In this document: positions 1-64,000 of the stretch, in pieces
How the letters are laid out: the number at the start of each line of letters is the position of its first letter
How positions within the stretch are numbered: position 1 is the first letter of the stretch
Sequence record: KT454806
From: Escherichia phage SUSP2
DNA length: 64,000 nucleotides
Strand: one strand, 5' to 3'
Position numbers and translations under genes: made by a program
Notes under the pieces: model-generated
What the model was told of the DNA's origin: nothing
Database searches by the model: none
Seen by the model: the letters and a program-made list of their open reading frames with translations, nothing else

Positions 1-21
1 TTCTATTTGCGGAGGCGCTTA

Positions 22-1623
22 ATGGATTTGAATGCTGTTAAGCAGAAGCGAGTGGAAGATGTAAGGAAAGTCCTAGCTGGAGAGTTGGGGCTTTCTGACG
101 AAGTTAAAGATATTATCAAGTCATTTGGTAAAGACCCCTCTAAATTCCTTCCTACTCAGATTCTGACTTTATTAAGATACACTCCAGACCAAGTAAGACT
201 TATCTTCAAACTTATGACTGATAAGAACTATGTAGCTCCACAACCCGGCTCTCAGGAAGTGTTTCTTAACACAAATGCTGACTTAGTTCTGTATGGTGGT
301 GCGGCTGGTGCTGGTAAGACTGCTGCTTTGCTGATGGATTCACTCAGATTTATCGAAGACCCTAACTACAACGCTGTATACTTCCGTCGAAACACGACAC
401 AGTTACAAGGTGGTTTATGGCCTGCTGCGAAGAAGCTTTTTGGTAAGTTCGGTGGTGTTCCACATGAACAGAAGATGACTATTGTATTCCCTTCTGGGGC
501 TACTATCAAGTTTACCTACTTAGAACTTGAAAAACACGCTGAAGGTCATCAGGGTATTGAATACTCAGCAATTTACTTTGACGAAGGTACACACTTCTCT
601 GCGTCACAGATTTCATACCTGCAAACTCGTTTGCGTTCTGGTGCTGAAGGTGACTCTTACATGAAGATTTCCATGAACCCAGACAGAGACCACTTCATTT
701 ATGATTGGGTAGAACCATTCTTAGACGAAGAAGGTTATCCAGACCCTGAGAAATGTGGTCGTATTCGTTGGTATGTGATGAATGATGGTGTGATGGTATC
801 TGATTGGGATAGAGACAAGATTCTTGAAATGTTCCCTCTGGAGATTCCTCAGACGTATACCTTTATCTCTGGTACGATTGATGATAACCCAATTCTTGAC
901 TTCTTGGAACCGAAGTATCGTGGTAAGCTGGAAAACAACACTCCAGTAAACGTTGCACGTTTGAGATTTGGTAACTGGAAAGCTCGTGCAGAAGGTTCTA
1001 ACTATTGGCAAAGGCAATGGTGTGAGATTGTTGACTCAGTTCCACCTGACGTATTTGACGTTAGAGCATGGGACTTAGCGGCTACTTTACCTTCTGAAGT
1101 TAACCCTAACCCTGACTGGACAGCAGGTGTTAGAATGGCTAAATCTAAAAAAGATGGTTGCTATTATGTCATGAACGTAGTAAGATTTAGAGATAGACCT
1201 TCTGGAGTCGAGACACAAATTAACTTGACTGCTGAAAGCGACGGCAAACGTACTGGTATCTTTATTCCTCAAGACCCAGGCGCTGCTGGTAAATCCTACG
1301 CAACATCTCTTATCAGAAAACTTGCCGAGAAAGGTTATCGTGCAAGAGCCAAACCAACCAATAAAGATAAAGTTACCCGTTTTGCGGGTTTCTCTGCTGC
1401 TTCTGAAGCAGGATTGGTAAAAATCGTTAGAGGTAGCTGGAACGAAGCCTATTTCCAAGAACTGGAAGGTTTTTGTGGAGATGGGAAAACCAAGGATGAC
1501 CAAGTGGATGCCACAAGCGATGCTTTCAACAGTCTCAACGAAGTAAAACTATTCAAGCCACCTTCTATGGGTACTCACACTGATTTAGTGAGAAGCAATC
1601 CTTATGAGGGGCTTAGACGTTAA
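22..1623 (+). CDS. terL: Terminase large subunit
   Basis: ORF with GGAGG RBS about 7 nt upstream of ATG at 22; Walker A-like LYGGAAGAGKT; immediately upstream of portal gene. Confidence 0.8.
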   Translation: MDLNAVKQKRVEDVRKVLAGELGLSDEVKDIIKSFGKDPSKFLPTQILTLLRYTPDQVRLIFKLMTDKNYVAPQPGSQEVFLNTNADLVLYGGAAGAGKTAALLMDSLRFIEDPNYNAVYFRRNTTQLQGGLWPAAKKLFGKFGGVPHEQKMTIVFPSGATIKFTYLELEKHAEGHQGIEYSAIYFDEGTHFSASQISYLQTRLRSGAEGDSYMKISMNPDRDHFIYDWVEPFLDEEGYPDPEKCGRIRWYVMNDGVMVSDWDRDKILEMFPLEIPQTYTFISGTIDDNPILDFLEPKYRGKLENNTPVNVARLRFGNWKARAEGSNYWQRQWCEIVDSVPPDVFDVRAWDLAATLPSEVNPNPDWTAGVRMAKSKKDGCYYVMNVVRFRDRPSGVETQINLTAESDGKRTGIFIPQDPGAAGKSYATSLIRKLAEKGYRARAKPTNKDKVTRFAGFSAASEAGLVKIVRGSWNEAYFQELEGFCGDGKTKDDQVDATSDAFNSLNEVKLFKPPSMGTHTDLVRSNPYEGLRR

Positions 1624-1640
1624 CAATTCAGGTGAGAAGA

Positions 1641-3107
1641 ATGGCAGAAATTACAGAAACACAAGAAAGCCTACCTCCATTCAGAATGGGTGAGGTTGGG
1701 AGCCTTGGTTTAAAGGTTCGTGGTGGAAGAATCTACGAAGAACCTAGACAAGCTTTAAGGTTCCCAGAAAGTATTAAGACTTTCCAACTGATGATGCGTG
1801 ACCCTGCTGTAGCAGCATCTGTAAACATTATTAAGATGTTTGTTAGAAAAGTCAACTGGAGATTTGTTCCTCCGAAGGGAAAAGAACAAGACCCTAAGAT
1901 GATTGAACGAGCAGACTTCTTTAACTCTCTGATGGATGACATGGAGCATGATTGGGCTGACTTTATTAACTCTGTAATGTCATTCTGTACTTACGGATTC
2001 TGCGTGAATGAGAAAGTTTACAAGAAGCGTCAGGGTAATAAAGGGAAATACCCTTCAAGATACAATGATGGTTTAATTGGTTGGGCTAAACTCCCTATCA
2101 GAAACCAGTCAACTCTTGATAAATGGTATTTTGATTCAGACTATCGAAAAGTAACAGGTGTTAGACAGAATCTGAGAAACGTTTCACACATTGCTGGAGC
2201 TATTAATCTGGCTGAACAGCCACTAACAAGAAAGCTTCCAAGAAGTAAATTCTTGCTGTTCAAATATGATGATGAATACGGTAACCCAGAAGGTCGTTCA
2301 CCATTACTCAATGCTTATGTACCTTGGAAATATAAAGTCCAAATTGAAGAGTATGAAGCAGTTGGTGTTTCCAGAGACTTAGTAGGTATGCCGAAGATTG
2401 GTTTGCCACCTGATTATCTGGATGAGAATGCTGAACCTGAAAAGAAAGCTTTCGTAGAATACTGCAAATCTGTAGTTAATGATATGATTGCAAATGACCG
2501 AGCAGGTTTAATCTGGCCTAGATTTATCGACCCAGAAACTAAAGAGGATATCTTTGAGTTCTCATTAGTATCTAGACAGGGTGCAAAGGCTTACGATACC
2601 GGAGCTATTATTGACCGCTATTCTAAGCAGATTATGATGGCATTTATGTCAGACGTTCTTGCAATGGGTCAGTCAAAATATGGTTCATTCTCTTTAGCAG
2701 ATTCTAAGACAAGTTTACTTGCAATGTCTGTAGACATTCTTCTGAAACAAATCAGAAACGTAATTAACCGTGACCTAGTAGCACAGACTTACGCTCTGAA
2801 TATGTGGGATGATGAAGAACACGTTCAAATCGTTTATGACGACATTGAAACTCCAGACCTTGAAGCTATCGGTGCTTATATTCAGAAGACCGTTGCAGTT
2901 GGTGCTATGGAAGTTGATAAGGAACTGTCTAACAAGCTTAGAGAGCACATTGGCTTACCTCCTGCTGATGAGTCTCAACCTGTGTCTGAAGAATTGTCTC
3001 CGAACACGCAAAGTCGTTCAGGTGATGGTTATAAGACTGCCGGAGAGGGAACTGCGAAGACCCCTTCAGCAAAAGACCCAAGTACAGCGAATAAGGCAAA
3101 TAAATAA
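1641..3107 (+). CDS. Portal protein
   Basis: About 490-aa ORF directly after terL, start ATG at 1641 with AGGTGAG RBS; position and size typical of portal. Confidence 0.65.
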   Translation: MAEITETQESLPPFRMGEVGSLGLKVRGGRIYEEPRQALRFPESIKTFQLMMRDPAVAASVNIIKMFVRKVNWRFVPPKGKEQDPKMIERADFFNSLMDDMEHDWADFINSVMSFCTYGFCVNEKVYKKRQGNKGKYPSRYNDGLIGWAKLPIRNQSTLDKWYFDSDYRKVTGVRQNLRNVSHIAGAINLAEQPLTRKLPRSKFLLFKYDDEYGNPEGRSPLLNAYVPWKYKVQIEEYEAVGVSRDLVGMPKIGLPPDYLDENAEPEKKAFVEYCKSVVNDMIANDRAGLIWPRFIDPETKEDIFEFSLVSRQGAKAYDTGAIIDRYSKQIMMAFMSDVLAMGQSKYGSFSLADSKTSLLAMSVDILLKQIRNVINRDLVAQTYALNMWDDEEHVQIVYDDIETPDLEAIGAYIQKTVAVGAMEVDKELSNKLREHIGLPPADESQPVSEELSPNTQSRSGDGYKTAGEGTAKTPSAKDPSTANKANK

Positions 3108-3607
3108 TGGCTGAAGTTATCTCTATTTCAAATGCTACACGAGTGCATTCGTATAGAGGTGTTCTGGTTATTACTGATACGTTATCTGTAGAGGCTGGCT
3201 CAAGGGTCAGCCTTTCAGGTTATGTAAGTGATGGTGGAACCTCTAACGTTTTCACTATTTGCAGGTTACTTGATGCTCCAATGAACGGAAATTCGTTTAT
3301 TTCAAACAATTGTAGCGAAATTGTTAAAATTCCATTTGACAGTTCATGCCTTTTGGGTGTAAAGTTATATAACTGTGAGAATAAACGTATAAACGTTAAT
3401 AGCGTTGAAGCTGCGTTCATTACCATTGACACAGCATTTCAATCCCCAATGACAGTAAATAAAGAGTCTAACAGACTTGAGTACATTTTTTCACAAAATG
3501 ATTACAAAGTACTTGTCAAAGGTAAAGTATATGATATGATTGTAAATGTGGTGGATGAATCTGGTAACCATTCAACAGTCCTTAAACAGAAAGTAAGGTT
3601 CAATTAA
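3107..3607 (+). CDS. Hypothetical protein, Cys-rich
   Basis: ORF start overlaps portal stop (ATGG); no recognisable motif. Confidence 0.4.
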   Translation: MAEVISISNATRVHSYRGVLVITDTLSVEAGSRVSLSGYVSDGGTSNVFTICRLLDAPMNGNSFISNNCSEIVKIPFDSSCLLGVKLYNCENKRINVNSVEAAFITIDTAFQSPMTVNKESNRLEYIFSQNDYKVLVKGKVYDMIVNVVDESGNHSTVLKQKVRFN

Positions 3608-3939
3608 TGGGAACATTAACTATTGATGGTAAGAATAAAATCCTCGCCACGCTAACCCCAACGACTATTGTTTTACACAATGTAGACCCAACGGCAGACC
3701 CTACAGCAAATAAGGTTACTCAGCCAGTGGCTATTTATTTCTCTGAACCGAATAACGGCTTAATTGCCTCAGAAGATACAGTTAACATTACTGTACCAGC
3801 TTCTGCAACGGTCTCACACTATAGCCTATGGGATGCCAACGATAAATGCGTGGCAACAGGTGCTCTTAGCAGCCCTCAATTCTTTGCTGAAGAAGGTATC
3901 TATGTTATCGCTTCAGTATCGGTGGATTTAAACAAATAG
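3607..3939 (+). CDS. Hypothetical protein
   Basis: ORF start overlaps upstream stop (TTAATGG); no recognisable motif. Confidence 0.4.
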   Translation: MGTLTIDGKNKILATLTPTTIVLHNVDPTADPTANKVTQPVAIYFSEPNNGLIASEDTVNITVPASATVSHYSLWDANDKCVATGALSSPQFFAEEGIYVIASVSVDLNK

Positions 3940-3940
3940 G

Positions 3941-5296
3941 GTGAGTAAAATGAGTTCGAATATCTTCAGACTTGCTGATAGATTATTCAACCAACCTTTA
4001 CTAGCCACTGAATCTCTAGCTCACTCAGCAGCGACTTATGTAAATAATCGCTTGTTAGGTGAAGTTCAAGCAGCAGTCAATTTCGACAAACCTAAAGGTG
4101 AGGCAAGAAGTCTTTTAAAAGTTAAAGACGACATTGCTATTATCCCTATTATGGGTGGCCTAACACATCGTATGACCTTTATGGATGCAATGTGTACTGG
4201 TGGTCTGAGTTCTTATGAAGGTTTACGCAGAGGCTTTGATGAAGCTTTAGCAGATGAATCTATTAAGACAATTGTACTGCATGTTGATTCTGGTGGTGGT
4301 GAAGCTTCAGGTTGTTTTGAATTAGCACGTCACATCGTAGCCTCCAGAGGCAAAAAGAAAATTGTAGCATATGTTGATGAGTTCGCATGTTCCGCTGCGT
4401 ATGCACTTGCATGTTCTGCTGATGAAGTAATTGCATCACCAGATGCAGATGTTGGTTCAATCGGTGTAATTATGGTTCACCAAGAATTAACTAAAGCATT
4501 TGAAAAGAATGGCGTTACGATTAACGTTATTAAAGCTGGTGAATTTAAAGGTTTGGGTTCTCCATTCCAAGCACTCTCAGAAGAAAGCAAAACAAGACTT
4601 CAGCAGAGAATTAATGACACCTATAACACCTTCACAGGTTTTGTAGCTGATGCACGTAATATCTCTGAAGAAGCTGTAAAGAATACTGAGGCGAATGTTT
4701 ATTCTGCTCAGGAAGCTCTTGAACTTGGTTTAATTAATTCAATCATGTCTCAAGATGATTTCTTAAATTACTTACAAGGTTCTGATGAAGCTCCTGTAAG
4801 TTTAAACGTTAACAATTCAGGTGAAGAAATGACTGAACAAGAAAAGCAAGAACTAGAGGCTCTACGCGCTCAGGTTGCTCAGATGAAAGCAAAAGAACAG
4901 GAAAAAACTATGTCTGAACTGACTGGTAAGATTTCTGCTTCTGCTGAAGCTTTCGGATTTGACGCAACAGAAGCTGCTCAGGCTATCTTAGGCGCTGGTC
5001 TTGACAACCCTCTGAGTGTTCTCTTTATGAATGCTATGGAAGGTGCTAACCAGAAACTAAATGAAACTATCGCGTCTCATGCTTCTGCAATGTCAGAGAA
5101 AGACACAGAAATCACTAAGCTGAAAGAAACTGCTGGTGCTGTTCTGGAACACTCTAACGCAATGGAAGAAATGGGTAATGACGGTGAAGCAGAACTGGTT
5201 GATGAAGAAAAACCTTCTGAAAACGCATCTGATGACACCGCAGAACAACGCAAACTGGCTCTCCAGAATGCTTTGCAATCTCTTCTTAATAAATAA
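3941..5296 (+). CDS. Prohead protease / scaffold fusion (S49 SppA-like peptidase domain)
   Basis: N-terminal half has S49/ClpP-like motifs (IPIMGGL, VLHVDSGGGEASG, ACSAAYALACSADEV); C-terminal half is acidic, Glu/Ala-rich coiled-coil-like; sits between portal and capsid genes. Confidence 0.7.
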   Translation: MSKMSSNIFRLADRLFNQPLLATESLAHSAATYVNNRLLGEVQAAVNFDKPKGEARSLLKVKDDIAIIPIMGGLTHRMTFMDAMCTGGLSSYEGLRRGFDEALADESIKTIVLHVDSGGGEASGCFELARHIVASRGKKKIVAYVDEFACSAAYALACSADEVIASPDADVGSIGVIMVHQELTKAFEKNGVTINVIKAGEFKGLGSPFQALSEESKTRLQQRINDTYNTFTGFVADARNISEEAVKNTEANVYSAQEALELGLINSIMSQDDFLNYLQGSDEAPVSLNVNNSGEEMTEQEKQELEALRAQVAQMKAKEQEKTMSELTGKISASAEAFGFDATEAAQAILGAGLDNPLSVLFMNAMEGANQKLNETIASHASAMSEKDTEITKLKETAGAVLEHSNAMEEMGNDGEAELVDEEKPSENASDDTAEQRKLALQNALQSLLNK

Positions 5297-5308
5297 GGAA
5301 CACAAATA

Positions 5309-5686
5309 ATGGCATATGAAGGTTTTACTCACTTAGGTAACAGAGAACCACTGAATGATATCATTCTTTGGGAACAGATTACACCAACAGGTCACTCTCG
5401 TAAAGAGTACGCTCCAGTCGCTGCTACAGAATACCGTGTAGGTGAAGTTCTGAAAGCCGATGGAACCAAAGTTGCAACTGGTGAAGAAGCTCAGGCTGAT
5501 TCTGTTTGCATCGTTAACTTCTACGCAGACCTGCAACTGTCTTACCACGGTCAGTTGAAAGTTGTTGGTATCTACCGTGATGCTGAACTGAAAGACCTCT
5601 TAACTCTGGCTGAAGATGTTGATGCCGACGCAGTTAAGGCGGCTCTGAAAGCAAAAGGCATTGATTTCGTACCAACTGGCCTGTAA
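5309..5686 (+). CDS. Putative head decoration protein
   Basis: 125-aa ORF between protease/scaffold and major capsid gene (lambda D-E-like order); assignment by position only. Confidence 0.35.
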   Translation: MAYEGFTHLGNREPLNDIILWEQITPTGHSRKEYAPVAATEYRVGEVLKADGTKVATGEEAQADSVCIVNFYADLQLSYHGQLKVVGIYRDAELKDLLTLAEDVDADAVKAALKAKGIDFVPTGL

Positions 5687-5716
5687 TAACAATAAGACAT
5701 TCTGGAGAATTTTATA

Positions 5717-6826
5717 ATGGCATTAACTAATTCTGAAAAAAGCAGATTTTTCCTTGCTGACCTGACTGGTGAAGTCCAGTCTATCCCAAATACTTACGGT
5801 TATATTTCCGGTTTGGGTCTTTTCCGTTCTGCCCCAATTACTCAGACCACTTTCCTGATGGATTTAACTGAGTCTGACATTAGCTTACTGGATGCAGTAG
5901 ACCGTACCAGCCGTAAAGCTGAGACGAGTGCTCCAGAGAGAGTTAAGCAGATTAGCTTCCCAATGATGTACTTCAAGGAAGTGGAAAGCATTACTCCTGA
6001 TGAAATTCAGGGTGTACGTCAGCCGGGTACTGCAAACGAACTGACTACTGAAGCTATTGTTCGTGCTCGTAAGCTGATGAAGATTCGTACCAAGTTCGAT
6101 ATTACTCGTGAGTTCTTGTTCATGCAAGCTCTGAAGGGTAAAGTAATCGACGCTAACGGTGTTCTGTACGCTGACCTGTTCAAGCAGTTCGACGTTGAGA
6201 AGAAGACTGTTTACTTCGACCTTGACAATCCAAACGCTGATATCGACGCTGCTATCGAAGAACTTCGTATGCACATGGAAGATGAAGCTAAAGTTGGTAC
6301 TGTAATCAACGGTGAAGAAATTCACATTGTTGTTGACCGTCTGTTCTTCAGCAAGCTTATCAAGCATCCGAAGATTCGTGACGCATACCTTGCACAGCAG
6401 ACTCCGCTGGCTTGGCAGCAGATTACTGGCTCTCTGAGAACTGGTGGTACTGATGGCGTTCAGGCGCACATGAACACATTCTACTACGGTGGTGTGAAGT
6501 TCGTTCAGTACAACGGTAAGTTCCAAGATAAGCGTGGTAAGACTCACGTTCTGGTAAGCATCGACGGCGTAGCAAACACTGTAGGTGTTGGTCATGCGTT
6601 CCCTAACGTTTCTATGTTGGGTGAAGCTAACAACATCTTCGAAGTTGCATATGGTCCATGTCCTAAGATGGGTTACGCAAATACTCTTGGTCAGGAACTG
6701 TACGTATTCGAATACGAAAAAGACCGTGACGAAGGTATTGACTTCGAAGCTCACTCTTACATGCTGCCATACTGCACACGTCCTCAGTTGCTGGTAGACG
6801 TTCGTTCTGACGCTAAACCAGACTAA
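5717..6826 (+). CDS. Major capsid protein
   Basis: 369-aa ORF with strong codon bias downstream of protease/decoration genes; GGAG-type RBS; lambda gpE-like size and position. Confidence 0.7.
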   Translation: MALTNSEKSRFFLADLTGEVQSIPNTYGYISGLGLFRSAPITQTTFLMDLTESDISLLDAVDRTSRKAETSAPERVKQISFPMMYFKEVESITPDEIQGVRQPGTANELTTEAIVRARKLMKIRTKFDITREFLFMQALKGKVIDANGVLYADLFKQFDVEKKTVYFDLDNPNADIDAAIEELRMHMEDEAKVGTVINGEEIHIVVDRLFFSKLIKHPKIRDAYLAQQTPLAWQQITGSLRTGGTDGVQAHMNTFYYGGVKFVQYNGKFQDKRGKTHVLVSIDGVANTVGVGHAFPNVSMLGEANNIFEVAYGPCPKMGYANTLGQELYVFEYEKDRDEGIDFEAHSYMLPYCTRPQLLVDVRSDAKPD

Positions 6827-6847
6827 TACTTGAAAGGAGGGTTATAA

Positions 6848-7300
6848 ATGTGTTATACAGGCGACCCAGCCAATAACCCTCTTGATAGAGTAAGAATCCT
6901 CTGCACCGACACCAATAACGATGAACTTCTTATTGAACAGTCGGTGCTAGAGTGGTTCTATGTGGAATCTGGTAAAGACGAAAAGAAAGCAGCCATCAAA
7001 GCTCTTAAATATTTACTCTTTCAAGTAGCCAAGATGGGAGATGAGAAAGTTGGTGGTGTTTACTTACGTAACTCTTCCAGATTCAAGTCTCTAAAAGCTG
7101 TCTACGACGACCTGATTAAAAGTTCAGTGTCTGGTCTACCTTATGCGGGTGGGATTAGTCAGTGTGATATTGATATCAGGCGTCAACAGAATCCTTGCTC
7201 TGTCAAGAAATATACTGAATATGGCGATGCTGCTAGATATCATGGTAGAGACTTCTGCCCTAATGTCAATGGCGTATTTATTATCGAGCGAGATGAATAA
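6848..7300 (+). CDS. Hypothetical head-tail connector / head completion protein
   Basis: ORF with GAAAGGAGG RBS directly after capsid gene; position-based. Confidence 0.4.
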   Translation: MCYTGDPANNPLDRVRILCTDTNNDELLIEQSVLEWFYVESGKDEKKAAIKALKYLLFQVAKMGDEKVGGVYLRNSSRFKSLKAVYDDLIKSSVSGLPYAGGISQCDIDIRRQQNPCSVKKYTEYGDAARYHGRDFCPNVNGVFIIERDE

Positions 7301-7782
7301 TGGTTAAAAGGGTTATTCACCCCGCGAGAGCTAAATTAGTCGGGGCTATGAAGAACTTGCATACGGCTAATGCTCAAGTTGGGTATTTTCAAGAACAAGG
7401 TCAACATAGCTCTGGTTTTTCTTATCCTGCTTTAATGTACTTACACGAAGTTATTGGGGTTCCCTCAGCTTCTGGTAAAGTATATCGTAGGTTGTTTGAA
7501 ATCACTATGATGCTAAACAGACAGACCTTGTTAGAGCAGACTAAGAAGAATCTCTATAAGCAACTTAACAGTCTTAACGTAGACCCTACAAATACTTTGG
7601 AAGCCTTTGCAAAGAGTGCTCAGAAGTCAATTAAAAGAGGTTTCGGTAATACTGCTATCCTTCCTCCTAACGCACCTTCCACAGTCAAGAAAAAAGGTTT
7701 TAACGCACCTCTTGTTGAGACGGGTGATTTAAGAGACCAACTTGCTTATAAAATTTCTACTAAAAAGGGTATTAAGAAATGA
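7300..7782 (+). CDS. Hypothetical neck / head-tail joining protein
   Basis: Translationally coupled ORF (start overlaps upstream stop). Confidence 0.4.
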   Translation: MVKRVIHPARAKLVGAMKNLHTANAQVGYFQEQGQHSSGFSYPALMYLHEVIGVPSASGKVYRRLFEITMMLNRQTLLEQTKKNLYKQLNSLNVDPTNTLEAFAKSAQKSIKRGFGNTAILPPNAPSTVKKKGFNAPLVETGDLRDQLAYKISTKKGIKK

Positions 7783-8180
7783 GACTCTTAAACAGACACC
7801 GCTTTGTAGTTAAGCGTAAAGTATCTGAGGATGGTTATTACAATAACGATGGTGATTGGGTAGCTTCAGAAGATATTGTAGAGATTAACTGCAAAGGTAA
7901 TATCCAGCCATATATTAAGGGTTCTGTGAAGAATGGTACACAGATTGTTTTACCTGAAGGTATTCGACTGACTGATACCAGAATCCTTTATACTGTAGCT
8001 AAGTTGAGAACATCTGATGATGTTGATTGGACTGAATCTGATATTGTGATGATTGATGGTCACGAGTATGAAGTATTTATGACAATGGATTGGTCAAATC
8101 AATTAGCTTACACATCCCATTATGAATATATCATTATTAGAAGGGATAAAATGAATGCAGTTAGAAACAGCAGAACTTGA
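7779..8180 (+). CDS. Hypothetical neck / tail completion protein
   Basis: Translationally coupled ORF in structural block. Confidence 0.4.
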   Translation: MRLLNRHRFVVKRKVSEDGYYNNDGDWVASEDIVEINCKGNIQPYIKGSVKNGTQIVLPEGIRLTDTRILYTVAKLRTSDDVDWTESDIVMIDGHEYEVFMTMDWSNQLAYTSHYEYIIIRRDKMNAVRNSRT

Positions 8181-8754
8181 GAAAGGGATTGTTAGAACTT
8201 TGGTAGATGTTATTGGTCACCGATTAGCTCGTGATAAGAATAACAGACCAAACGTTATTAGGGCTTATCCCTCTGACAACTCTAACGATAAAGGTTTAAA
8301 ACCTGACCAGCCATTCATTACAGTATACTGCCAAGATGCTACAACACCTTATGGTTGGGTACTTGATAAATTCGTGGAAGATGACGTAGTTTGTTATCGA
8401 ATTGCTTTTCAGATTCCCGTACTAATTACTGTAAATGGTAAAGGTGCTCACAGTATTATGCTGGAGCTAAAACAAAGGTTAGAGATGAGTTCCACAAGGG
8501 ATTTATTGCTTGAACAAACAGGTGCTACGGTACTTGATACTGGAGCTATCCCGAATGATTACACTTATCTTAACACAGATTTCGAAAATTCTGCACCTCT
8601 TGTTGTAACCCTTGTAATGAACTCAGTCTTGAAAGATGAACGTGGCGGTATTATTGAGCGCGTTATCGTTGATGGTGAGTTGGTTTATGAGGAAGGACAG
8701 GAGCCACCAGAATATACTATCCATCTAGATGTAGACTCCAAAGGGGTAAAATAA
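8155..8754 (+). CDS. Hypothetical tail completion protein
   Basis: ORF overlapping upstream gene end, in structural block. Confidence 0.4.
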   Translation: MQLETAELEKGIVRTLVDVIGHRLARDKNNRPNVIRAYPSDNSNDKGLKPDQPFITVYCQDATTPYGWVLDKFVEDDVVCYRIAFQIPVLITVNGKGAHSIMLELKQRLEMSSTRDLLLEQTGATVLDTGAIPNDYTYLNTDFENSAPLVVTLVMNSVLKDERGGIIERVIVDGELVYEEGQEPPEYTIHLDVDSKGVK

Positions 8755-10107
8755 ATGTGGAATCCAATTGTTAATGTAGATATTACATTGAACACCGCAG
8801 GAACTACAAGAGAAGGTTTTGGTCTACCATTATTCTTAGCGTCAACAGACAACTTTGAAGAAAGGGTTCGTGGCTATACTTCTCTGACTGAAGTTGCTGA
8901 AGATTTCGATGAAAGCACTGCTGCATATAAAGCAGCAAAACAGCTATGGAGCCAAACTCCAAAGGTTACTCAGTTGTATATTGGTAGACGTGCTATGCAG
9001 TATACAGTCTCAATCCCAGATGAAGTAACTGAAAGCACAGATTACTCTCTGACGATTGCTGTAGGTGGTGGGGTTTCTCAGCCATACCAATACACTGCTC
9101 AAGCTGATGACACTGCTCTGATTGTCCTGACGCAGTTTAAAGACCAGATTGAAGCTGACCCAACAATCAAAGATGATGTTACTATCAACGTAACAGGTAC
9201 TGGTAGCTCTGCAACCATGATTGTTACAAAAGCTGGTGACAATGACTTCGTAAAAGTTACATCAACAACAAGTTCTGTGTCAATCGCTGGTACAACTGCT
9301 GATACTGCTGCAAGTGCTCTGGCTGCAATTGAAACGTACTCAACTGACTGGTACTTCATTTCTGCTGAAGACAGAACTGCACAGTTCGTCTTGGCAATGG
9401 CTTCAGAGATTCAGGCTCGTAAGAAGATTTTCTTCACAGCTAACTCTGATGTGGCTGCACTGCAAGGAACCGAACTGGCATCAGCTTCTGATGTTCCTGC
9501 ACAGCTTGCTAAGAGCATGTACACTCGTACAGTTTGCTTGTGGCATCACTCTGCCAGCTATGACTACCCAGAAATGGCTTACATTGCTTACGGTGCTCCG
9601 TATGATGCAGGTTCAATTGCTTGGGGTAACGCTCAGTTGACTGGTGTTGAAGCATCTCTTCAGCCAGCTAATCAGAGACCTCTGACAAGCATTCAGAAAT
9701 CCGCTTTGGATGTACGTCACTGCAACTTCATCGACCTTGATGGCGGTGTTCCAGTTGTACGTAGAGGTATCACTTCTGGTGGTGAATGGATTGATATCAT
9801 CCGTGGTGTTGACTGGTTAGAATCTGACTTGAAAACTTCTCTGAGAGACTTGCTAATTAATCAGAAGGGTGGTAAGATTACTTATGATGATACTGGTATT
9901 ACCCGTATTCGTCAGGTCATTGAAACCTCTCTGCAAAGAGCAGTTAACAGAAACTTCCTGTCATCTTACACAGTTAATGTTCCTAAAGCCTCTCAAGTTG
10001 CTTTGGCAGACAAGAAAGCTCGTATCCTGAAAGACGTTACCTTCGCAGGTATCTTAGCAGGTGCTATCTTGGATGTTGACTTGAAAGGTACAGTGGCTTA
10101 CGAATAA
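8755..10107 (+). CDS. Tail sheath protein (contractile tail)
   Basis: 450-aa ORF immediately upstream of a 148-aa tube-like ORF and the chaperone/tape-measure genes; position and size typical of myophage sheath. Confidence 0.55.
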   Translation: MWNPIVNVDITLNTAGTTREGFGLPLFLASTDNFEERVRGYTSLTEVAEDFDESTAAYKAAKQLWSQTPKVTQLYIGRRAMQYTVSIPDEVTESTDYSLTIAVGGGVSQPYQYTAQADDTALIVLTQFKDQIEADPTIKDDVTINVTGTGSSATMIVTKAGDNDFVKVTSTTSSVSIAGTTADTAASALAAIETYSTDWYFISAEDRTAQFVLAMASEIQARKKIFFTANSDVAALQGTELASASDVPAQLAKSMYTRTVCLWHHSASYDYPEMAYIAYGAPYDAGSIAWGNAQLTGVEASLQPANQRPLTSIQKSALDVRHCNFIDLDGGVPVVRRGITSGGEWIDIIRGVDWLESDLKTSLRDLLINQKGGKITYDDTGITRIRQVIETSLQRAVNRNFLSSYTVNVPKASQVALADKKARILKDVTFAGILAGAILDVDLKGTVAYE

Positions 10108-10122
10108 TAGAGGTAAATTGGA

Positions 10123-10569
10123 ATGGCTATGTATCAGCAATATTCCCCTAAAGACGTTGTATGTAGCTGGAATGGTATTGCCATCGAAGGCTTTGCTCCA
10201 GATTCATTCTTACGTCTACAGAGAACTTCTCCACTTGTTACACCAGTTGTTGGTGCAGGTGGTCAGGTAGCTCTGACAAGAAACGCAGACAAGACAGGTA
10301 CTATTGAGATTGAGCTAATGCAGACTTCACTCTCTAACCAAATGCTTTCTGCGATTCAAGCTAAACAAGATGACATGGAACTTGAAGAAGATATCTCTTC
10401 TAACTTCGTAATCTACGACCCATCTGGTTCTGTTCTGGCAACTGGTATCAACGCATGGTTGCAGGAACTGCCACAGATTGAACTTGGTCGTGACCAGAAC
10501 TCTAAAACTTGGATTTTTGGTTGTGAGAAGCTAGACTACACTTCTACGATTCCTGCGTCAAGTGTTTAA
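10123..10569 (+). CDS. Tail tube protein
   Basis: 148-aa ORF after sheath, followed by a strong terminator; position-based. Confidence 0.55.
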   Translation: MAMYQQYSPKDVVCSWNGIAIEGFAPDSFLRLQRTSPLVTPVVGAGGQVALTRNADKTGTIEIELMQTSLSNQMLSAIQAKQDDMELEEDISSNFVIYDPSGSVLATGINAWLQELPQIELGRDQNSKTWIFGCEKLDYTSTIPASSV

Positions 10570-10583
10570 GAACATCCTAATAA

Positions 10584-10616
10584 GGGGGAGACTGTAAAAG
10601 GTCTTCCCTTTTTTCG
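10584..10616 (+). terminator. Rho-independent terminator after sheath/tube genes
   Basis: GGGAGAC...GTCTTCCC stem (one bulge) followed by TTTTTT. Confidence 0.6.
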
Positions 10617-10649
10617 TTTATAGAGCCTAAGAAAATTTAAGGAATCACA

Positions 10650-11060
10650 ATGAAGACAGAATCTAAAATTATTAATGGTAAGAAAGTGAATATTGTCCTG
10701 CTAGGTGCAAGAGATGGTATTAAAATGTCGATGAAACTCGGTAAAGTTGTTGTACCGACAATTGCTCAGATGTTTTCAAGTTTATCTGGGAAAGAGCAGA
10801 AAGAAGGTGAAGAAAGTGTAACAGCAGTACCTTTTAAAGAATTAGTTGAAGCTTGCTTTGACCGTATTGATGAACTCGATATTGACTCAATGGCTGCTCT
10901 GCTATTCCAAGGTGCAACTGTAGATGACTTCCCTCTAAACGTAGATAAATACTTCCAAGCAAACTACGGTGAATTTATTGACTTCTTGGCATTTGCTCTG
11001 GAGGCTAATTTCGGAAGTTTTTTCGAAGCAAGCATTTTCAAAAGCCTAACTTCTCAGTAA
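10650..11060 (+). CDS. Tail assembly chaperone (G-like)
   Basis: 136-aa acidic ORF immediately upstream of tape measure; contains slippery heptamer T_TTT_TTC near its 3' end. Confidence 0.6.
   Translation: MKTESKIINGKKVNIVLLGARDGIKMSMKLGKVVVPTIAQMFSSLSGKEQKEGEESVTAVPFKELVEACFDRIDELDIDSMAALLFQGATVDDFPLNVDKYFQANYGEFIDFLAFALEANFGSFFEASIFKSLTSQ
11018..11024 (+). other. -1 programmed ribosomal frameshift slippery site (TTTTTTC)
   Basis: XXXYYYZ heptamer in the zero frame of the chaperone ORF (codons aGT TTT TTC); the -1 frame is open from here through 11302. Confidence 0.55.
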
Positions 11061-11302
11061 GCATGAGTAGTGCTATGCAGACCCCATTGACTGATGGGGC
11101 TGTAGAAGCAACTTATGAAGAAGCAGATGAGATGAAATTTGTGCTTGCTATTTACGGTATGGAAGGGTGTAAAGAAACACTCGACCAACTCTTCTCAATG
11201 ACTTTCTCCGATTTATTATCTCTGCGACAATATTTAGAAATCCAGAGGTCATACAAAGAAGAAATTGCTTATAACGAACTTAGAAGGGCAGGTAAAATTT
11301 AA
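11024..11302 (+). CDS. -1 frameshift extension of tail assembly chaperone (G-T-like fusion product)
   Basis: -1 frame open from slippery site to stop at 11300-11302, ending exactly at the tape-measure start; conserved tailed-phage arrangement. Confidence 0.5.
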   Translation, partial: RSKHFQKPNFSVSMSSAMQTPLTDGAVEATYEEADEMKFVLAIYGMEGCKETLDQLFSMTFSDLLSLRQYLEIQRSYKEEIAYNELRRAGKI

Positions 11303-13541
11303 TGGCACAATATACAGTTGATAGCTTTATTGTGGAGTTGGGTTTCAGTGAAAAGGTTGTTAAAGGTTTGCAGAGAGTTGAAAGGATGGCTATGCAGTCT
11401 GCTCAACGAATCGAACGTAATATTAACAAAGCCTTTGACGTGAAACCTAATAAGTCTTCACAGGAAGCATTAAACAGAATTGTAAAAAACGCTCAGACTG
11501 CTTCGGGCAGAATCAATAAAGCACTCAACAACTCCCTTAACCTTGATTCACAAGGTGTTAAATCTCTTAAAAGACTGGAAACTCAAGGTAGAAAAACTGC
11601 CAAGGAAATTAACAAGGCTTTAAGAGACGCTATGAAAGTTGATGGAAAAGTCACTGTTCGTGGTGGTAGAAAAGGTGGTACTGGTTTCCCTCCTACTGGT
11701 GGAAGTGGTAACCCAAGACCTCCAAGACCTGATATTGCTCAGAGACAGATGGAAAGAATGTTTAACAACAACTTCTACTCTGGTCTGACACGTCGCCTTG
11801 AAACTATTGGTGGACAAGGTAACCAAATGGCAGCTTCCTTCAGAGGAAACCTGCAAGGTCTTTATAACAAATATAAGGGAACTGGTAAAGTCGGTGAATA
11901 TGAGATGGAAGTCAAAAAGCTCATTGACGTTACCAAGCGTTGGGTTATTGCAGAAAATGCTAGACTCAAGTCAGTCAGAGAATCAGCTTGGCTTCAGGAA
12001 AGAGCTAACTCATCTCTACGTCAGATGATTGGTGGTTTTGTTTCAGCTTATGCAGCCTTGGAACTGGCTCAGAAGACGATTGATGCAGGTGTTAAAAGAC
12101 AGTCTGCACAGTTAGCCTCAACAGCTATCTTTGGAGCAGATACACAGCAAGCTAGAATGTTCGCTGCATCGTTTGCTCATCAGATTGGACAGAACTACAC
12201 AGACACCATGAAGCAATACTCAAACTTTGCTGCTGGTGCTCAACCTGCTCTTGGATTCCAAGGGACTCAGGAGTTCTATAAGAATGCTGCGATGTTCTCC
12301 CGTATCAGGGGTGCAACAGACGAAGACCTGAAAGGTATCATGGTTGCTTTCCAACAGATGGCTTCTAAGGGTAAGATTCAGGCTGAAGAACTTCGTGGTC
12401 AGTTAGGTGACCGTTTGGCAGGTGCTGTACAGTTATTTGCTGATGCTATCGGTAAGACACCACAAGAACTTGATAAGATGATGAAGGACGGTAAACTCCT
12501 TGCTGAAGATGTACTTCCAAAGGTATCTGAAAAGATGGCTGAGTTGGTACAGGCAGCAGGTGGTATGAATGCCGTATCTAAGCAGACAGCTACCTCAATG
12601 GGTCAAGCGAAGTCTATGTGGGATAACATGTTAGTTGCATTGTTTAATAACTCTAGCGACGGTATTTCACAGCTTTCACAATCCATTGCAATGTTCTTAC
12701 AAGGTTCTATGGGTACTGCTGAAGCACTTGGCACAGTGATTGGTTACCTGTTAAAAGGTGCTGGTAACTTACTTGACTTCGTAACAGATATCATGTACAG
12801 AACATCTTCACTATATTACTCTGCAATGGCATGGTACAAGGATTTGGATGCAAGTCAACAGAAACTTATCAAGGATTCTGCTGAACTGGTCTCAACCTTT
12901 GCTATGATTGGTGCTGCAATTGCTGCCATTAATAAGGTTGCAAAAATCTTCGGTGGTACTGTAGCGTTCGTTAAGAGTATCTTTGAAGAAGGTATCTTTG
13001 CAAAAATCATGCAGAAGTTTGGTTTAGGTGGTGCAGCAGCCGCATCTGAAGCAGCAGGTGTTGCAGGAGTATCGGCAACCAGAATGGCTCTGGGTACAGT
13101 TGGTTCATCATTGATGTTATCTGGCTCTACAGACAGAAAGAATAATGGTAGATTTAGTGAAGTAAACCTTCCAAAACCTTTCGAAGATGCCGTATCAAGC
13201 ATTACTAACCCAAAACGTCCAATGTTCTTTGACCAGAATGGACAGCTACAGTTTGCACAATATTCTGTAGATGCTCAAGGTAATCGTAGCTTTGTTGATA
13301 ATGGAATGTCCAATTGGGATATTATCATGAACAACTTGTCAGAGTCTTTAAATAACTTTGCAACTAAGTTCAACCAAACCCCAATGATGATGACACCTTC
13401 TGGTTTCCCTATGCAGACTAGACAGACTCTGAATGTTTCATTCAATCTGGATGGTAAGCAGATTGCTACTAAGACGGTTGATATCATGGACAAGAACCAA
13501 GAAGATATCCTTCTTAACTCAAGTTACCCAGAGGAAGAATA

Positions 13542-13542
<1 letters not shown>
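11302..13542 (+). CDS. Tail tape measure protein
   Basis: 746-aa ORF, alpha-helical N-terminal part, Gly/Ala-rich hydrophobic segment, downstream of chaperone frameshift pair. Confidence 0.75.
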
Positions 13543-16279
<2,737 letters not shown>

Positions 16280-16280
<1 letters not shown>

Positions 16281-16699
16281 TGAAGACAGATTTTGCATTG
16301 AATCTTGGTGGAAGCTACGTAGCTAATTTAGGGTCTGATACCGTCTACGTAGAACACGGAGATTTAAAAATTACTGGTAACCAGATTAGAATTATTCCAG
16401 AAGATGATAAGGCTGGTCGGGTTGCACAAAGATTACATATCAGATGCCTATTAAGGGCTGGAGAAGTGTTCTTTAACACATCTGCTGGATTCCCTTATTT
16501 GCAACTGGCTAAATTCAAACAGAGAACAGCTATCTTTGATAACTACATGAAAGCTTACCTTGTTGAGACAAGAGATGTGACGAATATCTATAACTACTCT
16601 TCAACAATGGATAATGCACTGAGAAAAGTAACTGTTAATTTCGATGCGACAACATCTACTGATATCGTAACAGATATTACACAAGAGGTGAATATTTAA
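16280..16699 (+). CDS. Baseplate wedge protein (gpW/gp25-like)
   Basis: 139-aa ORF in conserved order before J-like gene. Confidence 0.4.
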
Positions 16700-18168
16700 T
16701 GGCTGGATTAACCGCAACAGGATTACAAACATTGAGATATCAAGAAATCTTTGATAACATCAAAGCAAGACTTTTAAGAGATATCTCCCCAAACCTTGAC
16801 GTATCTGAAGACAGCCAACTAGGTCTGTTCTTAGCATCAGTAGCAAGAGCCTTAGCAGATACCCATGAAGTACTGTCTGAGATTTATGATGGTAACACCA
16901 TTGATAAAGCTGAGGGATTCAACCTAGATGATATCACAGCCTTAAACGCAATCTACAGATATGTTGCTCAGGCTACAAGAGGACAGGCTGAATTTACTGG
17001 TACAACTGGTGCTTCAATCCCTTCAACAACAAGACTGAGAAGTACTGCTGGTAATATTTTCTATCCAGTTTCTACATTCACCTTGACACCATCTTATTGT
17101 GTTGAAGCAGTTTTAGAAGTTAACTCTTTACGTACTGATGCAAACTATGTTATTATTATTGATAACGTTGTTTTCTCTTATCAGCCAACTTCTTCAGACA
17201 CTATTACAACTCTGCTAAACGAACTTGCAGACGCTATTAATGGTGGTATTGTTGCTAAAGCTGAAGTTATTAATGATGGTTCATCTCTAAGAATCTACAA
17301 AGATGAAGGAGATATCATTGCCAGAACAAACCCTATGGTTGTTACTGCAACTACCTTCCTAAGCTTTACGAAGATTACTACAATTCACGATGTGGTTGCT
17401 GAACAGGTTGGTGCTATTCCAGCTTTGGCAGGAACACTGATTGAAATTGAAACAACTGTAGATGGTCTTGATAGTGTATTTAACAGATACGACTTGACAA
17501 CAGGACGTGATGAAGAAACTGATACAGAACTTCGTCAACGTTATCTAGAGTCTTTAACCGTTACTGGTGTAGGTACTTTAGACGCTATCGTTGCTGCTGT
17601 CAAGAGAGTTCAGGGTGTTTCAGATGCTTCAGGTGTTGAGAACGACACTGAGACAACAACTTCTGATGGTATTCCTCCGAAATCTTTCAAGATTGTCGTT
17701 GTAGGTGGTCAGAATGATAACGTTGCTCAAGCTATTTGGGATACTAAACCTGCTGGTATCAGGGCTTATGGTTCCATCTTTGGTACTGCATACGACCTTG
17801 GAGGTTTGGCTCATAACGTTTACTTCAGCAGACCAACACCTAAGTATGTCTTTGTTAAGGTAACTTACGAGTTGTATGATGAAGAAAGTTTGACAATTCC
17901 TGAAGAAGATATCCATGACAGTATTGTACAGGGTATTAACGATTATGGTAGAACTCTGAAAGTTGGTAATGACGTGATTCCTAACAGAATCTATGGATAC
18001 ATCTATGATGTTATTCAGGGTATTGAAATCAACGAGATTAAAGTTGCCCTTTCAAATAACCAAGCAGTTCCACCAACAGACGACCAGTACACTACTTCAA
18101 GAATCACAGTTGATGGTGACCAGTATACGGTATGGGAAAGCAGCCAGTACACTATCACTAAGGAGTAA
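16699..18168 (+). CDS. Baseplate J-like protein
   Basis: 489-aa ORF in conserved order. Confidence 0.45.
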
Positions 18169-18170
18169 CA

Positions 18171-19028
18171 ATGTTTGAAAAGATTGAAGACGTCTATTAC
18201 AAAACATTGGATGAAAGAACTGTAACTCAATTCAAAGAAAAGTTTATTTACACTAGTCTATTGAAATCTATTACAGATGAGTTACAATTGTTAGAGGATA
18301 TTACTTGGCAGATGCACACAGAACGTAATATCCGTACAGCTATCGGTCAGCAATTAGACAACATCGGGGCTTTGATTAAAGTCCCTAGACCTCTTGGTGC
18401 TGATGACGATTCATATCGTGCAATGCTGTATATCCAAATTTTCCTAAGACGTTCTGACACAACTCCAGCGTTTCTTCAAAATGCCGTAATGACACTTTAC
18501 AACGCTACCTTTTCACAGGTGTTTGAGCATATCACGCCTATGACGGCTGGTATTGTTATCCGTGTTAATACGAGAAATAGCGTTCTAGATACAGCATACA
18601 CACTTTCAAAGATTGCTGCAACAACAATTGGTTCAGCAGTCATCTTAAGAGATGTAACTTTGAATGGTACTGCTTGGACACCTGTAGAAGTTGCTGACTC
18701 AGCTTTAGCCATCGTTGACGACAAAGACAACTGGTTTGTAACAGATAATAACAGAGGTCTTGTAACGAATAACACAGGTGGTTCTCTTGAGGCTAACTTG
18801 TTGGGTAGTTTAGCAGATGCAGGTGTAAGAGACGGATATTTCAGAATTGATAGAACTGCTGGAAGCACTTCAAAAGATTATATGAATGTGAGCAGAACGA
18901 ATAACAGTAACGACAACTTTATTGTCGGTAAAGAAACGGTTGCAGGTGGTGAATATGGTGTAATGGCTGAAGTTGCACAAATCATCAAAGGCAGAAAAGA
19001 TAAATCTCAACAGGAAGGAAGTTCATAA
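18171..19028 (+). CDS. Baseplate protein (gpI-like)
   Basis: 285-aa ORF following J-like gene. Confidence 0.4.
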
Positions 19029-19342
19029 TGGCAGATGCAGTAAGATGGGCTACAGATGATGTAGACGCTGATGGTAACCAGTTAAAAGTGTTACCACCTC
19101 CTGAGATTCAGGCAACAGGGTTACTTCGTGGCGAACCAATGGGTCGTCAGTGGTATAACTATATTTTAAACTATTTGCTGGAAAGAGCAAATGGGACAAC
19201 AGCTATTGTTGGTGAAGTCAGAAGCTTTGCTACCGAGCAACCTGATTTAGTATCGGCTGGATGGAACCTTATTAATACCGTGACAGGTACTGCTCCAACA
19301 AGCACAACTAATCAGTACACTTATGAATTTATTGGAGGCTAA
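19028..19342 (+). CDS. Hypothetical tail fiber-associated protein
   Basis: Coupled 104-aa ORF upstream of fiber genes. Confidence 0.35.
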
Positions 19343-19344
19343 TA

Positions 19345-20493
19345 ATGGCAGTAGGTGAAATTCAAATTAGTGCCTTGCCTCAAGCGTCGTTACCAATTGA
19401 GTTAAGTGATATCTTCCACCTTAAACAAGGTATTGAGGATAAGAGATGTACACTTGAGCAATTACTTGACCCCCACGCATCCCTGAGAAATAACCCTCAC
19501 GGTGTCACAAAGGTTCAGGTTGAATTGGGTAACGTATTAAACGCTTTACAGCTTGTCGCTGCAAATAACTTATCAGATATTGTTGACGTAGCCGAAGCAA
19601 GAGCAAACTTGCAGATTATGTCTTCTGATGAAGTTAATCAACTTATTCAGGCTCACATCAATGATAAGAACAACCCTCACAACACAACTAAATCACAAGT
19701 TGGTTTGGGTAATGTTCAGAACTGGTTAGCCTCTAACGCATATAACGAAGATGCTGATAAGTATGCTACAGCAAGAGCTGTTAATAGTCTATACAGGGCT
19801 GTTCAGGCTTCATATCCAGTTGGTACTATCCACTTGTCTATGAATGCTGCTAACCCATCTACTTACCTGATTTGTGGAGGTACTTGGGAGCTAGTTTCAA
19901 GAGGTAGAGCACTTGTGGGTTATGATAGTGCTTCCAGACCAGCAGGTTCGACGTTTGGTTCACAGACTGCTGCACTGACTGCTAATAACATCCCTGCTCA
20001 CACTCACTCAGTGTACGTTACAGGTGGTGGTCACACTCACGGTGCAACTGTCTCTATTAATGCTTTTGACTATGGTACGAAGGGAACTACAACGTTTGAC
20101 TATGGAACCAAAACAGTAAGTACATTTAACTACGGCAACAAGACAACAAGTTCTGCTGGCTTCACACAGACCACACTTATCAATCGTGGGTATGATAATG
20201 GTAGCTTACCGGGACTATCAGTTGTAGGTGCAGATTATGACCCAAGAGCAACACTGACAACGGCTAATAACCATACTCACTCTGTAGCAATCGGTGCGCA
20301 TAACCACACAGTTGCAATTGGTGCTCACAGCCATTCTGTAGCGATTGGTTCTCACAACCACTCAGCAACAGCAACAGTAACTGGAGCAGGTGAGCACTCC
20401 CACTCTGGTACAACTGGTTCAACTGGTTCTGGTCAAGCGTTCAATATTGAACAGCCATCATTCGTACTTTATGTATGGCAAAGAACTGCTTAA
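19345..20493 (+). CDS. Tail fiber protein (short paralog) with C-terminal HxH repeat domain
   Basis: C-terminal HTHSV/GAHNHTV/GAHSHSV/GSHNHSA repeats and conserved WQRTA end, as in T4 gp37-type fiber tips. Confidence 0.6.
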   Translation: MAVGEIQISALPQASLPIELSDIFHLKQGIEDKRCTLEQLLDPHASLRNNPHGVTKVQVELGNVLNALQLVAANNLSDIVDVAEARANLQIMSSDEVNQLIQAHINDKNNPHNTTKSQVGLGNVQNWLASNAYNEDADKYATARAVNSLYRAVQASYPVGTIHLSMNAANPSTYLICGGTWELVSRGRALVGYDSASRPAGSTFGSQTAALTANNIPAHTHSVYVTGGGHTHGATVSINAFDYGTKGTTTFDYGTKTVSTFNYGNKTTSSAGFTQTTLINRGYDNGSLPGLSVVGADYDPRATLTTANNHTHSVAIGAHNHTVAIGAHSHSVAIGSHNHSATATVTGAGEHSHSGTTGSTGSGQAFNIEQPSFVLYVWQRTA

Positions 20494-20500
20494 TTATTAC

Positions 20501-20522
20501 AGGGGCTTTTTAGCCCCTTTTA
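20501..20522 (+). terminator. Rho-independent terminator between the two fiber genes
   Basis: AGGGGCT-TTTT-AGCCCCT hairpin followed by TTTT. Confidence 0.6.
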
Positions 20523-20535
20523 AGAGGATTGTATA

Positions 20536-22884
20536 ATGGCAGAATTTAAATTGAGTGAACTAAACTCGATTAACGAAATTCGTTCTGATGACCTATTGCA
20601 TGTCAGAGTTAAGAAAAGAACTGAGATGTTAGGTGATGAAGACCGTAGAATGACTTATGCAGATTTTCTTGCATCATTTAGACTGGAAAGATTTCTGCAA
20701 TTAGTTGGTGGAACCATGACAGGTAATTTAGGGATTGTGAAGCTTACCTATGGAGGAAAAGATTTACTTGACCCAACAGGTAGCTCTGAAATTGTCTTCG
20801 GTGATACTGCAAAAACTTTCAAGCTTAATGCAAATGGTCTTAAACTGACTATTGCAGATGCTTCAAGAAGTGCAACTGTTTACCACACTCTGAACAAACC
20901 ATCCCCTAATGAACTTGGGATGAGAACTAATGATGAGAACGATGCAAGATTTGCTATCAAGGGAACTCAAAATACCTTCACAGCAAGTCAGATTTTCCAG
21001 ACAGATAATGCTGGTTTGACTCTGAAGAACACTGCTGCGGCTGCATTGTATTATGAAGGTCGTGATACAGCAAACGTTGTAAGATTCACAATTGGTAACC
21101 TGAGTTCTGGTTCTGACGTTACTATTGCAAACACCAGACAGAATACTAACATTGTTCTTGGCACTGGTTCTGTAGGTATTAACAAGCAGCTTCAAGTAAC
21201 TGGACAGGTTGTTCCTTCAGACTTTGCAAACTTTGATGCAAGATTCTATACTCGTGATGCAGCAGACCAAAGATTTGTTCAGTTGGCAGCAGCTAACACG
21301 ATTACTGGAAACAACACCTTCAGAGGGACTACAACGTTACTTGGTGACGGTGCAAGATTAACTCTGAAGAACTTGACAAGTGGTAAAGCACTTTACATTG
21401 AAGGTCAGAACACAGATGCTTCTATGAAGTGGGCTGTAGGTAACTATGCAGATGGTAGCAACTCAGTTGTATTGACAAACATCTCAAATGATACCTATGT
21501 ATTGCTTGATAACATGGTCAGAGTTAACAAGAGTCTTGCAATCACTGGACAGGTTCAACCATCAGACTGGACTAACATTGACTCCCGTTATGTTCTTATC
21601 GGTTCATACGCAAATCTTGCTAAGAAGAATGAAGCTAACACATTCACCCTACAGCAGAATATTCAGTCTGATGGTGAAGCACTTAGAGTCTATAGTAAGG
21701 CTCAGAACAATGCTTCCTACATTGTTGGTAAGAACACTGATAACACTAATAAGTGGTATATTGGTTGTGGTACAAACGGTTCTGGTATTGCATCTTTCCA
21801 TAACTACTTAACTGGTGCAAGAATTGATTTGTCTGATGAAGTTCTTCTGTCAAAATCTTTACAGATTACTGGACAGGTAAAACCTTCTGATTGGGGTAAC
21901 TTGGATGCAAGATACTTCACACAGACAGCAGCTAACTCTAGATTTATGCTTGCTGGCTCATCAGGCAATGCCACTGAACAGAATGGTGGAGATGGCGTAG
22001 CGTGGAATGCCAAGACAGGTTTGTACAATGTTACATTTTCAACTGGTGGCTCAACACAACTGGTCTACCATATGTATCAGGGTGCATCATCAACACCGTC
22101 TGCTCAGTTGAAATTCAACTATAAAAATGGTGGGATGTGGTACAGGTCGGCTAGGGATAGCTATGGTTTTGAAGCTGCTTGGTCTAAAGTGTATACAGAA
22201 GCACAGAAACCAACACCTTCTGAAATCGGTGCATATACTAAAGCAGAAACTGACCAGAAAATTGCTGCTGCTGTTACTAATTCCACTGACCTTAAGAAAG
22301 TCTATCCAGTTGGGATTGTAACATGGTTTGCTACTAACCAGAATCCTAACACAACTCTTGCAGGTATGACTTGGACGTATCTGAATGAGGGTGTAGGTAG
22401 AACAGTTAGAATCGGTGCAGCGAATGGTTCAGATGTGAAGTCAGTTGGTGGTGCAGACACTGTGACATTATCTGTAGGGCATATCCCTTCGCACACTCAC
22501 AGCTTCTCCGCTACAACGTCAAGCTTTGACTATGGTACGAAGACCTCTAACACTACTGGTGCTCACACTCACTCTGTAAGTGGTTCTGCTGCTTCTGCTG
22601 GTAACCACAACCACTCTATCTCGTGGATTGGTCAGAACTCTACACACTACTCTGGTGGTGGTGGTGGTAAGGTTGGTGTAGGGCCGGGGTACACTGATGC
22701 AGGTGGTGCTCACACCCACACAATCTCTGGTACTGCTGCTTCTGCTGGTAACCATGCTCACACAGTTGGTATTGGTGCTCACACCCACACAGTTAGTGGT
22801 AACACTGGTGGTACAGGTTCTGGTTCAGCATTCAGTGTTGTGAACTTGTTTATCAGATTGATGGCATGGGTTAGAACGGCGTAA
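20536..22884 (+). CDS. Tail fiber protein (long paralog)
   Basis: 782-aa ORF; three internal repeats with ITGQV-PSD-W/F-N-D-R-Y/F core; same HxH C-terminal domain ending WVRTA. Confidence 0.65.
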   Translation: MAEFKLSELNSINEIRSDDLLHVRVKKRTEMLGDEDRRMTYADFLASFRLERFLQLVGGTMTGNLGIVKLTYGGKDLLDPTGSSEIVFGDTAKTFKLNANGLKLTIADASRSATVYHTLNKPSPNELGMRTNDENDARFAIKGTQNTFTASQIFQTDNAGLTLKNTAAAALYYEGRDTANVVRFTIGNLSSGSDVTIANTRQNTNIVLGTGSVGINKQLQVTGQVVPSDFANFDARFYTRDAADQRFVQLAAANTITGNNTFRGTTTLLGDGARLTLKNLTSGKALYIEGQNTDASMKWAVGNYADGSNSVVLTNISNDTYVLLDNMVRVNKSLAITGQVQPSDWTNIDSRYVLIGSYANLAKKNEANTFTLQQNIQSDGEALRVYSKAQNNASYIVGKNTDNTNKWYIGCGTNGSGIASFHNYLTGARIDLSDEVLLSKSLQITGQVKPSDWGNLDARYFTQTAANSRFMLAGSSGNATEQNGGDGVAWNAKTGLYNVTFSTGGSTQLVYHMYQGASSTPSAQLKFNYKNGGMWYRSARDSYGFEAAWSKVYTEAQKPTPSEIGAYTKAETDQKIAAAVTNSTDLKKVYPVGIVTWFATNQNPNTTLAGMTWTYLNEGVGRTVRIGAANGSDVKSVGGADTVTLSVGHIPSHTHSFSATTSSFDYGTKTSNTTGAHTHSVSGSAASAGNHNHSISWIGQNSTHYSGGGGGKVGVGPGYTDAGGAHTHTISGTAASAGNHAHTVGIGAHTHTVSGNTGGTGSGSAFSVVNLFIRLMAWVRTA

Positions 22885-22892
22885 TCAATTTG

Positions 22893-22921
22893 TTGACTAA
22901 ATGTTAAGATGGTGTTAATAT
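22893..22921 (+). promoter_or_regulatory. Sigma70-like promoter (TTGACT-N17-TAATAT) overlapped by a 9-bp inverted repeat
   Basis: -35 at 22893-22898, -10 at 22916-22921; inverted repeat AAGATGGTG (22906-22914) / CACCATCTT (22937-22945). Confidence 0.45.
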
Positions 22922-22963
22922 TTTCATAGGTATTCTCACCATCTTGGCTGATGAGGTGACATA

Positions 22964-23161
22964 ATGCCGACTATCCTAGCAATCCTCTTAAAAAACTTGG
23001 GTAGCTTCCTCTGGAAACTTCTACTTTCCCTTCTGAGTGAATACATGATTGAGAAAGCCTTCTTCAGACTTGCAAGATACCTTGCGAGTAAGACAGATAC
23101 GCCTATTGATGATGAATTTGTTAATAACTTGGAAAAAGCCTTTAAAGGGGAGAAAGAATGA
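22964..23161 (+). CDS. Small membrane protein (holin-like or lysis/superinfection regulator candidate)
   Basis: 65 aa, N-terminal hydrophobic helix, charged C-terminus; GAGGTGA RBS. Confidence 0.4.
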   Translation: MPTILAILLKNLGSFLWKLLLSLLSEYMIEKAFFRLARYLASKTDTPIDDEFVNNLEKAFKGEKE

Positions 23162-23532
23162 AGTGGTTAGAGGATGCTTTCAAAAATAACATTGGTGCAA
23201 TTGTTGTGGGTATCTTCAGTGTAATTGGTATGTACACTACAATGCAGGTGTCTAGTGGGAAGCAGGAAGTTTCCGTTTCGACAAAGTTACAACAGCTAGA
23301 TAGTTACAACAAAAGCAACTATTCAGCTATTCGTGATTTACAGTCTGACATGAAACTCCTGCAATTAGGTATGGAGAACCAGAAGGTTCAGCTAGAGAAC
23401 GTAAAGGGTGAAAACGCCAAGTTGACTAAAACCCTTGATAAATTCTCTGACAGTGTTAACAACCTAGCACAGTCTGTATCAGCTTTGCAAGCAATCACTG
23501 AACAGAATACTCAAAATGCTAAGAAAAAATAA
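23158..23532 (+). CDS. Membrane-anchored coiled-coil protein
   Basis: 124 aa, N-terminal TM segment then coiled-coil; start overlaps upstream stop. Confidence 0.4.
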   Translation: MKWLEDAFKNNIGAIVVGIFSVIGMYTTMQVSSGKQEVSVSTKLQQLDSYNKSNYSAIRDLQSDMKLLQLGMENQKVQLENVKGENAKLTKTLDKFSDSVNNLAQSVSALQAITEQNTQNAKKK

Positions 23533-23538
23533 GTTTAA

Positions 23539-23565
23539 GGCTCCCGTAAAAAGGAGCCTTTTTTG
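23539..23565. terminator. Terminator hairpin between convergent transcription units
   Basis: GGCTCC-CGTAAAAA-GGAGCC followed by TTTTTT on + strand; sits between + gene ending 23532 and - gene ending 23572. Confidence 0.6.
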
Positions 23566-23571
23566 TATCTA

Positions 23572-24468
23572 TCAACCTACTGACAAGGGAGCTTCAATCT
23601 TCCCTGCATGTCGATAGTCTTTGAAACCACCGATAAAGTTACTTGCAGTCATATGTTTGAGGTCATCCAGACATTTTAAATCTTGAACAATCTCAAACTT
23701 CGGTGCAGGAAACTCTTCATTCCCTAAAAGCTGGAATACCTGATTCATATGGTTCTGATAAATCTGAGTATCACCAAAAGTACCAATCAGATAACGAGGT
23801 GTATATCCAGTCATCTTACAAAGCACTTCCAAGATAAAACCATAAGACGCAATGTTAAATGGTAAACCTAAGAAGCTGTCTACAGAACGTTGATACCATT
23901 TTAAATCCACTTCACCAGTATTCGAGATGTAAATCTGGAAAAGTACATGACAAGGTGGTAAAGCCATTGCATTAGCTGAGATATCAGCAGCATTCCAAGC
24001 ATTAACCAGCATGTAACGGTCTGTAGGAGACTTTTTCATCTTGGTAATCAGATTGTCTAGCTGGTCAACTGTAACGCCACCATGACCTTCTGAGGCTCTC
24101 CACTGGACACCATAGATACGTCCACCTGCATCATCCAACCAATCTTGCTCACTTGCATACGTTGTTTTAAGCCAACGTTCAAAGTCATTTGTCCAGATTG
24201 TCCAACGTTCCCCATCGTTTTCTCCCCAAGTACGATAGCGAAGATGACCAAGTTTATTCTCACCATTCAAGAACCATAAAGCTTCACCAATAACTTGTCT
24301 GGTCAGAACCTGTTTAGAGGTTAGTAAAGGAAAACCAGTACGCATATCAAAACGAAACTCTGGTGGTGAGAACGTTGAAATTACAGAACCAGTTCGGGTT
24401 TTACGCTGCTCACCAACTGTTAAAACATGGTTCAGAATATTTTTGTAACTTACATCTGCCTGTGACAT
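23572..24468 (-). CDS. thyA: Thymidylate synthase (ThyA type)
   Basis: Catalytic LPPCH motif, YQRSVD and PFNIASY motifs. Confidence 0.9.
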   Translation of the reverse strand: MSQADVSYKNILNHVLTVGEQRKTRTGSVISTFSPPEFRFDMRTGFPLLTSKQVLTRQVIGEALWFLNGENKLGHLRYRTWGENDGERWTIWTNDFERWLKTTYASEQDWLDDAGGRIYGVQWRASEGHGGVTVDQLDNLITKMKKSPTDRYMLVNAWNAADISANAMALPPCHVLFQIYISNTGEVDLKWYQRSVDSFLGLPFNIASYGFILEVLCKMTGYTPRYLIGTFGDTQIYQNHMNQVFQLLGNEEFPAPKFEIVQDLKCLDDLKHMTASNFIGGFKDYRHAGKIEAPLSVG

Positions 24469-24469
24469 A

Positions 24470-25015
24470 TCAGAAACGTCCTCTTACTTGTGGAACATAG
24501 AAATTGACCACCCCAGATTTATCATCCAGAGGTTTAGCCTGTATTCTAGCAAATAGTTCAGGTTCGTGTAAATACTCAAAGAATCCCTCTTCAGGAAGAT
24601 ACACAGTTGGCTCTTTAGTAATTTCATAGATAACTGTGTGGTAAACCTCATCAGCAAACGGTAAAGCGGATTTTAAGATGTTTGCACCACCAATCACACA
24701 GACATTTTCATCAATCTGGCTGTCAATCTTCTTCAAGAATGCACCGAAAGAGTCTGGGTCAACCTTCGCAATAACAAAACCATCATTGTCAAAGTCTATC
24801 CCATAATATGGAAGGTTGTTTGACAGAATCATGTTCTCACGATTTGGTAAAGGTTTACGTCCAAGAGTCTTGAAAGTCTCGTTACCCATGATTACAAGCT
24901 GGTTTTGAGTCAGCTTTTTAAACTCTTTCATGTCTTCACGGTTACGCTCCCAAGGCATCCCATCAGGAGTACCAAACTCACCTTTACGACCACTTGCAAA
25001 TACTAAACGAATCAT
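24470..25015 (-). CDS. frd: Dihydrofolate reductase
   Basis: N-terminal GxIGxxxxMPW-like motif (GTPDGMPWE), VIMGNETF motif; adjacent to thyA as in T4 frd-td. Confidence 0.8.
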   Translation of the reverse strand: MIRLVFASGRKGEFGTPDGMPWERNREDMKEFKKLTQNQLVIMGNETFKTLGRKPLPNRENMILSNNLPYYGIDFDNDGFVIAKVDPDSFGAFLKKIDSQIDENVCVIGGANILKSALPFADEVYHTVIYEITKEPTVYLPEEGFFEYLHEPELFARIQAKPLDDKSGVVNFYVPQVRGRF

Positions 25016-25281
25016 TTGAAAAACCCCTTAATGATAAACCAGTTGATGACGTTCTTAATAACTTTAACTGGATGGTAAATAATATGTGGATGTGGCTCAT
25101 AACTTCCATAAGCCCAAAAAGAAACAACCTTCATACAACCACGGCAACGAGTGTACTCTGCTGCTACATGACCAGATACAATATCACTTACCTCACCTTG
25201 GAAGTCTGTACCACCACAATGAGGACAACGTATTGGTTCGCCACTCTGCATGTAACAGTGTTCAACTTTAAAGATTTTCAT
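25012..25281 (-). CDS. Zinc-ribbon protein
   Basis: CPHCGG...CRGC Cys pairs; coupled to frd. Confidence 0.4.
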   Translation of the reverse strand: MKIFKVEHCYMQSGEPIRCPHCGGTDFQGEVSDIVSGHVAAEYTRCRGCMKVVSFWAYGSYEPHPHIIYHPVKVIKNVINWFIIKGFFK

Positions 25282-25484
25282 TTCTTATTCACCTTATATT
25301 CTTGTTCCAGTTTTACAATGAAATCAAGGTCATCACCACACGATGAAAGGAAGTCTTCAAAGTGTTTTGGGATGAAATCTAAGAAGTTCATCGTTGCAAG
25401 ATTGCCAGCAAGAGTTATGTAGCTGTTATTCTGACATTCAGCAGTGATTACATACTCACCAGCTTCTGGCCTTACCAAATCCAC
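25278..25484 (-). CDS. Hypothetical protein (possible C-terminal fragment of a disrupted gene)
   Basis: ORF with no ATG at its 5' end (GTG), beginning 9 nt after the stop of the upstream ORF in another frame. Confidence 0.3.
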   Translation of the reverse strand: MDLVRPEAGEYVITAECQNNSYITLAGNLATMNFLDFIPKHFEDFLSSCGDDLDFIVKLEQEYKVNKK

Positions 25485-25492
25485 AATATCAT

Positions 25493-25795
25493 CTAAAAAG
25501 ATGTTAAGTAAAGCTTTGAAGCTACGTGATACTGCATACCTTCATACAACTCAATGCTTGGAACCAGCTTCACAGAGATTGATTTAGAATCTCGAAACTC
25601 AGTAGTGAAGAGGTGAGTTGGTAAAAGGCAAAGTGCATCACCAGTATCTTCATCAAGAAACTCAATCATTCCAGCTTCGTAGTTTGTCTCAATCAGGATT
25701 GTGCCCTCTTGGAGCCTACGATTTTTCAGGTGTTCTTTGATAACACCCTTAAGCAGAATTGCTTCTGGTTCTGTTAAGCTGTTTCCAATCTTCAT
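25493..25795 (-). CDS. Hypothetical protein
   Basis: 100-aa ORF with ATG start. Confidence 0.4.
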   Translation of the reverse strand: MKIGNSLTEPEAILLKGVIKEHLKNRRLQEGTILIETNYEAGMIEFLDEDTGDALCLLPTHLFTTEFRDSKSISVKLVPSIELYEGMQYHVASKLYLTSF

Positions 25796-25796
25796 A

Positions 25797-26297
25797 TTAA
25801 ACCTCTACAAAAGTTTGTTTGTCATTATCGTATGCGAAGAATTGTATAACCTTTTGAGTGTTCCAGTCAATCTTTTCATCATAAGAAAGACCTTTATCAA
25901 CACGCTTTGCAACAGTCTGATAGATTATCTCACGTAACTTCTCAAACTCTGTTCCACTACTGAACGGTTGCATAGTGACTTTCTTGTAACCCTCAACAGC
26001 TTTCTTGTTCCACTCTTGAGCAGTTGGGGAGGTTACTTTGTACAGCCGTGGGAACAGTTCATAACCCATCTTATTTTCTTCGTTAGCCATACGAAGTTGA
26101 TGGAAGTACTCATTTACTCGACCATCTTCTTCAAGCCATTTGTAAATCGTCTGCAAACGACCTAAATCGTTATTGTAATGTGCAGCACGTTTCACAGCAC
26201 CTTTCTCAGTACGATACGGAGACTTAGGAAGACTTAGCATACGTCCTGTCATCAGGTTGTATCCGAAGAACAAATCAATTTTTACGGGAAGAGACAT
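25797..26297 (-). CDS. Hypothetical protein
   Basis: 166-aa ORF in early block. Confidence 0.45.
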   Translation of the reverse strand: MSLPVKIDLFFGYNLMTGRMLSLPKSPYRTEKGAVKRAAHYNNDLGRLQTIYKWLEEDGRVNEYFHQLRMANEENKMGYELFPRLYKVTSPTAQEWNKKAVEGYKKVTMQPFSSGTEFEKLREIIYQTVAKRVDKGLSYDEKIDWNTQKVIQFFAYDNDKQTFVEV

Positions 26298-26641
26298 TTG
26301 ATATCCTCATTTTTGAATACGAAAGTGGTATACTTAGTACCATCAACATCAAGCCAAGCACACATTACATCGACACCTTCAAGGTTGCTGTGAAGGTCAC
26401 GAATAAAATGGTCTCGTACTTCTTTTGCACAGGTTGTCTCCAGTTTAATATTGGAGATTGCTGAACCAACAGCCATATAACCTTTTACACGATTCTTCTC
26501 AGAATGCTTAATCAGTCCTTCCTGAACATAATCAGTTAGGTCATCAAGAATGTATTTCCCATACTGCTTCTCAGTTTCAGTAGGTTTCCCGTAGAAGCCA
26601 ATTGCAAAGTTACCTTTGAAGATTGCATTTTCACGTTTCAT
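26282..26641 (-). CDS. Hypothetical protein
   Basis: 119-aa ORF. Confidence 0.45.
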   Translation of the reverse strand: MKRENAIFKGNFAIGFYGKPTETEKQYGKYILDDLTDYVQEGLIKHSEKNRVKGYMAVGSAISNIKLETTCAKEVRDHFIRDLHSNLEGVDVMCAWLDVDGTKYTTFVFKNEDIKCLFP

Positions 26642-26642
26642 A

Positions 26643-26972
26643 TTAATCTGACAGCCTTAAGTTAAAGTTAACACCAAGTTTTTCACAAGCTTTCAACATG
26701 TATTCAAGGGTAATCTTTCCAGTACCGTTGACAATGTTGGAAACACGACTTTGAGAGATATCACAAATCTTTGCGACTTGTGCCTGAGAAAGTTTTCTTT
26801 TCTCAATTTCTTTTTCAAAACGGAATGCAACGAACTCTCTCATTTCGTCTACATCCATTGGACAGATATAACTTGCCATCTCATACTCTCTATCAGCTTC
26901 CCACTTATCTTGTGGAGCATAAGGGTCAAAGACTTCATTCATCTTTCTTCCTCCGTTTTCTGGAAGTGTCAA
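26643..26972 (-). CDS. XRE-family helix-turn-helix transcriptional regulator
   Basis: C-terminal HTH LSQAQVAKICDISQSRVSNIVNG; real start probably an internal Met. Confidence 0.6.
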   Translation of the reverse strand: MTLPENGGRKMNEVFDPYAPQDKWEADREYEMASYICPMDVDEMREFVAFRFEKEIEKRKLSQAQVAKICDISQSRVSNIVNGTGKITLEYMLKACEKLGVNFNLRLSD

Positions 26973-27138
26973 TCAATGAATCTATGTTTGTTGCTCTGAC
27001 GTTTTCACGAGTACCATTGATATGGTCATCCAGTGCTTTATCTACCTCAGAGTCATCTGCACAGTAAACTCGGAAGATAGCATAACCTTCATCGTCAAGC
27101 ACTTCTCCATAGTTCTTCCTGCAATGATTCTTCTTCAT
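26935..27138 (-). CDS. Hypothetical small protein with basic C-terminus
   Basis: 67-aa ORF immediately upstream of HTH regulator. Confidence 0.35.
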   Translation of the reverse strand: MKKNHCRKNYGEVLDDEGYAIFRVYCADDSEVDKALDDHINGTRENVRATNIDSLIDTSRKRRKKDE

Positions 27139-27139
27139 A

Positions 27140-27520
27140 TCATAGACCTACGCAGGTACGCTTTTCAACAAAATAGTGAACACCTTTGAAAGTTTCATCC
27201 ATCATTTCACTTTCAGTATCACTGACCTTCTCAATGCTTTTGGAATCAAGCAAGTCAACATCCTGAGTGACCATAGCATCAGAAACAGCTTCGTAGTAGT
27301 CTGCCATCACACGATATTTGTAATCAGTAATACGGTCAGACATTTCTATGACAGTTGGAGAAGATAACGGCTTAGTTAACTCCCCAGCATCTGTTACGAC
27401 TTTACGAACAATCTGACAAGCCTCCATAGAGACCTTGCTAAAGTCTGCTTCAGGCATCTTCATAGCTGATGCACCAAAACTCAGAGTTGCCAGAATGACA
27501 CCTACCATAAGCTTTTTCAT
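27140..27520 (-). CDS. Secreted or periplasmic protein with signal peptide
   Basis: N-terminal MKKLMVGVILATLSFGASA signal peptide; GAGGTGAG RBS; strong promoter upstream. Confidence 0.5.
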   Translation of the reverse strand: MKKLMVGVILATLSFGASAMKMPEADFSKVSMEACQIVRKVVTDAGELTKPLSSPTVIEMSDRITDYKYRVMADYYEAVSDAMVTQDVDLLDSKSIEKVSDTESEMMDETFKGVHYFVEKRTCVGL

Positions 27521-27559
27521 AACTCACCTCATATAAAATTTTGTATACATTCAAGTATA

Positions 27560-27588
27560 AAAATAAGCTATAACACCTGACTTGTCAA
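27560..27588 (-). promoter_or_regulatory. Sigma70-like promoter (TTGACA-N17-TATTTT) inside a 13-bp inverted repeat
   Basis: -35 TTGACA = reverse complement of 27583-27588, -10 TATTTT = reverse complement of 27560-27565; inverted repeat arms AAATAAGCTATAA at 27561-27573 and 27595-27607. Confidence 0.55.
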
Positions 27589-27643
27589 CAGATTTTATAG
27601 CTTATTTGGCAGATTTTTTATAAGGCTACTGCCATCCTTCCAT

Positions 27644-27697
27644 ACCTCACCGCACCCTACTACACCCCCACCTTACCGAACCGCGCCATACCAAACA
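27644..27697 (+). repeat. Phased pentamer array A1, about 11 ACCNN units
   Basis: ACC trinucleotide recurs every 5 nt (27644, 27649, 27654, ...), one 6-nt step; C-rich, G-poor on + strand. Confidence 0.8.
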
Positions 27698-27734
27698 TCA
27701 CTTAAAAACCCTTTTCAAAGACTCTTAAGTGATG
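27696..27734 (+). other. Conserved hairpin motif H1 (CATCACTTAA-19 nt-TTAAGTGATG)
   Basis: Perfect 10-bp inverted repeat with 19-nt loop; near-identical copy at 29210-29248. Confidence 0.7.
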
Positions 27735-27765
27735 TAATCGAATTTTAATGTAGCTCCGATTAACT

Positions 27766-27816
27766 ACCCATACCTCACCTCACCTAACCTCACATTACCA
27801 AACCGCATACTACCTC
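27766..27816 (+). repeat. Phased pentamer array A2, about 10 ACCNN units
   Basis: ACC at 5-nt phase from 27772; preceded by conserved leader TAGCTCCGATTAACTACCC. Confidence 0.75.
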
Positions 27817-27844
27817 ATTAAAAGACCCTGTTTAAAGGCCTTTT

Positions 27845-27868
27845 AAAAAGGAGCCTCCGAAGAGGCTA
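27845..27868 (-). terminator. Rho-independent terminator of the two-gene operon
   Basis: On - strand: AGCCTC-TTCG-GAGGCT hairpin followed by CCTTTTT. Confidence 0.65.
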
Positions 27869-27878
27869 CCTAGTCAAC

Positions 27879-28319
27879 TTAGAAAGGTTTTCTACGTTGC
27901 TTGTTAATGTTAGCTTTCATAGCGGCTAAATGGTTTTGCTGTTCAATCAATCGTGAACGTTCTTGATGACTAAGTGCCATAGTGTTCACATTCTCAATTG
28001 CTTGAGTCGCTTGCTTTAAGGCGCGACCAATCTTACCAGACATTTTACGTTTTGCAATAGTTGCTTGATGTTTTGGTTCAACTACACGATAACCCACACC
28101 CATTGAAGCAACCAGATAAATCTTTTCTTCTTTAAGAAGCTTTTCGATAAACTTCTCAAGTCGGTTTAATCGTGTCAGAGAATAAGCCTTCATCTCATCT
28201 TCGTACTTAACAATATCACCCTGATAAGTTGGCTTCACAATACCTAAGAAGGTATCCATTTCAGAGTGTGATACAGTATCACCGTAACTAAACTTTGCTG
28301 CTAATGCTTTTGTATTCAT
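27879..28319 (-). CDS. Hypothetical protein, basic C-terminus (second gene of repeat-flanked operon)
   Basis: 146-aa ORF, stop 1 nt after upstream gene start region; no recognisable motif. Confidence 0.5.
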   Translation of the reverse strand: MNTKALAAKFSYGDTVSHSEMDTFLGIVKPTYQGDIVKYEDEMKAYSLTRLNRLEKFIEKLLKEEKIYLVASMGVGYRVVEPKHQATIAKRKMSGKIGRALKQATQAIENVNTMALSHQERSRLIEQQNHLAAMKANINKQRRKPF

Positions 28320-28321
28320 AA

Positions 28322-28927
<606 letters not shown>

Positions 28928-29021
28928 TTAGTTGATTGTTAAGTTGTTTGTAAAGAACCCTCAACAGAAGACTCTTTAGAAACTTGGTAGATTTTTAACG
29001 TGGCTACTACCATCCACCCAT

Positions 29022-29081
29022 ACCTTACCAAACCCTACCAGACCGTACCATGCCCAACCCTACTACACCAGACCTTACCTC
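29022..29081 (+). repeat. Phased pentamer array B1, 12 ACCNN units
   Basis: ACC (two degenerate: GCC, ACT) at 29022+5k for k=0..11; preceded by leader GGCTACTACCATCCACCC. Confidence 0.8.
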
Positions 29082-29118
29082 ATTAAAAGACCCTCTTAAA
29101 GACCTTTTAAAAAGGTAA

Positions 29119-29142
29119 GTCTCATTTTCATGTAGCTGAGAC
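29119..29142 (-). other. Internal hairpin in operon leader (possible attenuator)
   Basis: On - strand: GTCTCA-12 nt-TGAGAC followed 5 nt later by TTTTT. Confidence 0.35.
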
Positions 29143-29153
29143 TAACTACCCAT

Positions 29154-29210
29154 ACCAAACCTTACAATACCTAGCCTTACCACACCGAACCAAACCACAC
29201 CCAACCGAAC
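29154..29210 (+). repeat. Phased pentamer array B2, 12 ACCNN units
   Basis: ACC-like trinucleotide at 29154+5k; preceded by leader TGTAGCTGAGACTAACTACCC. Confidence 0.8.
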
Positions 29211-29248
29211 ATCACTTAAAAACCCTTTTCAAAGACCCTTAAGTGATG
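29210..29248 (+). other. Conserved hairpin motif H1, second copy
   Basis: CATCACTTAA-19 nt-TTAAGTGATG; differs from 27696-27734 copy at one loop position. Confidence 0.7.
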
Positions 29249-29278
29249 CTGGTGAGTACCCGTTGGTTTATGCTGCTC

Positions 29279-29306
29279 AGTATACTCACCAAATTTTCTA
29301 TGTCAA
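29279..29306 (-). promoter_or_regulatory. Sigma70-like promoter (TTGACA-N16-TATACT) driving the repeat-containing leader and two-gene operon
   Basis: -35 TTGACA = reverse complement of 29301-29306, -10 TATACT = reverse complement of 29279-29284. Confidence 0.55.
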
Positions 29307-29491
29307 CAATTTTCTAATAAAGTTTTATAAAGATTTTGCTTAACGACCCGCCTCACATGCCTATGCTCTTTCTTAATAAAGAGTGACCTCTTCTTGACAG
29401 AGCGCCTATTCTTGTAGGTATTACTAGGATACTTATCATGAACCGGACAACAACTACCCGGATTTGTAAACTTGATAATCTCTCTTTTCAC
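29303..29491 (-). CDS. Small highly basic protein
   Basis: 62-aa Lys/Arg-rich ORF; start overlaps ligase stop (coupling). Confidence 0.4.
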   Translation of the reverse strand: MKREIIKFTNPGSCCPVHDKYPSNTYKNRRSVKKRSLFIKKEHRHVRRVVKQNLYKTLLENC

Positions 29492-30615
29492 TATTCATAA
29501 TCCCTAATAACGAGACCAACAGGGAACTGTAAAGACCCCTTACGAGTCATCTTCTGGAACTGAACCGTCAAAGGTTTCCCGATAAACTCTTCAGGATGTT
29601 CAGCAAGATACTGTTTCTTTTCATGGGTAGTTTTCCATGAAACATCTACAAAGACGTTAGGAAGAGTCTCTACAACGAACTTACCATGACCACGTTTATC
29701 AGTCTTCACACCAGTTACTTTAAATTCTTCCGTGTGCATCTTCTTATGCTTAATCAGGAAGTAAGAACGGTGACCACACTCATAGAAAGATTCTGCTGAG
29801 ATGGAACGGTACATTGCCCCTTCAAACTTCAGCTTAACCCAATTGTCATGGGCTTTGTCGAACTCTTCCCAAGAGTTAACACGGATAGTTTGCACAGGTA
29901 CAACCCTACAAGCATCACCGAGTTCAACAATTGGAGAGTTATCAATGATTTCACGGCGCTCAGGCCAAGTTTTAGTTTTGTCACAGATATCATACCAGTA
30001 GAATTTAAGTAGGTGACGGTCTGGATTGTCAGCATTCTTAATCATAGACACGATATCTTCTAAATCCCAACCATGAGCATAGATTTCACCATCAAAATCT
30101 TGAACTTGTGGGTGGCATTTAAGCATCAGAAGCAAGTCTGGAATTAACTCTTCAGGTACGTTGTACACAGTATTTTCACGGGAGTAAGCTGTGAAGTTCA
30201 CTGAGTCAGCATCTCTTGATATACGGCAACGAACACCATCAAGCTTCGGTTGAGCATCAGCAGGGAACTTCAAATACTTGGCATGACTGACCTTTGCAGC
30301 ATCTTGTGCAAGTTGTACACCAACCTTCTCAGTGTTCTCTGCTTCAGATTTTGTGTAAGCATAACCTTTACGGTCAACCTGTTTCTTGTACTTAGCAGCA
30401 ACTTCAAAGAGAGCTTGCTGTTCAGCATTACGCTCATTCTTTTTACCGATGTTTTTCGGTTCTGCTGTGTACTCTTCAAACATCATCTTGCCATTTTCTT
30501 TGCCATACGTGGTAACAACTTTGTCACCTACAGCGACACATGACCAGACATTAAAAGAGCCATCTTTATTTTGTTTGTACAGAATTGTCATCATCAATCT
30601 CCAGAATGATACCAA
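29491..30615 (-). CDS. ATP-dependent DNA ligase
   Basis: Adenylation motif I KLDGVR; size about 374 aa like T7-type ligases. Confidence 0.75.
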   Translation of the reverse strand: MVSFWRLMMTILYKQNKDGSFNVWSCVAVGDKVVTTYGKENGKMMFEEYTAEPKNIGKKNERNAEQQALFEVAAKYKKQVDRKGYAYTKSEAENTEKVGVQLAQDAAKVSHAKYLKFPADAQPKLDGVRCRISRDADSVNFTAYSRENTVYNVPEELIPDLLLMLKCHPQVQDFDGEIYAHGWDLEDIVSMIKNADNPDRHLLKFYWYDICDKTKTWPERREIIDNSPIVELGDACRVVPVQTIRVNSWEEFDKAHDNWVKLKFEGAMYRSISAESFYECGHRSYFLIKHKKMHTEEFKVTGVKTDKRGHGKFVVETLPNVFVDVSWKTTHEKKQYLAEHPEEFIGKPLTVQFQKMTRKGSLQFPVGLVIRDYE

Positions 30616-30785
30616 GTGTCACAAGAGTTACACGCGAAGAGTTTTAAATCCTCCTTGTTTGGTTTATGAAAACAATTTGCCCCACAACGGCAATGGAATG
30701 CCTTACCACCAACTGTCAAGATAAAAGACTCAACCTCTCCATCAGGTGTTCTTACAGCATTCTTAAATTTGTCTTCTTTACTCAT
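30594..30785 (-). CDS. Small zinc-finger protein
   Basis: CRCGANC...CNSC Cys cluster. Confidence 0.4.
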   Translation of the reverse strand: MSKEDKFKNAVRTPDGEVESFILTVGGKAFHCRCGANCFHKPNKEDLKLFACNSCDTWYHSGD

Positions 30786-30988
30786 TTTCTCTTCCCACCA
30801 ATTTCTACATCAATAACCTGAACATCACCAGCAACATCAAACTTGTGAATGATGTTCTCTACAGTGTAAGTCCAACCTTCAATGCGAACCCATTCACCTT
30901 CTCGTGGTACTATTGGATTACGTTGAGCTACCGTTGTAGTAGAGTGAACAACATCATAACGGTATACATAGTTTACTAAAACTTGCAT
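30782..30988 (-). CDS. Hypothetical protein
   Basis: 68-aa coupled ORF. Confidence 0.35.
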   Translation of the reverse strand: MQVLVNYVYRYDVVHSTTTVAQRNPIVPREGEWVRIEGWTYTVENIIHKFDVAGDVQVIDVEIGGKRK

Positions 30989-30997
30989 AGTGTTTCC

Positions 30998-31225
30998 TTA
31001 AAAGAATAAGTCAGAGGCTTTTGGAGAATCTTGCACAATACTCCACCCTGATTTCTGCCAATCAAGACCACGATACCATGAAGTCATCGGGTAACCCATT
31101 TCACAGACAATGGTTCCATCTTTCATTTCAAAGAACTCATCAGATGTGAAGTTCTCATTACGTACTTTCTTACCTTGCTTCATTGCTTCAACAGCTTCTT
31201 CAAAAGTCATTTTTGGTTTCTCCAA
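30998..31225 (-). CDS. Hypothetical protein
   Basis: 75-aa ORF. Confidence 0.35.
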   Translation of the reverse strand: MEKPKMTFEEAVEAMKQGKKVRNENFTSDEFFEMKDGTIVCEMGYPMTSWYRGLDWQKSGWSIVQDSPKASDLFF

Positions 31226-31228
31226 TAC

Positions 31229-31441
31229 TTAAAAGTTAATGTCGATGCGTTCACCCTTAAGGACTCCAGTGCGGTCTCTTGCAATCTTACCGTCAACAAT
31301 AAGGATATGTGCAGCCCTTAAAGAGTCACGATTAAAACCTTTTACGAACTTACTAGGCATCACTACAATGAGCATCTCCTGAATCAACTCTGGAGTGTAG
31401 CAGTTGTCGTGAAGTTGTTGGATAACGTCTGAAAGTGTCAT
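31229..31441 (-). CDS. Hypothetical protein
   Basis: 70-aa ORF. Confidence 0.35.
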   Translation of the reverse strand: MTLSDVIQQLHDNCYTPELIQEMLIVVMPSKFVKGFNRDSLRAAHILIVDGKIARDRTGVLKGERIDINF

Positions 31442-31492
31442 AAACCCTCCTATACAAGATACAGTATAAGGTACTCTTCCATGAGCACCTTG

Positions 31493-32020
31493 TCAACTTA
31501 GTTTTGCAAACTCTCCGTGAAGTTTCATAGAAGCTTCACAGTAAGCTTTATGGGCTTCTTCAGGGGTGTCATAGTAGCCTAATGACATCTTTTTACCTTT
31601 ATAGCTTATTTGCGCAACCCACCTACCAGACTTCTTCTTCAGGCTTACACCCTTATAGCCTGATTTATTGGTGGATAGTTTGCTTTTATTCCAAGCACTT
31701 TGGCAGTCGTCTGCTTCTCTTAAGTTTACAATCCTGTTATCAAGGGAGTCCCCATTACTATGGTCAATAACACCTTTAGGTAACCTACCATACACGTACA
31801 GCCATGCGAGTCTGTGCGCTTTATGTGCTTTCTTGTCAAAATAGATAGTAATCTGCTTATGACCAGTTGAGTCAATCTGGAGGCTTCCCGCTACCTGTCC
31901 TGCGTACTGGCTATTAAAAACTTTAACAGCCTTTGAGTCGCCCTCTCTACGAAGCCAAGTAAAGACCCCTATTTCGGGGTCATAGTGTAGTAGTTCCTTT
32001 AAACGTTCTTGTGTAATCAT
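31493..32020 (-). CDS. HNH homing endonuclease with AP2 DNA-binding domain
   Basis: HNH motif HSNGDSLDNRIVNLR; AP2-like GYKGVS...GRWVAQI...LGYYDTPEEAHKAY; immediately downstream of DNA polymerase gene. Confidence 0.7.
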   Translation of the reverse strand: MITQERLKELLHYDPEIGVFTWLRREGDSKAVKVFNSQYAGQVAGSLQIDSTGHKQITIYFDKKAHKAHRLAWLYVYGRLPKGVIDHSNGDSLDNRIVNLREADDCQSAWNKSKLSTNKSGYKGVSLKKKSGRWVAQISYKGKKMSLGYYDTPEEAHKAYCEASMKLHGEFAKLS

Positions 32021-32030
32021 TTTGTCACCA

Positions 32031-34730
32031 TTAATGCACTTCCAACCACGATTTACCGACCTTACCAGTACCAGTTACCAGTGTTTTACTCTTTAGTCCT
32101 AAGTTCTTAGAGGCTTGCCCGTAATACCAATCAGTGACAGCCTTCACCTCTGCCGTCATACTTTCTGGACATTCCCAACTTGTCTCATCGTGATAGGAGC
32201 ACAATAAACGAGCACCTATAGCTGGTTTACGACCGTTCAACTTCATCAAACCTTCGTCAATCATACGACGGCAAGCAAGGTTAATTGCCTCGTTCTGAAT
32301 CTGGCTTTCCGAACCCATCAGTAAGTAGTTCAATAGTTTGTGTGGAGATTTACACCACAACCATGCTCCAGCCACCTTGACAAAACCACCTTTAGAGATT
32401 GCAGCAGTCTTACCAAATACTTCTTCAAGTGCTTTCTTAGTTGCTTTAAAGTCAGCTTCCAAGTTGTCTAACAGTTTCTTAATCTTCGGCAAACGCACAA
32501 AGTAAGTCTGTTTAGTTAATGCACCTTCCTGAGTAGTCGCAGCTTTAATCGTCTTAGCAAACTTCTCATCACCAGCACCGAACAGTAACGCATAGATACC
32601 ATTCTTAGCTTTCTTACGACCTTTGCTAATTTCGTGAAGAAGATTTTCATCCTGAGTCATACGACAAGTCAAGATATCTTGTTCTTCATTCAAGCTGAAG
32701 TAGATACTGTTCAGTGTATGTGCATCAGTACCTGAGTAAACTACGTACAAGTCATTTTCAGAGTCGTAATGCAGATACTTATCAACTTCTGGATTCAGGT
32801 ATTCGTCAAAGTGTTTGCAGTAGTATCTGCCATCTTCCTGACGGATAAACTCAATCTCTTCTTTACCCTGAGTTACTGCTTTGGTGAACTCTTTGTCACC
32901 CATAAAGTTGCACAGTAAAACAAGTTGCGCTGAATTCATGTCAACGGAGACTACGTTTGTACCTTCTTCACAAATCCAGACTGCCCTCATTGGTTCACCG
33001 TAAACAGCAGCCCCAGAAGGTACGTTCACGATTCCGTATTGTGTCATACGTCCAGTTGAAGTGCCAAACACCATTGCACCAGCACTCAAACGACCATCTG
33101 GACGAATCTGGTTTAACCAACCTTTTTCATCATCCTTTGAGTTCTCGATAGTTCTGCGTCGGTGCATCAAAGTATAGTACTTCGCAATCTTCTGTCCAAG
33201 TTCACCTTCAATCGTATCGTAAGATGATTCAGTCAGTTTCGGTGAAGTCCGAATCAAGCAAGGTTCAAGCAAATCTGTGTACTTCTTAACAGACCAGTTG
33301 TGTTCGATGTACTGTACACCTTCATGCTCAACATAGTTCAATCCGCAACGGTCTACCATCTCTTGCCATTTCGGATGTTTACGAATCATCTTCTTGTTGT
33401 CTTTGAAGCGACAAACCTTCACCGGACGACCATCAGAATCTTTCTTGTAGTTCCAGTCATCAGGAATCCAGCCAAGAGTTTTCAGATAATCCTTCACAAC
33501 CGCAACCTGAGTCATACGCGACACTTCGAACTCAATCGGTGTATAAGGTGCATCAATCAAACCTGTGTAACGACTTGACTCAAGTTCAAAGTGATTTACT
33601 ACGTGGTTGTTGTAGTACTTCACAGTCTTCACAGTCTTAACTGGTTTCCAGTCTTTGCACTTCTTATCAATCGCAGCATTCAACTCATTACAAACTGCAC
33701 GAGCATCTTTCATTGCAACGAAACCTTCTTTGTACTCTTCTCCAGTAACCGTGTTAGTCGGAGTGTAGCAGTTACGCTTCTCAATGTTGAAAATCTTGGT
33801 AGTCGGTTTACCAAAAGGCTTGATAGCGTAAGTCTGCATCTCACCATTGCGAACCTGCTGACGGAACTTAGTTTTTGGATACTTAGTGATACGCTTCAAA
33901 CCATCTGCTTCACCAAATGTCTCAACATACTCGTTCCAAGCCCTTGCAAACTCTTCACCAGTGACTTTGCCTTTCGTCTTAATAGTTGGTGGCAGATGAG
34001 GCTCAACTTCAGCAGCTAATTCATCAGTCAGTCTGTCAAGTTCTTTGACATGGAACTGCATAAGTTCAATATCAGCTTTCCAACCGTTAATAGCTTGCTG
34101 ACTCATCCAGAAAGATGTTTCTTTAGCTCGCATGTAGGTTTCGTAAGTGTCTACACCACACTTCTTCAGTTTCAGGTATTCATTATCAAGAGCACGTTTA
34201 GCTTTGGCGTTGATTCGAATATCCTCAACAACACGGTTCAGAATGTCAGCATTCCAGACACCCCACTCTTCAATTTCTGGTTTACGAACACCAACACGAG
34301 CACCCCATGCAGCCAAACCATGAGCACCTTTGTAACCTTTCGGTGTAGGTCTATCCATCCACTGAACACGAGACTGGATAAGAGAATCCTGAAAGAAGTC
34401 TCCCCAAGGTTTACACTTCGGATTGTCAAAGTTCCATAAGTCCGGTGCAATGTGATTGAACACCCACCAGTCATAGCCAAGACCGTTATGAATGCAGAGA
34501 CGTTTTGCCTTAAGAGCAAACTCCACACCTTCACGAAGACCACCTTTGATGTACTTAGTACACTTGTGACCAAGGATAGGTTCATCGGTGAAGACCCACA
34601 CAGCAGGTTCGTCACTGTCATCTTTGTAATCTGCAAATGCCATTACGTGTGCTTTTGTGAACTCAAGGAGTAACCCATCAGTTTCGGTATCACCTACCAA
34701 GTGCAAGTTTTCAAAATCTACGTTTTCCAT
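32031..34730 (-). CDS. DNA polymerase, family A, with 3'-5' exonuclease domain
   Basis: Exo I motif VGDTETDGL; Pol A motif B-like KKAKNGIYALLFGAG; motif C YHDE. Confidence 0.8.
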   Translation of the reverse strand: MENVDFENLHLVGDTETDGLLLEFTKAHVMAFADYKDDSDEPAVWVFTDEPILGHKCTKYIKGGLREGVEFALKAKRLCIHNGLGYDWWVFNHIAPDLWNFDNPKCKPWGDFFQDSLIQSRVQWMDRPTPKGYKGAHGLAAWGARVGVRKPEIEEWGVWNADILNRVVEDIRINAKAKRALDNEYLKLKKCGVDTYETYMRAKETSFWMSQQAINGWKADIELMQFHVKELDRLTDELAAEVEPHLPPTIKTKGKVTGEEFARAWNEYVETFGEADGLKRITKYPKTKFRQQVRNGEMQTYAIKPFGKPTTKIFNIEKRNCYTPTNTVTGEEYKEGFVAMKDARAVCNELNAAIDKKCKDWKPVKTVKTVKYYNNHVVNHFELESSRYTGLIDAPYTPIEFEVSRMTQVAVVKDYLKTLGWIPDDWNYKKDSDGRPVKVCRFKDNKKMIRKHPKWQEMVDRCGLNYVEHEGVQYIEHNWSVKKYTDLLEPCLIRTSPKLTESSYDTIEGELGQKIAKYYTLMHRRRTIENSKDDEKGWLNQIRPDGRLSAGAMVFGTSTGRMTQYGIVNVPSGAAVYGEPMRAVWICEEGTNVVSVDMNSAQLVLLCNFMGDKEFTKAVTQGKEEIEFIRQEDGRYYCKHFDEYLNPEVDKYLHYDSENDLYVVYSGTDAHTLNSIYFSLNEEQDILTCRMTQDENLLHEISKGRKKAKNGIYALLFGAGDEKFAKTIKAATTQEGALTKQTYFVRLPKIKKLLDNLEADFKATKKALEEVFGKTAAISKGGFVKVAGAWLWCKSPHKLLNYLLMGSESQIQNEAINLACRRMIDEGLMKLNGRKPAIGARLLCSYHDETSWECPESMTAEVKAVTDWYYGQASKNLGLKSKTLVTGTGKVGKSWLEVH

Positions 34731-34987
34731 TTTTACTCCCTCTCAAAATCATTGACTCAATACATTACTGCAAAAAGTTTCAAAAAGCAAGTTGACAATT
34801 CACTTGACAAGGTGTTAATCTTTGCGAAGTGGGTTTTAACTTAAAAGACTCCCTTTACAGATTAACTATACAGTTTCTTTAAAACCCTTAAAAGATTTTT
34901 AATAGCTTTTAAGAAGCTTTAAAGTTATACGTATAGAATACGTAAAGAAAACAGATTAAGTTTAATAGGTACTTAAAAGAGGGCATT
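34731..34987. promoter_or_regulatory. Divergent control region between DNA polymerase and rightward early genes
   Basis: Tandem TTGACA boxes (34792-34797, 34804-34809), palindromic cluster TATACGTATAGAATACGTA (34926-34944), AT-rich. Confidence 0.4.
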
Positions 34988-35410
34988 ATGCAGAGAATGT
35001 TTGTTCACCCAGACATAGCTGACTTCATGAGAGCTTTAAAAAAGTTGGAAGAACTTGACATTGCTGCTCAAAAGGAATACGCTTACCATCATCGTCGAAT
35101 GGTTGATGTTCAACATGAGATTGAACTCTCCGAAGGCTACGATGAAAGAATGAAATGTTCAGTCTTTGAGCATATGAAGGAGATATCGGCTGAGAGGCGT
35201 AAAGCAAAAGATACACTCTTCTTGATAGATTCTTTAAAAAAGAAGTTGCAAAACGGAACAGACTTAGATAACCTAGCAACACTGATTAGCGATGTAGAAA
35301 GTTCATGGGATAGACATTACTTCCCAAGGTCTGAAAAAGTTCTTGACTTTTCCTCTACAGAGAGCTTAAAGTTATCACGACAAACACTTAACAAAATGAG
35401 AGAGAATTAA
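34988..35410 (+). CDS. Hypothetical protein
   Basis: 140-aa ORF. Confidence 0.45.
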   Translation: MQRMFVHPDIADFMRALKKLEELDIAAQKEYAYHHRRMVDVQHEIELSEGYDERMKCSVFEHMKEISAERRKAKDTLFLIDSLKKKLQNGTDLDNLATLISDVESSWDRHYFPRSEKVLDFSSTESLKLSRQTLNKMREN

Positions 35411-35411
35411 T

Positions 35412-36215
35412 ATGACTACTGTAAATGAAATGCTGGCCTCTAAAGGTATCGATAGCAACTTTATGCTGAACACTATTGAAAGCCTTGCTATCGTTATGCG
35501 TAGCAACACCTTCAGTTCACAAGTAATTCCTGAATCTTATCAGGTTAACGCAGAGATTTCTGATGAGTCAGCATTTCGCTCACAGGTTGAACTGCTTCTG
35601 AATAACCGTCAACTGGCTCTGGCTTCAGTGGCTGTTGGTGTAGATGCCTTGGCTGGTTATGTCTTTGACAAGATGCAAACTGGCGACTACAAAGTTCTCT
35701 CTGAAGAAGAGAAAGAAGCACTGCTTGAGTTCACTGAAGACGACACCTTCAACCTGATTATCAACTCAATTGCAAGCGTGATGGCTGTACTTGAGAAACG
35801 TGTTACAGAAAAACTCCCACACTATGAAAAACTTGATTGGGGTTTTGCAGATATCTTTGAGCGTTCACAGGAAATGGTGAAGCTGACTAAAGAGCAACTT
35901 CAAGAGGTTGTTGACAATGAAGCTGAACGTGGAATTGATGAGATTCAGGTCAAACTGACCGCTCTGGTTCCTTCAATCATCACAGTGATGAGTATTCACG
36001 CTCTGTTCGAAGTTGCAGGTATGATTGATGCACCTATTGAGTTTGTGGAGCAGATTGCTGGTAATGTAAGTGGTGAAGCACTGCGTGAAGTGATTATGCA
36101 AACTGGTGCGGCAGTTCTTCAAGACAAGATTGCCATCCACTTCGGTGATGAATTTGTAGCAACTATTCAGGCTCTGTCTGAAAAAGAAAAGCTTGATTCT
36201 ACACAAATTCACTAA
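35412..36215 (+). CDS. Hypothetical acidic protein
   Basis: 267-aa ORF, coupled. Confidence 0.45.
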   Translation: MTTVNEMLASKGIDSNFMLNTIESLAIVMRSNTFSSQVIPESYQVNAEISDESAFRSQVELLLNNRQLALASVAVGVDALAGYVFDKMQTGDYKVLSEEEKEALLEFTEDDTFNLIINSIASVMAVLEKRVTEKLPHYEKLDWGFADIFERSQEMVKLTKEQLQEVVDNEAERGIDEIQVKLTALVPSIITVMSIHALFEVAGMIDAPIEFVEQIAGNVSGEALREVIMQTGAAVLQDKIAIHFGDEFVATIQALSEKEKLDSTQIH

Positions 36216-36227
36216 TAGAATTGTTTT

Positions 36228-36257
36228 CCCAAAGCCTCCTTAATTGGGGGCTTTTTC
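36228..36257 (+). terminator. Rho-independent terminator
   Basis: AAAGCC...GGGGCTTT stem followed by TTTTTCG. Confidence 0.5.
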
Positions 36258-36275
36258 GTATGGAGATAAAGGTAT

Positions 36276-37019
36276 ATGAAAAGTATTATTGCATTTACTG
36301 GAAAGGCTCGTTCTGGTAAGGACACTTCCTGCATGTTGACAAAGAACTTTCTTCAAGAAGAAGAAGGTTACAACGTTCACATCTTTGCTTTTGCAGACAG
36401 TTTAAAAGAATCTGCTGCATACATCTTTGGGCTTGACTGGAATGATTTGTATGGCGAAACTAAAGAGACACCTCAAAAGTTCAACTTGAGATTCTCTGAC
36501 TTGTACTTTGCAGTTCAATGTTCACTTGAACAAGTATTCCCACACAAAAACTTACACCTTGACGTTAAGCTATGTGGTGAACTAACTGGACGATTAATCA
36601 TGGAACTGAAGAAGGTTGCTAAACCAACTCTGCTAACCAGAATGGGACTTAGCCAAACTTACAAATTCTCTTCACGTCAGATTCAACAAATCTGGGGAAC
36701 TGAAGTTGTCAGGAAGGTTCTTGGAGAGAAGTTCTGGATTCGTGACCTTGAAGAAAGAATGGTCAAGTTCTTTGAATCATGCTCAAAAGATAACCAGTAT
36801 GGAATTGCACTGATTAGTGACTTGCGATTTGACCACGAAGCAGAGTTCTTAAAGTCTTTTGATAGTCAAATCATTGAGGTGAAAAGAGACAATCTGGTTA
36901 AGGTTTCATCACATAAATCAGAAAATGGGATTTCTACCAAATTTGAACGTGACATTATTCAAAACAATGGTAGTCTTGAAGACCTCGAAAATAAGCTGAA
37001 AGCTATTATCATTAAATAA
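36276..37019 (+). CDS. Deoxynucleoside monophosphate kinase-like P-loop kinase
   Basis: N-terminal IAFTGKARSGKDT P-loop resembling T4 gene 1 dNMP kinase; GGAGA RBS. Confidence 0.5.
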   Translation: MKSIIAFTGKARSGKDTSCMLTKNFLQEEEGYNVHIFAFADSLKESAAYIFGLDWNDLYGETKETPQKFNLRFSDLYFAVQCSLEQVFPHKNLHLDVKLCGELTGRLIMELKKVAKPTLLTRMGLSQTYKFSSRQIQQIWGTEVVRKVLGEKFWIRDLEERMVKFFESCSKDNQYGIALISDLRFDHEAEFLKSFDSQIIEVKRDNLVKVSSHKSENGISTKFERDIIQNNGSLEDLENKLKAIIIK

Positions 37020-37024
37020 GAGAG

Positions 37025-37222
37025 ATGAAGATGAGAGTAAATAATTTAGAAGTTGTTGACCATCGTTCGGTGGAACTCTCATCTCTTTCCAAGGAAGTTA
37101 TGATGGAGCGACTTGAAAGGGTCGCTTCAAGACGGAAAGAGATTGCAGAAGAGATTCACGAGCTAGACAAGATTGAAAATGGCTTGAAAGCAGAACTACA
37201 ACGCAGAGGTGCTAATGTCTAA
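37025..37222 (+). CDS. Hypothetical small protein
   Basis: 65-aa ORF. Confidence 0.35.
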   Translation: MKMRVNNLEVVDHRSVELSSLSKEVMMERLERVASRRKEIAEEIHELDKIENGLKAELQRRGANV

Positions 37223-39206
37223 AGGTCGTAAATTGAAGGAAGCTGGTCAGTTTGTTGGTCATTGTGCTTGCCCTAGATGTGGTTCATCAGATGCTGGTTC
37301 AATCTATCATCATGACGATGATTCTTATTCGATGACTTGCTTTAGTTGCAATAAAGGTTTTCCAGAGTGGGATTTTGATAAAGGGCAAATTGTGAGTACT
37401 TATTCTACTGGTTCAGATAATAAAAACCGTACTTTCCGTGGTATGGATTTAGACGATGTAAAAGACAACCTTGAAGCAATGGACTTGAAAGACCGTAAGA
37501 TTCCTGCAAAGGTACTTGACCGTCTTGGTATCAAGGTTGATGTAGATGGTGAAGGTGAGATTGATGCACACTTTTACCCAACTTACAAGAAAGATGAAAA
37601 TGGAAAACTTGAACATGTAGGTTACCGTGTTCGTCACCGTTACCCAGAAGACCATCCTAAAGAGCATCTTCGTGGTAAGCTGAAAGACTTCTCCGGTGGT
37701 GTAGGCGATATTAAAGGTGAACTGGCAATGTTCGGTTCATGGATTGCTCCAGAAGGTGGTAACCGCCTCTTCATCTGGGAAGGTGAGATGGAATGTGCTA
37801 CAGCAATCTACATGACTTCTCTGGCAATTAAAGATAAGTCTCGTCGTAAGAATTACTGTCACGTATCTGTTCCATCAGGTGCAAACATTAAATCTATCAA
37901 AGATAACTATCAGTACATCACATCATTTGATGAGATTTACCTGTGCTTTGATAACGATGAAGCAGGTGCAAAAGCCACTAAAGAGGCTGCTGGTATCCTT
38001 CCGATTGAGAAGGTTCGTTTATTCCAGTATCCAGAAGGTGTCAAAGACCTTAACGAATGGTGGACTAAGTTTTATAAAGAGAAAGATACAGTACTGGAAG
38101 GATTTAAACAGCGTATCTATAATGCACCTCGTTACTGCCCTGCTGGTATCAAGAACTTCGCAGATGGTTTTGAGGCAATGAAGAATCGTGGTCAGATTCC
38201 ACTGATTCCATTCCCAGAATCCTTCGGAGACTTGAACAGACTGACTTATGGCGGTTATGGTTTAGGGGAGATTACAACTCTGGCAGCACCATCTTCAGTA
38301 GGTAAATCGGCTTACACTCGTGAAATGATTTACACTGCTTGGAAGGAAACTGATTATAATATTGGTGTGATTCCTGTAGAAGATACTTATGAAGAGTTAA
38401 TGGAGATGCTCTGTGCAATTCACCTTAGCAAACAGATTTCAGAGATTCCTTACGATGAACGTAATTGGGATGAAATCAAGGTTGCACATGCTGAGTTGTC
38501 TGCTGGTCGTCGTATCCATATCGTTGACCACCAAGGGGCAATCGACCAAGATAACCTGTTAGAGTTTGTTGACTATCTGGTTAACAGCTTAGACTGTAAG
38601 ATTATTATTCTTGACCCTATCACACTGGCTCTGTCACGTTCTGATACGGATGAAGAAGAAGTCTTATCTGAACTGTTGCGTCGTTGCAAGCGTTACCAAT
38701 ATGCACAGGTAAACGTCTGTCACGTTCGTAAGAGTGCAGGTGGTCAGAAAGCTAACTCTGAAGGTGGTGATATTTCTGAAGAGGATATCAAGGGTTCTGG
38801 AGCATACTTCCAGATTTCCATGAACAACATTCTGTTAATGCGTAACAAGGTTGACCCAGACCCTGTGAAGAAAAACTTGACCAAAATCAAGTTAACTAAA
38901 TGTCGTCGTCATGGTAAGTCAACTGGTATTGCTGGTCACACTTGGTATAATCCAGATACAGGCCGTCTTATCAAGGCTGCTGGTAGTGGTGTTGATATTG
39001 ATGGTGCAGCAGAGAATATTCGTCAGCAGTTTGGTATTGGTGAAGCTGATGACCACTATGATGATTCTATGCCGCATTATGATGATGAAGTCTTTGACCG
39101 TGAGACTGGAGAGGTTTACACTCAAGAGCAACGTCAAAGTTCTACTATTCCACCAGTATTAAACGAAGACGGAGAAGATGATGACTGCCCGTTTGAAACT
39201 GACTGA
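37209..39206 (+). CDS. DNA primase-helicase (T7 gp4-like)
   Basis: N-terminal Cys4 zinc motif (CPRCGSSD...CFSC), TOPRIM DxD (CFDNDEAGAK), Walker A APSSVGKSA in DnaB-like helicase domain. Confidence 0.8.
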   Translation: MLMSKGRKLKEAGQFVGHCACPRCGSSDAGSIYHHDDDSYSMTCFSCNKGFPEWDFDKGQIVSTYSTGSDNKNRTFRGMDLDDVKDNLEAMDLKDRKIPAKVLDRLGIKVDVDGEGEIDAHFYPTYKKDENGKLEHVGYRVRHRYPEDHPKEHLRGKLKDFSGGVGDIKGELAMFGSWIAPEGGNRLFIWEGEMECATAIYMTSLAIKDKSRRKNYCHVSVPSGANIKSIKDNYQYITSFDEIYLCFDNDEAGAKATKEAAGILPIEKVRLFQYPEGVKDLNEWWTKFYKEKDTVLEGFKQRIYNAPRYCPAGIKNFADGFEAMKNRGQIPLIPFPESFGDLNRLTYGGYGLGEITTLAAPSSVGKSAYTREMIYTAWKETDYNIGVIPVEDTYEELMEMLCAIHLSKQISEIPYDERNWDEIKVAHAELSAGRRIHIVDHQGAIDQDNLLEFVDYLVNSLDCKIIILDPITLALSRSDTDEEEVLSELLRRCKRYQYAQVNVCHVRKSAGGQKANSEGGDISEEDIKGSGAYFQISMNNILLMRNKVDPDPVKKNLTKIKLTKCRRHGKSTGIAGHTWYNPDTGRLIKAAGSGVDIDGAAENIRQQFGIGEADDHYDDSMPHYDDEVFDRETGEVYTQEQRQSSTIPPVLNEDGEDDDCPFETD

Positions 39207-39459
39207 TGCGTATCTTAAGGAGGGCTTTACGCCCTTCTATGAAGAAACAAATTCAGTAAAATTTAAAAAAGAGTGCTTGACTCGTATAGACGATTTCTGT
39301 AAAGTACTCATCAACGAAGGACATACGGTTGAGTTAGAGCACAGAGAACTTGAGATTGGCCTTGATGGAATCTTAGTTTCTGTTGACAATGATACTGGAT
39401 ATATGTTTAAGTTGACTGACAAAACATTTGAATACGAAATTTATCGGAGAGTTGTATGA
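39178..39459 (+). CDS. Hypothetical protein
   Basis: 93-aa ORF overlapping helicase end. Confidence 0.4.
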   Translation: MMTARLKLTDAYLKEGFTPFYEETNSVKFKKECLTRIDDFCKVLINEGHTVELEHRELEIGLDGILVSVDNDTGYMFKLTDKTFEYEIYRRVV

Positions 39460-39593
39460 AACATTCTAAAGCGTTTGAAAAAGTATTTGGCGATTCACTG
39501 AAAGCAACTGCTGGTAAATCTGCTGCACACTACGAAGCAAAACGTGTTCGCACTGGTAAGACAGCACGTAAAGCAGCTAAAAAATCTGCTTAA
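39456..39593 (+). CDS. Small basic protein (below ORF-track cutoff)
   Basis: 45-codon ORF, ATG overlaps upstream stop (ATGA), GGAGA RBS. Confidence 0.35.
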   Translation: MKHSKAFEKVFGDSLKATAGKSAAHYEAKRVRTGKTARKAAKKSA

Positions 39594-39599
39594 AAGTGT

Positions 39600-39628
39600 T
39601 TGACAAGGGAGTATGAAGTCTGTAAGAT
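39600..39628 (+). promoter_or_regulatory. Sigma70-like promoter (TTGACA-N17-TAAGAT) for SSB gene
   Basis: -35 at 39600-39605, -10 at 39623-39628. Confidence 0.5.
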
Positions 39629-39678
39629 TGTACTCCTTCAAGTTTGAAAGAAATAATTTTGAGAAAGAGGATTTAAGA

Positions 39679-40530
39679 ATGTCTAAAGTTGTTAAAATGA
39701 AATCTCCGGTAGAAAAATACAATGGTACTGAACGTCAGACTCTGCGTTACTTGCTGAAAGATGTTTGGTTCTACTACCTGAACACTATTCCACGTCCGGG
39801 AAAAGGCAAGTCAGTTGATAAGAAATTCCCAGGCAAAGATTGTAACTACAGCGTTTCGATTCTGGCAAAAGACGGTAACAAACTCTTCAAAGAGTTCACC
39901 AAGTCTAAAAAGAATCCTGATGGTTGGGATAAAGTTACAACTGAAGCAGTTGATGCAGATGACTTCGAAGAGAAGTTTGGTTGCAAACCACCGTTTGAAG
40001 CAGACACTTATCACATTCTGAAAGTAAGTCGTGCTGCTGCTTATAAAGATGGTGCAGTTTGGACAGCGAAACAGTCATTCCCTGTTATGATTATTGAAGA
40101 AGTTAACGGTAAGCGTGTTGCAGTTAAACAGCCGATGAAGAAAATCAAGGCTCAACATTCTGATAAACACGATGACGACAAAACTTATGACGTTATTCAC
40201 CCAGATATCGCAGTCGGTAACGGTTCATTTGGTAGTGTGATTCTTGCAACTCACTTCTACACTTTTGAAAGCAACGTTTTGACTAAGCCGATTCAGGAAC
40301 AGTTTATCATTGATACTCTGGTTCCGTACACTGGCGGTACAGGTGGTAACGGTGAGCCTGAACTGGATGAAGACGAACTGGCTCTGCTTGGTCTGGATGG
40401 CGTTGAAGATAACGGTGAAATCACCGAAGAAGATGCGAAGGATTCTGAGGATACAAACTCTGACGATGACGACGAAGATATGCCAGACCCAGATGACGAC
40501 GACGAAGAAGATTTCGATACTGAAGACTAA
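39679..40530 (+). CDS. Single-stranded DNA-binding protein with acidic C-terminal tail
   Basis: ATG at 39679 with AAGAGG RBS (track start 39613 lies inside promoter); extremely acidic C-terminus; position after primase-helicase. Confidence 0.55.
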   Translation: MSKVVKMKSPVEKYNGTERQTLRYLLKDVWFYYLNTIPRPGKGKSVDKKFPGKDCNYSVSILAKDGNKLFKEFTKSKKNPDGWDKVTTEAVDADDFEEKFGCKPPFEADTYHILKVSRAAAYKDGAVWTAKQSFPVMIIEEVNGKRVAVKQPMKKIKAQHSDKHDDDKTYDVIHPDIAVGNGSFGSVILATHFYTFESNVLTKPIQEQFIIDTLVPYTGGTGGNGEPELDEDELALLGLDGVEDNGEITEEDAKDSEDTNSDDDDEDMPDPDDDDEEDFDTED

Positions 40531-40546
40531 TTCTCAGTAGTTACTA

Positions 40547-40578
40547 CAAAGCCCTGTACTTAGTATGGGGCTTTTTCG
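40547..40578 (+). terminator. Rho-independent terminator
   Basis: AAAGCCC...GGGGCTTT followed by TTTTCG. Confidence 0.5.
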
Positions 40579-40592
40579 TATTGGAGATACAA

Positions 40593-41633
40593 ATGGAAAA
40601 GTATACGTTAACAAAACTCCCAGATACTGTGACGCATGTCTTTATTGACTCTGATAGTATCGCTTACAAGGGAGCCTGTGTCGTTGAGAAAGCAAAGTAC
40701 AAGTATGTGAATAAACTTACTGCTGAAGAGTCTGATGCCTTTGAGAGTGCTAAAGATGCTAATCAATGGCTATCTGACCAGAGAGTTCTGACAGAGGAAC
40801 TTGGTCTTGCATTCGATGAAGATGAATGGGAAAGACAGTCTTGGAAAGAAGCCAAGAGTGAAAAAGAAGCTATTATGGCAACTCAACAAGTTCTTCAGGA
40901 ATGGTTGAAAGTTGTTGGTAAAGAGCGAACTTGGATGGGATACCTCACTGAGAAAGGTGTACATAAACACAAAGACATTAAAGGTCTTGAACACCAGTAT
41001 CAGGGTAACCGTAAAGAATCAGTAACCCCTACGCATTTAGTTGCTTGTCGTGAGTATCTTCTGTCACGACCTGAGTTTAAGCTTCTCAAAGGTGGCTTTG
41101 AAGCTGACTCCATTGTTATTGCAAAAGCTGAGAAGATGGGTAAGAAGGCTGCTCTTATGAGTATTGATAAAGACCTTCGCCAAGCGGAAGGAACTTACTG
41201 TATTGATATGACTTACGAGAAAGCCCCTCTGATTTTCATTGCAGATGGTAACGTAGGTGATATTTGGGATTGTCCTATCAAGTCTAAGCCGAAAGCTAAA
41301 AAGACTGTTGGTGTAGGCTTCAAATTCCTCTGCTATCAAGCTGTAGCAGGAGATAACGCAGATAACTACTTTGGCCTTAAGGGTGCAGGGAAAGTTGCTG
41401 TAATGAACGCTCTGGAAGGTAAAGAGACCTATAAAGAGTGTCTTGACGCTATCTATGAACTCTACGCTAAGAAAGAGTCATATACTTATGAATCGTGGGA
41501 TGGTCAGGTGATTACAAAAACACCTCTTGAATTAATGCACCAGCACTTCTGGATTGCCTATCAAGAACGTAACCCTAAAGACGATTTCACCTTTGCTAAA
41601 TATGGTTGGGAGCCTGTTATGAATGAAGATTAA
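40593..41633 (+). CDS. RNase H / 5'-3' exonuclease (FEN family)
   Basis: N-terminal VFIDSDSIAY and internal EADS...SIDKDL motifs resembling T4 RNase H; GGAGA RBS. Confidence 0.5.
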   Translation: MEKYTLTKLPDTVTHVFIDSDSIAYKGACVVEKAKYKYVNKLTAEESDAFESAKDANQWLSDQRVLTEELGLAFDEDEWERQSWKEAKSEKEAIMATQQVLQEWLKVVGKERTWMGYLTEKGVHKHKDIKGLEHQYQGNRKESVTPTHLVACREYLLSRPEFKLLKGGFEADSIVIAKAEKMGKKAALMSIDKDLRQAEGTYCIDMTYEKAPLIFIADGNVGDIWDCPIKSKPKAKKTVGVGFKFLCYQAVAGDNADNYFGLKGAGKVAVMNALEGKETYKECLDAIYELYAKKESYTYESWDGQVITKTPLELMHQHFWIAYQERNPKDDFTFAKYGWEPVMNED

Positions 41634-42123
41634 AGGTTTTGGCAATTGCCCTGAATATGGACATTGGATTTCACTGTGCGGGGAGATTGACCCCGCTAAG
41701 TATTTTGGTTTCGTTTACTTAGTGTACTGCAAAAAGACTGGACAGTATTACATCGGTAAGAAGCAGTTTAACAATGTCACCAAGAAGAAAGTAGCTGGAA
41801 AGACCAGACGTAAGATTGTGACAAAAGAGAGTGACTGGATGGTTTACCAGACCTCTTCTGAGTACATTAAGAAAGATATTGAAACTTTCGGTGAAAAAGA
41901 GTTTGACTTCTATATTGTGCAAACTTATTATACGCGAGGTGGGTTGGTCTACGGAGAAGCTAACCTTCAACATAAGTTTGACGTCATGACAAAAAGGATT
42001 GACTCCAAGCTTCGACTCTTCTACAATGCAAACATTGCAGCAATCAAGTTTCTTACTAAAGAGACTTATGAAGATGCTGAGAAGAGAATCCATAAAATCA
42101 TGAAACTTAATGAGAGAGAATAA
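41623..42123 (+). CDS. GIY-YIG domain nuclease
   Basis: FVYLVY...YYIGKK matches GIY-(about 10 aa)-YIG; overlaps end of exonuclease gene. Confidence 0.5.
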   Translation: MKIKGFGNCPEYGHWISLCGEIDPAKYFGFVYLVYCKKTGQYYIGKKQFNNVTKKKVAGKTRRKIVTKESDWMVYQTSSEYIKKDIETFGEKEFDFYIVQTYYTRGGLVYGEANLQHKFDVMTKRIDSKLRLFYNANIAAIKFLTKETYEDAEKRIHKIMKLNERE

Positions 42124-42127
42124 GATT

Positions 42128-42337
42128 ATGTTTAACAAACTGAAGAATGACCACGTAGCTAAAATTGACAGCCACATTGCAGCACTGAAAGATGCAATCA
42201 TCAAAGCTAAAGAAGCTACGGAGTCCGAAATGGAGGCTCTTGAGTCCCAGATTCAGCACCTGATTAACAAGCGTGTTGAACTGAAAGGCCGACTGGATTA
42301 TATTGAGTCTCAGCAGAAACTGTTTCAGGAGGTTTAA
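42128..42337 (+). CDS. Hypothetical coiled-coil protein
   Basis: Short helical ORF; track ORF starts at 42110. Confidence 0.35.
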   Translation: MFNKLKNDHVAKIDSHIAALKDAIIKAKEATESEMEALESQIQHLINKRVELKGRLDYIESQQKLFQEV

Positions 42338-43092
42338 TGTTTAATTCCAGAGAATCCGTTTTAACTTGGAACCAGCGTTGTGGTAAAACCCCGTTGACTC
42401 CGTATACACCTGAGTACTGGTCTTCGATGCGTAGTCAAGCACTTTGCATGTTAGAAGAAGCCAAAGAGCTTTTGAAAGCTGTTGATGAAAAAGACCCTAT
42501 CGAGGCTCTTGATGCTCAGGCAGACTTACAGTATGTTCTTGATGGACTGATTTACCTTTCACAGCATGACCATGACGGAGCTATGAAAGCAGTCTGTGAG
42601 AATAACAACCTGAAGTATACCGATAACTACGAAGAAGCTTTGAAGCGTCTTGCAGATATCGAGAAACGTACTGGTGATGAATGTCGTGTACGTGCTTCAA
42701 TGATTGACGGCAAAGAGTGGTACGCCATTATCCGTGAGTCTGATAAGAAGGTTATGAAGCAATCTAATCTTCCTAAAGTACAGCTTGCAGAGTTCATCGC
42801 GGAACTTGAAAGCAGAGAATTGTTCGTGGTAACATCTGACACATGCGTTATCTGTAAAGGTCTTGTAGGAAGTTTGAAAGACCTTGGATTGAGTGACTTC
42901 ACAGAAGTTCGACCAATCAGTTCGAAAGCAGACAAAGACTTCTGCCGAGAAAACGGATTATGGCTTGCAGATATTGTTTACTATGACGGTGAGAAGTTCC
43001 ATGTGACCTCATACCCGAAACTGAACTATGATGCAAATAACCTTAAGAATTGGTTAAAAGGGGTTGGTTATAATGGATTCACAGAACATTAA
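42337..43092 (+). CDS. Putative MazG-like NTP pyrophosphohydrolase fused to CxxC (thioredoxin/glutaredoxin-like) domain
   Basis: EExxE...ExxD helical motif (LEEAKELL, EALDAQADLQY) at N-terminus; CVIC motif in C-terminal half. Confidence 0.35.
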   Translation: MFNSRESVLTWNQRCGKTPLTPYTPEYWSSMRSQALCMLEEAKELLKAVDEKDPIEALDAQADLQYVLDGLIYLSQHDHDGAMKAVCENNNLKYTDNYEEALKRLADIEKRTGDECRVRASMIDGKEWYAIIRESDKKVMKQSNLPKVQLAEFIAELESRELFVVTSDTCVICKGLVGSLKDLGLSDFTEVRPISSKADKDFCRENGLWLADIVYYDGEKFHVTSYPKLNYDANNLKNWLKGVGYNGFTEH

Positions 43093-43396
43093 TACTGAAG
43101 AGGTGGCTCCAAAGAGCCATTTCTCAAACTATAATCTCTCTATGACAGTGTTTATGAATGATTCACTGTTAGAAAAATATGGAGAGACACCAGAAACTTT
43201 ACTGGATAATGAGCAAGTTTTAAAGGCTGTACTTTTTAAGTTTGGCTTGAACATCGACAAACCATATTCTTATGAGATTTGTCAGCACCGCAATACATTC
43301 GGTAAAGTTGTGACTGCTCCACTATTCATGGGTGTTGAACGCACTGATGATGGGTGGCTTTACCTTAAACGAAACTTGGATAAATATCATGTCTAA
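43064..43396 (+). CDS. Hypothetical protein
   Basis: 110-aa ORF. Confidence 0.4.
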   Translation: MVIMDSQNINTEEVAPKSHFSNYNLSMTVFMNDSLLEKYGETPETLLDNEQVLKAVLFKFGLNIDKPYSYEICQHRNTFGKVVTAPLFMGVERTDDGWLYLKRNLDKYHV

Positions 43397-43724
43397 AGCA
43401 AAGAAGCTTACAATTGAAGATGTAAAATCTGGTGTTGAACTTGGAGTTGATAAGTTTGACCAACCTTTACGATTCGGTGACATAGTGATGTACACAGAAG
43501 ATTGTAAAGGACGAAGTGATATCAAGTTTGGTCGTGTTTCTGGTAAGCATCGTGGTAATTTTGTTATATCACGCATGGAAGATGACCCTTACGAAAACCT
43601 TGCAAAACTTTTTGATGAGACTAAGAGTTATTGGTATCACAACGCAATGTCAAAAGGTTCACTGACCAAGGTTTCTCACAAGTTTTATGAACTTTGGCAA
43701 AATAAACAAATCTTTAGCATTTAA
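43389..43724 (+). CDS. Hypothetical protein
   Basis: ATG overlapping upstream stop (ATGTCTAA). Confidence 0.4.
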   Translation: MSKAKKLTIEDVKSGVELGVDKFDQPLRFGDIVMYTEDCKGRSDIKFGRVSGKHRGNFVISRMEDDPYENLAKLFDETKSYWYHNAMSKGSLTKVSHKFYELWQNKQIFSI

Positions 43725-43732
43725 TCTCTAAG

Positions 43733-43756
43733 GGGTCTCTTCGGAGACCCTTTTTC
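43733..43756 (+). terminator. Rho-independent terminator (UUCG loop)
   Basis: GGGTCTC-TTCG-GAGACCC followed by TTTTT. Confidence 0.65.
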
Positions 43757-43776
43757 ACCTGTAGGACTCTAAAATA

Positions 43777-46011
43777 ATGATTAAGACCATTCGCAAATCT
43801 GACGGTACAATCGTACCATTCGAACCAGAACGTTTAAACAAATGGGCTTCATGGGCTGACAAACGAGGAATCATTTGGTCAGAGGTAACTATGGAAGCTA
43901 TGAAGCGTGTCTATGAAGGTTGCTCTACCAAAGAGATGCACCAAGCTATGATTGACGTTTGTATTGATAAGCAGACTCAAGAATACTCTGATATGGCTGG
44001 TCGATTACTTCTTGGTATCATCTACAAAGAAGCCTTTGGTGGTTTCACAAAAGTTCCTCAACTGTTTAACTTCGTTATGAAGATGGAGCAAATGGGATTG
44101 TGGGAACACATGGATTACACTGAACAAGAGATTGACTATTTACAAGGTCACATTGTTCACTCAAAAGATATCTCTTACGGCTATGCAGTACTGAAACAGT
44201 TCCGTGACAAATACGGTATCCGAGATATCAAGTCAGGTCGTCTGTTTGAGTCTCCACAGTTTATGTTTATGGGTATGGCTATGAAAGCCTTTGAGAGACA
44301 ACCTAAGCACCGTAGACTGGAAGATGTTATCAAGCTGTACACTTACCTGTCTGACCTGAAGATTAACGCCCCTACGCCTTATCTGAATGGTTTACGTGCT
44401 ACTAAGTCAGGTTATGCGTCATGCTGCTTAATCAAGGCTAATGACACTGCTGAGTCTCTTGGCATTGCTACTAAGGTAGCTTATGATATGACCACGAAGC
44501 AAGCTGGTATTGGTATGCTGATGGAGACCCGTACAATTGGTGATGGTATTCGTCAAAACACCATTGAACACATGGGTAAGCTTCCTTACTACAAGCTTGT
44601 ACGTGCTGCTGTAGAGGCCAATAAGCAGAAGAGTCGTGGTGGTTCAGCTAACAACTTCTATACTGCCCTAGACCCGCAGATTGAAGATTTACTACGTTTG
44701 AAGCACCCTACAACGGTTCCTTCTAAGCGTATTAATGAGATGGACTATTCATTTGGTGCAAATGACTATTTCTGGCAGTGTGTGCAGTATGACACAGATT
44801 GGTTGCTGTTCTCTTACAAGGACGCTCCAAAACTTTATGACATGTTCTACACAGCATCTGCTGATGAGTTTGCTATGGCAGTTGGTCACGCAGTTCATTC
44901 AGGTGTTAAGCATAAACGTGTTAAGGCTCGTGAAGTTGCCAAGCTGTTCATTCAGCAACGTTATGCTACAGGTCGTGTGTACCCGTTCTTTACGAACAAT
45001 GCGAACACTCACACACCGTTTAAAGAACTTTTGAAAATGTCTAACTTGTGTATGGAAATTGTATTGCCAGTTCACGGATTCGAAGATGAACGTGACCTTT
45101 ACAGTTACACAGCACCTAAAGAAGATGGTGAAGTTGCTCTTTGCTTCTTGGCTAGTCTGGTAGCAGGGAGAATCACAGAAGATGAATACGCTGACGTTGC
45201 TTATTATGCTCTTGCAATGGTTGACTCCGTTATTGACCTTATGGACTATCCGTATCCGTCAATGCGTAACCACGTTCAGAAACGTCGTTCTGTTGGGATT
45301 GGCCTTACGAATGTGGCTCATTACCTTGCGAAGAACTACGTAAACTATTCTTCAAGAGCAGGTAAAACGAAGCTGCATGAACTTGCAGAGATGCACTCTT
45401 ACTATCTACATGAGGCATCACTAAGACTTGCAAAAGAACGTGGTGTACCTGAATATATGCAGTTCACCAAGTATCCTGAAGGTTGGGTTCCTCCTAAGAC
45501 AGCTAACAGGAAGATTGATACAAAACACGATGCAAAACTTCGTTATGATTGGGATGACTTAGCAGACCGTATTAAGGCAAACGGTGGTATCAGAAACTCT
45601 GTGCTTGAGGCTTACATGCCTAACGAGAGTTCTTCACTGGCAACTAATACAACAAATGGCTTGTACCCAATTCGTGACTTCATCTTAACCAAGAAGTCAG
45701 CAACTGGTAACGTTTTATTTATCGTTCCAGATTACGAAGAGTTGAAGTATGTCTATGAAATTGCTTGGGATATTGACACCTTTGATATGATTGATTGCTA
45801 TGCAATTGTTCAAAAATTCACTGGTCAAGCTATCTCTTCAGATTTCTATGTTGACTATTCAAAATCGAAAAAGGTATCATTAGAGCAAGCTTTGAAGTAC
45901 ATGATTTATGCTAACTCAGTTGGGATGAAAACTATGTACTACCTTAACAGTCGTATCGGTGTTGGTAAGTCAGCACTACAAGATGCTTACTGTGAGGGTT
46001 GTGGCGTTTAA
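43777..46011 (+). CDS. nrdA: Ribonucleotide reductase class Ia large subunit
   Basis: 744-aa ORF; followed by nrdB-like and glutaredoxin-like genes. Confidence 0.8.
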   Translation: MIKTIRKSDGTIVPFEPERLNKWASWADKRGIIWSEVTMEAMKRVYEGCSTKEMHQAMIDVCIDKQTQEYSDMAGRLLLGIIYKEAFGGFTKVPQLFNFVMKMEQMGLWEHMDYTEQEIDYLQGHIVHSKDISYGYAVLKQFRDKYGIRDIKSGRLFESPQFMFMGMAMKAFERQPKHRRLEDVIKLYTYLSDLKINAPTPYLNGLRATKSGYASCCLIKANDTAESLGIATKVAYDMTTKQAGIGMLMETRTIGDGIRQNTIEHMGKLPYYKLVRAAVEANKQKSRGGSANNFYTALDPQIEDLLRLKHPTTVPSKRINEMDYSFGANDYFWQCVQYDTDWLLFSYKDAPKLYDMFYTASADEFAMAVGHAVHSGVKHKRVKAREVAKLFIQQRYATGRVYPFFTNNANTHTPFKELLKMSNLCMEIVLPVHGFEDERDLYSYTAPKEDGEVALCFLASLVAGRITEDEYADVAYYALAMVDSVIDLMDYPYPSMRNHVQKRRSVGIGLTNVAHYLAKNYVNYSSRAGKTKLHELAEMHSYYLHEASLRLAKERGVPEYMQFTKYPEGWVPPKTANRKIDTKHDAKLRYDWDDLADRIKANGGIRNSVLEAYMPNESSSLATNTTNGLYPIRDFILTKKSATGNVLFIVPDYEELKYVYEIAWDIDTFDMIDCYAIVQKFTGQAISSDFYVDYSKSKKVSLEQALKYMIYANSVGMKTMYYLNSRIGVGKSALQDAYCEGCGV

Positions 46012-46018
46012 CTAAACA

Positions 46019-46040
46019 GGGGGCTGAAAAGCCCCTTTTG
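46019..46040 (+). terminator. Terminator-like hairpin (GNRA loop)
   Basis: GGGGCT-GAAA-AGCCCC followed by TTTT. Confidence 0.55.
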
Positions 46041-46048
46041 GAGAAACC

Positions 46049-46324
46049 ATGTTAGAACTCATTCAAGATGCAAGGGGCAGAGAACCAAACTGTGCTTTGT
46101 ATCTGTATTATATTCCAAGACAGTCTCTATATTATATTGCAGACTATCACCTGAAAGTTAAAATGCCAGATGGTTCTTGGAAAGAGCATCTTCGTTACAT
46201 TGATTGCTTCAACCCAAGCAACACTTATGCAAGGTCTCTTGACATGTTTAAAGTTGACCGTTGGCAAGTTTTAACAGCGTCAGAAGCCAGAGAATTTTAT
46301 GAAACAGGAAACCTACCACTATGA
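46049..46324 (+). CDS. Hypothetical protein between nrdA and nrdB
   Basis: 91-aa ORF. Confidence 0.4.
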   Translation: MLELIQDARGREPNCALYLYYIPRQSLYYIADYHLKVKMPDGSWKEHLRYIDCFNPSNTYARSLDMFKVDRWQVLTASEAREFYETGNLPL

Positions 46325-47394
46325 TTAACCAACATCCAATCTTTTTAGGTGGTGAGCGAAAAACTTTTGACTCACTCAATAAACACTATCCAAAAATCTT
46401 TGAACTGTACAAACAGCAGAAAGCACAAGACTGGTCTGAAGATGAGTTCCCGTTTGAGCAGTCACGATTAGATTTTGAAAGCGTTCCAGAATCAATGTCT
46501 GGTGTAATGCTTGAGATTCTTAAGTGGCAGTGGGAAGCTGATACACAGGTTGCTAAAAGTTTGGCATTTGCTTTTGCACCATTCATCTCTGATGATATCT
46601 ACGCAACGGCAATTATGAAGCAATCTGAAATTGAGAACCTTCATGCCTTGACTTATTCAGAGATTGTTCGTCAGTGCATCAAGAATCCTGAAACAATCCT
46701 TGATGAGATTAACCAGAATGCTGCTGTACAAGACCGTCTGAAGACTGTGAACAGAGCACTGGAAGAACTACTTGACGAAGGTATCAACTATCGTCTAGGT
46801 TATGTTCGTGATTCACTGCTTGAGAAAGACCCTTTACACTTCCACAAAGTGATTTTGAAAGGTCTCTTTGCAGTAACAGCCTTGGAAGGTGTATCCTTTA
46901 TGGCATCCTTTGCATGTACCTTTGCACTTGATGCACAAGATAAGTTCCAAGGTATTGCTCAGGCAGTACAGAAAATTATGCTTGATGAAATCCTTCACAC
47001 GAAGATTGACATTGAAGCACTGAAAGAAACTTTGAAAGATGAAGAGTGGCAAGAAGCTTTCCGTCAGGTTCTTCCAGAAATCAAAGTAATTCTTGATGAA
47101 GTAGTTGAAAGTGAAGAGAAATGGTCTTATTATATTTTCTCTGAAGGTCGTGCCGTAGTTGGTTTGAATACAAAACTTCTGCATGAGTGGGTTTACTATA
47201 ATGCTGCACCATTGTATGATATGTTTGGTATTCCAAGAGACTTCGTAGCTCCTAAAGAACCACCTTTGAAATACATGATTAAGAAGATGGAAATTGATAA
47301 AGAGCAGAATGCTAACCAAGAACAGCAAAACGGTGCGTACTTGTTGAATACCGTTGTAGATGATTTAAACTCAGGATATTTAGAGGTTCCTTAA
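46321..47394 (+). CDS. nrdB: Ribonucleotide reductase class Ia small subunit
   Basis: 357-aa ORF coupled downstream of nrdA region; helical ferritin-like protein. Confidence 0.75.
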   Translation: MINQHPIFLGGERKTFDSLNKHYPKIFELYKQQKAQDWSEDEFPFEQSRLDFESVPESMSGVMLEILKWQWEADTQVAKSLAFAFAPFISDDIYATAIMKQSEIENLHALTYSEIVRQCIKNPETILDEINQNAAVQDRLKTVNRALEELLDEGINYRLGYVRDSLLEKDPLHFHKVILKGLFAVTALEGVSFMASFACTFALDAQDKFQGIAQAVQKIMLDEILHTKIDIEALKETLKDEEWQEAFRQVLPEIKVILDEVVESEEKWSYYIFSEGRAVVGLNTKLLHEWVYYNAAPLYDMFGIPRDFVAPKEPPLKYMIKKMEIDKEQNANQEQQNGAYLLNTVVDDLNSGYLEVP

Positions 47395-47636
47395 TGACTT
47401 ACGTAATTTACTCCAAAACTGGTTGCCCTCAGTGTGAAACTGCAAAGAACTTTGCAAAGGCTCGTGGTATTGACCACGTTGTAAGAATGTTAGGGCAGGA
47501 TTATGAACTGTCAGACCTGATGGATATTGCACAGATGCCAGTTCGTCAGATGCCATTTATCATGAAGACTGATGATACTGTTCTTACGCCAGTTGGAACA
47601 CTACAAAACTTTATGGCAGAGGTGAACAATGCTTAA
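47394..47636 (+). CDS. nrdC: Glutaredoxin
   Basis: CPQC active-site motif near N-terminus; 80 aa; coupled to nrdB. Confidence 0.7.
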   Translation: MTYVIYSKTGCPQCETAKNFAKARGIDHVVRMLGQDYELSDLMDIAQMPVRQMPFIMKTDDTVLTPVGTLQNFMAEVNNA

Positions 47637-47835
47637 GCGTTTGTGGGAAGGTTTCACAGTTGATGCACCGATGATTGTCTTAGGTTTCTTCTTTGTGAAC
47701 CTGTTTATTGATATCAAACAAGGCGCTTTGTTTGGTGCTATGCTAGTATGGGTAATCTTTGAGATTCTAGAAATCCATCTTGACATTAGCGGCAAACTCA
47801 AAAAGTTTGTTGAGAAGATTTTCAAAAAGAATTAA
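47629..47835 (+). CDS. Small two-helix membrane protein
   Basis: 68 aa, two hydrophobic segments, charged C-terminus. Confidence 0.4.
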   Translation: MLKRLWEGFTVDAPMIVLGFFFVNLFIDIKQGALFGAMLVWVIFEILEIHLDISGKLKKFVEKIFKKN

Positions 47836-47841
47836 TATAAG

Positions 47842-47863
47842 GGTCTCTTCGGAGACCTTTTTC
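47842..47863 (+). terminator. Rho-independent terminator (UUCG loop)
   Basis: GGTCTC-TTCG-GAGACC followed by TTTTT. Confidence 0.65.
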
Positions 47864-47881
47864 GTATATAAAGGAGCACAA

Positions 47882-50023
47882 ATGGTCAAAGTACAAATTA
47901 TTAAAAAGAATGGCTCACTTGAAGAACCAGACATTAAGAAAGTCCTAGCAGCAGTTACAAAGTCAGCTAACCGAGTTGGCTATAAAGAACTCCCGTTAGA
48001 AGTTGTTCATGCTCTTGAGTCAGCTTTTATGCGGATTCTTGTAAAGGCTTCTAACCAGAATGCTTTGCTGATTTCTGTAGATGACATTCACAGCATTGTT
48101 GAAGGGGCTTTAGCAGAAGTTAATCACGAGATTTATGAATCTTATTCAACCTATCGTAACTATCGTAAAGAGGTTGCACAGAATTGGGATGAACTCTATC
48201 AGAAGACTAAAGATACCCTCTTCTTAGGTGACCGTGAGAATGCTAACTTTGACAGCAGCTTAATCTCTACAAAGGGTTCTATTATCCGTGGGTATCTGAC
48301 TAAAGAAATCTTCAAGCAGTATCACTTGACACCAGAAGAACTCGAAGCTATTGAAGCAGGTTTCATCTACATTCATGACCTGAGAGATTTGGTATTTGGT
48401 GGTATTAACTGTTGTCTGTTTGATATTGGTAAAGTCCTGAAAGGTGGCTTTGAAATGTCAGGGATTGAATATTGTGAACCTAAATCTGTTCTGTCAGCTT
48501 TACAGGTTATTGGTGATGTTGTATTGTCAGCAACTGCACAGCAGTTTGGTGGATTCACAATCCCAGAGATTGACAAGATTCTTGTACCATATGCTAAGAA
48601 GTCTCTACGTTACCATGCTGAGAAAGCAACCTCTTACGGGATTCCTAAAGAGCATTACTACAACTATGTAATGGAGCAGCTACAGATTGAGCTAACTCAA
48701 GGCTTTCAGTCACTGGAGATGAAGCTGAACACTGTACCTTGCAGCCGTGGTGACTTTGCATTCACAACTTTAACATTTGGTTTACTTGGTTCAGATATGT
48801 CTGATGAAGATAACCGTCTTCAGTATATGATTGCAAACACTATTCTTGATGTTCGTATGAATGGTCAAGGAAAGAACAAGAAGCCTGTTGTATTCCCTAA
48901 ATTGGTTTACATTCATGACCACACAAGACACAGTGAAGATATCTGTCAAGGGCAACTGTACAATAAAGCTATCGAGTGTTGCTCTAAAGCAATGTACCCA
49001 GACTTCTTGAGTGTATCCGGTCATGGTGCTGTTGCAGAATCTTTTGAACGTTCTGGTAAGGTTATTTCACCGATGGGTTGTCGAGCTTTCCTGTCACCAT
49101 ACTATGACGAAAATGGAGAAGAGTTCTGCGTTGGTCGTGCAAATATTGGTGCAGTGTCTTTGAACTTGCCAATGATTTACCAGTATGCTAAAGAGAATGG
49201 TTTAGACTTCTGGAAAGAGCTTGACAAATACCTTGAAATGATTCGTAGCTTCCATAAGAAACGCTATGAGATGATTGCTAATATGCCAGCAAGTTCAAAC
49301 CCTCTGGCATTTACACAAGGTGGCCTGTACAAAGGGGATAAGAAGCCAACTGATAAGATTGGGTGGGATACTGTGAAATCCTTCACAGCTTCTTTCGGTG
49401 TAACCGCACTTGATGAACTCTCTGTACTGGCTGGAGAAGGTAGACTGCATGAATCTCAGAAAGTGATTGCACAGCAAGTTCTGGACTACCTGAATGACCG
49501 TCTGGCGAACTTTAAAGAGCAAGATGGCTTCTTGTATGCCCTTTATGGTACACCTGCTGAGAGCCTTTGTGGGACGCAATTGAAGCAGTTCCGTAATATG
49601 TTTGGTGTTGTGAAAGATGTTTCTGATAAAGAATACTTCACTAACAGTTTCCATATGAACGTTGCAGCAGATATTACTCCGTATCAGAAGCAAGACTTGG
49701 AAGAACCTCTGTTCCATAGCTGTAACGGTGGTCACATCCAGTACATTCGTCTTGCTAATCCAGAGAATCATAAAGCTATCAAGGCTTGTGTCTCAAGAGG
49801 TATGGGTAAGGGATTCTATCAAGGTGTGAACTTTGACTTAGCAATCTGTGAGAATTGTGGTCATCGTCCTAATGCAGACGTTGAAGAGTGTCCTAAGTGT
49901 CATTCACATGATATCTCAGTCATTAACCGTGTTTGTGGTTACCTTGGATGGACTAAAATCAAGGGAACTTCAAGAATGAATGATGCAAAGATTGCTGAAA
50001 TTCGTGACAGAAAATCTATGTAA
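47882..50023 (+). CDS. nrdD: Anaerobic ribonucleotide reductase (class III)
   Basis: C-terminal glycyl-radical motif RVCGYLG and Cys cluster (CENCGH...CPKC); ATG at 47882 with AAGGAG RBS. Confidence 0.75.
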   Translation: MVKVQIIKKNGSLEEPDIKKVLAAVTKSANRVGYKELPLEVVHALESAFMRILVKASNQNALLISVDDIHSIVEGALAEVNHEIYESYSTYRNYRKEVAQNWDELYQKTKDTLFLGDRENANFDSSLISTKGSIIRGYLTKEIFKQYHLTPEELEAIEAGFIYIHDLRDLVFGGINCCLFDIGKVLKGGFEMSGIEYCEPKSVLSALQVIGDVVLSATAQQFGGFTIPEIDKILVPYAKKSLRYHAEKATSYGIPKEHYYNYVMEQLQIELTQGFQSLEMKLNTVPCSRGDFAFTTLTFGLLGSDMSDEDNRLQYMIANTILDVRMNGQGKNKKPVVFPKLVYIHDHTRHSEDICQGQLYNKAIECCSKAMYPDFLSVSGHGAVAESFERSGKVISPMGCRAFLSPYYDENGEEFCVGRANIGAVSLNLPMIYQYAKENGLDFWKELDKYLEMIRSFHKKRYEMIANMPASSNPLAFTQGGLYKGDKKPTDKIGWDTVKSFTASFGVTALDELSVLAGEGRLHESQKVIAQQVLDYLNDRLANFKEQDGFLYALYGTPAESLCGTQLKQFRNMFGVVKDVSDKEYFTNSFHMNVAADITPYQKQDLEEPLFHSCNGGHIQYIRLANPENHKAIKACVSRGMGKGFYQGVNFDLAICENCGHRPNADVEECPKCHSHDISVINRVCGYLGWTKIKGTSRMNDAKIAEIRDRKSM

Positions 50024-50033
50024 ATAGTTGACA

Positions 50034-50073
50034 AGGTGGTGTAGGTCTTGATAGGCTTGCATCACCTTTTTTA
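50034..50073 (+). terminator. Terminator after nrdD
   Basis: AGGTGGTG...CATCACCT stem (one G-T pair) followed by TTTTTT. Confidence 0.45.
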
Positions 50074-50178
50074 TTGGATGTTGGATATGGCAGAGAACAT
50101 CATTGGTTTATTCATCGGTTCTGTCTTACTAGGGTTCTTTCTAGGACTCCTTTATTGTGAATTAAGAGGAAAGTTAAA

Positions 50179-50577
50179 ATGTTTAAAATCTCCAAAGCGT
50201 TAATGGAAGTGCTGAAAGAATGCACGTTAGATGATGGAAAGTGTGAGAAAGAGCATCGTCGTGGCTCAAGCTTTTACATCACCAGTGAACTCACAATCAC
50301 TCAAGAGCTAATTGACTCAATCAAAGAGGATGAAAACTTAGTAGTTCCTGATTGGTTACTTGATAAAATTATTATAATCACAGGTACTTGGACTGATGAT
50401 TGGGGAACCGAGATTGGTGATATCTCGTTCTACAGCTACATTCAGAAGATGAATCCTAAGTATGTGGCCTTGATGACTGCTGCACAAGATAGTAAAATCT
50501 TGCAAGACTTTATTTACAAGCACTGTCCAGAATATGTCATGTCTTATGAAAAGATTGAAGTGGAGGTAGTAGAATGA
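50179..50577 (+). CDS. Hypothetical protein between nrdD and nrdG
   Basis: 132-aa ORF. Confidence 0.4.
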   Translation: MFKISKALMEVLKECTLDDGKCEKEHRRGSSFYITSELTITQELIDSIKEDENLVVPDWLLDKIIIITGTWTDDWGTEIGDISFYSYIQKMNPKYVALMTAAQDSKILQDFIYKHCPEYVMSYEKIEVEVVE

Positions 50578-51059
50578 ATTTTATGGAAATTCGAGAGTTC
50601 GATACAGCTAATGGTGAAGGTGCTCGTGTAAGTATCTTTGTAGCTGGTTGCAAGCATCACTGTGAAGGTTGTTTCAACAAAGAATCTTGGAAATTCAATG
50701 CAGGTAAAGAGTTTACTGGTTTTGATATGGCTGATATCTTAGCTATGTTGAAAGATGATGGTATAGAAGGTTTGTCAGTGTTAGGTGGCGAACCTTTAGA
50801 AGAACGAAACATTGACACTGTAGCGTATATCTGCAAGACTGTTAAAGAGCATTATCCAGAGAAATCTATCTGGCTTTGGACAGGTTTCCAACTTCATCAA
50901 AAAATTCACCATGAAGTGATGAAATATGTTGACGTGGTGATTGATGGTAAGTATGATGCTTCTAAACCAACGAACAAACCGTATCGTGGTTCTGATAACC
51001 AAAACCTTTGGAGAAAAGAATATGGGTGGCAAGGTGATTGTCAATGGAGAGCTGAGTAA
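50574..51059 (+). CDS. nrdG: Anaerobic ribonucleotide reductase activating protein (radical SAM)
   Basis: CxxxCxxC motif (CKHHCEGC) near N-terminus; coupled downstream of nrdD region. Confidence 0.75.
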   Translation: MNFMEIREFDTANGEGARVSIFVAGCKHHCEGCFNKESWKFNAGKEFTGFDMADILAMLKDDGIEGLSVLGGEPLEERNIDTVAYICKTVKEHYPEKSIWLWTGFQLHQKIHHEVMKYVDVVIDGKYDASKPTNKPYRGSDNQNLWRKEYGWQGDCQWRAE

Positions 51060-51339
51060 AGGTTTCCAAAAAGGAGAGATTCCAGTAATTGGTTGCAACA
51101 TGTCTGTGCTTGGTCAATATAAAGTGAATCAAGACAAACTGGAAGACTGGAAAGATTATACTCAGTCACTGTTTGGTAGTACAGGTCAGAGTGCTCTGGC
51201 AGAGATTGAAAAAGCTGGAACCTTTAAAGTAAAATTCAAAGGCCACAACTCCAATTTCTACATCACAAACCTTGTTGTAGGTGGTTCTGTTGTCGGGATT
51301 ACAGAAGAAGAACTTACACGGTTCTGCATCAAACTTTAA
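51022..51339 (+). CDS. Hypothetical protein
   Basis: ORF overlapping nrdG 3' end in another frame; start uncertain. Confidence 0.3.
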   Translation: MGGKVIVNGELSKGFQKGEIPVIGCNMSVLGQYKVNQDKLEDWKDYTQSLFGSTGQSALAEIEKAGTFKVKFKGHNSNFYITNLVVGGSVVGITEEELTRFCIKL

Positions 51340-51356
51340 AAGAGAGAGAGATTAAA

Positions 51357-51602
51357 ATGGGAATTTTTAGCAATATGAAAGCTGGTTTCTTAGCGGCACT
51401 GGCAAAAGCAGCAGCAATCGTCTCTATGACGGGTAAGCAAGTTGGTGTAGATGCTTCAGCAGTTGCACAGGTTCTTGCAAGCCAAATTGAACAGCAGCCT
51501 TACATCCACGTTGGACGTGGAAAAGGTGGTAAAAAACAAGCCCACCGTCAGACTGGTGCAGCAGCTATTAAACGTGCAGCTAAGAAAGCACGTAACAAAT
51601 AA
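51357..51602 (+). CDS. Small Ala-rich protein with basic C-terminus
   Basis: 81-aa ORF. Confidence 0.4.
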   Translation: MGIFSNMKAGFLAALAKAAAIVSMTGKQVGVDASAVAQVLASQIEQQPYIHVGRGKGGKKQAHRQTGAAAIKRAAKKARNK

Positions 51603-51613
51603 GGAAAATTGTC

Positions 51614-51925
51614 ATGAGCAAGATTTATAACACTCGTAAGCTTCAGATTTTAATGCTTTGCCAGTTCATGTATGACAAACACAATGCACACTATTGTGGT
51701 ACAGGCTTTTTAGCTTTTGGTGGTGAGTATACACCATTCAAAAAGGCTGTTGAGATGTATAATTCACAGAGTGAATCTGATAAAGAATTGCATCAACTGA
51801 AGTTGACTTATGACAAAAAGCACAAGAAGATTGTGTGTACAAACAACCTTGTCAAGCCATCTGAATCACTTAAGACAGATGTAAGCCAAGAAGACTTTAT
51901 GAGAGTCTTGAAAGAGCTTCAGTAA
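51614..51925 (+). CDS. Hypothetical protein
   Basis: 103-aa ORF followed by terminator. Confidence 0.4.
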   Translation: MSKIYNTRKLQILMLCQFMYDKHNAHYCGTGFLAFGGEYTPFKKAVEMYNSQSESDKELHQLKLTYDKKHKKIVCTNNLVKPSESLKTDVSQEDFMRVLKELQ

Positions 51926-51938
51926 TAAGTTATGATTA

Positions 51939-51964
51939 GGGAACTGTAAAAGGTTCCCTTTTTA
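51939..51964 (+). terminator. Rho-independent terminator
   Basis: GGGAAC-TGTAAAA-GGTTCCC followed by TTTTT. Confidence 0.6.
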
Positions 51965-51977
51965 TTTTGGAGAGAAA

Positions 51978-52493
51978 ATGTACTTATCTAACTTGAAACG
52001 TGCTGCTGCAATGTCTGTTCTAAGACTTGACTTTGATGAACGTCAAGAGTTTATTGATTCCCATCAGTATGACCCTTCCAATTCTAATCACATGGTTCTC
52101 TGGAATCGTGGGAAGTTCCGTGACAGTTCCCTCTTTGCATACTACCCTCACTATACAATTGACAACCTCTATGAGTACTGTGTTGTCAAGAACACTATTG
52201 CAACTCTTAACAAGCTTTGTCGTTATTCTGGCAAGCAAGCCTTTACATTAGGCCACCACAAGCCCGTTACAAAAGGTGGTGAGCATCACTGTGCAAACTG
52301 GTTTATCCAGACTAAGATTGATAACCAGAAGCAAGGTGAGAGGGTTTTAGATACTCCAAAGATGACTTATGAAGAACAAAAAGAGTATCTAAGAAATAAT
52401 ATGCCACCAATGCTTGACAGGGAATATGTAGTTCTGGCAATATCTCTCCTGTTGAAATTCGAGACTGTTTATAAGGCGACTTATCATGGCTAG
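51978..52493 (+). CDS. HNH-motif endonuclease-like protein
   Basis: GHHKPVTKGGEHHCANW...N motif resembling HNH. Confidence 0.45.
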   Translation: MYLSNLKRAAAMSVLRLDFDERQEFIDSHQYDPSNSNHMVLWNRGKFRDSSLFAYYPHYTIDNLYEYCVVKNTIATLNKLCRYSGKQAFTLGHHKPVTKGGEHHCANWFIQTKIDNQKQGERVLDTPKMTYEEQKEYLRNNMPPMLDREYVVLAISLLLKFETVYKATYHG

Positions 52494-52764
52494 AGCAGAT
52501 TGGGAAATAAAAGACCTTGTAAGTGAGGCTGGCAATGGTTGTGAGATGTATATGATTCGTGGTCATGTACCAGACTCATTAGCACTTGAGATGATTGACC
52601 ATCACACAAATGGATTCTACAAAGAACTTGGTGAACCAAATGTTGAACGCACTTGGACAAAACCAGTACCGGATGGCACAGGCAACTGTTCGGTTATCTA
52701 TCACATTGTGAATCCACAAAAATGTAAAACAGCTATGGCTGTAACCTTCGTAACTTTTGATTGA
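52486..52764 (+). CDS. Hypothetical protein
   Basis: 92-aa ORF. Confidence 0.35.
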   Translation: MARADWEIKDLVSEAGNGCEMYMIRGHVPDSLALEMIDHHTNGFYKELGEPNVERTWTKPVPDGTGNCSVIYHIVNPQKCKTAMAVTFVTFD

Positions 52765-52776
52765 GAGAGATTAAAG

Positions 52777-53658
52777 ATGAAAACTATTATTACCGTACTG
52801 TTGCACTCACAGAAGAAAGGTGCTCACCAAGAAGAGTTCAACATTATCCAGTTCCCGTCTGGAGAAATCGGTGGAAACTTCTCCGAAGAACTAGTGACCT
52901 ATGCTGAAAAGAATGCTTCCCAGATTGAGAACGTCATCTTCACTGTACAGGGTTACAACAAAGATACTCTGTTTGCTTTAGCTCTGGCAAAAGAAGCTAT
53001 TGATAAACTAATTCCTCAGAAAGCAACGATGAAGACTGTCATTTTTGCTTATCTGCCAAATGCTCGTTATGACCGTCACATGTTTAAAGGTGATGCAGCA
53101 GCACTGAAGGTGTTTGCAAATCTTGTCAATGCAATGGATTTTGATGCAGTATGTGCTCTGGATGCTCATAGTGATGTTGCAGATAACTTGTTCAAATGCT
53201 TTCAGAACATCCCTCAAAAAGAGGTTGCAGCACACTATGCAAGTGAGCCAACTATTGATTTCTTGGTAGCACCAGACGCAGGAGCAGCTAAGAAGATTGC
53301 AGAGACGGCTAAAGAGGTTGATAAACCTTACGTAACAATGGCTAAGGTTCGAGACCTGAAGACTGGTGAGATTACAGGTATGCGTCTGCTTGACGATGTA
53401 GACCTGACTGGTAAAACTGTTCTCATTATTGATGATATCTGTGATGGTGGTCGTACATTCATTGAAGCAGCCAAGTATCTTCGTGAAGCTGGAGCAGCTA
53501 AAGTTGAACTGTATGTAACACACGGTATTTTCTCAAAAGGTGTTGAAAACCTGCTTGACAATGGGATTTCACACATCTACACTACAGACTCTTTAGGCAG
53601 TTCGAAAGACCGTGGTCTTACTCATTTCGGTCAAGTAACTGTAGCAAACATTTACTAA
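52777..53658 (+). CDS. Ribose-phosphate pyrophosphokinase-like protein (Prs homolog; possible ADP-ribose pyrophosphate synthetase)
   Basis: Type I PRTase PRPP-binding motif VLIIDDICDGGRT; about 293 aa; directly upstream of NAMPT-like gene. Confidence 0.6.
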   Translation: MKTIITVLLHSQKKGAHQEEFNIIQFPSGEIGGNFSEELVTYAEKNASQIENVIFTVQGYNKDTLFALALAKEAIDKLIPQKATMKTVIFAYLPNARYDRHMFKGDAAALKVFANLVNAMDFDAVCALDAHSDVADNLFKCFQNIPQKEVAAHYASEPTIDFLVAPDAGAAKKIAETAKEVDKPYVTMAKVRDLKTGEITGMRLLDDVDLTGKTVLIIDDICDGGRTFIEAAKYLREAGAAKVELYVTHGIFSKGVENLLDNGISHIYTTDSLGSSKDRGLTHFGQVTVANIY

Positions 53659-53667
53659 AATTAATCA

Positions 53668-53689
53668 GGGGCTGAAAAGCCCCACTTTG
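53668..53689 (+). other. Hairpin GGGGCT-GAAA-AGCCCC without clear U-tract
   Basis: Inverted repeat between the Prs-like and NAMPT-like genes. Confidence 0.35.
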
Positions 53690-53704
53690 AGAGAGATTAA
53701 AAAC

Positions 53705-55531
53705 ATGTCTAAATCAATCTATGCAGTTCCAGCAGGTCTTAATGCAGATGCTTACAAAGCTGGTCACATCTACCAGTATCCAAGTGCAACTCAGTATCTG
53801 ATGCTGAACCTTACACCTCGTGGTGATAAGTGGTTCAACACTCCTTTGGAGACTGATGGTGTAGTTGCTTTTGGTATCCAACGTTTTGTGAAAGATTATC
53901 TGGTAGACCACTGGAATGCAACGTTCTTTGAACGTGATAAGAAAGAAGCCGTTGATGAAATCTTAGAAATCATGAATGGTGTACTTGGTGCAGATGCCAT
54001 TGGTCGCCAACATTGGGAAGAACTTCACGACTTAGGTTATCTGCCAGTGGCAGTATACTCTGTTGAAGAAGGTACAATTGTCCCTATGCGTGTTCCAATG
54101 ATTATCTTCAAAAATACCGTTGAAGGTTTCCATTGGGTAGCTGGTTATCTGGAAGATGCTTTCTCTGCTGAAATCTGGAAAGCTTGTACCATTGCAACTA
54201 TTGCATTACATTACAAACGTATCTGTAAAGGTTGGGCTGACAAGACTTGTGACAATGACTTCCATCTGCCTTGGCAGTGTCACGACTTTGCAATGCGTGG
54301 TATGTCTGGTTTCACAGACGATGCCTTCAATGCTGTAGGCCATCTTACCAGCTTCAAAGGTACTGATAGCTTCCCTGCTGTGTATACTGCTAAACGTGCA
54401 TATGGACAGTTCATGACTGTAAGTGATATTGGTAACTCTGTTCCAGCAACTGAACACTCTGTGATGTGTGCAAACATTGCATGGAATATGAAAGACCTGT
54501 CAGAAGATGATATTCACTCACAGTATATTATGCAGTCTGATAGCTTACTGGATGCTAAACGTTGGCGTGGTGAGGTTAAAACCTTTGAACATCTTTTGGT
54601 AGATGTTTATCCAACTGGTATTGCAAGTGTTGTTTCTGATACTTACAACTTCTGGCGCACAGTTACAGAGGTTCTCCCAGAACTTCGTGAAGTAATCCTG
54701 AAACGAGATGGAAAACTGGTAATCCGTCCAGACTCTGGTGACCCTGTACACATTGTTACTGGCTATCGTGCAATTGAGTGGGAAAATGCTAAAAGTATGT
54801 ATTACAAACATATGTCAACCATTTCCCCTAACAACACTTATCTGCTTGATGCAATCTTGAATTGTAGCATGTCAGATATGGGTTATGGTTTCTCTGCTTG
54901 GTTAATCTCTGAAGGTTATGAGTTAGTTGTTGATGCAGAAGACTTTAACGTTGCTGATACAGTTAATCTGAAAGAAACTTACAAGACTGGTAAAGTTGTT
55001 GTTAAACGTATGCTGACAGCAGAAATTGATGGTGCTATCAAGACTCTATACAATATCTTTGGTGGAACTGTAAACGCTAAAGGCTACAAAGTTCTTGATG
55101 AGCACATTGGCTTAATCTACGGTGATTCTATCACTCTGGAACGTGCTGAAGAGATTCTTAGTCGTCTTGCTGAAAAGGGCTTTGCAAGTTCTAACGTTGT
55201 TTTTGGTGTTGGTTCATACACTTACCAGTACCTGACTCGTGATACCTTTGCATTCGCTGTCAAAGCAACTCTTGCACAGATAGATGGGGAAGAAATCATG
55301 CTGGCAAAAGACCCTAAAACTGATAGTGGTCTGAAGAAGTCTGCTTTTGGCGGTGTAGTCCCTATGTGGGATGGTGATAAGCTGGAAGCTGTAGATGGTT
55401 TTGGTTTTGCAGAATTTGAAAGCGTACTAGATAACCCTCAGTGTGCTCTGAAGTTGGTATTCTGTGACTCTCAGCCATATGGCTACGTTAATCTTCGTGA
55501 TGTACGAAATGTTATTGACAGACAGCTTTAA
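53705..55531 (+). CDS. Nicotinamide phosphoribosyltransferase family protein (NAMPT-like; possible Namat)
   Basis: FKGTD...YG...GNSVPATEHS motif matching the NAMPT active-site region; ATG at 53705. Confidence 0.75.
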   Translation: MSKSIYAVPAGLNADAYKAGHIYQYPSATQYLMLNLTPRGDKWFNTPLETDGVVAFGIQRFVKDYLVDHWNATFFERDKKEAVDEILEIMNGVLGADAIGRQHWEELHDLGYLPVAVYSVEEGTIVPMRVPMIIFKNTVEGFHWVAGYLEDAFSAEIWKACTIATIALHYKRICKGWADKTCDNDFHLPWQCHDFAMRGMSGFTDDAFNAVGHLTSFKGTDSFPAVYTAKRAYGQFMTVSDIGNSVPATEHSVMCANIAWNMKDLSEDDIHSQYIMQSDSLLDAKRWRGEVKTFEHLLVDVYPTGIASVVSDTYNFWRTVTEVLPELREVILKRDGKLVIRPDSGDPVHIVTGYRAIEWENAKSMYYKHMSTISPNNTYLLDAILNCSMSDMGYGFSAWLISEGYELVVDAEDFNVADTVNLKETYKTGKVVVKRMLTAEIDGAIKTLYNIFGGTVNAKGYKVLDEHIGLIYGDSITLERAEEILSRLAEKGFASSNVVFGVGSYTYQYLTRDTFAFAVKATLAQIDGEEIMLAKDPKTDSGLKKSAFGGVVPMWDGDKLEAVDGFGFAEFESVLDNPQCALKLVFCDSQPYGYVNLRDVRNVIDRQL

Positions 55532-55546
55532 ATAAGTATTATAAGA

Positions 55547-55568
55547 GGCTCCTACGGGAGCCTTTTTA
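55547..55568 (+). terminator. Rho-independent terminator
   Basis: GGCTCC-TACG-GGAGCC followed by TTTTT. Confidence 0.65.
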
Positions 55569-55584
55569 ATTTCTGGAGAATGCT

Positions 55585-55920
55585 ATGAAAATCAAACAGA
55601 TGAATATTAATATGGTCTTAGAAGAAAATTGGGATGATATCAAACGCCCTGAAGATGGTCACAAGTTCATTAATCAAATCTTGGTAGCAGCAAGAGATGA
55701 ACTTCAAGGTGAAGTGGTTGCCACGCTGACTATGAAGATTTACGTTAAAGGTCTTCCACAAAATCACCAATTAGCACTTGACCAATTCTTAGACGGATTC
55801 TATAATCCGAACAAAACAATACTAGAAGAGAACTTTGCAGTTGCCTCAAGTATTGTTCATGACCGTAGTTTCATTCTGTACAAACATGTTGGAGAAAAGT
55901 TATGCAAGGTTATTGGTTAG
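55585..55920 (+). CDS. Hypothetical protein
   Basis: 111-aa ORF. Confidence 0.4.
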   Translation: MKIKQMNINMVLEENWDDIKRPEDGHKFINQILVAARDELQGEVVATLTMKIYVKGLPQNHQLALDQFLDGFYNPNKTILEENFAVASSIVHDRSFILYKHVGEKLCKVIG

Positions 55921-56084
55921 AATTAATCATGTCATTTGGTGGCCTGATTGTAATTGGATACCTTCTGGCTAAACACTTCTTCGGTACAGAAGAGTGTGAA
56001 GATTGTGATGGTACAGGTCTGGTAGGTTATGGGTGTTGTCCTTATTGTGGTGGAACTGGAAAGAAACATAACGGAAACAGTTGA
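55902..56084 (+). CDS. Membrane-anchored mini-protein with DnaJ-type CxxCxGxG zinc-finger repeats
   Basis: N-terminal hydrophobic helix; CEDCDGTG and CPYCGGTG repeats. Confidence 0.4.
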   Translation: MQGYWLELIMSFGGLIVIGYLLAKHFFGTEECEDCDGTGLVGYGCCPYCGGTGKKHNGNS

Positions 56085-56109
56085 CAATCGGTGCAGAGTT
56101 CTTTAAAGT
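56081..56109 (+). promoter_or_regulatory. Sigma70-like promoter (TTGACA-N17-TAAAGT) for rIIA-like gene
   Basis: -35 at 56081-56086, -10 at 56104-56109. Confidence 0.45.
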
Positions 56110-56142
56110 CCCTGCATCAAACAAACCAAGAGGAAAGTTATT

Positions 56143-58509
56143 ATGCGCATGGTAAATGACCACGCAGAGGTGATTAAGAGTTCATCTTCATTAGAAACTT
56201 CTCAGGCGTCTATCACGATGACTCCTGAAATGTTCAGCCTGTTAAGTTCAGGTGTTTACACTTTTAAAGAACGTGCGGTAATCCGTGAGTTGTCATGTAA
56301 TGCTGTAGACACCCACAAAGAAGCTGGAAAAGAGAATGTGCCGTTCCGTGTACATTTGCCAACTCGTTTTGACCCATACTTTGAAGTCCGTGACTTTGGT
56401 ACTGGTCTGACTCACGAGAAGGTCATGTCTTTGTACCTGAACTATGGAGCTTCTACTAAGAATGACTCGAATGACTACATCGGTGCTATGGGTATCGGTT
56501 CAAAGTCACCTTTTGCAATCGCACAGTCATTCACCGTGTCCAGTTACGTAGATGGTGTGGTTAACAAGTACTCTGTATATCTTGAGAATGGTATTCCTCA
56601 AGTTACTAAACTGACGACCAACCCGACTACCGAACCAAATGGTTTAGCAGTTCGTGTTGCAGTAGCTGACCACCGTATTCAGAAGTTCCATGAAGAAGCG
56701 AGCAATGTATTCTCTTACTTCAAATTGAAACCAGAATGCAACGTAGAATACCGTGATATTCTTAGCGAGATGACTACCATTGTCCGTGAAGATGGTGTTT
56801 ACGATGCGATGAAGTATAAAGAGAACTGGCGTTCAAGCAATAACCAGACAAATTTCAACGTTGTCATGGGTAACATTGCTTATCCTGTTGACTTAGGAGA
56901 CTTGCTTGGTGCAGAGTTCACCAATGTTCTTCCTACATTCTTCCGTAACGCTGTAGACCTTGTTAACATCTACATGCCGATTGGTTCAGTAGCTATCGCT
57001 GCATCTCGTGAAGCATTGCAGATGAATGAGACCACCAAGAAAGCAATTACAGATGCAGTTAAAAAGATTACTGCAACAATTGTAGAAGATGTGGTAAAAC
57101 GTATTGCTGACGAACCAACTCTGGTAGATGCAGCACAGGCTTATGCAGACTTGCGAGCTAACTCTCGTGAAATCTTCCAGCATGTGTTTACCCGTCTTGA
57201 GTGGAATGGTCAGAACTTAAGTAACCTTGAGCAGAAACTTTTAAAGATTCGTCAAGGACAATTAAGTAATCAAGATGGTACTCCAAAGTTTGCGACTGAT
57301 GATTCAGGAGCTTTGGTTGTTGATAAGAGTGGTAATCATATTCCAGTGATTGGCAATCTTTATGAACCTGTTGCATACTTTAAGTACAGCCAGCTTGAGA
57401 ACAAAATTCGTGCTACTTCAGCGTTGTACACTCAGGAGGGTGCAAACTTCAGTATCTTCGGTGCAATGAGTAAGAACAAAATGTCTAACTATTTGTTCCT
57501 TATCAATGACCGTCGAAACAAAAATGGTACTGAAAAGACTGTAGGACGTAATCAGATTATTCGTGGTGCTTGCCGTGACCGTGAAAATGAAGAACCAAAC
57601 TTCCGTCGCTATAATGGTATTGTATACGTCTTCTCTGATGAGAAAGAGTTAGATGATTTTATCAGTCTTCACATGCTTGATAAGAGTCTGTTGACGATTG
57701 TTAAAATGTCTGACAAAGAGCATCACTATGTGAAGCGTACCGTGACTCGTGGTGTTGTAAAACTCTACAAAGCTTCTGTACATGAGCATGGAGTGTCCTA
57801 TGGAGAAGTGAAAGAAAACTTTGATGATATTGAAGAACCTCAGTATTATATCAAGGCTCAAAGTGATGAGGTTCTTGGTGGTATATTTAACTGTTCTCCA
57901 GAGGCGGCTGCTAAGGTATCTGCACGTTTAACTGGACAGTCAGTTTATGTGTTCCGTAAAGCAAACTGGAAGAAAATTCCTGAAGACTGGTTAGAAGTAA
58001 ATCAGCAAGTCTTCAAAGATTCTATCACTGACATTCACTGGATTGAGTTTAACCGTTTTGTAACTCGTGAATGGTGTAGTTCAAACTGTGATATCACTGA
58101 TAAAGGTGTTATTGCCAGAACGTTCCAGTTTGGTGATAAGAAGTGCTCAAGAGGTTATGTCTACAGTGCTGACTACAGCAAACGTATCTTCTTGGAAGGG
58201 AACGAAGAGGCTGTAGAAGCAATGTTTGGTAAGCTGGCTTATGTCGCTTCACCAATTGCTTATAAGGACGTTACAAGTGTTCTGCATGACTTACAACGCT
58301 TGACAAGAGCCAAGAGTAAGGTACACTCTGCAATCTACAATGCAAGAGAACGTATTAAGCAGAAACTGAGTGTGTACTTCACAGCACGTAAAGCAGAAAA
58401 CTTCTTGCTTTCTAACTTAGACTGGAATAAAGTAAGTCCTGTTGAAGTTGGTCAGTTCTTAGGATTTGATGTTAAGTGCATCCCTGAAGGAACTCAGGCT
58501 TTTGATTAA
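56143..58509 (+). CDS. rIIA: rIIA-like protein (GHKL ATPase-like N-terminus)
   Basis: 788-aa ORF, N-terminal IRELSCNAVD GHKL-type N-box; immediately upstream of clear rIIB homolog. Confidence 0.65.
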   Translation: MRMVNDHAEVIKSSSSLETSQASITMTPEMFSLLSSGVYTFKERAVIRELSCNAVDTHKEAGKENVPFRVHLPTRFDPYFEVRDFGTGLTHEKVMSLYLNYGASTKNDSNDYIGAMGIGSKSPFAIAQSFTVSSYVDGVVNKYSVYLENGIPQVTKLTTNPTTEPNGLAVRVAVADHRIQKFHEEASNVFSYFKLKPECNVEYRDILSEMTTIVREDGVYDAMKYKENWRSSNNQTNFNVVMGNIAYPVDLGDLLGAEFTNVLPTFFRNAVDLVNIYMPIGSVAIAASREALQMNETTKKAITDAVKKITATIVEDVVKRIADEPTLVDAAQAYADLRANSREIFQHVFTRLEWNGQNLSNLEQKLLKIRQGQLSNQDGTPKFATDDSGALVVDKSGNHIPVIGNLYEPVAYFKYSQLENKIRATSALYTQEGANFSIFGAMSKNKMSNYLFLINDRRNKNGTEKTVGRNQIIRGACRDRENEEPNFRRYNGIVYVFSDEKELDDFISLHMLDKSLLTIVKMSDKEHHYVKRTVTRGVVKLYKASVHEHGVSYGEVKENFDDIEEPQYYIKAQSDEVLGGIFNCSPEAAAKVSARLTGQSVYVFRKANWKKIPEDWLEVNQQVFKDSITDIHWIEFNRFVTREWCSSNCDITDKGVIARTFQFGDKKCSRGYVYSADYSKRIFLEGNEEAVEAMFGKLAYVASPIAYKDVTSVLHDLQRLTRAKSKVHSAIYNARERIKQKLSVYFTARKAENFLLSNLDWNKVSPVEVGQFLGFDVKCIPEGTQAFD

Positions 58510-58516
58510 AAATAGT

Positions 58517-58545
58517 TTGACAGGGGCTGCAAAGCCCCTTAGAAT
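58517..58545 (+). promoter_or_regulatory. Sigma70-like promoter (TTGACA-N17-TAGAAT) with GNRA hairpin in spacer
   Basis: -35 at 58517-58522, -10 at 58540-58545; spacer is GGGGCT-GCAA-AGCCCC. Confidence 0.5.
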
Positions 58546-58588
58546 ACGAACCACTAAGTAATATTAACTAACAAGAGAGAGTAATAAG

Positions 58589-59698
58589 ATGACTACTAAA
58601 ACTAAAGCACAAATCGACGCAGAAATCTATGCACTGGTTCAGGAAGGTAAACTGACCAAAACTGCCATTGCAATGAAGTATAACACTTCTACTCGTTCCG
58701 TTGGTCGTGCTGTAGAACGTCACGAAGCAACACTGAAAGGTGCTAAGAAAGCAACTTCCAAGCCAGCTAAACAGACTCTGAAACAGATTGCAAAGTCTGC
58801 TAAGAAGACGTCTACTAAGCCAGTTGCCAAGGCTGTTAAAGAGGCAGTGAAGAAAGAACCTGTTAACCAACTGCACGAAGCAATGCAGAATGGTAACCAG
58901 ATTGAGTACATGATTACTGGTGATTCTGTTATCATGACTTTCGGTGCAGATTCTGAAATCGTTGAGTCTACCCATCCGAACTATAAAGAAATCGTGATGG
59001 CTGTTGTAGGTGGTGAGTACAAGAAAGCTTTCGAACTGATGAACATTCGTAAGTCTATTGAGAACTTCACTCAGGGTGCAATCACCATCAAAGGCGATAA
59101 CCTGTACTACGGTGCTGTTCAAATGCGTTCCACTCTGGTAGACCGTATTCTGGATATGATGAAAGCTGGCGACGATGGCTTTAAACGTCTGGTAGCATTC
59201 TTCGAAAAACTGATGGAAAACCCATCCAAAGATTCTGTAGAACAACTTTGGGGATTTGTATCCCACCTTGACGTTGAGATTGATGAAGAAGGTTATATCA
59301 TCGGTTGGAAGAAAGTTACAACTCGTGGTGGTAAGCTGTTTGACTCCCGTACCTGCAAAGTTCCTAATGATTTGGGTAACGTTGTAGAGATGCCACGCTG
59401 GATGGTTGATAATGACCGTACAGTAACTTGCTCTCAAGGTCTGCATGTTGGTGCTTGGGATTATGTCCGTAGCTTCTCTGGTGACACTATCCTGAAAGTT
59501 CGTGTACATCCACGAGACGTTGTATCTGTACCAACTGACTACCAAGATATGAAAATGCGAGCTTCCCGTTATGAAGTTGCAGCAATTGTGAATGGTCAGC
59601 GTCAGGTTGTCAAAGAGTGGGATGGCAAATCTGAAGCACTGCATGTTGTTGTAGGCACTGCTGGTGAACTGATTTCTCAGCGTAAACGTGAAATCTAA
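58589..59698 (+). CDS. rIIB: rIIB-like protein
   Basis: Multiple blocks recalled from T4 rIIB (LVDRILD, ENPSK, CSQGLHV, VHPRDVVSVP-DY-D-KMR). Confidence 0.75.
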   Translation: MTTKTKAQIDAEIYALVQEGKLTKTAIAMKYNTSTRSVGRAVERHEATLKGAKKATSKPAKQTLKQIAKSAKKTSTKPVAKAVKEAVKKEPVNQLHEAMQNGNQIEYMITGDSVIMTFGADSEIVESTHPNYKEIVMAVVGGEYKKAFELMNIRKSIENFTQGAITIKGDNLYYGAVQMRSTLVDRILDMMKAGDDGFKRLVAFFEKLMENPSKDSVEQLWGFVSHLDVEIDEEGYIIGWKKVTTRGGKLFDSRTCKVPNDLGNVVEMPRWMVDNDRTVTCSQGLHVGAWDYVRSFSGDTILKVRVHPRDVVSVPTDYQDMKMRASRYEVAAIVNGQRQVVKEWDGKSEALHVVVGTAGELISQRKREI

Positions 59699-59715
59699 TA
59701 AGTAAATTCTTAAAG

Positions 59716-59738
59716 GGCTGCTTCGGCAGCCTTTTTTA
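59716..59738 (+). terminator. Rho-independent terminator (UUCG loop)
   Basis: GGCTGC-TTCG-GCAGCC followed by TTTTTT. Confidence 0.65.
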
Positions 59739-59798
59739 TTTGTGTTTTGTGCAGAGTAGTGTATAATTGCTTGCATGTTGAACTAAACAGGAGAACCA

Positions 59799-60350
59799 AT
59801 GAAGAAGTTCATTTTAGGTTTGTGCTTATTCTTAACAGCACATTTGGCAGTCGCTTCAGACTGTCCAGAATTATCCATCAGTCAGAAAACAAACATGCTT
59901 AAAGCTTATCACTACGGTGAGAAAGAGATGGGTAAAGGTTGGGGATTAACCTTAGCCGCTATAGCCTTACAAGAGTCAGAGTTAGGTCTTCGTCTTGAAA
60001 ATAAAAAGACTCACGATTATGGATTGTTCCAGAATCACTTGAAGACTGTTGTAAAGCGTAACAAAGTTAGCCCAAGCGTAGCTAAGAAGAAACTTATCAG
60101 AGACTTCAATTATGCTGCAAAGGAGACACACAAAGAGCTTCAGTTCTGGACTAAGGTTCATGGTAATCCTAATGGGAAATACTCTTTACAGCGTGTCTTA
60201 GCTTCATATAATGCAGGGTACTCATACCGCATTCCAAAAGCTAGACAATACTCTCAAGATGTGTACAATAACATGAAGGTGCTTGCTCAATGTGAGTTTG
60301 CAACAAACATCAAAAAGGTTAAACATGAGCGAATTAAAACAATTGGATAA
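59799..60350 (+). CDS. Secreted lytic transglycosylase (SLT domain) with signal peptide; endolysin candidate
   Basis: Signal peptide MKKFILGLCLFLTAHLAVA; SLT motifs QESELG, GLFQ, SYNAGYSY. Confidence 0.55.
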   Translation: MKKFILGLCLFLTAHLAVASDCPELSISQKTNMLKAYHYGEKEMGKGWGLTLAAIALQESELGLRLENKKTHDYGLFQNHLKTVVKRNKVSPSVAKKKLIRDFNYAAKETHKELQFWTKVHGNPNGKYSLQRVLASYNAGYSYRIPKARQYSQDVYNNMKVLAQCEFATNIKKVKHERIKTIG

Positions 60351-61020
60351 GGTATTTTGTCACGCTTACGATATCAATCCTCTGGCTATAGATATCAGTG
60401 CTGCAAGCTGGACAGACCTTATGAAAGAAGACTTTGCAGATACTGCAAGGGCTGTTGAATGTGACTTCAAAGATTTTCATTCATCTGCTGAAACAGTTCT
60501 CTGTACAGACCTTCAAACAGGTAAGTCAGTATCAGTTAAGCGTGACAGCTTAATCTTGGTTGCAAAAGACCTTGATATGAAGAAGCCAATGGTTTTAACA
60601 GATATTGATGGCGTTCTCACTAAGTTTGATAAGCCAACAAACTCAACGTATCTGGAAGATGGAACTCTGTCACAGTATACAAACTTGATTGAGTCAGTTG
60701 ATGCACAACCTACGTACATCTTTAACATCATTTCAGGCATTCACAAGAGTGCTGCAATCGGTGTTTTAACTGCTCGTGGTGAGTCTCAACGTGTACCAAC
60801 TCATTTGTTTATTGATAAACACATTGTAACTGACTACATGCTCTTTATGCGTGGTTTTGGTTCAAACAGAATCAGTGCAGAAAGTTTGAAAGTTCGTATG
60901 ATTCAGTCTTGCATTCTTCCGTACTATGATGTAGTATGCTTTATAGAAGATACAGTAAAGAATGTTGAGAAGGTTAAACGAATCCTTCCAGACATTAACA
61001 CAATGCTTATCAAACACTAA
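60325..61020 (+). CDS. HAD-like hydrolase (possible nucleotidase/phosphatase)
   Basis: DxDGV motif (LTDIDGVL); ATG at 60325 overlapping upstream gene end. Confidence 0.35.
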   Translation: MSELKQLDKVFCHAYDINPLAIDISAASWTDLMKEDFADTARAVECDFKDFHSSAETVLCTDLQTGKSVSVKRDSLILVAKDLDMKKPMVLTDIDGVLTKFDKPTNSTYLEDGTLSQYTNLIESVDAQPTYIFNIISGIHKSAAIGVLTARGESQRVPTHLFIDKHIVTDYMLFMRGFGSNRISAESLKVRMIQSCILPYYDVVCFIEDTVKNVEKVKRILPDINTMLIKH

Positions 61021-61032
61021 GAGAGAGAAATC

Positions 61033-61497
61033 ATGCAAAACATTATTACAGTAGCTATCGACGCATCAGCAAACAAATCACAGGTTGTTCGTGATATCAT
61101 TAAAAGCAACTTTGATGGCAAAATCTTTCGTGCTGTCAACGTAAAAGTGGATGGTGATATCCGTGAATATCGTGCTTTGCTGAACGTGTCAAAACACGTT
61201 AAAGGTGTCGGTTCTACTACAGCACATAAAGAAAACCTGATGACCATCTATGATATGGGTATGGCTTCAGAGTTGGGTGCTAAAGGAATTGTACAGTCCG
61301 GTGCTCCGTACCGTTCTTTCAATCTGGAAACTGCTCTTATGCTTTCCTTTACAAGTGGTTCACAAACTACCACGTATCTCTTTACTGATGCTGCAACGGT
61401 ATCTGCCATTAAGGATAGCACTATCAAGGCTGGCGTAGCTGCTGCTGCAAAAGCTTCAACGATGGCTGCAAATGTCCTTGCTAAAGTCCTCGGTTAA
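61033..61497 (+). CDS. Hypothetical protein
   Basis: 154-aa ORF with RBS, followed by terminator. Confidence 0.45.
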   Translation: MQNIITVAIDASANKSQVVRDIIKSNFDGKIFRAVNVKVDGDIREYRALLNVSKHVKGVGSTTAHKENLMTIYDMGMASELGAKGIVQSGAPYRSFNLETALMLSFTSGSQTTTYLFTDAATVSAIKDSTIKAGVAAAAKASTMAANVLAKVLG

Positions 61498-61509
61498 GGT
61501 TATGATACA

Positions 61510-61531
61510 GGCTCCTTCGGGAGCCTTTTTC
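61510..61531 (+). terminator. Rho-independent terminator (UUCG loop)
   Basis: GGCTCC-TTCG-GGAGCC followed by TTTTT. Confidence 0.65.
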
Positions 61532-61719
61532 GTTTTAGGAGATTGTATATGTACAAAACATATTTGATAACAGTCGTCATAAAGGGTGTTGAAATTACCC
61601 TCCCAATGGCATCTAAAACTACTTGTGAGGTAGAGGCTTTGCAAGAGTTAGTTGAGCAAGCTGAATTACTTTATCCACAAGCTGAATTTGTTTATCCAGC
61701 AGTGTAGAGGATACTAAAA

Positions 61720-62067
61720 ATGACATTTAAAGAGTTCTGTCAAGCCGCTTTCATAGTTGTTTTTCTGATTGGTGTAGGTGTTTGGGGCGGTTATTCTTAT
61801 AAGGATTACCAAGTCACTCAGACAGAATTGACTAATCAGAAGCTTATAAGCGTTGCTAAGGATGCTTACCAAGAAGGTTTAGCAAATCTTAGCTCCAATT
61901 ATAAAAATGATTTGAAAGATGTGCTTGCTAAAAACAAACACACAAAAGAGGTATTGACATATGAGAAGACTAAGCCAGAGTTTTATAACATTTGTGCTAC
62001 TGATACTTATGTCAGGGTGTTCAATGAACAAAGTGAACTCTACGTTCAAAAACTCCCAAGTAAGTGA
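61720..62067 (+). CDS. Inner-membrane spanin candidate (Rz-like)
   Basis: N-terminal TM anchor FIVVFLIGVGVWGG followed by helical periplasmic domain; contains embedded lipoprotein ORF. Confidence 0.45.
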   Translation: MTFKEFCQAAFIVVFLIGVGVWGGYSYKDYQVTQTELTNQKLISVAKDAYQEGLANLSSNYKNDLKDVLAKNKHTKEVLTYEKTKPEFYNICATDTYVRVFNEQSELYVQKLPSK

Positions 62068-62230
62068 AAGTGATAAGTACACTCAAGAAGAATCACGCTA
62101 TGTTGTCAAGGGCAATACAGGCACAGACCTGTCACAAGCCCTTGAATTTTATCGTGATGGGTACTATCAATGTACGATGAAAGCCAATAATTTAATTGAT
62201 ATGATTTTGTTAGGGAATAAGCAGCAATGA
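61961..62230 (+). CDS. Outer-membrane lipoprotein spanin candidate (Rz1-like), overlapped architecture
   Basis: Lipobox LMSGC after hydrophobic signal; AAGAGG RBS; starts inside the Rz-like gene in another frame. Confidence 0.4.
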   Translation: MRRLSQSFITFVLLILMSGCSMNKVNSTFKNSQVSESDKYTQEESRYVVKGNTGTDLSQALEFYRDGYYQCTMKANNLIDMILLGNKQQ

Positions 62231-62496
62231 GTCAAGAGACAGAACTGTTCTACACAGAAGGTTATTTACTTCTTCCAAGACCAAAAGATACTTATATGCG
62301 CATTGACTTCATGCCAATGGTTATGGATGATGTGATGTGTCATATCTTTATGAAGGGTATCACAACACAGTTGAAAGATACTGGAAGAGATTGCAAATTA
62401 AAGATTGACACTCATCCAGAAATCAAAGAGAATCACTACACATGGTTCTTAGAAGATACCAAAGAAATTATGGCAGTTCTCAAAACGAGGAAGTAG
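62227..62496 (+). CDS. Hypothetical protein
   Basis: 89-aa coupled ORF. Confidence 0.35.
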   Translation: MSQETELFYTEGYLLLPRPKDTYMRIDFMPMVMDDVMCHIFMKGITTQLKDTGRDCKLKIDTHPEIKENHYTWFLEDTKEIMAVLKTRK

Positions 62497-62654
62497 CATG
62501 TCAAGCAAAGAGAAGTTGATTGAACTCATCAAAGAATACGGTCAAGCACGTTACAACGTTGCTGGAGAAAGCTGTTGTGGTGATATTGACAGTATGACGA
62601 TGTGGGAAGAAACTTCAGAAGCAATTCTACAACAAATTGAAGAGGTAGTCTCTG

Positions 62655-62981
62655 ATGGAATTGAACGGTAAAACCTTCGTAGCTGTCATCCAAGATAGTG
62701 AAAAAGATATTGGCGTAGCACAAGTCACATATGGTAATGGTGAGTTCCTTTATGGTATTGTGGCAATGGTTGGTACAAGAGGCGACACACCAACCTTTCA
62801 TGATTGTGTAGATAAACTCGAAGAGTCTGTCAGGAATCATTGGTGTCTTATCTGGATGAATGAGAAAGATATCAAAGAGCGTTATACTAAACTTGGTATT
62901 GACATTGCTGGCATAGAGCATGTAGACTTGTACGAGTTGACAGAGAAAGTTCTCTTTGAAAAAGGTAAAGAAAATGGCTGA
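62655..62981 (+). CDS. Hypothetical protein
   Basis: 108-aa ORF. Confidence 0.35.
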   Translation: MELNGKTFVAVIQDSEKDIGVAQVTYGNGEFLYGIVAMVGTRGDTPTFHDCVDKLEESVRNHWCLIWMNEKDIKERYTKLGIDIAGIEHVDLYELTEKVLFEKGKENG

Positions 62982-63174
62982 TTTCTGCAAAGACTGTTCC
63001 ATCGAACTGTTTGGACGTGACACAGGGGACTTAAAAGGTCTTATCTCTGAAGAAGAGTTCAAAGCTGGTTACGCTATGCCAACACTCTGTGAAGGTTGTG
63101 GTGGAATCTGGGTAGACCATGAAGGACAGCGTGTGAAGCCTTCTAAAGATAAAGAATCATGGGAGAAATGGTAA
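62956..63174 (+). CDS. Zinc-ribbon protein
   Basis: CKDC...CEGC Cys pairs. Confidence 0.4.
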   Translation: MKKVKKMADFCKDCSIELFGRDTGDLKGLISEEEFKAGYAMPTLCEGCGGIWVDHEGQRVKPSKDKESWEKW

Positions 63175-63175
63175 G

Positions 63176-63958
63176 ATGGGTATTGTAAAAGTCATCAAAG
63201 GGGATATCTTCACAGACTTTGAAAAAGGTAAGTTTGATATCATCGGTCACGGTTGCAACTGTATGAATCTGATGGGTGCAGGTATCGCTGACAAGATTTC
63301 TAAGGGTTATCCAAAAGCCTATGAAACTGATGCTGAAGTCTACCGTGTAGCAGGAGGAAGAGAGCATAAACCTTGTCAGAAACTGCTTGGTAAACTCTCT
63401 GTAGCACGTCTTAAACAAGGTCGTATTGCTAACCTGTACACTCAGTTGAAGACTGGTAAAGATGCTCGCTACGATGCTCTTGAGAGTGCTCTGTTGAGCC
63501 TTAACCAGTACTGCAAAGTAAATCAATTGAAGAAAGTTGGTCTTCCAATGATTGGTGCAGGGATTGGTGGACTTGACCCGAAAGCTATTGTGGTGATTAT
63601 GAATCACATCTTGAAAGATGTTGATGTTTATCTTTACGTGTTTGAAGAGGCAATGTTTAATACTCTGTCAACATGGGGTAATCACAGTGAACCACAATAC
63701 TTTGCAGGTGTAGCCGTTGTCAACGAAGACGGAGTTACCCTCTTCAGGCATCGTAAGAACAAGGTACATCGGAGTAACCCTCCGGTTGAGCGAATGTCTC
63801 TAAGTAACGCTCAAGTTACCCCGCCGTTGAAAGGAAGTATGCAACGTGCAGTGACATTTGGAAGTGAGCCTGATGTGTACATTCTTGCAGCAAATGAGAA
63901 AGATGCTGAAGCAATTGTAGACATTTCTAATATCAAGTTCTTAGCTGCAAAGAACTAA
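63176..63958 (+). CDS. Macro-domain protein (ADP-ribose binding/processing) with C-terminal extension
   Basis: N-terminal GDIFT...IGHGCNCMNLMGAGIA and later LPMIGAGIGG resemble macro-domain Gly-rich motifs. Confidence 0.5.
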   Translation: MGIVKVIKGDIFTDFEKGKFDIIGHGCNCMNLMGAGIADKISKGYPKAYETDAEVYRVAGGREHKPCQKLLGKLSVARLKQGRIANLYTQLKTGKDARYDALESALLSLNQYCKVNQLKKVGLPMIGAGIGGLDPKAIVVIMNHILKDVDVYLYVFEEAMFNTLSTWGNHSEPQYFAGVAVVNEDGVTLFRHRKNKVHRSNPPVERMSLSNAQVTPPLKGSMQRAVTFGSEPDVYILAANEKDAEAIVDISNIKFLAAKN

Positions 63959-64000
63959 GAAACTCTGTAGCATATTCACAATAGACTAAGCCTTTCTTAT

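What the first reader, a model, noticed from the sequence alone, without database searches (positions are those of the whole stretch)
11018..11024. Canonical -1 programmed frameshift site in the tail assembly chaperone
The slippery heptamer T_TTT_TTC lies in the zero frame about 36 nt before the stop of the chaperone ORF. The -1 frame is open from this point through the 79-aa downstream ORF, which ends exactly at the tape-measure start. This is the conserved G/GT arrangement of tailed phages and predicts a fusion protein made at low frequency.
Basis: partly seen in the sequence, partly recalled or inferred. Interest (0 to 1): 0.4.

Follow-up and report, generated by a model that had tools for sequence, protein, structure and literature searches.

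The report
Tail chaperone -1 frameshift site
This is the usual ribosomal frameshift site that lets a tailed phage make a short and a long form of its tail assembly chaperone from one start codon; it is well supported by comparison with relatives but ordinary, and the same site is already annotated in sister phages.

Summary
TTTTTTC (11018-11024) lies in X_XXY_YYZ phase in the 136-aa tail assembly chaperone ORF (10650-11060; Pfam PF21822). It sits inside a 52-nt overlap with a -1 frame that stays open to TAA 11300-11302, which overlaps the tape-measure ATG at 11302.

The window is about 99% identical to Escherichia phage phiSUSP1 (Ounavirinae). Four lines of comparison support a -1 programmed frameshift giving a 217-aa fusion:
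- All 53 scorable related loci have a 55-91-aa -1 extension.
- The T run is kept against codon bias in 12 lineages (joint P about 3e-9).
- Synonymous variation stops at the heptamer (7/7 codons identical versus 4/30 upstream).
- Many relatives have no start codon for the downstream ORF, and here ATG 11063 and 11075 have no ribosome binding site.

A strong Shine-Dalgarno-like GGAGG (11000-11004) lies 13 nt upstream and is conserved beyond what the amino acids require. No conserved downstream hairpin was found.

The same site is annotated as ribosomal slippage in Citrobacter phages Moogle and Michonne, whereas phiSUSP1-type records list two separate genes. No experiment exists for this group. 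Low interest.

The parts
8755..10107 (+). tail sheath gene (context)
   Evidence: PHROG 205 'tail sheath', E 2.9e-119; Pfam DUF3383.
10123..10569 (+). tail tube / virion structural protein gene, immediately upstream of the chaperone
   Evidence: PHROG 280, E 1.9e-47; Pfam PF11681. Annotated 'tail tube protein' in Erwinia phage Harbringer.
10650..11060 (+). zero-frame tail assembly chaperone ORF (G-like), 136 aa, with its own ribosome binding site (AAGGA)
   Evidence: Pfam PF21822 Phage_TAC_15 at 78.2 bits against a cut-off of 22. PHROG 1613 'tail assembly chaperone', E 2.5e-46. Ribosome binding site dG -6.1.
11000..11004 (+). internal Shine-Dalgarno-like GGAGG, 13 nt 5' of the heptamer; candidate 5' frameshift stimulator (inferred)
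   Evidence: - Anti-SD duplex dG is -9.3 kcal/mol, stronger than all 14 real ribosome binding sites tested nearby.
- An element of -8 kcal/mol or stronger is present at the same place in 9 of 12 lineages, against 1.95 expected from synonymous recoding (P 3.5e-6).
- The published stimulatory spacing for -1 shifts is 9-14 nt (PMC5009743).
11006..11008 (+). TAA stop in the -1 frame; sets the 5' limit of the 52-nt window in which a productive -1 shift can occur
11018..11024 (+). slippery heptamer T_TTT_TTC (Ser123 third base, Phe124, Phe125)
   Evidence: - Phase shown.
- Conserved in frame in relatives.
- Held against codon bias, joint P 2.7e-9.
- Efficient motif class in E. coli (PMC4066793).
11024..11302 (+). 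-1 frame segment read after the shift (T-like part): 92 codons starting CGA at 11024, stop TAA at 11300-11302. The fusion is 125 + 92 = 217 aa.
   Evidence: - Translation.
- PHROG 4963 'tail assembly chaperone', E 9.4e-54 for residues from 11063.
- Homologous -1 extensions in relatives.
- Synonymous suppression in the overlap.
11063..11302 (+). 79-aa ORF as listed in public records (ATG 11063, or ATG 11075 in RefSeq phiSUSP1); no recognisable ribosome binding site
   Evidence: Anti-SD dG is 0 at 11063 and -2.2 at 11075, against -4.5 to -8.5 for 14 neighbouring genes. Annotated as a separate CDS.
11302..13542 (+). tail length tape measure protein gene; its ATG overlaps the stop of the -1 frame (TAATG)
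   Evidence: PHROG 4036, E 0; sequence.

Best explanation
A minority of ribosomes translating the chaperone ORF (10650-11060) slip back one base on U_UUU_UUC (11018-11024). This happens with tRNA-Phe on UUU in the P site and on UUC in the A site; both re-pair on UUU in the -1 frame.

Those ribosomes then read CGA (11024-11026) and continue in the -1 frame to TAA 11300-11302. The product is a 217-aa fusion: 125 residues of the chaperone plus 92 new residues. The remaining ribosomes terminate at 11058-11060 and give the 136-aa protein.

By analogy with lambda gpG/gpGT and P2 E/E+E', both forms bind the tape measure protein. The extension of the rare long form recruits the tail tube protein, so the fixed ratio set by the shift efficiency matters for tail assembly.

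The GGAGG 13 nt upstream probably pairs with the 3' end of 16S rRNA in the elongating ribosome and raises the shift frequency, as in dnaX and IS elements. No 3' RNA structure appears to be involved.

Shown here: the anatomy, the conservation and the nucleotide-level constraint. Inferred: the slippage itself, its efficiency, the role of the SD-like element and the assembly function.
For: **Site and context**
- Phase, the 52-nt overlap and the open -1 frame.
- Position between the tube and tape-measure genes, with a Pfam tail assembly chaperone match above cut-off.

**Conservation in relatives**
- All 53 scorable IMG/VR loci that encode a relative have a -1 extension of 55-91 aa, and the +1 frame is short in nearly all.
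- An in-frame T_TTT_TTC/T/A is present in 14 divergent lineages, and the Ser codon switches AGT<->TCT while keeping the T.
- It is also present in Kolesnikvirus and Yersinia phage P778.
- The T run is kept even in contigs of 56-62% GC, where TTT is 16-21% of Phe codons. Joint probability given the amino acids is 2.7e-9.

**Evidence that the -1 frame is translated from the heptamer**
- Across six Ounavirinae representatives, codons at invariant degenerate residues are identical in 4/30 columns upstream of Ser123 and in 7/7 from Ser123 on (Fisher P 3.2e-5). This indicates that the -1 frame is translated from the heptamer, not from the ATG.
- In the Erwinia phages and several distant relatives, the first ATG of the -1 ORF lies 71-122 nt past the zero-frame stop, inside the conserved domain; most have no start codon of any kind nearer than that.
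- ATG 11063 and 11075 have no ribosome binding site.

**Signal strength and precedent**
- U_UU.U_UU.C is in the efficient class in E. coli and is used by IS elements: PMC4066793.
- SD-like element. Stimulatory spacing of 9-14 nt: PMC5009743.
- The same site is annotated as 'ribosomal slippage' in Michonne and as a joined CDS in Moogle, and is stated in both genome announcements.
Against: - There is no experimental evidence for the fusion protein in any Ounavirinae phage in the literature searched.
- The Moogle and Michonne annotations are predictions by analogy.
- No 3' stimulatory structure was found. The 40 nt after the heptamer fold at only -1.9 kcal/mol (z +0.9), and nothing is conserved across lineages.
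- The SD-like element is absent in Kolesnikvirus (GAAAAG), weak in Yersinia phage P778 (GGAAG) and absent in L055. It is therefore not essential.
- In Suspvirus, Felixounavirus and Mooglevirus an ATG lies 5-11 nt after the zero-frame stop, so some termination-reinitiation could also give a free T protein.
- The lineage counts treat clusters below about 50% amino-acid identity as independent, which is an approximation.
Confidence: 0.88

Rival explanations
1. There is no frameshift. The downstream ORF is an independent small gene translated from ATG 11063 or 11075, as most public records list it, perhaps by termination-reinitiation after the chaperone stop (TAAGCATG).
For: - phiSUSP1, mistaenkt, CHB7, ESCO50, BPSELC-1 and P778 records list two separate CDS.
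- An ATG lies 2 nt after the stop here, and a Met (MQTPLTD) is conserved in Suspvirus, Felixounavirus and Mooglevirus.
- PHROG 4963 models the 79-aa ORF as a unit.
Against: - Neither ATG has a ribosome binding site (dG 0 and -2.2, against -4.5 to -8.5 for neighbouring genes).
- Kolesnikvirus and many distant relatives have no start codon near the beginning of the homologous -1 ORF.
- This reading does not explain the codon-level conservation of the T run, nor synonymous suppression that begins at the heptamer, 39 nt before the ATG.
Confidence: 0.05
2. The fusion is made, but by RNA polymerase slippage on the T6 run (loss of one U in the mRNA) rather than by ribosomal slippage.
For: The site is a homopolymeric T run, and one relative (L051) has 8 T. 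A 1-nt deletion in the transcript would give the same protein, apart from possible ambiguity in one Phe.
Against: - Productive transcriptional slippage in bacteria is described for runs of about 9 A or T (PMC5009743). Six T is short.
- The run is kept in a fixed codon phase (X_XXY_YYZ) in all lineages, and an SD-like element sits at the ribosomal stimulatory spacing. Neither matters for polymerase slippage.
- Distant relatives keep only the in-phase U_UU.Y tetramer.
Confidence: 0.03
3. The shift occurs elsewhere in the 52-nt overlap, for example on the in-phase U_UU.C tetramers at 11009-11012 (AAT TTC) or 11036-11039 (ATT TTC), and not on the heptamer.
For: U_UU.Y tetramers are among the three most shift-prone tetramers in E. 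coli (PMC4066793). Both lie inside the open overlap. One group of distant relatives has only a tetramer.
Against: - Tetramers reach about ten-fold lower maximal efficiency than the best heptamers (PMC4066793).
- The 11009 tetramer is not conserved, because most relatives have AAC TTC there.
- The nucleotide-level constraint starts at Ser123, the first base of the heptamer.
Confidence: 0.03

Closest known systems
Tail assembly chaperone frameshift annotated in Citrobacter phages Michonne (NC_028247) and Moogle (NC_027293), Ounavirinae
   Same: These are orthologous genes in the same subfamily. They have the identical TTTTTTC heptamer with the same flanks and the same GGAGG 13 nt upstream. Each record carries a joined CDS, and the Michonne slippage coordinate falls inside the heptamer (L064 position 698 of 695-701). 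Both genome announcements state a -1 frameshift (PMC4591319, PMC4319497).
   Different: This is a different genus (the chaperone is about 76% identical). In those phages the zero-frame ORF is 3 codons shorter in total but extends further past the heptamer. The Suspvirus public records do not annotate the shift. Neither case has been tested experimentally.
Phage P2 E / E+E' (contractile-tailed phage)
   Same: This is a -1 frameshift on a T6-type heptamer (TTTTTTG) near the end of a small chaperone ORF. The ORF lies between the tail tube gene and the tape measure gene, and no downstream hairpin is present (PMC3091744, citing Christie 2002 and Xu 2004).
   Different: The last base of the heptamer is G, not C. 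No Pfam match to the P2 E family was returned for this protein at E <= 0.1, so there is no detectable sequence relationship. P2 is experimentally shown; this site is not.
Phage lambda gpG / gpGT (Levin 1993; Xu, Hendrix, Duda 2004, 2013, 2014)
   Same: The short and long chaperones share an N-terminus. The shift lies close to the end of the upstream ORF, and the extension ends at the tape-measure gene. The long form is rare, with a G:GT ratio of 30:1 in lambda (PMC5009743).
   Different: From my own knowledge, the lambda heptamer is G_GGA_AAG. Lambda has a non-contractile tail, belongs to a different Pfam family and has no described SD stimulator.
E. coli dnaX and IS3-family -1 frameshift signals
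   Same: A heptamer with a Shine-Dalgarno-like sequence 9-14 nt upstream that acts on elongating ribosomes (PMC5009743). U_UU.U_UU.C is one of the heptamers used by IS elements (PMC4066793).
   Different: Those signals normally also have a 3' stem-loop or pseudoknot, and none is supported here. The shift heptamer is A_AAA_AAG in dnaX. The gene products are unrelated.

Membership tests
G/GT-type tail assembly chaperone pair with conserved -1 frameshift (Xu, Hendrix and Duda 2004) | Gene pair lies between the major tail/tube gene and the tape measure gene | tested here: met
   Order is sheath 8755-10107, tube 10123-10569, chaperone 10650-11060, -1 ORF to 11302, tape measure 11302-13542.
G/GT-type tail assembly chaperone pair with conserved -1 frameshift (Xu, Hendrix and Duda 2004) | Downstream ORF overlaps the end of the upstream ORF in the -1 frame and lacks its own translation signals | tested here: met
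   The overlap is 52 nt. Anti-SD dG is 0 and -2.2 at ATG 11063 and 11075, against -4.5 to -8.5 for neighbouring genes. Several relatives have no start codon.
G/GT-type tail assembly chaperone pair with conserved -1 frameshift (Xu, Hendrix and Duda 2004) | Slippery sequence in the correct phase inside the overlap | tested here: met
   T_TTT_TTC at 11018-11024, phase confirmed.
G/GT-type tail assembly chaperone pair with conserved -1 frameshift (Xu, Hendrix and Duda 2004) | Arrangement and slip site conserved among divergent relatives | tested here: met
   53/53 scorable loci have the -1 extension. The heptamer is conserved with synonymous constraint.
G/GT-type tail assembly chaperone pair with conserved -1 frameshift (Xu, Hendrix and Duda 2004) | Two protein products sharing an N-terminus are made, and both are needed for tail assembly | not testable with these tools
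   This needs protein detection and genetics. No such data were found for Ounavirinae.
Pfam PF21822 Phage_TAC_15 | Score above the curated gathering threshold | tested here: met
   78.2 bits against a cut-off of 22, residues 9-128.
Solved tail assembly chaperone folds (PDB) | Structural similarity of the G part to a solved tail assembly chaperone | tested here: inconclusive
   The AlphaFold2 model has pLDDT 80.5. Foldseek against the PDB gave no match at E <= 0.001; the best was 5ir0 at E 1.1. phmmer against PDB sequences gave no hit.
dnaX / IS3-type tripartite -1 frameshift signal | X_XXY_YYZ heptamer of an efficient class | tested here: met
   H_HH.U_UU.Y is listed among the efficient E. coli motifs (PMC4066793).
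dnaX / IS3-type tripartite -1 frameshift signal | Shine-Dalgarno-like sequence 9-14 nt 5' of the shift site | tested here: met
   GGAGG at 11000-11004, 13 nt upstream, dG -9.3. Conserved beyond the amino-acid requirement in 9/12 lineages. Its function has not been tested.
dnaX / IS3-type tripartite -1 frameshift signal | Stable stem-loop or pseudoknot 5-9 nt 3' of the shift site | tested here: not met
   The 40 nt downstream fold at -1.9 kcal/mol, z +0.9. There is no common structure in 14 lineages and no Rfam match.
P2 E / E+E' family | Sequence homology to P2 gpE | tested here: not met
   The Pfam scan at E <= 0.1 returned only PF21822 for the chaperone.

The most novel reading that the evidence does not exclude
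The conserved internal Shine-Dalgarno-like element, 11-14 nt upstream of the U-run, may be a functional 5' stimulator that sets the G:GT ratio across the whole Phage_TAC_15 family. That would make this a two-part signal (SD + U6) with no 3' structure. Lineages that lost the SD (Kolesnikvirus) or reduced the heptamer to a U_UU.Y tetramer (the L040/L048-L050/L056 group) would then have retuned the ratio in other ways. The 24 nt after the heptamer are almost invariant across Ounavirinae genera and might also act at the RNA level, not only through dual coding.
Probability: 0.4. Interest if true: 0.35.

Novelty: already known. Interest (0 to 1): 0.2.

Why it matters
The practical consequence is for annotation. 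Public records of phiSUSP1-like and most Felix O1-like phages list the two chaperone ORFs separately, with inconsistent starts for the second ORF or none at all. The evidence points to one ORF plus a 217-aa frameshift product.

The biological interest is modest. The family gives a clean, deeply conserved example of a U6 heptamer paired with an upstream Shine-Dalgarno-like element and no downstream structure. It could serve as a simple natural system for measuring how these two elements set a protein ratio needed for tail assembly. It does not open a new question.

Tried and rejected
- **Downstream stimulatory RNA structure.** I folded 100 nt after the heptamer, and 40 and 60 nt in 14 lineages. 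The strong hairpin at about 11076-11104 starts more than 50 nt after the heptamer, too far away to stimulate the shift. A 13-bp imperfect stem starting 3 nt after the heptamer exists only in the Suspvirus sequence (-12.4 kcal/mol, z -2.0) and is absent in Felixounavirus. I rejected both as conserved stimulators. The Rfam scan of 10600-11400 found nothing.
- **An annotated fusion protein in the large protein database.** The 217-aa query returned only G-length proteins of about 130 aa among the best 100. This was uninformative because of the list cap.
- **Solved structures.** There was no sequence hit and no significant fold match for the AlphaFold2 model.
- **Literature on experimental evidence in Felix O1-like phages.** I found none. 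The Bas63 cryo-EM and PhageMaP papers do not discuss the chaperones.
- **The SD-like GGAGG as a ribosome binding site for an internal start.** No ATG, GTG or TTG lies 5-12 nt downstream in any frame (sequence), so I rejected this.
- **A second in-frame heptamer** (T_TTA_AAC at 47364-47370). It sits before a -1 ORF that has its own GAGG and ATG, so I judged it an ordinary gene overlap.

Full report
**What is there**

The window around the finding reads ...GCT CTG GAG GCT AAT TTC GGA AGT TTT TTC GAA GCA... in the frame of ORF 10650-11060.
- TTTTTTC occupies 11018-11024. Its first T is the third base of Ser123, so the phase is T_TTT_TTC.
- The zero-frame stop is TAA at 11058-11060.
- The -1 frame is closed by TAA at 11006-11008 and then open from 11009 to TAA 11300-11302. 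A productive -1 shift can therefore occur only within 52 nt, and the heptamer lies in that stretch.
- The -1 stop shares a base with the ATG of the next gene at 11302 (TAATG).
- A shift on the heptamer gives a 217-aa protein: 125 residues of the chaperone followed by RSKHFQKPNFSVSMSSAMQ...GKI.

Only 'about 36 nt before the stop' is approximate (33 nt after the heptamer, 40 nt from its first base).

**Chance**

In the window's ORFs of 100 aa or more, an in-phase X_XXY_YYZ heptamer occurs at 55 of 20,564 codon positions, which gives about 0.04 expected in the overlap. In-phase T_TTT_TTN occurs only twice. TTTTTTC is depleted in the window as a whole, with 8 sites against 25.5 +/- 5 in shuffles. 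Taken alone this is suggestive, not decisive.

**Identity and context**

The region is 99% identical to Escherichia phage phiSUSP1 (Suspvirus, Ounavirinae, the Felix O1-like myophages) and 86-87% identical to some 250 Felixounavirus records.

The gene order is tail sheath, tail tube, chaperone, -1 ORF, tape measure, then baseplate genes. The 136-aa protein matches Pfam PF21822 (Phage_TAC_15) at 78.2 bits against a cut-off of 22, and it matches PHROG tail assembly chaperone families. The 79-aa ORF matches PHROG 4963, also named tail assembly chaperone.

**Comparative evidence**

A scan of IMG/VR with an alignment of chaperone homologues gave 54 loci, ranging from 100% down to 25% identity.
- **Architecture.** One locus ran off its contig. 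In each of the other 53, the -1 frame stays open for 55-91 codons beyond the zero-frame stop, while the +1 frame closes within a few codons in nearly all.
- **Heptamer.** In 14 divergent lineages an in-phase T_TTT_TTC (or TTT/TTA) sits at the homologous position.
- **Preceding codon.** It varies (AGT, TCT, ACT, GAT, TTT) but always ends in T.
- **Phe codon.** Phe124 is always TTT, even in contigs of 56-62% GC where TTT is only 16-21% of Phe codons.
- **Joint probability.** Given the amino acids and local codon usage, the probability that all 12 lineages compared keep xxT TTT is 2.7e-9.
- **Search bias.** The loci were found through degenerate back-translated peptide patterns. The amino-acid motif is therefore partly ascertained, but the codon choice is not.

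**Frameshift or independent initiation**

A test within the subfamily separates the two. Six Ounavirinae representatives were compared: this window, Felixounavirus, two Moogle-like sequences, the Erwinia Kolesnikvirus phage and Yersinia phage P778.
- Among columns with an invariant degenerate residue, the codon is identical in only 4 of 30 columns upstream of Ser123.
- It is identical in 7 of 7 columns from Ser123 onward (Fisher P 3.2e-5).

Synonymous variation therefore stops at the first base of the heptamer. That is what dual coding predicts if the -1 frame is translated from the heptamer, and it begins 39 nt before the ATG at 11063.

Further points agree:
- In the Erwinia phages the first start codon in the -1 ORF lies 116 nt past the zero-frame stop, inside the conserved domain. 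Several distant relatives show the same pattern.
- In the window, ATG 11063 and ATG 11075 have anti-SD pairing energies of 0 and -2.2 kcal/mol, against -4.5 to -8.5 for 14 neighbouring genes.
- The -1 extensions are homologous across lineages, sharing a core F.L.(I/V)Y...C(K/R)E(T/S)L..L..M(T/S)(F/L).D(L/F).

**Stimulators**

No conserved 3' structure was found.
- The 40 nt after the heptamer fold at -1.9 kcal/mol (z +0.9).
- The 14 lineages share no hairpin at a 5-9-nt spacing.
- Rfam finds nothing.
- The strong hairpin at about 11076-11104 is too far away.

On the 5' side, GGAGG at 11000-11004 lies 13 nt before the heptamer.
- It pairs with the anti-SD at -9.3 kcal/mol, better than any of the 14 real ribosome binding sites tested.
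- An equivalent element (GGAGG, AAGGAG or GGAGGTGA) lies 11-14 nt upstream in most lineages, even where the amino acids differ (LEA, KEN, LEV).
- Resampling synonymous codons predicts such an element in 1.95 of 12 lineages, and 9 have it (P 3.5e-6).
- The published stimulatory spacing for -1 shifts is 9-14 nt, as in dnaX and many IS elements (PMC5009743).
- The element is missing in Kolesnikvirus and L055 and weak in P778. It is at most a modulator, and its function here is inferred.

**Mechanism**

I consider tandem slippage of the two tRNA-Phe on U_UUU_UUC the most likely mechanism. It would probably be helped by rRNA pairing to the upstream GGAGG, giving a few percent of a 217-aa long form beside the 136-aa short form.

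U_UU.U_UU.C is in the efficient class of heptamers measured in E. coli, is under-represented in E. coli genes and is used by IS elements (PMC4066793).

The assembly role follows from established work on lambda gpG/gpGT (PMC5009743): both forms bind the tape measure protein, and the extension recruits the tube protein. That role was not tested here.

**What is already known**

- The RefSeq records of Citrobacter phages Moogle and Michonne (same subfamily) carry a joined chaperone CDS.
- The Michonne note gives 'ribosomal slippage (47149)', which maps to position 698 of locus L064, inside the identical TTTTTTC at 695-701.
- Both genome announcements mention the -1 frameshift, citing Xu et al. 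2004 (PMC4319497, PMC4591319).
- P2 E/E+E' is a demonstrated myophage example on TTTTTTG, without a downstream hairpin (PMC3091744).
- By contrast, phiSUSP1, mistaenkt, CHB7, ESCO50, BPSELC-1 and P778 list two separate CDS. Roscha1 leaves the -1 ORF unannotated, and Harbringer splits it into two small ORFs.
- I found no experimental demonstration for any Ounavirinae phage.

**Rivals**

- **Independent initiation only** (about 0.05). It fails to explain the codon-level constraint and the relatives that lack start codons. Some reinitiation in addition to frameshifting cannot be excluded, because an ATG follows the stop by 2 nt.
- **Transcriptional slippage** (about 0.03). It is unlikely on six T, and it does not explain the fixed codon phase or the SD spacing.
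- **A shift on one of the in-phase U_UU.C tetramers in the overlap** (about 0.03). It is possible but should be much less efficient, and the constraint starts at the heptamer.

**Verdict**

This is an ordinary, already recognised kind of recoding site, and the orthologous site is annotated in sister phages.

The additions from this work are the quantitative conservation evidence, the absence of a 3' structure and the conserved upstream SD-like element. Interest is low. The practical outcome is a corrected annotation.

Noticed in passing
window 11076-11104 (+): A strong local hairpin (core ACCCCAU-UGACUG-AUGGGGC) starts right after ATG 11075. The 100-nt region folds at -31.6 kcal/mol, z -3.0. 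In Moogle/Michonne-type sequences the stem reads CCCCG...CGGGG, so an A-U pair is replaced by G-C through two synonymous changes. Felixounavirus does not keep the stem. It is too far from the heptamer to stimulate the shift, and might occlude initiation at 11075.
   Followed up: partly
loci L040, L042, L048, L049, L050, L056 (IMG/VR relatives, 25-32% identity): One subgroup of the chaperone family keeps the -1 extension but has no X_XXY_YYZ heptamer. It has only an in-phase U_UU.Y tetramer (GAY CTT TTC AGC, CTT TTT ACC or GTT TTT TCA) and a weaker AGGTGA-type upstream element. This suggests A-site-only slippage or another mechanism.
   Followed up: partly
window 11025-11048 and homologous positions in L005, L028, L060, L063: The roughly 24 nt after the heptamer (GAAGCAAGCATTTTCAAAAGCC) are almost identical in DNA across Ounavirinae genera whose chaperones are only about 45-50% identical in protein. 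Dual coding explains this. An additional RNA-level role was not tested.
   Followed up: partly
window 10580-10616 (+), between the tube gene and the chaperone gene: A GC-rich inverted repeat is followed by a T run (gggggagactgtaaaaggtcttcccTTTTTTC), which looks like an intrinsic terminator. The Michonne record annotates a terminator at the equivalent place. It could lower transcription of the chaperone and tape-measure genes relative to the sheath and tube genes.
   Followed up: no
window 47364-47370 (+): An in-phase T_TTA_AAC heptamer lies 24 nt before the stop of ORF 46321-47394, whose -1 frame continues into ORF 47394-47636. That ORF has its own GAGG and ATG overlapping the stop (TAATG), so this looks like ordinary translational coupling.
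   Followed up: partly
public records of relatives (L001, L002, L003, L058-L063): Annotation of the second chaperone ORF is inconsistent. RefSeq phiSUSP1 and mistaenkt start it at the second ATG (window 11075). CHB7 and ESCO50 start it at the first (11063). Roscha1 omits it, and Harbringer splits it into two short ORFs.
   Followed up: yes

What the first reader, a model, noticed from the sequence alone, without database searches (positions are those of the whole stretch)
19345..22884. Two paralogous tail fibers sharing an HxH-repeat C-terminal tip; the long fiber has a triplicated internal module
Both fiber ORFs end with repeated (G)xHxHS/T motifs and a conserved W-Q/V-RTA terminus, resembling the metal-coordinating His-X-His tip of T4 gp37-type fibers. 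The long fiber contains three tandem copies of an approximately 90-aa module with core ITGQV-PSD-W/F-N-D-R-Y/F. The paralogs are diverged at the nucleotide level, which argues for old duplication or module exchange. Dual fibers may mean dual receptor specificity.
Basis: partly seen in the sequence, partly recalled or inferred. Interest (0 to 1): 0.45.

Follow-up and report, generated by a model that had tools for sequence, protein, structure and literature searches.

The report
Felix O1-type phage's two tail fibres
These are the short and long side tail fibres of a Felix O1-like E. coli phage (phiSUSP2-type); both end in a histidine-studded, T4 gp37-like receptor-binding needle, an arrangement already described in close relatives, so the finding is correct but ordinary.

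Summary
ORFs 19345-20493 (382 aa, STF) and 20536-22884 (782 aa, LTF) carry 7 and 6 HxH motifs (0 of 20,000 shuffles reach this) and end in WQRTA and WVRTA. The LTF holds three tandem modules, but of about 110 aa, not 90.

The window is an Ounavirinae (Suspvirus) phage: the LTF is 100% identical to the phage SUSP2 fibre. Both tips hit the T4 gp37 tip crystal structure (2XGF) by sequence (E 3e-17 and 6e-9). The LTF keeps T4's metal-site HxH motifs 1-6 one for one.

The locus is gene-for-gene syntenic with phage Bas63 (STF 87%, LTF 60% identical). Cryo-EM work on Bas63 (2025) describes exactly this: two fibres with gp37-like collar-needle-head tips, 7 and 6 HxH motifs, and a β-helix repeat rod in the LTF. 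The T4 homology of both fibres was reported for phage VpaE1 in 2015.

Two corrections: the HxH array is the needle shaft, the chain turns at a small variable head, and the C-terminus returns to the collar; and only the collar and C-terminal strand look paralogous, since each needle is closer to T4 gp37.

Metal binding and separate receptors for the two fibres remain inferred.

The parts
19345..20493 (+). Short tail fibre (STF) gene, 382 aa; orthologue of Bas63 gp26, Sf14 gp52 and VpaE1 gp74
   Evidence: ORF. 87% identical to Bas63 gp26 with no gaps. phrog_2097 tail fiber, E = 2.5e-122. Pfam Gp10_C, E = 3e-19.
19345..19479 (+). STF N-terminal baseplate-binding domain (aa 1-45)
   Evidence: 81% mean identity across 40 orthologues. 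The role is assigned from the Bas63 cryo-EM work, where the STF N-terminus binds wedge 2A domain D2 (PMC12609058). Inferred by orthology.
19480..19794 (+). STF helix-and-turn stalk (aa 46-150) with two NPHxxTKxQVxLGNV motifs at aa 50 and 110
   Evidence: Motif scan. Helices in the AF2 model. [quoted passage not shown]
19795..19992 (+). STF collar domain (aa 151-216), T4 gp10/gp37 collar type
   Evidence: Pfam PF21939 Gp10_C, 70.7 bits against a cut-off of 27. Hits to 2XGF, 2FKK and 5HX2. This is the best-modelled part of the AF2 monomer, pLDDT about 82-86.
19993..20148 (+). STF descending needle strand (aa 217-268): HxH at 219 and 230, then three 10-aa F[DN]YG[TN]K repeats
   Evidence: H219/H221 are invariant in 51 of 51 homologues.
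20149..20265 (+). STF head / turn region (aa 269-307); hypervariable. It includes AGFTQT where 92-94% of the family has GxHxH.
   Evidence: 20% mean identity across 40 orthologues, against 65-81% elsewhere. Lost His pair. Head position assigned by homology to the T4 gp37 tip.
20266..20412 (+). STF ascending needle strand (aa 308-356): HxH at 310, 319, 328, 337 and 351, including 9-aa VAIGxHxHx repeats
   Evidence: H337/H339 are invariant in 51 of 51 homologues.
20413..20490 (+). STF C-terminal strand (aa 357-382), ...GSGQAFNIEQPSFVLYVWQRTA
   Evidence: 50% identical to the LTF C-terminus, z = 12.7. W378 and R380 are invariant.
20536..22884 (+). Long tail fibre (LTF) gene, 782 aa; orthologue of Bas63 gp27, Sf14 gp53 and VpaE1 gp75
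   Evidence: ORF. 100% identical to the phage SUSP2 tail fibre P0121. 60% identical to Bas63 gp27 over the full length. phrog_4277, 1275 bits.
20536..20706 (+). LTF N-terminal baseplate-binding domain (aa 1-57)
   Evidence: 86% mean identity in 56 orthologues. In Bas63 it attaches to the LTF-platform trimer. Inferred by orthology.
20707..20940 (+). LTF first rod domain D1 (aa 58-135); not detectably related in sequence to the three modules
   Evidence: The module and linker profiles do not match it. It is probably one of the 'five beta helix repeat domains' counted for Bas63. That assignment is inferred.
20941..21270 (+). LTF module M1 (aa 136-245)
   Evidence: Profile E = 1.9e-42. AF2 β-rich domain, pLDDT about 70-83.
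21271..21606 (+). LTF module M2 (aa 246-357)
   Evidence: Profile E = 1.6e-43. AF2 pLDDT about 64-86.
21607..21939 (+). LTF module M3 (aa 358-468); Pfam PF20744 gp37_trimer best stretch at 381-472; similar to the T7 gp17 pyramid domain
   Evidence: Profile E = 1.3e-47. Pfam E = 1.8e-52 over three stretches. 4A0T/4A0U, E about 7e-5. AF2 pLDDT 78-94.
21940..22191 (+). LTF domain D5 (aa 469-552), Mu tail-fibre S-like (Pfam gp37_C)
   Evidence: PF12604, E = 1e-23. PDB 8JU3, E = 1.3e-23. Foldseek to 8JU3, E = 2.9e-6.
22192..22293 (+). LTF linker helix (aa 553-586)
   Evidence: 86% conserved. Helix at 569-582 in the AF2 model.
22294..22485 (+). LTF collar (aa 587-650)
   Evidence: Pfam Gp10_C gives 23 bits, below the 27-bit cut-off. 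phrog_4618 'tail collar fiber protein', E = 9.5e-16. YPVG...NP...G.TW aligns with the STF and T4 collars.
22486..22614 (+). LTF descending needle strand (aa 651-693): HxH at 653, 677 and 691, equivalent to T4 gp37 sites 1-3
   Evidence: His pairs are present in 55-56 of 56 orthologues.
22615..22707 (+). LTF head / turn (aa 694-724), SWIGQNSTHYSGGGGGKVGVGPGYTDAGG
   Evidence: Aligns with the T4 gp37 stretch between its third and fourth HxH motifs. 67% identity across orthologues, against 85-88% in the flanking needle. Absent from phage mistaenkt.
22708..22800 (+). LTF ascending needle strand (aa 725-755): HxH at 726, 740 and 749, equivalent to T4 gp37 sites 4-6
22801..22881 (+). LTF C-terminal strand (aa 756-782), ...GSGSAFSVVNLFIRLMAWVRTA
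22557..22607 (+). Direct DNA repeat, copy 1, encoding GAHTHSVSGSAASAGNH; flanks the head
   Evidence: the repeat finder family D1. 22-nt perfect core CTGCTGCTTCTGCTGGTAACCA.
22704..22754 (+). Direct DNA repeat, copy 2, 84% identical to copy 1 and 147 nt downstream of it
   Evidence: The mistaenkt LTF sequence is exactly a crossover between the two copies.
19028..19342 (+). LTF-platform protein (104 aa), the attachment point of the LTF; orthologue of Bas63 gp25
   Evidence: 82% identical to Bas63 gp25. The role and the T4 gp9 likeness come from PMC12609058. No Pfam hit. phrog_4141, unknown function.
18171..19028 (+). Baseplate wedge 1 (285 aa), which binds the LTF platform in Bas63
   Evidence: Synteny with Bas63 gp24. 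phrog_4017 baseplate protein, E = 2.5e-172. Role from PMC12609058.
16699..18168 (+). Baseplate wedge 2 (489 aa, Baseplate_J), which binds the STF N-terminus in Bas63
   Evidence: Pfam PF04865, E = 7.7e-17. Synteny with Bas63 gp23. Role from PMC12609058.
23537..23560 (.). Bidirectional terminator-like hairpin that closes the structural/lysis operon, between the convergent putative holin ORF (as annotated in related phages) and thyA
   Evidence: Phage Michonne has a terminator annotated at the same place.

Best explanation
These are the two side tail-fibre genes of an Ounavirinae (Suspvirus, phiSUSP2-type) myophage. By orthology with Bas63 and Sf14, each product forms a homotrimeric fibre anchored to the baseplate by its N-terminus. 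The 382-aa STF binds wedge 2. The 782-aa LTF binds the small platform protein encoded just upstream.

Both fibres end in a T4 gp37-type receptor-binding tip. After a collar domain, the chain runs down a thin needle, turns in a small head, and runs back up, so that the C-terminal W-x-RTA strand packs at the collar. The HxH pairs face the needle axis. As in T4 gp37, each level of three HxH pairs (six His) is expected to hold one metal ion (iron in T4). That predicts 7 sites in the STF and 6 in the LTF, which would rivet the six-stranded needle together.

The head (STF about aa 269-307, LTF about aa 694-724) is the variable, distal part that most likely contacts the LPS core. The LTF also carries a rod made of three sequence-related modules of about 110 aa (aa 136-468). 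The rod is flanked by two further β-rich domains and separated by helix-turn linkers, and it makes this fibre about 200 Å longer than the STF.

Shown here: gene structure, motif statistics, sequence homology to solved structures, orthology and conservation patterns. Inferred: trimer state, chain reversal, metal binding, and LPS as the ligand of either fibre.
For: Identity of the phage and genes: 97.7% nucleotide identity to phiSUSP1. The LTF is 100% identical to the SUSP2 fibre. The locus is gene-for-gene syntenic with Bas63, Sf17, BPS17L1 and Michonne. Identity to Bas63 is 87% for the STF, 60% for the LTF and 82% for the platform.

Tip homology: 2XGF hits at E = 2.8e-17 and 6.2e-9. LTF tip against T4 gp37 785-1026 gives 45% identity, E = 2e-21; the STF tip gives 31%, E = 1e-12. 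HxH sites map one to one.

Selection on the His pairs: all six LTF pairs are present in 55-56 of 56 orthologues. STF H219/H221 and H337/H339 are present in 51 of 51 homologues, down to 26% identity. The HxH count exceeds all 20,000 shuffles.

Variable head: the STF head is 20% identical across orthologues, against 65-81% elsewhere.

Rod: three modules at E = 1e-42 to 1e-47, matching Pfam PF20744 in three stretches plus PF12604. AF2 models them as β-rich domains with pLDDT 70-94, separated by helices. Foldseek finds Mu 8JU3, T4 gp34 4UXG/5NXH and T7 gp17 4A0U.

Literature: Bas63 cryo-EM shows a 430 Å STF and a 630 Å LTF, both with a collar-needle-head tip, 7 and 6 HxH motifs, and five β-helix repeat domains in the LTF (PMC12609058). 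Sf14 has two fibres (PMC11821841). Both VpaE1 fibres are homologous to T4 gp37, and the VpaE1 receptor is LPS-core carbohydrate (PMC4690856). [quoted passage not shown]
Against: Nothing contradicts the identification. The weak points are these:

- My single-chain AF2 models are unreliable at both tips (pLDDT 30-55), so the hairpin needle topology was not reproduced here.
- The fold search of the STF model gave only weak gp10/C24-type hits, with TM below 0.4.
- Metal occupancy has not been seen in any Ounavirinae fibre. The Bas63 fibre density was too poor for side chains.
- No paper I read assigns a receptor to either fibre individually.
- This STF lineage has lost two of the HxH sites that most of the family keeps, so not every level needs a metal.
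- No gp38-type chaperone is present, unlike in T4.
Confidence: 0.9

Rival explanations
1. The two tips are not products of a duplication within this phage lineage. The needle-plus-head cassettes were acquired separately by recombination with T-even or lambdoid gp37/Stf-type fibres, and were inserted into a shared collar/C-terminal frame.
For: The needle-plus-head segment of each fibre scores higher against T4 gp37 (LTF z = 16.6, STF z = 12.6) than the two score against each other (z = 8.0). The collar (z = 6.8) and the C-terminal strand (z = 12.7) are closest between STF and LTF. tblastn finds the same needle segment in T-even gp37, lambda Stf and P2-like or prophage fibres. Repeats that encode His motifs do recombine: mistaenkt lost 147 nt by a crossover in a 22-nt repeat. 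From my own knowledge, Tétart et al. 1998 described 'His-box' recombination that swaps adhesin segments in T-even phages; I did not retrieve that paper.
Against: Needle scores are dominated by the repetitive GxHxH and FDYGTK units. They fall mechanically when sites are lost, and the STF has lost two. So the ranking may reflect unequal decay rather than separate origin. No phylogeny was built. Both tips are fixed across all Ounavirinae examined, so any exchange would be ancient.
Confidence: 0.35
2. The 382-aa protein is a structural baseplate pin of the T4 gp10 type, as annotated in phage mistaenkt ('baseplate wedge subunit and tail pin'), and not a receptor-binding fibre.
For: Its best Pfam hit is Gp10_C, E = 3e-19. 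PDB hits include T4 gp10 (2FKK, 5HX2). The top Foldseek hits are gp10-type chains. The mistaenkt annotation says so.
Against: Similarity to gp10 covers only the collar (aa 143-227, against gp10 440-520). The rest of gp10 (602 aa) is absent. The best PDB hit is the gp37 tip over aa 145-351, needle included. In Bas63 the 87%-identical orthologue is seen as a 430 Å fibre with a gp37-like tip. Its head is hypervariable, as expected for a receptor-contacting part.
Confidence: 0.03
3. The HxH arrays are repeat-sequence relics, or purely hydrogen-bonded packing elements, with no metal bound in these fibres.
For: This STF lineage replaced two family-typical HxH sites by FNYGNK and AGFTQT. The Sf17 LTF has lost several sites. 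The mistaenkt LTF retains only 4. No metal density has been reported for any Ounavirinae fibre.
Against: Site-by-site alignment with the seven HxH motifs of T4 gp37, which coordinate Fe along the needle according to the Bas63 paper's account of the T4 structure. The His pairs are near-invariant across orthologues while neighbouring residues vary.
Confidence: 0.07

Closest known systems
Bas63 (Escherichia phage JohannRWettstein) STF gp26 and LTF gp27; cryo-EM, Sci Adv 2025 (PMC12609058)
   Same: Same gene order. The STF is 382 aa in both and 87% identical with no gaps. The LTF is 782 versus 784 aa and 60% identical. HxH counts are 7 and 6 in both. Both have the gp37-like collar-needle-head tips, a β-helix repeat rod in the LTF, and the platform protein upstream.
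   Different: A different genus (Suspvirus versus Felixounavirus). The rod modules are only about 55-63% conserved across orthologues. The Bas63 LTF has HHxH at the third site, where this one has NHNH.
Sf14 gp52/gp53 (Mooglevirus), Commun Biol 2025 (PMC11821841); VpaE1 gp74/gp75, Viruses 2015 (PMC4690856)
   Same: Two fibre genes of about 390 and 790 aa in the same position. T7 gp17-like and Mu-like domains and a gp37-like distal tip in the long fibre, and a gp10 C-terminal-like domain in the short one. Both VpaE1 fibres were reported as homologous to the T4 gp37 adhesin. No separate chaperone gene.
   Different: The Mooglevirus tips differ strongly. The related Sf17 LTF has lost several HxH motifs and has an unrelated head.
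T4 gp37 receptor-binding tip, residues 785-1026 (PDB 2XGF)
   Same: Direct sequence homology. The same order of collar, HxH and FDYGTK rungs, short head, returning HxH strand, and a C-terminal ...R-x-A.
   Different: T4 has 7 HxH motifs. The LTF lacks the seventh. The STF lacks sites 2 and 3 and has two extra sites. The heads are unrelated in sequence. T4 gp37 is the distal quarter of a four-protein fibre and needs the chaperones gp38 and gp57A. Here the tip is fused to its own baseplate-binding N-terminus, and no gp38 homologue exists in the window.
T4 gp34 rod, T7 gp17 pyramid domain (4A0T/4A0U) and Mu tail fibre S (8JU3); Pfam PF20744 and PF12604
   Same: Modules M1-M3 match PF20744 and T7 gp17. 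The AF2 model of the rod matches T4 gp34 (4UXG, 5NXH). D5 matches Mu S and PF12604.
   Different: Here there are three tandem sequence-related copies within one polypeptide. The T7 gp17 tip domain is absent (noted for Sf14).
T4 gp10 C-terminal domain (2FKK; Pfam PF21939)
   Same: The collar domain of the STF, and more weakly of the LTF, belongs to this family.
   Different: Only the collar is shared. gp10 has no needle, and the gp10 N-terminal domains are absent here.

Membership tests
Ounavirinae STF/LTF fibre pair (Bas63 gp26/gp27 orthologues) | Position in the conserved order: wedge 2, wedge 1, platform, STF, LTF, small ORF, putative holin ORF (as annotated in relatives), then thyA/DHFR on the opposite strand | tested here: met
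   Identical order in the window and in phiSUSP1, mistaenkt, Bas63, Sf17, BPS17L1 and Michonne.
Ounavirinae STF/LTF fibre pair (Bas63 gp26/gp27 orthologues) | Full-length sequence orthology | tested here: met
   STF 87% identical over 382 aa with no gaps. LTF 60% over the full length. Platform 82%. LTF 100% identical to the SUSP2 fibre.
Ounavirinae STF/LTF fibre pair (Bas63 gp26/gp27 orthologues) | Presence in the virion as two sets of trimeric fibres attached to wedge 2 and to the platform | not testable with these tools
   Known only from Bas63 and Sf14 cryo-EM and VpaE1 virion mass spectrometry.
T4 gp37-type receptor-binding tip (collar, needle, head) | Significant sequence similarity to the crystallised tip (2XGF) | tested here: met
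   phmmer E = 2.8e-17 (LTF) and 6.2e-9 (STF). BLASTP E = 2e-21 and 1e-12.
T4 gp37-type receptor-binding tip (collar, needle, head) | HxH motifs in register with the seven HxH motifs of T4, split into a descending and an ascending set around a short head | tested here: met
   The LTF matches T4 sites 1-6. The STF matches sites 1 and 4-7 and has two extra. The sets are 3+3 in the LTF and 2+5 in the STF.
T4 gp37-type receptor-binding tip (collar, needle, head) | Collar domain (gp10/gp12/gp37 collar fold) preceding the needle | tested here: met
   STF: PF21939, 70.7 bits, above the 27-bit cut-off. LTF: 23 bits, below the cut-off, but phrog_4618 'tail collar fiber protein' gives E = 9.5e-16, and the YPVG/NP/G.TW core aligns. 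The case is therefore weaker for the LTF.
T4 gp37-type receptor-binding tip (collar, needle, head) | Chain reversal at the head, giving a six-stranded trimeric needle with the C-terminus at the collar | tested here: inconclusive
   Single-chain AF2 models have pLDDT 30-55 over both needles. No multimer tool was available. The feature is reported for the Bas63 orthologues.
T4 gp37-type receptor-binding tip (collar, needle, head) | Metal ions (Fe in T4) coordinated octahedrally by six His per level | not testable with these tools
   Inferred from motif conservation only.
T4 gp37-type receptor-binding tip (collar, needle, head) | Dependence on a downstream gp38-type assembly chaperone (an accessory feature of the T4 system) | tested here: not met
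   tblastn of T4 gp38 against the window gives a best E of 0.15. The downstream ORFs match only PHROGs of unknown function. The Sf14 authors also found no chaperone homologue. gp57A was not tested.
Pfam PF20744 (gp37_trimer) repeat module | Score above the curated cut-off, with multiple stretches | tested here: met
   175.8 bits against a 21.7-bit cut-off, three stretches. My own profile gives three copies. All 120 homologues have three copies.
T4 gp10 baseplate wedge protein | Full-length gp10 architecture (N-terminal and middle domains as well as the C-terminal domain) | tested here: not met
   Only aa 143-227 align, to gp10 residues 440-520 of 602. The STF is not a gp10 orthologue.

The most novel reading that the evidence does not exclude
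The DNA repeats that encode the His motifs on either side of the LTF head (22557-22607 and 22704-22754, with a 22-nt perfect core) may act as a built-in excision or exchange cassette. Phage mistaenkt, isolated on E. coli K-12, carries exactly the crossover product: a 'headless' LTF with 4 HxH motifs.

If that phage is fully infectious, the LTF head is dispensable on rough K-12. That would make the hypervariable STF tip, or the needle flank, the real determinant of LPS-core recognition in this group. It would also show that gp37-type needles can close without a head and without a gp38-type chaperone.
Probability: 0.25. Interest if true: 0.4.

Novelty: already known. Interest (0 to 1): 0.15.

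Why it matters
The two fibres set the host range of Felix O1-type phages, which are used in Salmonella and E. coli diagnostics, biocontrol and therapy. Knowing which residues form the conserved metal-riveted shaft and which form the variable head tells engineers where specificity can be swapped.

All of this has been published for close relatives (VpaE1 2015; Sf14 and Bas63 2025). This window adds only a Suspvirus example. It also adds three small details:
- the mosaic relation of the two tips to each other and to T4 gp37;
- the loss of two His sites in this STF lineage;
- the repeat-flanked head that is deleted in phage mistaenkt.

Two questions stay open. It is not known which fibre binds which part of the LPS. 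It is not known how these needles fold without a gp38-like chaperone.

Tried and rejected
1. Single-chain AF2 models of both full-length fibres, built with 51- and 56-sequence alignments. Mean pLDDT was 60 and 55, and the needles scored 30-55. They are unusable for testing needle topology or a metal site. Only the collar, modules M1-M3 and domain D5 are credible.

2. Foldseek of the STF model against the PDB gave only weak gp10, KP1-baseplate and C24 hits, with TM below 0.4. I treat this as inconclusive, not as evidence against the gp37 fold.

3. A search for extra diverged copies of the rod module or its PSD..N.D.R[YF] linker, in LTF domains D1 and D5 and in the STF. Nothing was significant; the best E-values were 0.28-0.78. 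By sequence there are three copies. The 'five β-helix domains' of the Bas63 paper must include two that are recognisable only by structure.

4. Self-BLAST of the LTF failed to list the internal repeats because only the self-hit was returned. I replaced it with explicit pairwise alignments against shuffles.

5. A T4 gp38 homologue in the window: none. A chaperone among the flanking ORFs: only PHROGs of unknown function.

6. tRNA and Rfam scans of the window found nothing. Promoter-like sites in the fibre region are no more frequent than in shuffled sequence.

7. I considered and rejected the 'baseplate wedge subunit and tail pin' annotation for the STF (see rival explanations).

8. PDB sequence searches returned no Ounavirinae fibre chain, so no direct experimental template exists in that copy.

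Full report
**What is at the coordinates.** The region holds two adjacent + strand ORFs, 19345-20493 (382 aa) and 20536-22884 (782 aa), exactly as stated. They follow a Baseplate_J protein (16699-18168), a 285-aa baseplate protein (18171-19028) and a 104-aa ORF (19028-19342). After them come a 65-aa ORF and a 124-aa ORF annotated as putative holin in relatives, a bidirectional terminator-like hairpin (23537-23560), and then thyA and DHFR on the opposite strand.

**Which phage this is.** The DNA is 97.7% identical to Escherichia phage phiSUSP1 (Ounavirinae, Suspvirus). The long protein is 100% identical to the tail fibre of phage SUSP2 (P0121). The window is therefore a phiSUSP2-type Felix O1 relative.

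**Checking the observation.**
- The short protein (STF) has seven HxH motifs, at 219, 230, 310, 319, 328, 337 and 351. The long one (LTF) has six, at 653, 677, 691, 726, 740 and 749. Twelve of the 13 are followed by S or T.
- None of 20,000 residue shuffles of either protein reaches these counts; the means are 0.99 and 0.39.
- The proteins end in YVWQRTA and MAWVRTA.
- Their C-terminal parts align at 28% identity over 237 aa, E = 1e-10.
- The [IV]TGQV-PSD core recurs at LTF residues 221, 336 and 444. Module pairs align with z = 20-23 at about 38-40% identity.
- A profile built from seven phages finds exactly three contiguous copies (136-245, 245-355, 359-468; E = 1e-42 to 1e-47) and none in the STF.
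- The period is therefore 108-115 aa, not about 90.

**What the tips are.** Both match the crystal structure of the T4 gp37 receptor-binding tip (2XGF) by sequence alone: LTF 629-759 at E = 2.8e-17, and STF 145-351 at E = 6.2e-9. I also aligned them to T4 gp37 residues 785-1026, taken from a T4 genome record.
- The LTF tip is 45% identical (E = 2e-21) and the STF tip 31% identical (E = 1e-12).
- T4 has seven HxH motifs. The LTF keeps sites 1-6 in register and lacks the seventh.
- The STF keeps sites 1 and 4-7 and has two additional motifs. At T4 sites 2 and 3 it carries FNYGNK and AGFTQT.
- That is a lineage-specific loss: 92-94% of 51 STF-family sequences have GxHxH where this protein has GFTQT.
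- The His pairs are under strong constraint. All six LTF pairs are present in 55-56 of 56 orthologues. STF H219/H221 and H337/H339 are present in 51 of 51 homologues, down to 26% identity.
- The stretch between the descending and ascending HxH sets is the variable part: 20% mean identity for STF 269-307 against 65-81% elsewhere, and 67% for LTF 694-724 against 85-88% for the flanking needle.
- By homology with T4, this stretch is the 'head', the distal end of the fibre. The HxH array is the needle shaft, and the conserved C-terminal strand returns to the collar.

**What the rod is.**
- Pfam recognises the three modules as PF20744 (gp37_trimer, three stretches, E = 1.8e-52) and the following domain as PF12604 (gp37_C).
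- By sequence, M3 resembles the T7 gp17 C-terminal fragment (4A0T/4A0U), and residues 474-578 resemble the Mu fibre (8JU3, E = 1.3e-23).
- The single-chain AF2 model shows M1-M3 as β-rich domains (pLDDT 70-94) separated by low-confidence helical linkers.
- Foldseek then finds Mu 8JU3, T4 gp34 (4UXG, 5NXH) and T7 gp17.
- All 120 LTF homologues retrieved have exactly three modules, so the triplication is old and fixed.

**Comparison with the literature.** This architecture is published.
- Šimoliūnas et al. 2015 reported that both VpaE1 fibre proteins (gp74 aa 146-362, gp75 aa 584-780) are homologous to the T4 gp37 adhesin, and that the VpaE1 receptor is LPS-core carbohydrate (PMC4690856).
- Subramanian et al. 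2025 showed two fibres on Sf14 (gp52 of 391 aa, gp53 of 792 aa). They noted T7 gp17-like, Mu-like, gp10 C-terminal-like and gp37-like parts, and found no chaperone homologue (PMC11821841).
- The 2025 Bas63 cryo-EM paper describes a 430 Å STF (gp26) and a 630 Å LTF (gp27). [quoted passage not shown] The STF has seven HxH motifs and the LTF six. The LTF has five β-helix repeat domains separated by 'triple α helix and turn' motifs, like the T4 gp34 rod. The STF binds wedge 2A, and the LTF binds a gp9-like platform trimer (PMC12609058).
- The window is gene-for-gene syntenic with Bas63. Its STF, LTF and platform are 87%, 60% and 82% identical to gp26, gp27 and gp25. These are orthologues.
- The three sequence-detectable modules are presumably three of the five structural repeats, with D1 (58-135) and the Mu-like D5 (469-552) as the other two. 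Neither my module profile nor my linker profile detects them, so this last point is an inference.

**Are the fibres paralogues?** Only partly, and in mosaic fashion. I scored segments separately against shuffles.
- For the collar (z = 6.8) and the C-terminal strand (z = 12.7, 13 of 26 identical), STF and LTF are each other's best match.
- For the needle plus head, each matches T4 gp37 better (LTF z = 16.6, STF z = 12.6) than the two match each other (z = 8.0).
- This fits either ancient duplication with unequal decay or separate acquisition of needle cassettes. The repetitive composition of the needle makes the ranking fragile, and I did not build a phylogeny.

**Mechanism.** The most likely working model carries over from T4 and Bas63. 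It has trimeric fibres, and needles held together by one metal ion per HxH level, which predicts 7 sites in the STF and 6 in the LTF. The variable head contacts the LPS core. The LTF reaches about 200 Å further than the STF because of its rod.
- Shown here: sequences, homology, conservation and orthology.
- Inferred: trimer state, chain reversal, metal binding and ligand.
- My own attempt to test topology failed because only single-chain prediction was available (pLDDT 30-55 over both needles). The STF fold search was correspondingly weak.
- At the whole-phage level, relatives depend on the LPS core. In the papers I read, neither fibre has an assigned receptor, so 'dual specificity' remains a reasonable hypothesis.
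- Unlike T4, the window has no gp38 homologue (best E = 0.15) and no recognisable chaperone next to the fibre genes. gp57A was not tested.

**Side observations.**
- Phage mistaenkt's LTF lacks 49 aa, namely the head and HxH sites 3 and 4. In the window that segment is flanked by a direct repeat (22557-22607 and 22704-22754; 84% over 51 nt, with a 22-nt perfect core, 147 nt apart). The mistaenkt sequence is exactly the crossover product.
- phiSUSP1's STF lacks seven residues (YRAVQAS) just before the collar.
- Salmonella phage BPS17L1 replaces the Mu-like D5 with a longer unrelated insert. The Sf17 LTF tip has lost several HxH motifs.
- One LTF homologue (P0211, 62% identical, on an 88-kb contig) is labelled Methanobrevibacter gottschalkii. 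This is almost certainly a phage contaminant in that assembly.

**Verdict.** The feature is an already-known system in a near-identical, already-sequenced phage. Interest is low. The residual open questions are the per-fibre receptor, actual metal occupancy, folding without a gp38-type chaperone, and whether the LTF head is dispensable. All of these are experimental.

Noticed in passing
window 22557-22607 and 22704-22754; L002 (mistaenkt) 6196-6289: A direct DNA repeat (84% over 51 nt, 22-nt perfect core, 147 nt apart) flanks the LTF head. Phage mistaenkt carries exactly the crossover product: a 49-aa in-frame deletion that removes the head and two HxH motifs, leaving a 733-aa LTF with 4 HxH motifs. 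It could be a real viable variant or an assembly collapse.
   Followed up: partly
window 19791-19811 (STF aa 150-156, YRAVQAS): phiSUSP1 lacks these 21 nt (7 codons), which lie immediately before the collar YPVG motif. Only 3 nt of microhomology (ATA) sits at the junction.
   Followed up: partly
window 20125-20169 (STF aa 261-275): This STF lineage, which includes Bas63, has FNYGNK...AGFTQT where 92-94% of family members have GxHxH. Two predicted metal sites next to the head have been lost. Most orthologues have 9 HxH motifs, and this one has 7.
   Followed up: yes
window 19774-20490 and 22273-22881: The similarity is mosaic. The collar and the C-terminal strand are closest between STF and LTF. 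Each needle plus head is closer to T4 gp37 than to the other fibre.
   Followed up: partly
L005 (Salmonella phage BPS17L1) LTF, alignment A2 columns about 480-620: The Mu S-like domain (window LTF aa 469-552) is replaced by a longer, unrelated insert in this Felix O1-like Salmonella phage. This looks like a domain swap in the rod rather than at the tip.
   Followed up: no
L004 (Shigella phage Sf17) LTF tip: The Mooglevirus LTF tip keeps only about four HxH motifs and has an unrelated, longer head region.
   Followed up: no
protein P0211: An LTF homologue, 62% identical, 779 aa, on an 88,424-bp contig, is labelled 'tail fiber protein [Methanobrevibacter gottschalkii]'. A Felix O1-like coliphage genome has most likely contaminated an archaeal assembly.
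   Followed up: no
window 22964-23161 and 23158-23532: The two small ORFs after the LTF (65 aa, hydrophobic N-terminus, phrog_402; and 124 aa, annotated as holin in relatives, phrog_4038) match only families of unknown function. There is no gp38, Tfa or other recognisable fibre chaperone here, and no T4 gp38 homologue anywhere in the window.
   Followed up: partly
window 23537-23560 and about 23500-35000: A bidirectional terminator-like hairpin sits between the convergent putative holin ORF and thyA. GC skew is negative from about 24 kb to 34 kb, where genes run on the - strand, and positive again from about 36 kb.
   Followed up: no
window 1-64000: ARAGORN finds no tRNA gene, and no Rfam family reaches its gathering score, anywhere in the 64 kb.
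   Followed up: no

Follow-up and report, generated by a model that had tools for sequence, protein, structure and literature searches.

Between the tail-fibre gene of Escherichia phage SUSP2 and the two small genes that follow it lies a gap of 80 nt in which a promoter-like sequence and a 9-bp inverted repeat overlap. The question that this locus raises is whether the repeat acts on DNA, as an operator that silences the promoter, or on RNA, as a hairpin in the transcripts that run through the gap. A first-pass annotation, made from the sequence letters, had implied an operator and suggested tightly regulated, possibly timing-critical expression, serving lysis control or superinfection exclusion. 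The window analyzed here is the whole stretch of 64,000 nt (sequence record KT454806), and all positions are counted from its first letter.

The window comes from a Felix O1-like phage (Ounavirinae, Suspvirus). Over 22400-24000, its identity is 98.7% with Salmonella phage PC79-13 and 96.6% with Escherichia phage phiSUSP1, whose gene order around the locus is colinear with that of the window, and approximately 250 Felix O1-like genomes align to the same region at 80-90%. On the + strand, the late structural operon ends in the tail-fibre gene and is followed by the gap, the two small ORFs and a bidirectional terminator, beyond which the genes for thymidylate synthase and dihydrofolate reductase (the td/frd operon) lie on the - strand. 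The features that frame the gap are as follows.

20536 to 22884, + strand: tail-fibre gene of 782 aa, an ORF assigned to phrog_4277 and Pfam gp37_trimer/gp37_C; no large gene follows it in the late structural operon.
22953 to 22959, + strand: Shine-Dalgarno sequence GAGGTGA of ORF65, 4 nt past the base of the hairpin described below and complementary to UCACC of the hairpin's 3' arm.
22964 to 23161, + strand: ORF65, a small protein of 65 aa with an N-terminal hydrophobic segment (phrog_402; PF26925 Phage_PM2_Gpl).
23158 to 23532, + strand: ORF124, a protein of 124 aa with one N-terminal transmembrane segment and a coiled-coil-like C-terminal part (phrog_4038), overlapping ORF65 by 4 nt.
23537 to 23560, no strand assigned: bidirectional intrinsic terminator, found by terminator scan, which separates the + strand cassette from the - strand td/frd operon.

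The first-pass annotation had described the downstream operon as one of two small membrane proteins closed by a strong terminator, and both parts of that description hold. ORF65 and ORF124 each have one N-terminal hydrophobic segment, with Kyte-Doolittle peaks of 1.57 and 1.62, respectively, in a 19-residue window, and the terminator lies directly behind them. ORF65 starts with an AUG at 22964, and the GGTGA of its Shine-Dalgarno sequence is invariant among relatives. The terminator at 23537-23560 is annotated as t79/t80 in Felix O1, and both orientations are found among relatives.

The promoter and the repeat occupy most of the gap.

22893 to 22898, + strand: -35 hexamer TTGACT, matching the consensus at five of six positions (sequence and promoter scan).
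22913 to 22921, + strand: extended -10 element, consisting of TG (22913-22914), a T and TAATAT (22916-22921) (sequence and promoter scan).
22928, + strand: predicted transcription start, placed by promoter geometry 7 nt past the -10 element, exactly where the inner 3' arm of the hairpin begins.
22903 to 22948, + strand: hairpin-forming inverted repeat of 46 nt and 19 bp, identified by RNA folding, of which the 9-nt arms are the Watson-Crick core.

The sequence TTGACT-N17-TAATAT is located exactly where it had been annotated (22893-22921) and carries the TG extension in addition. TAATAT matches the consensus at four of six positions, among them A2 and T6 (A-11 and T-7), and is preceded by TGt; the promoter scan lists this site, with its 17-nt spacer, at 9 of 12 matches and with the TG present. 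The 9-bp repeat had likewise been placed correctly, at 22906-22945, overlapping the promoter and spanning the -10 and the predicted start, but the real element extends further on both sides (22903-22948). In this one sequence neither element is above chance: 13 promoter-like sites were observed in the 20-26 kb region and 13.3 expected, and the window contains 13 perfect 9-bp inverted repeats with spacers of 3-40 nt, compared with 11.4 +/- 3.8 in dinucleotide shuffles. The case for the promoter and the repeat therefore rests on comparison. The homologous gap was gathered from 29 IMG/VR contigs, 18 metagenome contigs, several GenBank records and Logan/ENA assemblies; some 50 sequences of related phages were compared overall, and columns were counted in a set of 24, among which 22 differ from one another in the gap.

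Among the approximately 50 relatives, the -35 hexamer stands out as a conserved island amid variable bases, and its distance from the -10 hexamer is 17 nt in all of them. Of the seven columns that separate the -35 from the left arm, six are variable, and indels are confined to the sequence upstream of the -35, the loop of the hairpin, and the stretch from the right arm to the Shine-Dalgarno sequence. A conserved -35 hexamer at a fixed spacing beside variable flanks is the footprint expected of a working promoter. The deviations are few: a single lineage has TTGACC, in two of its sequences; TTAACT represents one sequence variant found in two contigs; and the -10 becomes TAGTAT solely where the 3' arm has changed to compensate. 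A divergent lineage (L059, with 75% identity in ORF65) has kept TTGACA-N17-TAAGAT though the hairpin is lost, and Kolesnikvirus has TTGACA-N14-TGc-TACCTT at the equivalent position.

What has been published on Felix O1 bears on the promoter in several ways. The genome paper does not include this promoter among those that it proposed (P11, P41, P45, P102 and P117), and it describes a phage without an RNA polymerase of its own and without a known modifier of host RNA polymerase specificity (PMC3185647). Its RT-PCR maxima differ across the site, at 60 min for ORF77 (tail fibre), 25 min for ORF78 and 5 min for ORF79, as expected from an internal promoter, but the table is noisy, two overlapping genes having been assigned different maxima (PMC3185647). 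A literature search returned no transcription-start mapping or RNA-seq study for any Ounavirinae phage. Judged by its sequence and its conservation, 22893-22921 is very probably a promoter of the extended -10 class for host RNA polymerase with sigma-70, serving the two-gene cassette that ends the late structural operon.

This promoter would not be the only source of transcripts for the cassette. The terminator scan detected no terminator-like site from the tail-fibre gene (20.5 kb) to 23537, so late tail-fibre transcripts should traverse the repeat and fold the hairpin. The first-pass annotation had named transcripts starting upstream, in which the repeat forms an ordinary RNA hairpin, as the finding that would count against its reading. 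This is probably the case in part, since no terminator was found to part the repeat from the tail-fibre gene.

The 9-nt arms of the repeat are AAGATGGTG at 22906-22914 and CACCATCTT at 22937-22945, separated by 22 nt, and a repeat search lengthens them to 15 nt with 13 of 15 positions complementary. In the predicted RNA structure, an outer stem of 12 bp including two G.U pairs (22903-22914 with 22937-22948) is joined through a 2x2 internal loop to an inner stem of 7 bp (22917-22923 with 22928-22934), which is closed by a loop of 4 nt (22924-22927). The fold has an energy of -21.7 kcal/mol (z -6.9), and none of 200 shuffled sequences was equally stable. The hairpin starts 18 nt past the stop codon of the tail-fibre gene and stops 4 nt short of the Shine-Dalgarno sequence of ORF65; the -35 hexamer lies just outside its 5' arm and the -10 hexamer inside it. 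It does not resemble an intrinsic terminator, as the A/U-rich stem is followed by UGAUGAGG with no U-run, and the terminator scan made no call. In its size, two stems of 12 and 7 bp around the 2x2 loop or about two turns of double-stranded RNA, it does agree with an RNase III site. Searched over the whole window, Rfam gave no match at gathering thresholds, and around the site it gave noise alone at E values up to 10, on which basis assignment of the hairpin to a known RNA family was rejected. A leader peptide encoded by a 6-codon ORF (ATG at 22909) was also rejected, because indels in the loop shift its frame in relatives.

No change in either 9-nt arm was seen among the approximately 50 relatives, and in the counted set none of their 18 columns is variable, whereas at third codon positions of the flanking genes 45 of 50 and 35 of 50 columns are (70-90% of neighbouring synonymous columns). 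In the 22 unique relatives 99.2% of cells are paired; 12 pairs are invariant, two U.G pairs are changed to C-G, and one A-U pair is replaced by G-C in a compensatory manner. The compensatory change was found in one lineage, in two independent samples (L053 and L064), where AATA becomes AGTA on the 5' side of the inner stem and TATT becomes TACT on the 3' side; it also alters the -10, leaving its number of consensus matches unchanged. The distance between the arms is 22 nt in Suspvirus-type, 23 nt in Felixounavirus-type and 24 nt in Mooglevirus-type sequences, and the sequence of the loop is free to vary. At both ends of the stem it is extended by U.G pairs, which can form in the + strand RNA only, and the few changes there are mostly from U to C, bettering the pairing. 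These observations support the view that the inverted repeat is a functional, selected element that overlaps the promoter.

The 9-bp core shows zero drift, and even transitions that would create G.U pairs are absent. In the L059 lineage, the complementarity of the 5' arm is lost and no large hairpin can be drawn, but the 3' arm block CCATCTTGGC is retained, arguing that this block is under a constraint of its own. The total invariance of both arms exceeds what base pairing needs and hints at sequence-specific recognition. Such recognition is what a DNA operator would call for, in which a dimeric phage or host protein, for example the XRE-type protein of the phage, binds the arms at about -22 to +18 and silences the promoter. 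The dyad symmetry spans the -10 and the predicted start, the centres of the arms are 31 bp apart, near three helical turns, and invariant arms with variable bases next to them are the expected outcome of binding by such a protein. The candidate, an XRE-type HTH_3 protein of 99 aa, is encoded 3.7 kb away on the - strand (26643-26942). Its homologues occur in 257 phage records, which match the records carrying the locus in size and in host-name make-up, and no homologue is found in Erwinia or Hafnia phages, which are without the repeat; this co-occurrence, however, amounts to a single clade-level event common to many genes. XRE-type proteins do not usually bind half-sites of 9 nt with 22 nt between them. 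Furthermore, the arms remain identical while their spacing shifts among 22, 23 and 24 nt by lineage, and a rigid dimer would not bear the resulting rotation of approximately 70 degrees. The inner stem, which includes the -10, carries the compensatory change, and the 90.7-kb genome of phiSUSP1 has no further copy of either arm, including near the regulator's own operon; nor does any other intergenic site in that genome contain a 15-nt or 21-nt arm copy with up to three mismatches. An operator, and with it the tight transcriptional control implied by the first-pass annotation, thus appears unlikely to us.

Two broader searches for operator sequences gave candidates that were rejected. Matches to AAGATGGTG with at most one mismatch are over-represented in the window (46 vs 19), but they are scattered rather than clustered between genes and fit coding composition. 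A common operator with another promoter-spanning repeat, at 29250-29306, which has the CTCACCA/TGGTGAG core in common with the present one, was dismissed, the 7-mer occurring 20 times in the window.

Another way in which the repeat could act as DNA is as a cruciform, whose extrusion on supercoiled DNA would hide or expose the -10, so that promoter activity tracks topology or the state of replication. Promoters controlled by cruciforms are known from E. coli, and the repeat has an A+T-rich centre that holds the -10. In DNA, however, the G.U pairs do not count and the stem shrinks to merely 9 + 4 bp with mismatches, around a loop of at least 10 nt whose length varies among relatives, which makes a supercoil sensor of this type scarcely credible. 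Based on the variable spacing of the arms, the compensatory change, the G.U pairs confined to the + strand and the single occurrence in phiSUSP1, we conclude that the repeat most likely acts as an RNA hairpin with a promoter nested in it rather than as a repressor binding site.

An equally simple reading is that an RNA hairpin at this position does no more than process or stabilize the message. As an RNase III site or a barrier to 3' exonucleases, with no leader-specific effect on translation, it would uncouple the abundant tail-fibre message from the low-level cassette, and its overlap with the promoter would be due to the compactness of the 80-nt gap. The stem of 12 + 7 bp with its internal loop is of the right kind: two-turn stems with an internal loop have the size of the classical RNase III substrates, such as the T7 and lambda sites. 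Its place just behind the tail-fibre stop codon is equally suitable, and the evidence for a translational switch, described below, is weak. At the equivalent place, the Kolesnikvirus and Hafnia relatives have a terminator hairpin of canonical type, so hairpin-mediated uncoupling may be ancestral, but the SUSP2 stem is not followed by a U-tract and in this it is unlike the terminators of those distant relatives. Also in favour, promoter-like sites of phiSUSP1 are often overlapped by hairpins between genes, with a mean hairpin z of -1.97 there and of -0.28 inside genes (p = 3e-9). A genome-wide rule of promoters placed in hairpins was nevertheless rejected, as this comparison is confounded by terminators and at least one such repeat, that downstream of rIIB, is not conserved in Felix O1. 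Against a pure barrier stem, which should allow compensatory drift, stand the 18 invariant core positions out of 18, and the hairpin has no Rfam family match. We regard an element confined to processing or stability as possible but rather unlikely. The true terminator that distant relatives bear at the equivalent position suggests that the older function of a hairpin at this site was to uncouple the cassette from the tail-fibre message.

Returning to the hairpin with a nested promoter, read-through from the tail-fibre gene together with initiation at the nested promoter would place the same genes on two forms of mRNA with different leaders. RNA initiated upstream would contain both arms and fold the hairpin; transcripts that begin at the nested promoter would contain the 3' arm alone. 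The joint reading, that a sigma-70 promoter is nested in a conserved hairpin, that two mRNA forms result and that the repeat acts at the level of RNA, is one we adopt tentatively, giving it a little less than an even chance.

How the two leaders might differ in function is suggested by a second complementarity. The 3' arm can pair through UCACC-AUC with GAU-GA-GGUGA in the Shine-Dalgarno region and through GGUAUU with AAUGCC at the start codon, and both helices are formed in the predicted fold of the short leader. In transcripts that read through, the tail-fibre message would be capped or insulated by the hairpin, which would also keep the anti-Shine-Dalgarno-like 3' arm (UCACC...) off the ribosome site; in the promoter-started RNA, the 3' arm would be free to bind the start codon and the Shine-Dalgarno sequence (GGUGA), and translation would be dampened. 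These are the steps of the scheme that we hold least firmly. In a local folding model, the cost of opening the ribosome site in the window is 11.2 kcal/mol for the short leader and 5.6 kcal/mol for the long one. The corresponding means among relatives are 13.1 and 9.4 kcal/mol, and the short leader is the more costly in 27 of 27 unique relatives, a count that is close to a single observation because the relatives are nearly identical at the site. The helix that sequesters the Shine-Dalgarno sequence in the short leader is unexceptional (z -0.74), with 2-22% of shuffled leaders reaching its opening energy; it shows no covariation, and one of its pairs is broken in L053. When 150 nt of upstream coding RNA was added, the difference in accessibility between the long and the short leader became inconsistent, and the comparison therefore rests on the local model, the global fold with the added RNA having been set aside. 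The modelled evidence for a leader-specific effect on translation, in direction as well as in size, is thus weak. A three-part RNA switch can nevertheless be envisaged, in which the true Shine-Dalgarno sequence works together with a 5' arm that resembles it and a 3' arm that resembles its complement. By this switch, the T4 gene e device turned around, the cassette would be translated mainly from late read-through RNA while the nested-promoter RNA stays largely silent, setting the timing of lysis in Felix O1-like phages. We consider it a long shot.

A role in lysis, as the first-pass annotation had proposed, draws its support from ORF65. All homologues of ORF65 have a precomputed Pfam match to PF26925 (Phage_PM2_Gpl). 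An hhalign comparison of a profile of seven ORF65 homologues with gp l of phage PM2 gave a probability of 94.3% (E 1e-7, 42 columns, 33% identity), whereas BLASTP of ORF65 against PM2 gp l returned no match. By profile comparison, then, ORF65 is homologous to gp l, a lysis factor of PM2 that is reported to be P18 (Krupovic et al. 2007). P17 and P18 are the lysis factors of PM2, and disruption of the outer membrane needs P18 (PMC9502842). A connection of ORF65 with lysis is accordingly plausible as far as homology can indicate.

ORF124 does not add to this case. Searches of Pfam, NCBIfam, PDB and PADLOC gave coiled-coil noise only, PM2 gp k was not matched, and no holin family was found in Pfam, PHROGs or NCBIfam. 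The label 'putative holin' that ORF124 carries in relatives traces back to a list of five candidates picked by transmembrane criteria (PMC3185647). In phiSUSP1 the endolysin gene is about 56 kb from the ORF124 homologue, and Rz/Rz1-like spanins are likewise annotated elsewhere. A holin function for ORF124 is thus unsupported: there is no family homology, the gene is not beside that for the endolysin, and its one transmembrane segment is all that speaks for the label. As for superinfection exclusion, we found no evidence for it, and nothing at the locus points there.

Felix O1-like phages are widely used in typing, biocontrol and therapy of Salmonella and E. coli, and the site described here is the most strongly conserved non-coding element beside the sole candidate lysis-membrane genes of their late operon. 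If the nested promoter and the hairpin yield two functionally different mRNAs, the principle known from T4 gene e would extend to a sigma-70 promoter and to an unrelated phage subfamily; if they do not, the site is an ordinary promoter next to an ordinary structured leader.

Several known systems invite comparison. The extended -10 sigma-70 promoters listed for Felix O1 (P11, P41, P45, P102 and P117; PMC3185647) have host-type hexamers like the one described here, but the SUSP2 promoter differs from them in being embedded in a conserved hairpin. The terminators of Kolesnikvirus and Hafnia Ounavirinae resemble the element in placing a stable hairpin between the tail-fibre gene and the homologues of ORF65 and ORF124, at most 30 nt upstream of the Shine-Dalgarno sequence; theirs are G+C-rich with a T-run, whereas that of the window is longer, A/U-rich, without a T-run and with a promoter inside. 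Hairpins that decide the fate of neighbouring cistrons are also known from the sib retroregulation of lambda int and from the intercistronic RNase III sites of T7. Like these, the SUSP2 element is a hairpin of approximately 20 bp with an internal loop that would be present in one class of transcript only; in sib, it is the 3' end of the transcript that decides whether the hairpin is complete, whereas here it would be the 5' end.

The closest parallel is with T4, where the promoters of e (lysozyme), soc, 49 and I-TevI are nested in leader hairpins (PMC3014915). In both phages, the DNA that specifies the 5' strand of an RNA hairpin, placed shortly before the ribosome site, also holds the promoter; transcripts from upstream hold the whole hairpin, and those from the nested promoter, whose start is predicted in the present case, are without the 5' arm. 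As for the gene under control, T4 e has a role in lysis, and ORF65, as the homologue of a PM2 lysis factor, may have one. The T4 hairpins include the Shine-Dalgarno sequence, the AUG or both, such that the long transcripts made early are not translated and the short ones made late are (PMC3014915). The SUSP2 hairpin differs in stopping 4 nt before the Shine-Dalgarno sequence, its stem ending at 22948, and in the long transcript weak extension pairs alone reach that sequence. The calculated polarity is also opposite, the short leader being the more closed, and the nested promoter is of the sigma-70 type, where that of T4 is a gp55 late promoter (TATAAATA). With these differences, the SUSP2 element would appear, from its sequence and conservation, to be a new instance of a known design, the promoter nested in a hairpin.

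The architecture of the nested promoter and hairpin at 22903-22948 is also seen at 29250-29306, a site listed here with other minus-strand features of the window:

26643-26942, minus strand, early operon: XRE/Cro-type helix-turn-helix protein of 99 aa (Pfam HTH_3, E 6e-12)
27561-27607, minus strand: 13-bp perfect inverted repeat AAATAAGCTATAA ... TTATAGCTTATTT
27600-27900 and 29080-29320, minus strand, early operon: two large non-coding gaps
29250-29306, minus strand: promoter-like site TTGACA-N16-TATACT with an inverted repeat

The 9-bp arms of the repeat at 29250-29306 (TGGTGAGTA / TACTCACCA) are separated by a 24-nt spacer and cover the -10 and the predicted start; the repeat folds with -15.0 kcal/mol (z -3.7), and the site is 96% identical to that of Felix O1. 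A CTCACCA core is common to this repeat and the 22903-22948 hairpin. We considered a common operator for the two on the basis of this core and rejected it, because a core present in 20 copies is too frequent for its sharing to be indicative.

The two non-coding gaps are paralogous, with 76-94% identity in segments (blastn), and both carry the hairpin CATCACTTAA ... TTAAGTGATG and G/T-rich runs (GGTGAGGTGAGGTATGG...). The gaps had no match in Rfam, and each may be a small RNA gene or one copy of a repeated regulatory module. The perfect repeat at 27561-27607, which is kept in Felix O1, lies upstream of the sub-operon that includes the gene for the helix-turn-helix regulator. It surrounds the -35 of a promoter-like site (TTGACA-N17-TATTTT), a T-run comes next, and the whole may act as a combined terminator and promoter or as the operator of the regulator itself. 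The regulator has homologues in 257 phage records, with no Erwinia or Hafnia phage among them.

Promoter-like sites combined with hairpins or repeats were also found at two further positions in the window:

39600-39640: repeat across a -10, TTGACA-AAGGGAGTA ... TAAGAT-tg-TACTCCTT
58517-58545, rIIA-rIIB gap: terminator-like hairpin GGGGCTGCAAAGCCCC lying between the two hexamers of a promoter-like site, TTGACA ... TAGAAT

The stem of the 58517-58545 hairpin is conserved in phiSUSP1 and Felix O1 and its loop is variable; no counterpart of the 39600-39640 repeat was found in Felix O1. Past the window end, at 66.6-71.2 kb of the phiSUSP1 record, an early intergenic cassette occurs in seven copies, one preceding each small early gene, with the layout TTTACA-TGGGGTTTA-(variable loop with a -10-like hexamer)-TAAGCCCCA-GATAAAGAG; the copies agree in their stems and differ in their loops. 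Across the whole of phiSUSP1, promoter-like sites between genes show more structure than those inside genes (mean z -1.97 versus -0.28, p = 3e-9), a comparison that is confounded by terminators.

Relatives carry the bidirectional terminator that separates td from the small-gene cassette in either of two mirror-image orientations, as compared at window 23537-23560, L035:2881, L008:1882, L006:1882, L059:1783 and L032:2826. GGCTCCCGTAAAAAGGAGCC is the form in the window, L006 and L059. Its exact reverse complement, GGCTCCTTTTTACGGGAGCC, is present in Felix O1 and Kolesnikvirus, and the Mooglevirus-type locus L008 shows this second orientation with a loop longer by one T. The hairpin was apparently inverted in situ.

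Two uncultured Ounavirinae-like lineages, L059 and L053/L064, are represented by metagenome sequences only. In L059 (ENA ERZ28599557 scaffold_93, region 1030-1190), the tail-fibre end differs, the non-coding spacer is 165 nt and the leader is rearranged. The L053/L064 lineage was sampled through L053, and nothing in the phage collection matched it at more than ~80% nucleotide identity.

ORF65 (22964-23161), a member of PHROG 402, has detectable homology to the lysis factor gp l of PM2 (Corticoviridae). A small lysis-associated protein family is therefore common to a tailed phage and the tailless, membrane-containing phage PM2.

Follow-up and report, generated by a model that had tools for sequence, protein, structure and literature searches.

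VIPR, a phage RNA-guided DNA-binding system, comprises Vipr, which is a RAMP-like protein, the accessory protein Vap and guide RNAs termed vrRNAs, and has been described in two 2026 preprints with phage SUSP1 as the model (bioRxiv 10.64898/2026.04.26.720920, 10.64898/2026.04.26.720927). According to these two preprints, each vrRNA carries 9-16 YNNGG repeats with hypervariable NN positions, followed by a conserved 3' pseudoknot tail. The guide is coated by multiple copies of Vipr, and the NN dinucleotides read the DNA target while every third base is skipped. The companion cryo-EM preprint places one Vipr protomer on each repeat, with the 3' pseudoknot as a cap, and its intermediates show protomers resolved in the 3'-to-5' direction starting at the pseudoknot. 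In SUSP1, the pseudoknot was reported from both covariation and cryo-EM, and vrRNAs of ~100 nt, as well as their binding to Vipr, were shown by small-RNA sequencing and pull-down. The mature SUSP1 vrRNA, given as ~100 nt or under 100 nt, comprises 12 repeats and a ~40-nt tail, and vrRNA1 together with vipr alone yields functional guides in E. coli.

Vipr is regarded in the preprints as a RAMP homologue without the elaborations of CRISPR RAMPs, and it has been suggested that VIPR is an ancestor of the CRISPR effector complexes and could serve as a programmable DNA-binding tool of very small size. The vap gene is placed beside vipr, and Vap proteins are predicted DNA binders. In VIPR types I and V, hammerhead ribozymes are interspersed between the vrRNAs (VIPR preprint, fig. 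S19). The text of both preprints contains no mention of flanking hairpins or of type II vrRNA maturation, and it reports neither a nuclease activity nor a hairpin contact for Vipr.

The DNA analysed here, a stretch of 64,000 nucleotides from Escherichia phage SUSP2 (KT454806; hereafter the window), comes from a myovirus of the Felix O1-like group (Ounavirinae). The record nearest to it is that of Escherichia phage SUSP1, with 94% identity over the VIPR-locus region; the model phage of the already known VIPR system is also the closest relative of the window. The minus-strand genes between ~23.5 and 34.9 kb include those for DNA polymerase, ligase, dihydrofolate reductase and thymidylate synthase, and the VIPR locus occupies the same place as in SUSP1, with the DNA ligase gene on one side and the next operon on the other. 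A gene for a Cro/CI-type HTH protein lies downstream at 26643-26942.

The protein encoded by the larger gene of the locus matches PDB chain 36pp_D, 'SUSP1 Vipr protein', with E = 2e-130. The adjacent gene is a putative vap1, its name following from the gene order and the locus description in the preprint. Searches of both proteins against Pfam and PHROGs returned 'unknown function' only. Among Felix O1-like relatives, one to five repeat units are found, with the vipr-vap1 cassette present or absent between the repeats; in Felix O1 itself the two-gene cassette is absent, and a single repeat unit separates the ligase gene from the following gene. Earlier annotations of these repeats read 'DR_4' or 'repeat_region' only.

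Reading along the minus strand, the locus begins with the promoter P1 and continues with the hairpin H1, vrRNA-1 (tail type hB), the hairpin H2, vrRNA-2 (hD), the hairpin H3, vipr, vap1 and a terminator-like site (Table 1). This is followed by a second H2, vrRNA-3 (hC), a second H1, vrRNA-4 (hA) and a long hairpin that contains a second promoter sequence, P2. P1 is a predicted promoter directed toward H1 copy b, which lies ~24 nt downstream of its inferred start, and it would represent the start of a vrRNA-vipr-vap1 transcript. In all related loci that extend that far, P1 adjoins the final H1. P2 matches the consensus at 10 of 12 positions, and its -35 hexamer is located inside the loop of the long hairpin. 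After vap1, the U-run of the terminator-like site and the 5' arm of H2 copy a overlap.

Table 1. Features of the VIPR locus in the window, listed in the order of the minus strand.
Feature	Coordinates	Strand	Details
P1, predicted sigma-70-type promoter (TTGACA, 16 nt, TATACT)	29279..29306	-	11/12 consensus positions
H1 copy b, hairpin directly 5' of vrRNA-1	29210..29248	-	exact match; -21.3 kcal/mol, z = -6.2
vrRNA-1 repeat tract	29152..29209	-	5-nt periodicity
vrRNA-1 3' tail, type hB	29118..29151	-	pseudoknot stems GTAG/CTAC, AGTCTCA/TGAGACT
H2 copy b, hairpin between vrRNA-1 tail and vrRNA-2	29078..29115	-	GUCUU/AGGGU core, distinct complementary lower stem
vrRNA-2 repeat tract	29020..29077	-	periodicity
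vrRNA-2 3' tail, type hD	28986..29019	-	pseudoknot stems GTGG/CCAC, GGTAG/CTACC
H3, between vrRNA-2 tail and vipr ribosome-binding site	28946..28983	-	lower stem GTTTCTAAAGA/TCTTTACAAAC
vipr (RAMP-like protein coating vrRNA)	28322..28909	-	195/195 residues identical to SUSP1 protein
vap1 (putative; accessory gene)	27879..28319	-	146/146 residues identical to SUSP1 neighbour protein
Terminator-like hairpin and U-run after vap1	27846..27867 (scan: 27867-27852)	-	terminator scan
H2 copy a, hairpin 5' of vrRNA-3	27813..27851	-	-20.3 (minus) vs -11.1 kcal/mol (plus), for a 51-nt window also containing part of the adjacent terminator hairpin
vrRNA-3 repeat tract, short, ~9 units	27770..27812	-	periodicity
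vrRNA-3 3' tail, type hC	27736..27769	-	pseudoknot stems GTAG/CTAC, AATCG(G)/(Y)CGATT
H1 copy a, hairpin between vrRNA-3 tail and vrRNA-4	27696..27734	-	exact match; -17.9 kcal/mol, z = -5.3
vrRNA-4 repeat tract, one irregular 6-nt unit	27642..27695	-	periodicity
vrRNA-4 3' tail, type hA	27608..27641	-	pseudoknot stems AAGG/CCTT, GGCAG/CTGCC
Long hairpin directly after tail hA	27561..27607	-	19-nt inverted repeat; minus-strand fold -17.8 kcal/mol

The arrays that read as ACCNN on the plus strand are the GGY/NN pentamer tracts of vrRNAs on the minus strand. Only four such arrays occur in the 64 kb window, and they occupy two intergenic regions that bracket vipr and vap1. Across 770 units from 68 arrays of relatives, the plus-strand pentamer consists of N, N, R (A 88%, G 12%), C (97%) and C/A/T (78/13/8%), with near-random NN positions next to constrained positions (R 100%, C 97%, C/A/T 100%). 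Each array has between 8 and 18 units, and array length changes in steps of 5 nt: it equals 3 modulo 5 in 68 of 83 arrays, and most exceptions stem from boundary calls. When the two repeat regions of the window were compared with the phage collection, the best full-length matches were ~87-89% identical, and the guide sequences differ from every record in it.

Three other interpretations of the repeats were considered and set aside. A replication origin with an R-loop, which drew on a G-rich non-template strand downstream of a strong promoter within the cluster of replication genes, was dropped in view of the GGY/NN pattern, the pseudoknot and the match to the literature. TRAP-like or gp32-like attenuation, in which a ring-forming or cooperative protein would bind the 5-nt-spaced triplets, does not agree with a unit number that varies between 8 and 18, and the partner of the triplets is the Vipr filament. 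A CRISPR array was rejected because the repeats are degenerate pentamers with four types of constant module, and the neighbouring proteins lack any cas-like Pfam domain.

The 3' tails can be drawn as pseudoknots in all four vrRNAs, and their loop lengths suit an H-type pseudoknot on the minus strand only. Their stems covary across the four types: pairing holds in 91.5% of cells, compared with 29-41% in slid controls, and both sides have changed in 9 of 11 pairs. In the hC tail, one stem pair is G.U, G-C or A-U depending on the phage.

Matches to natural targets were found on a family of satellite phages. A homologue of the phage's baseplate gene marks a ~12 kb chromosomal satellite in 474 of 5,426 E. 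coli genomes. Only when one nucleotide is skipped per unit does vrRNA-2 match the tape-measure gene of one E. coli satellite (L036), at 21 of 22 nt; other skip lengths give at most 17/24. For vrRNA-1, ten consecutive units match the satellite-phage contig L045, again with the 1-nt skip only; 20 of 22 nt agree, while shuffled unit orders give no more than 17. This contig, which belongs to the same satellite family, came from a metagenome pattern scan with vrRNA-1 itself; the same scan returned two other matches that are probably due to chance, and an exact-pattern scan of species-representative genomes gave no match for vrRNA-1. No target was found for vrRNA-3 or vrRNA-4 in the five satellite sequences examined.

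The pattern extends to relatives. Against four satellites, three of the four SUSP1 vrRNAs and vrRNA-2 of the window have at least 90% of their NN bases matched, with the 1-nt skip only, and 34 of 80 distinct arrays of relatives score above shuffled-order controls; nine match perfectly. Past the hairpin's 3' foot, the first NN is where pairing to natural targets begins. A search for satellite-borne vrRNAs found no copy of the hairpin-plus-tail module in the 5,426 E. coli genomes and no GGY array in the four satellite loci.

The locus therefore combines the features of type II VIPR, namely vipr, an adjacent vap, GGY/NN arrays, 3' pseudoknot tails and target matches under the 1-nt-skip rule. Like the SUSP1 system, it encodes identical Vipr and neighbour proteins together with GGY/NN vrRNAs ending in a 3' pseudoknot tail, places vrRNAs both upstream and downstream of the genes, and is directed at the same satellite-phage family by the 1-nt-skip rule. 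Their arrangements differ, with two vrRNAs upstream and two downstream in the window and one plus three in SUSP1. Judged by its sequence, the locus is a member of the SUSP1 type II VIPR clade that carries its own guide set, and it appears to be in working order.

Beside these guides lies a conserved 39-nt motif, H1, that had been singled out in a preliminary description of the window. Both copies agree with the described pattern without a single mismatch, and the search for further copies that had been suggested there found none in the 64 kb window; 100 dinucleotide-preserving shuffles likewise contained no match. As described, the two copies differ at one base only (27722 T, 29236 C), and both abut an ACCNN array on their low-coordinate side.

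The structure of the motif looks different once the coding strand is considered. A 10-bp stem with a 19-nt loop, as had been drawn, is correct for the plus strand, but on the minus strand, which is the coding strand, the RNA forms a stem of ~18 bp with a loop of 3-5 nt, in which the plus-strand 'loop' is paired through G.U wobbles. The predicted fold is more stable on the minus strand, with -17.9 and -21.3 kcal/mol versus -11.7 and -13.1 kcal/mol on the plus strand, and the stem of copy b reaches at least 20 bp when G.U pairs are counted. The single difference between the copies corresponds to A-U versus G.U on the minus strand and thus leaves the structure unchanged. The idea of a loop conserved for protein recognition has to be given up, as the 'loop' is the upper part of a long minus-strand RNA stem with conserved G.U pairs. 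Selection on the motif itself is borne out, since H1 is kept in 36 of 36 related loci, but it does not act on a large recognition loop.

Readings on the plus strand, including a plus-strand transcript, a Rho-utilisation site and a boxA-like CTCTTA in the 'loop', were rejected because no plus-strand promoter was found; the G.U pattern and the geometry of the pseudoknots indicate the minus strand. A scan of 27300-29700 with the Rfam 15 covariance models gave only chance-level snoRNA hits with E above 1 and no ribozyme match, and a known RNA family or ribozyme was discarded on this basis. A genome terminus or packaging site was also discarded, the terminal repeats of relatives being located elsewhere.

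The earlier view that H1 is no generic terminator is upheld. No terminator-like T-run follows H1 on either strand, and a terminator scan of 26500-30500 called the site at 27867-27852 as the sole terminator-like site and did not call H1. The H1 stem is rich in A+U and G.U and lacks a following U-run, which is unlike an intrinsic terminator. It is scarcely credible that H1 is a generic stabilising or terminating hairpin, whether it shields the 5' end from RNase E or terminates the upstream guide: the stem is stable and copy b lies ~24 nt from the inferred 5' end at P1, but a U-run is absent, the mature vrRNAs apparently lack the hairpin, and internal copies are positioned away from any 5' end.

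H1 is one of three paralogous hairpins, H1, H2 and H3, of ~17-19 bp each. All three share an upper stem, GUCUU/AGGGU, which pairs as G.U, U.G, C-G, U.G and U-A, and each has its own Watson-Crick lower stem. More specifically, the lower stem is CAUCACUUAA / UUAAGUGAUG in H1, CCUUUUUAAAAG / CUUUUAAUGAGG in H2, where it forms a perfect 12-bp stem in wV8, and GUUUCUAAAGA / UCUUUACAAAC in H3. The stems measure 17-19 bp including ~4 G.U pairs, and 20-23 bp only when flanking pairs are counted. As in H1, the minus-strand fold of H3 is the more stable one (-13.6 vs -8.9 kcal/mol on the plus strand). The long hairpin after tail hA is possibly a fourth flanking hairpin, an assignment that we regard as tentative.

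We compared 36 loci with 115 units from GenBank and IMG/VR. The arrangement of the units is invariant throughout this set: H1 or H2 lies 5' of every array, and each tail type is trailed by its own hairpin type. Every repeat tract starts at the 3' foot of a hairpin, and a hairpin follows every tail after 0-2 nt. In some relatives a 22-nt insertion is found at the apex, and the stem is intact.

Among 66 distinct H1, H2 and H3 sequences, the RNA of the minus strand folds better in 65. For H1, the mean fold energy is -16.4 kcal/mol on the minus strand versus -8.8 kcal/mol on the plus strand, with ~17 bp including ~4 G.U pairs. When the 18-bp structure was imposed on an alignment of 31 sequences, 91.3% of cells were paired on the minus strand versus 70.9% on the plus strand, and the aligned stems contained 123 G.U cells versus 10 A.C cells. 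The covariance analysis that had been suggested for the H1 stem gave a score of 0.331 versus 0.202 for shuffles, a value reached by none of 500 shuffles, and five pairs were changed on both sides. Most of this covariation lies between the three paralogous hairpin types and therefore represents few independent events. Within H1, relatives carry two alleles that differ by a compensated change, C-G versus U-A, at the apical pair.

The same data bear on the possibility that the motif is a double-stranded DNA site, such as an operator to which the HTH protein or Vap1 binds, or a sequence at which recombination mobilises the vipr cassette. At the DNA level the motif forms an inverted repeat, there is a Cro/CI-type HTH gene downstream, DNA binding is predicted for Vap proteins, and the vipr-vap1 cassette is present or absent between repeats whose unit number ranges from 1 to 5. 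We nevertheless consider such a site very improbable. The three hairpin types have unrelated self-complementary arms, which a single DNA-binding protein would not require, and the shared core is no palindrome in DNA but pairs as RNA through G.U on one strand, as the excess of G.U over A.C cells illustrates. Changes in copy number, furthermore, are explained by recombination between arrays and need no role of the hairpin.

Taken as an RNA element of the type II VIPR locus, H1 is probably a processing or punctuation signal, with host RNase III as the leading candidate for the cut. The primary minus-strand transcript would carry the hairpins as double-stranded RNA signals between the guides. Cutting at the hairpins would free each guide and separate the guides from the vipr mRNA, and the guide ends may be completed by trimming as far as the Vipr-protected RNA. 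The mature vrRNAs of ~100 nt leave no room for a 39-nt hairpin, which suggests that the hairpin is removed and hence acts as punctuation. By analogy, the hammerhead ribozymes found at the same position in other VIPR types support such a role. A processing site had already been among the earlier suggestions for H1 and is its best current reading, although the adjoining ACCNN arrays had not been recognised there as VIPR guide repeats.

The weakest step in this scheme is the identity of the nuclease. Since H1 is a plain stem-loop without an Rfam ribozyme match, a protein nuclease would be needed, and a stem of 18-23 bp in a transcript of the host polymerase makes the double-strand-specific host RNase III the first and most likely candidate; taken alone, the choice of this enzyme is tentative and may well be wrong. 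Several observations speak against the processing reading. For E. coli RNase III, a stem of 17-19 bp that includes several G.U pairs lies at the lower end of the size range, and conservation of the G.U-rich core suggests a specific recognition for which simple cleavage by RNase III has no need. Upstream of the hairpin after P1 there is no guide to be separated off, and Pseudomonas phage Medea1 has only a 12-bp hairpin, ~17 nt upstream of its array. Other VIPR loci manage without such hairpins and have staggered arrays, ribozymes or single vrRNAs (VIPR preprint).

The position of the hairpins also allows for a boundary or insulator, in which the hairpin stops the Vipr filament as it extends from the 3' pseudoknot toward the 5' end, so that exactly one tract is covered. 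The G-rich tract would thereby be kept from mispairing, and the ends would be trimmed by non-specific host nucleases. The hairpin abuts the first repeat without a spacer and target pairing starts right after it, and the cryo-EM intermediates show protomers in the 3'-to-5' order from the pseudoknot. The unit number, which varies from 8 to 18, points in the same direction, as the 5' limit must then be set by something besides a fixed protein count. Yet such a boundary would explain neither H3, which precedes the vipr mRNA instead of a repeat tract, nor the conserved G.U-rich core, and a stable hairpin would resist trimming although it is missing from the ~100 nt RNAs. We regard this function as unlikely, if still worth weighing against processing.

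Another candidate for the cut is a protein of the system itself. Here, the hairpin would be the substrate of Vipr, or else of Vap1, with a RAMP-family protein cutting at its base in the way that Cas6 cuts in CRISPR arrays. Vipr is a RAMP homologue, vrRNA1 and vipr are sufficient for functional guides in E. coli, and the start of the vrRNA at the 3' base of the stem corresponds to the geometry of Cas6 cleavage. In addition, the core conserved in all hairpin types contains GGY-like triplets (GGU in AGGGU, GGUC). We nonetheless find this improbable, because neither a nuclease activity of Vipr nor a contact with the hairpin is reported in the preprints, which describe the protein as lacking the CRISPR RAMP elaborations, and the same hairpins are retained in phages without Vipr. 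In a broader form, the hairpins would be a dedicated maturation signal read by VIPR proteins, with Vipr either being Cas6-like or using the G.U-rich core as a dock; we hold this to be a similarly distant prospect. If it were true, the module of tail and hairpin would be a functional forerunner of the CRISPR repeat. As to the Felix O1-type phages that lack Vipr, one possibility is that their hairpin-flanked guides are kept for loading onto the Vipr of a co-infecting phage.

New here is the description of the flanking hairpins: which geometry and strand they have, that they fall into three or four paralogous types, and that their position is fixed. We further propose that type II vrRNA arrays are punctuated for processing by these hairpins. 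How multi-guide transcripts are cut into single guides is undescribed for the type II model systems, and a G.U-rich hairpin of ~18 bp that brackets every guide is a concrete candidate for the maturation signal. For synthetic multi-guide arrays, the resulting design rule would be to retain the hairpin between a tail and the next repeat tract. The identification also accounts for the 'DR_4' and 'repeat_region' features, as well as the long 'empty' intergenic regions, of more than 200 Felix O1-like phage genomes.

Among known systems, the RNase III sites that lie between early genes in phage T7 (R1.1 and others) and the hairpins flanking the rRNAs of E. coli are cases in which cuts by a host enzyme release separate RNAs. 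The T7 sites resemble H1 in that they are intercistronic and lie in a phage transcript of the host polymerase; their stems span about two helical turns, to be set beside the 17-19 bp (20-23 bp with flanking pairs) of the hairpins described here. Each T7 site is cut once and contains a characteristic internal loop, whereas H1, as a candidate site, has a near-continuous stem with tandem G.U pairs.

The hammerhead-interspersed arrays of VIPR types I and V are similar to the present locus in that a structured RNA stands between the vrRNAs and is missing from the mature guide, but those elements cleave themselves, and H1 is a plain stem-loop. CRISPR repeats cut by Cas6, and the RNase III-cut duplex of tracrRNA and pre-crRNA, share with the VIPR locus a constant structured element that alternates with variable guide segments. 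The likeness to the Cas6 systems extends to a multi-guide precursor, a guide that starts at the 3' base of the stem and a protein of the RAMP lineage, although a Cas6-like activity of Vipr is not known. In contrast to CRISPR, the VIPR locus has neither cas genes nor a regular repeat-spacer array, and its variable part is a pentamer repeat. Its constant part comes in two pieces, of which the pseudoknot tail is kept and the hairpin is apparently removed.

Among the Felix O1-like genomes bearing GGY/NN arrays, the repeat tracts of VIPR guide RNAs (vrRNAs), about half lack the vipr gene, and the guides of these vipr-less genomes are referred to here as orphan guides. GGY/NN arrays were found in 229 Felix O1-like records, whereas a Vipr with at least 90% identity was found in 116. 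A tblastn search of the complete BPS17W1 genome (NC_042097.1), with E-values up to 10, returned neither Vipr nor the accessory protein Vap1, though this genome carries two arrays, both flanked by hairpins. The R-C-H pattern is kept equally in orphan arrays (95.1% of units) and in other arrays (95.4%). Furthermore, some orphan arrays match the targeted satellite perfectly under the 1-nt-skip rule, for example in BPS17W1 (18/18), while SP116 reaches 23/24. The text of the two VIPR preprints (bioRxiv 10.64898/2026.04.26.720920 and 10.64898/2026.04.26.720927) contains no mention of arrays without vipr.

Locations of orphan guides and of the long H1 variant (L-numbers denote compared loci or sequences)
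Feature	Location	Handles
Orphan guide arrays, BPS17W1	NC_042097.1 43949-44165	L043/L044
Orphan guide, Felix O1	3020-3145	L004
Further orphan-guide loci		L011-L017, L019, L022, L024, L030, L033
Long H1 variant	about 3100-3160	L002
Long H1 variant		L008/L010; L020 and others

The long variant of H1, the G.U-rich hairpin located 5' of the repeat tracts, carries a 22-nt insertion at its apex, which folds into a small stem-loop of its own and includes TATAAT on the plus strand. Pseudomonas phage Medea1 (L040 2994-3133), whose Vipr is 43% identical, has only one array, located downstream of the vap-like gene. A 12-bp hairpin including G.U pairs is found about 17 nt upstream of this array, suggesting that a 5' hairpin may be a feature of type II VIPR loci more widely. 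The vipr homologue of Mycobacterium phage LittleE (L042 1665-3456; Vipr 36% identical) is flanked by five GGY/NN arrays, and the elements between them hold a tRNA T-arm-like hairpin (GGTTCGAGTCC) enclosed by an acceptor-like stem. ARAGORN detected no tRNA in these elements, and they had no match in Rfam. They may represent a different punctuation device, possibly a substrate of RNase P or RNase Z, or alternatively may form the tail of that vipr clade.

Within the window, at 29248-29290, two inverted arms, GGTGAGTA (29251-29258) and TACTCACC (29283-29290), enclose the inferred promoter P1. This inverted repeat covers the -10 hexamer together with the inferred start site and may constitute an operator. 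The sequence GCTGGTGA at 29248-29255 differs from the E. coli Chi sequence by one base. Between the ligase gene and P1, a 62-aa ORF (29303-29491) matches phrog_5428 (E = 9e-29), a family of phage proteins of unknown function, and this position holds different inserts in relatives. Three overlapping 11-nt tandem repeats (34888-34949) occupy the intergenic stretch from which the minus-strand replication genes and the adjoining plus-strand block diverge. This stretch may have a regulatory role or contain an origin.

The satellite targeted by the guides forms an island in E. coli chromosomes, about 12 kb long (for example, 5700-17300 of L036, from strain PAR), and occurs in 474 of the 5,426 complete genomes of this species. 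It encodes two recombinases, a tape-measure protein, and a baseplate protein homologous to the phage's own, and integrates at varying sites, including the yciI/tonB gap, a DUF72 gene, and mdtG. In the window, the repeat tract adjoining H1 copy a (27642-27695) contains one irregular 6-nt unit, in which an extra C near 27666-27667 extends the tract from 53 to 54 nt. Five satellite sequences yielded no target for this tract, and the guide may be damaged. The match that the window's vrRNA-2 makes in the tape-measure gene of the strain PAR satellite (L036 13219-13253) skips codon position 1, whereas the skipped base in the VIPR preprint is usually the wobble position.
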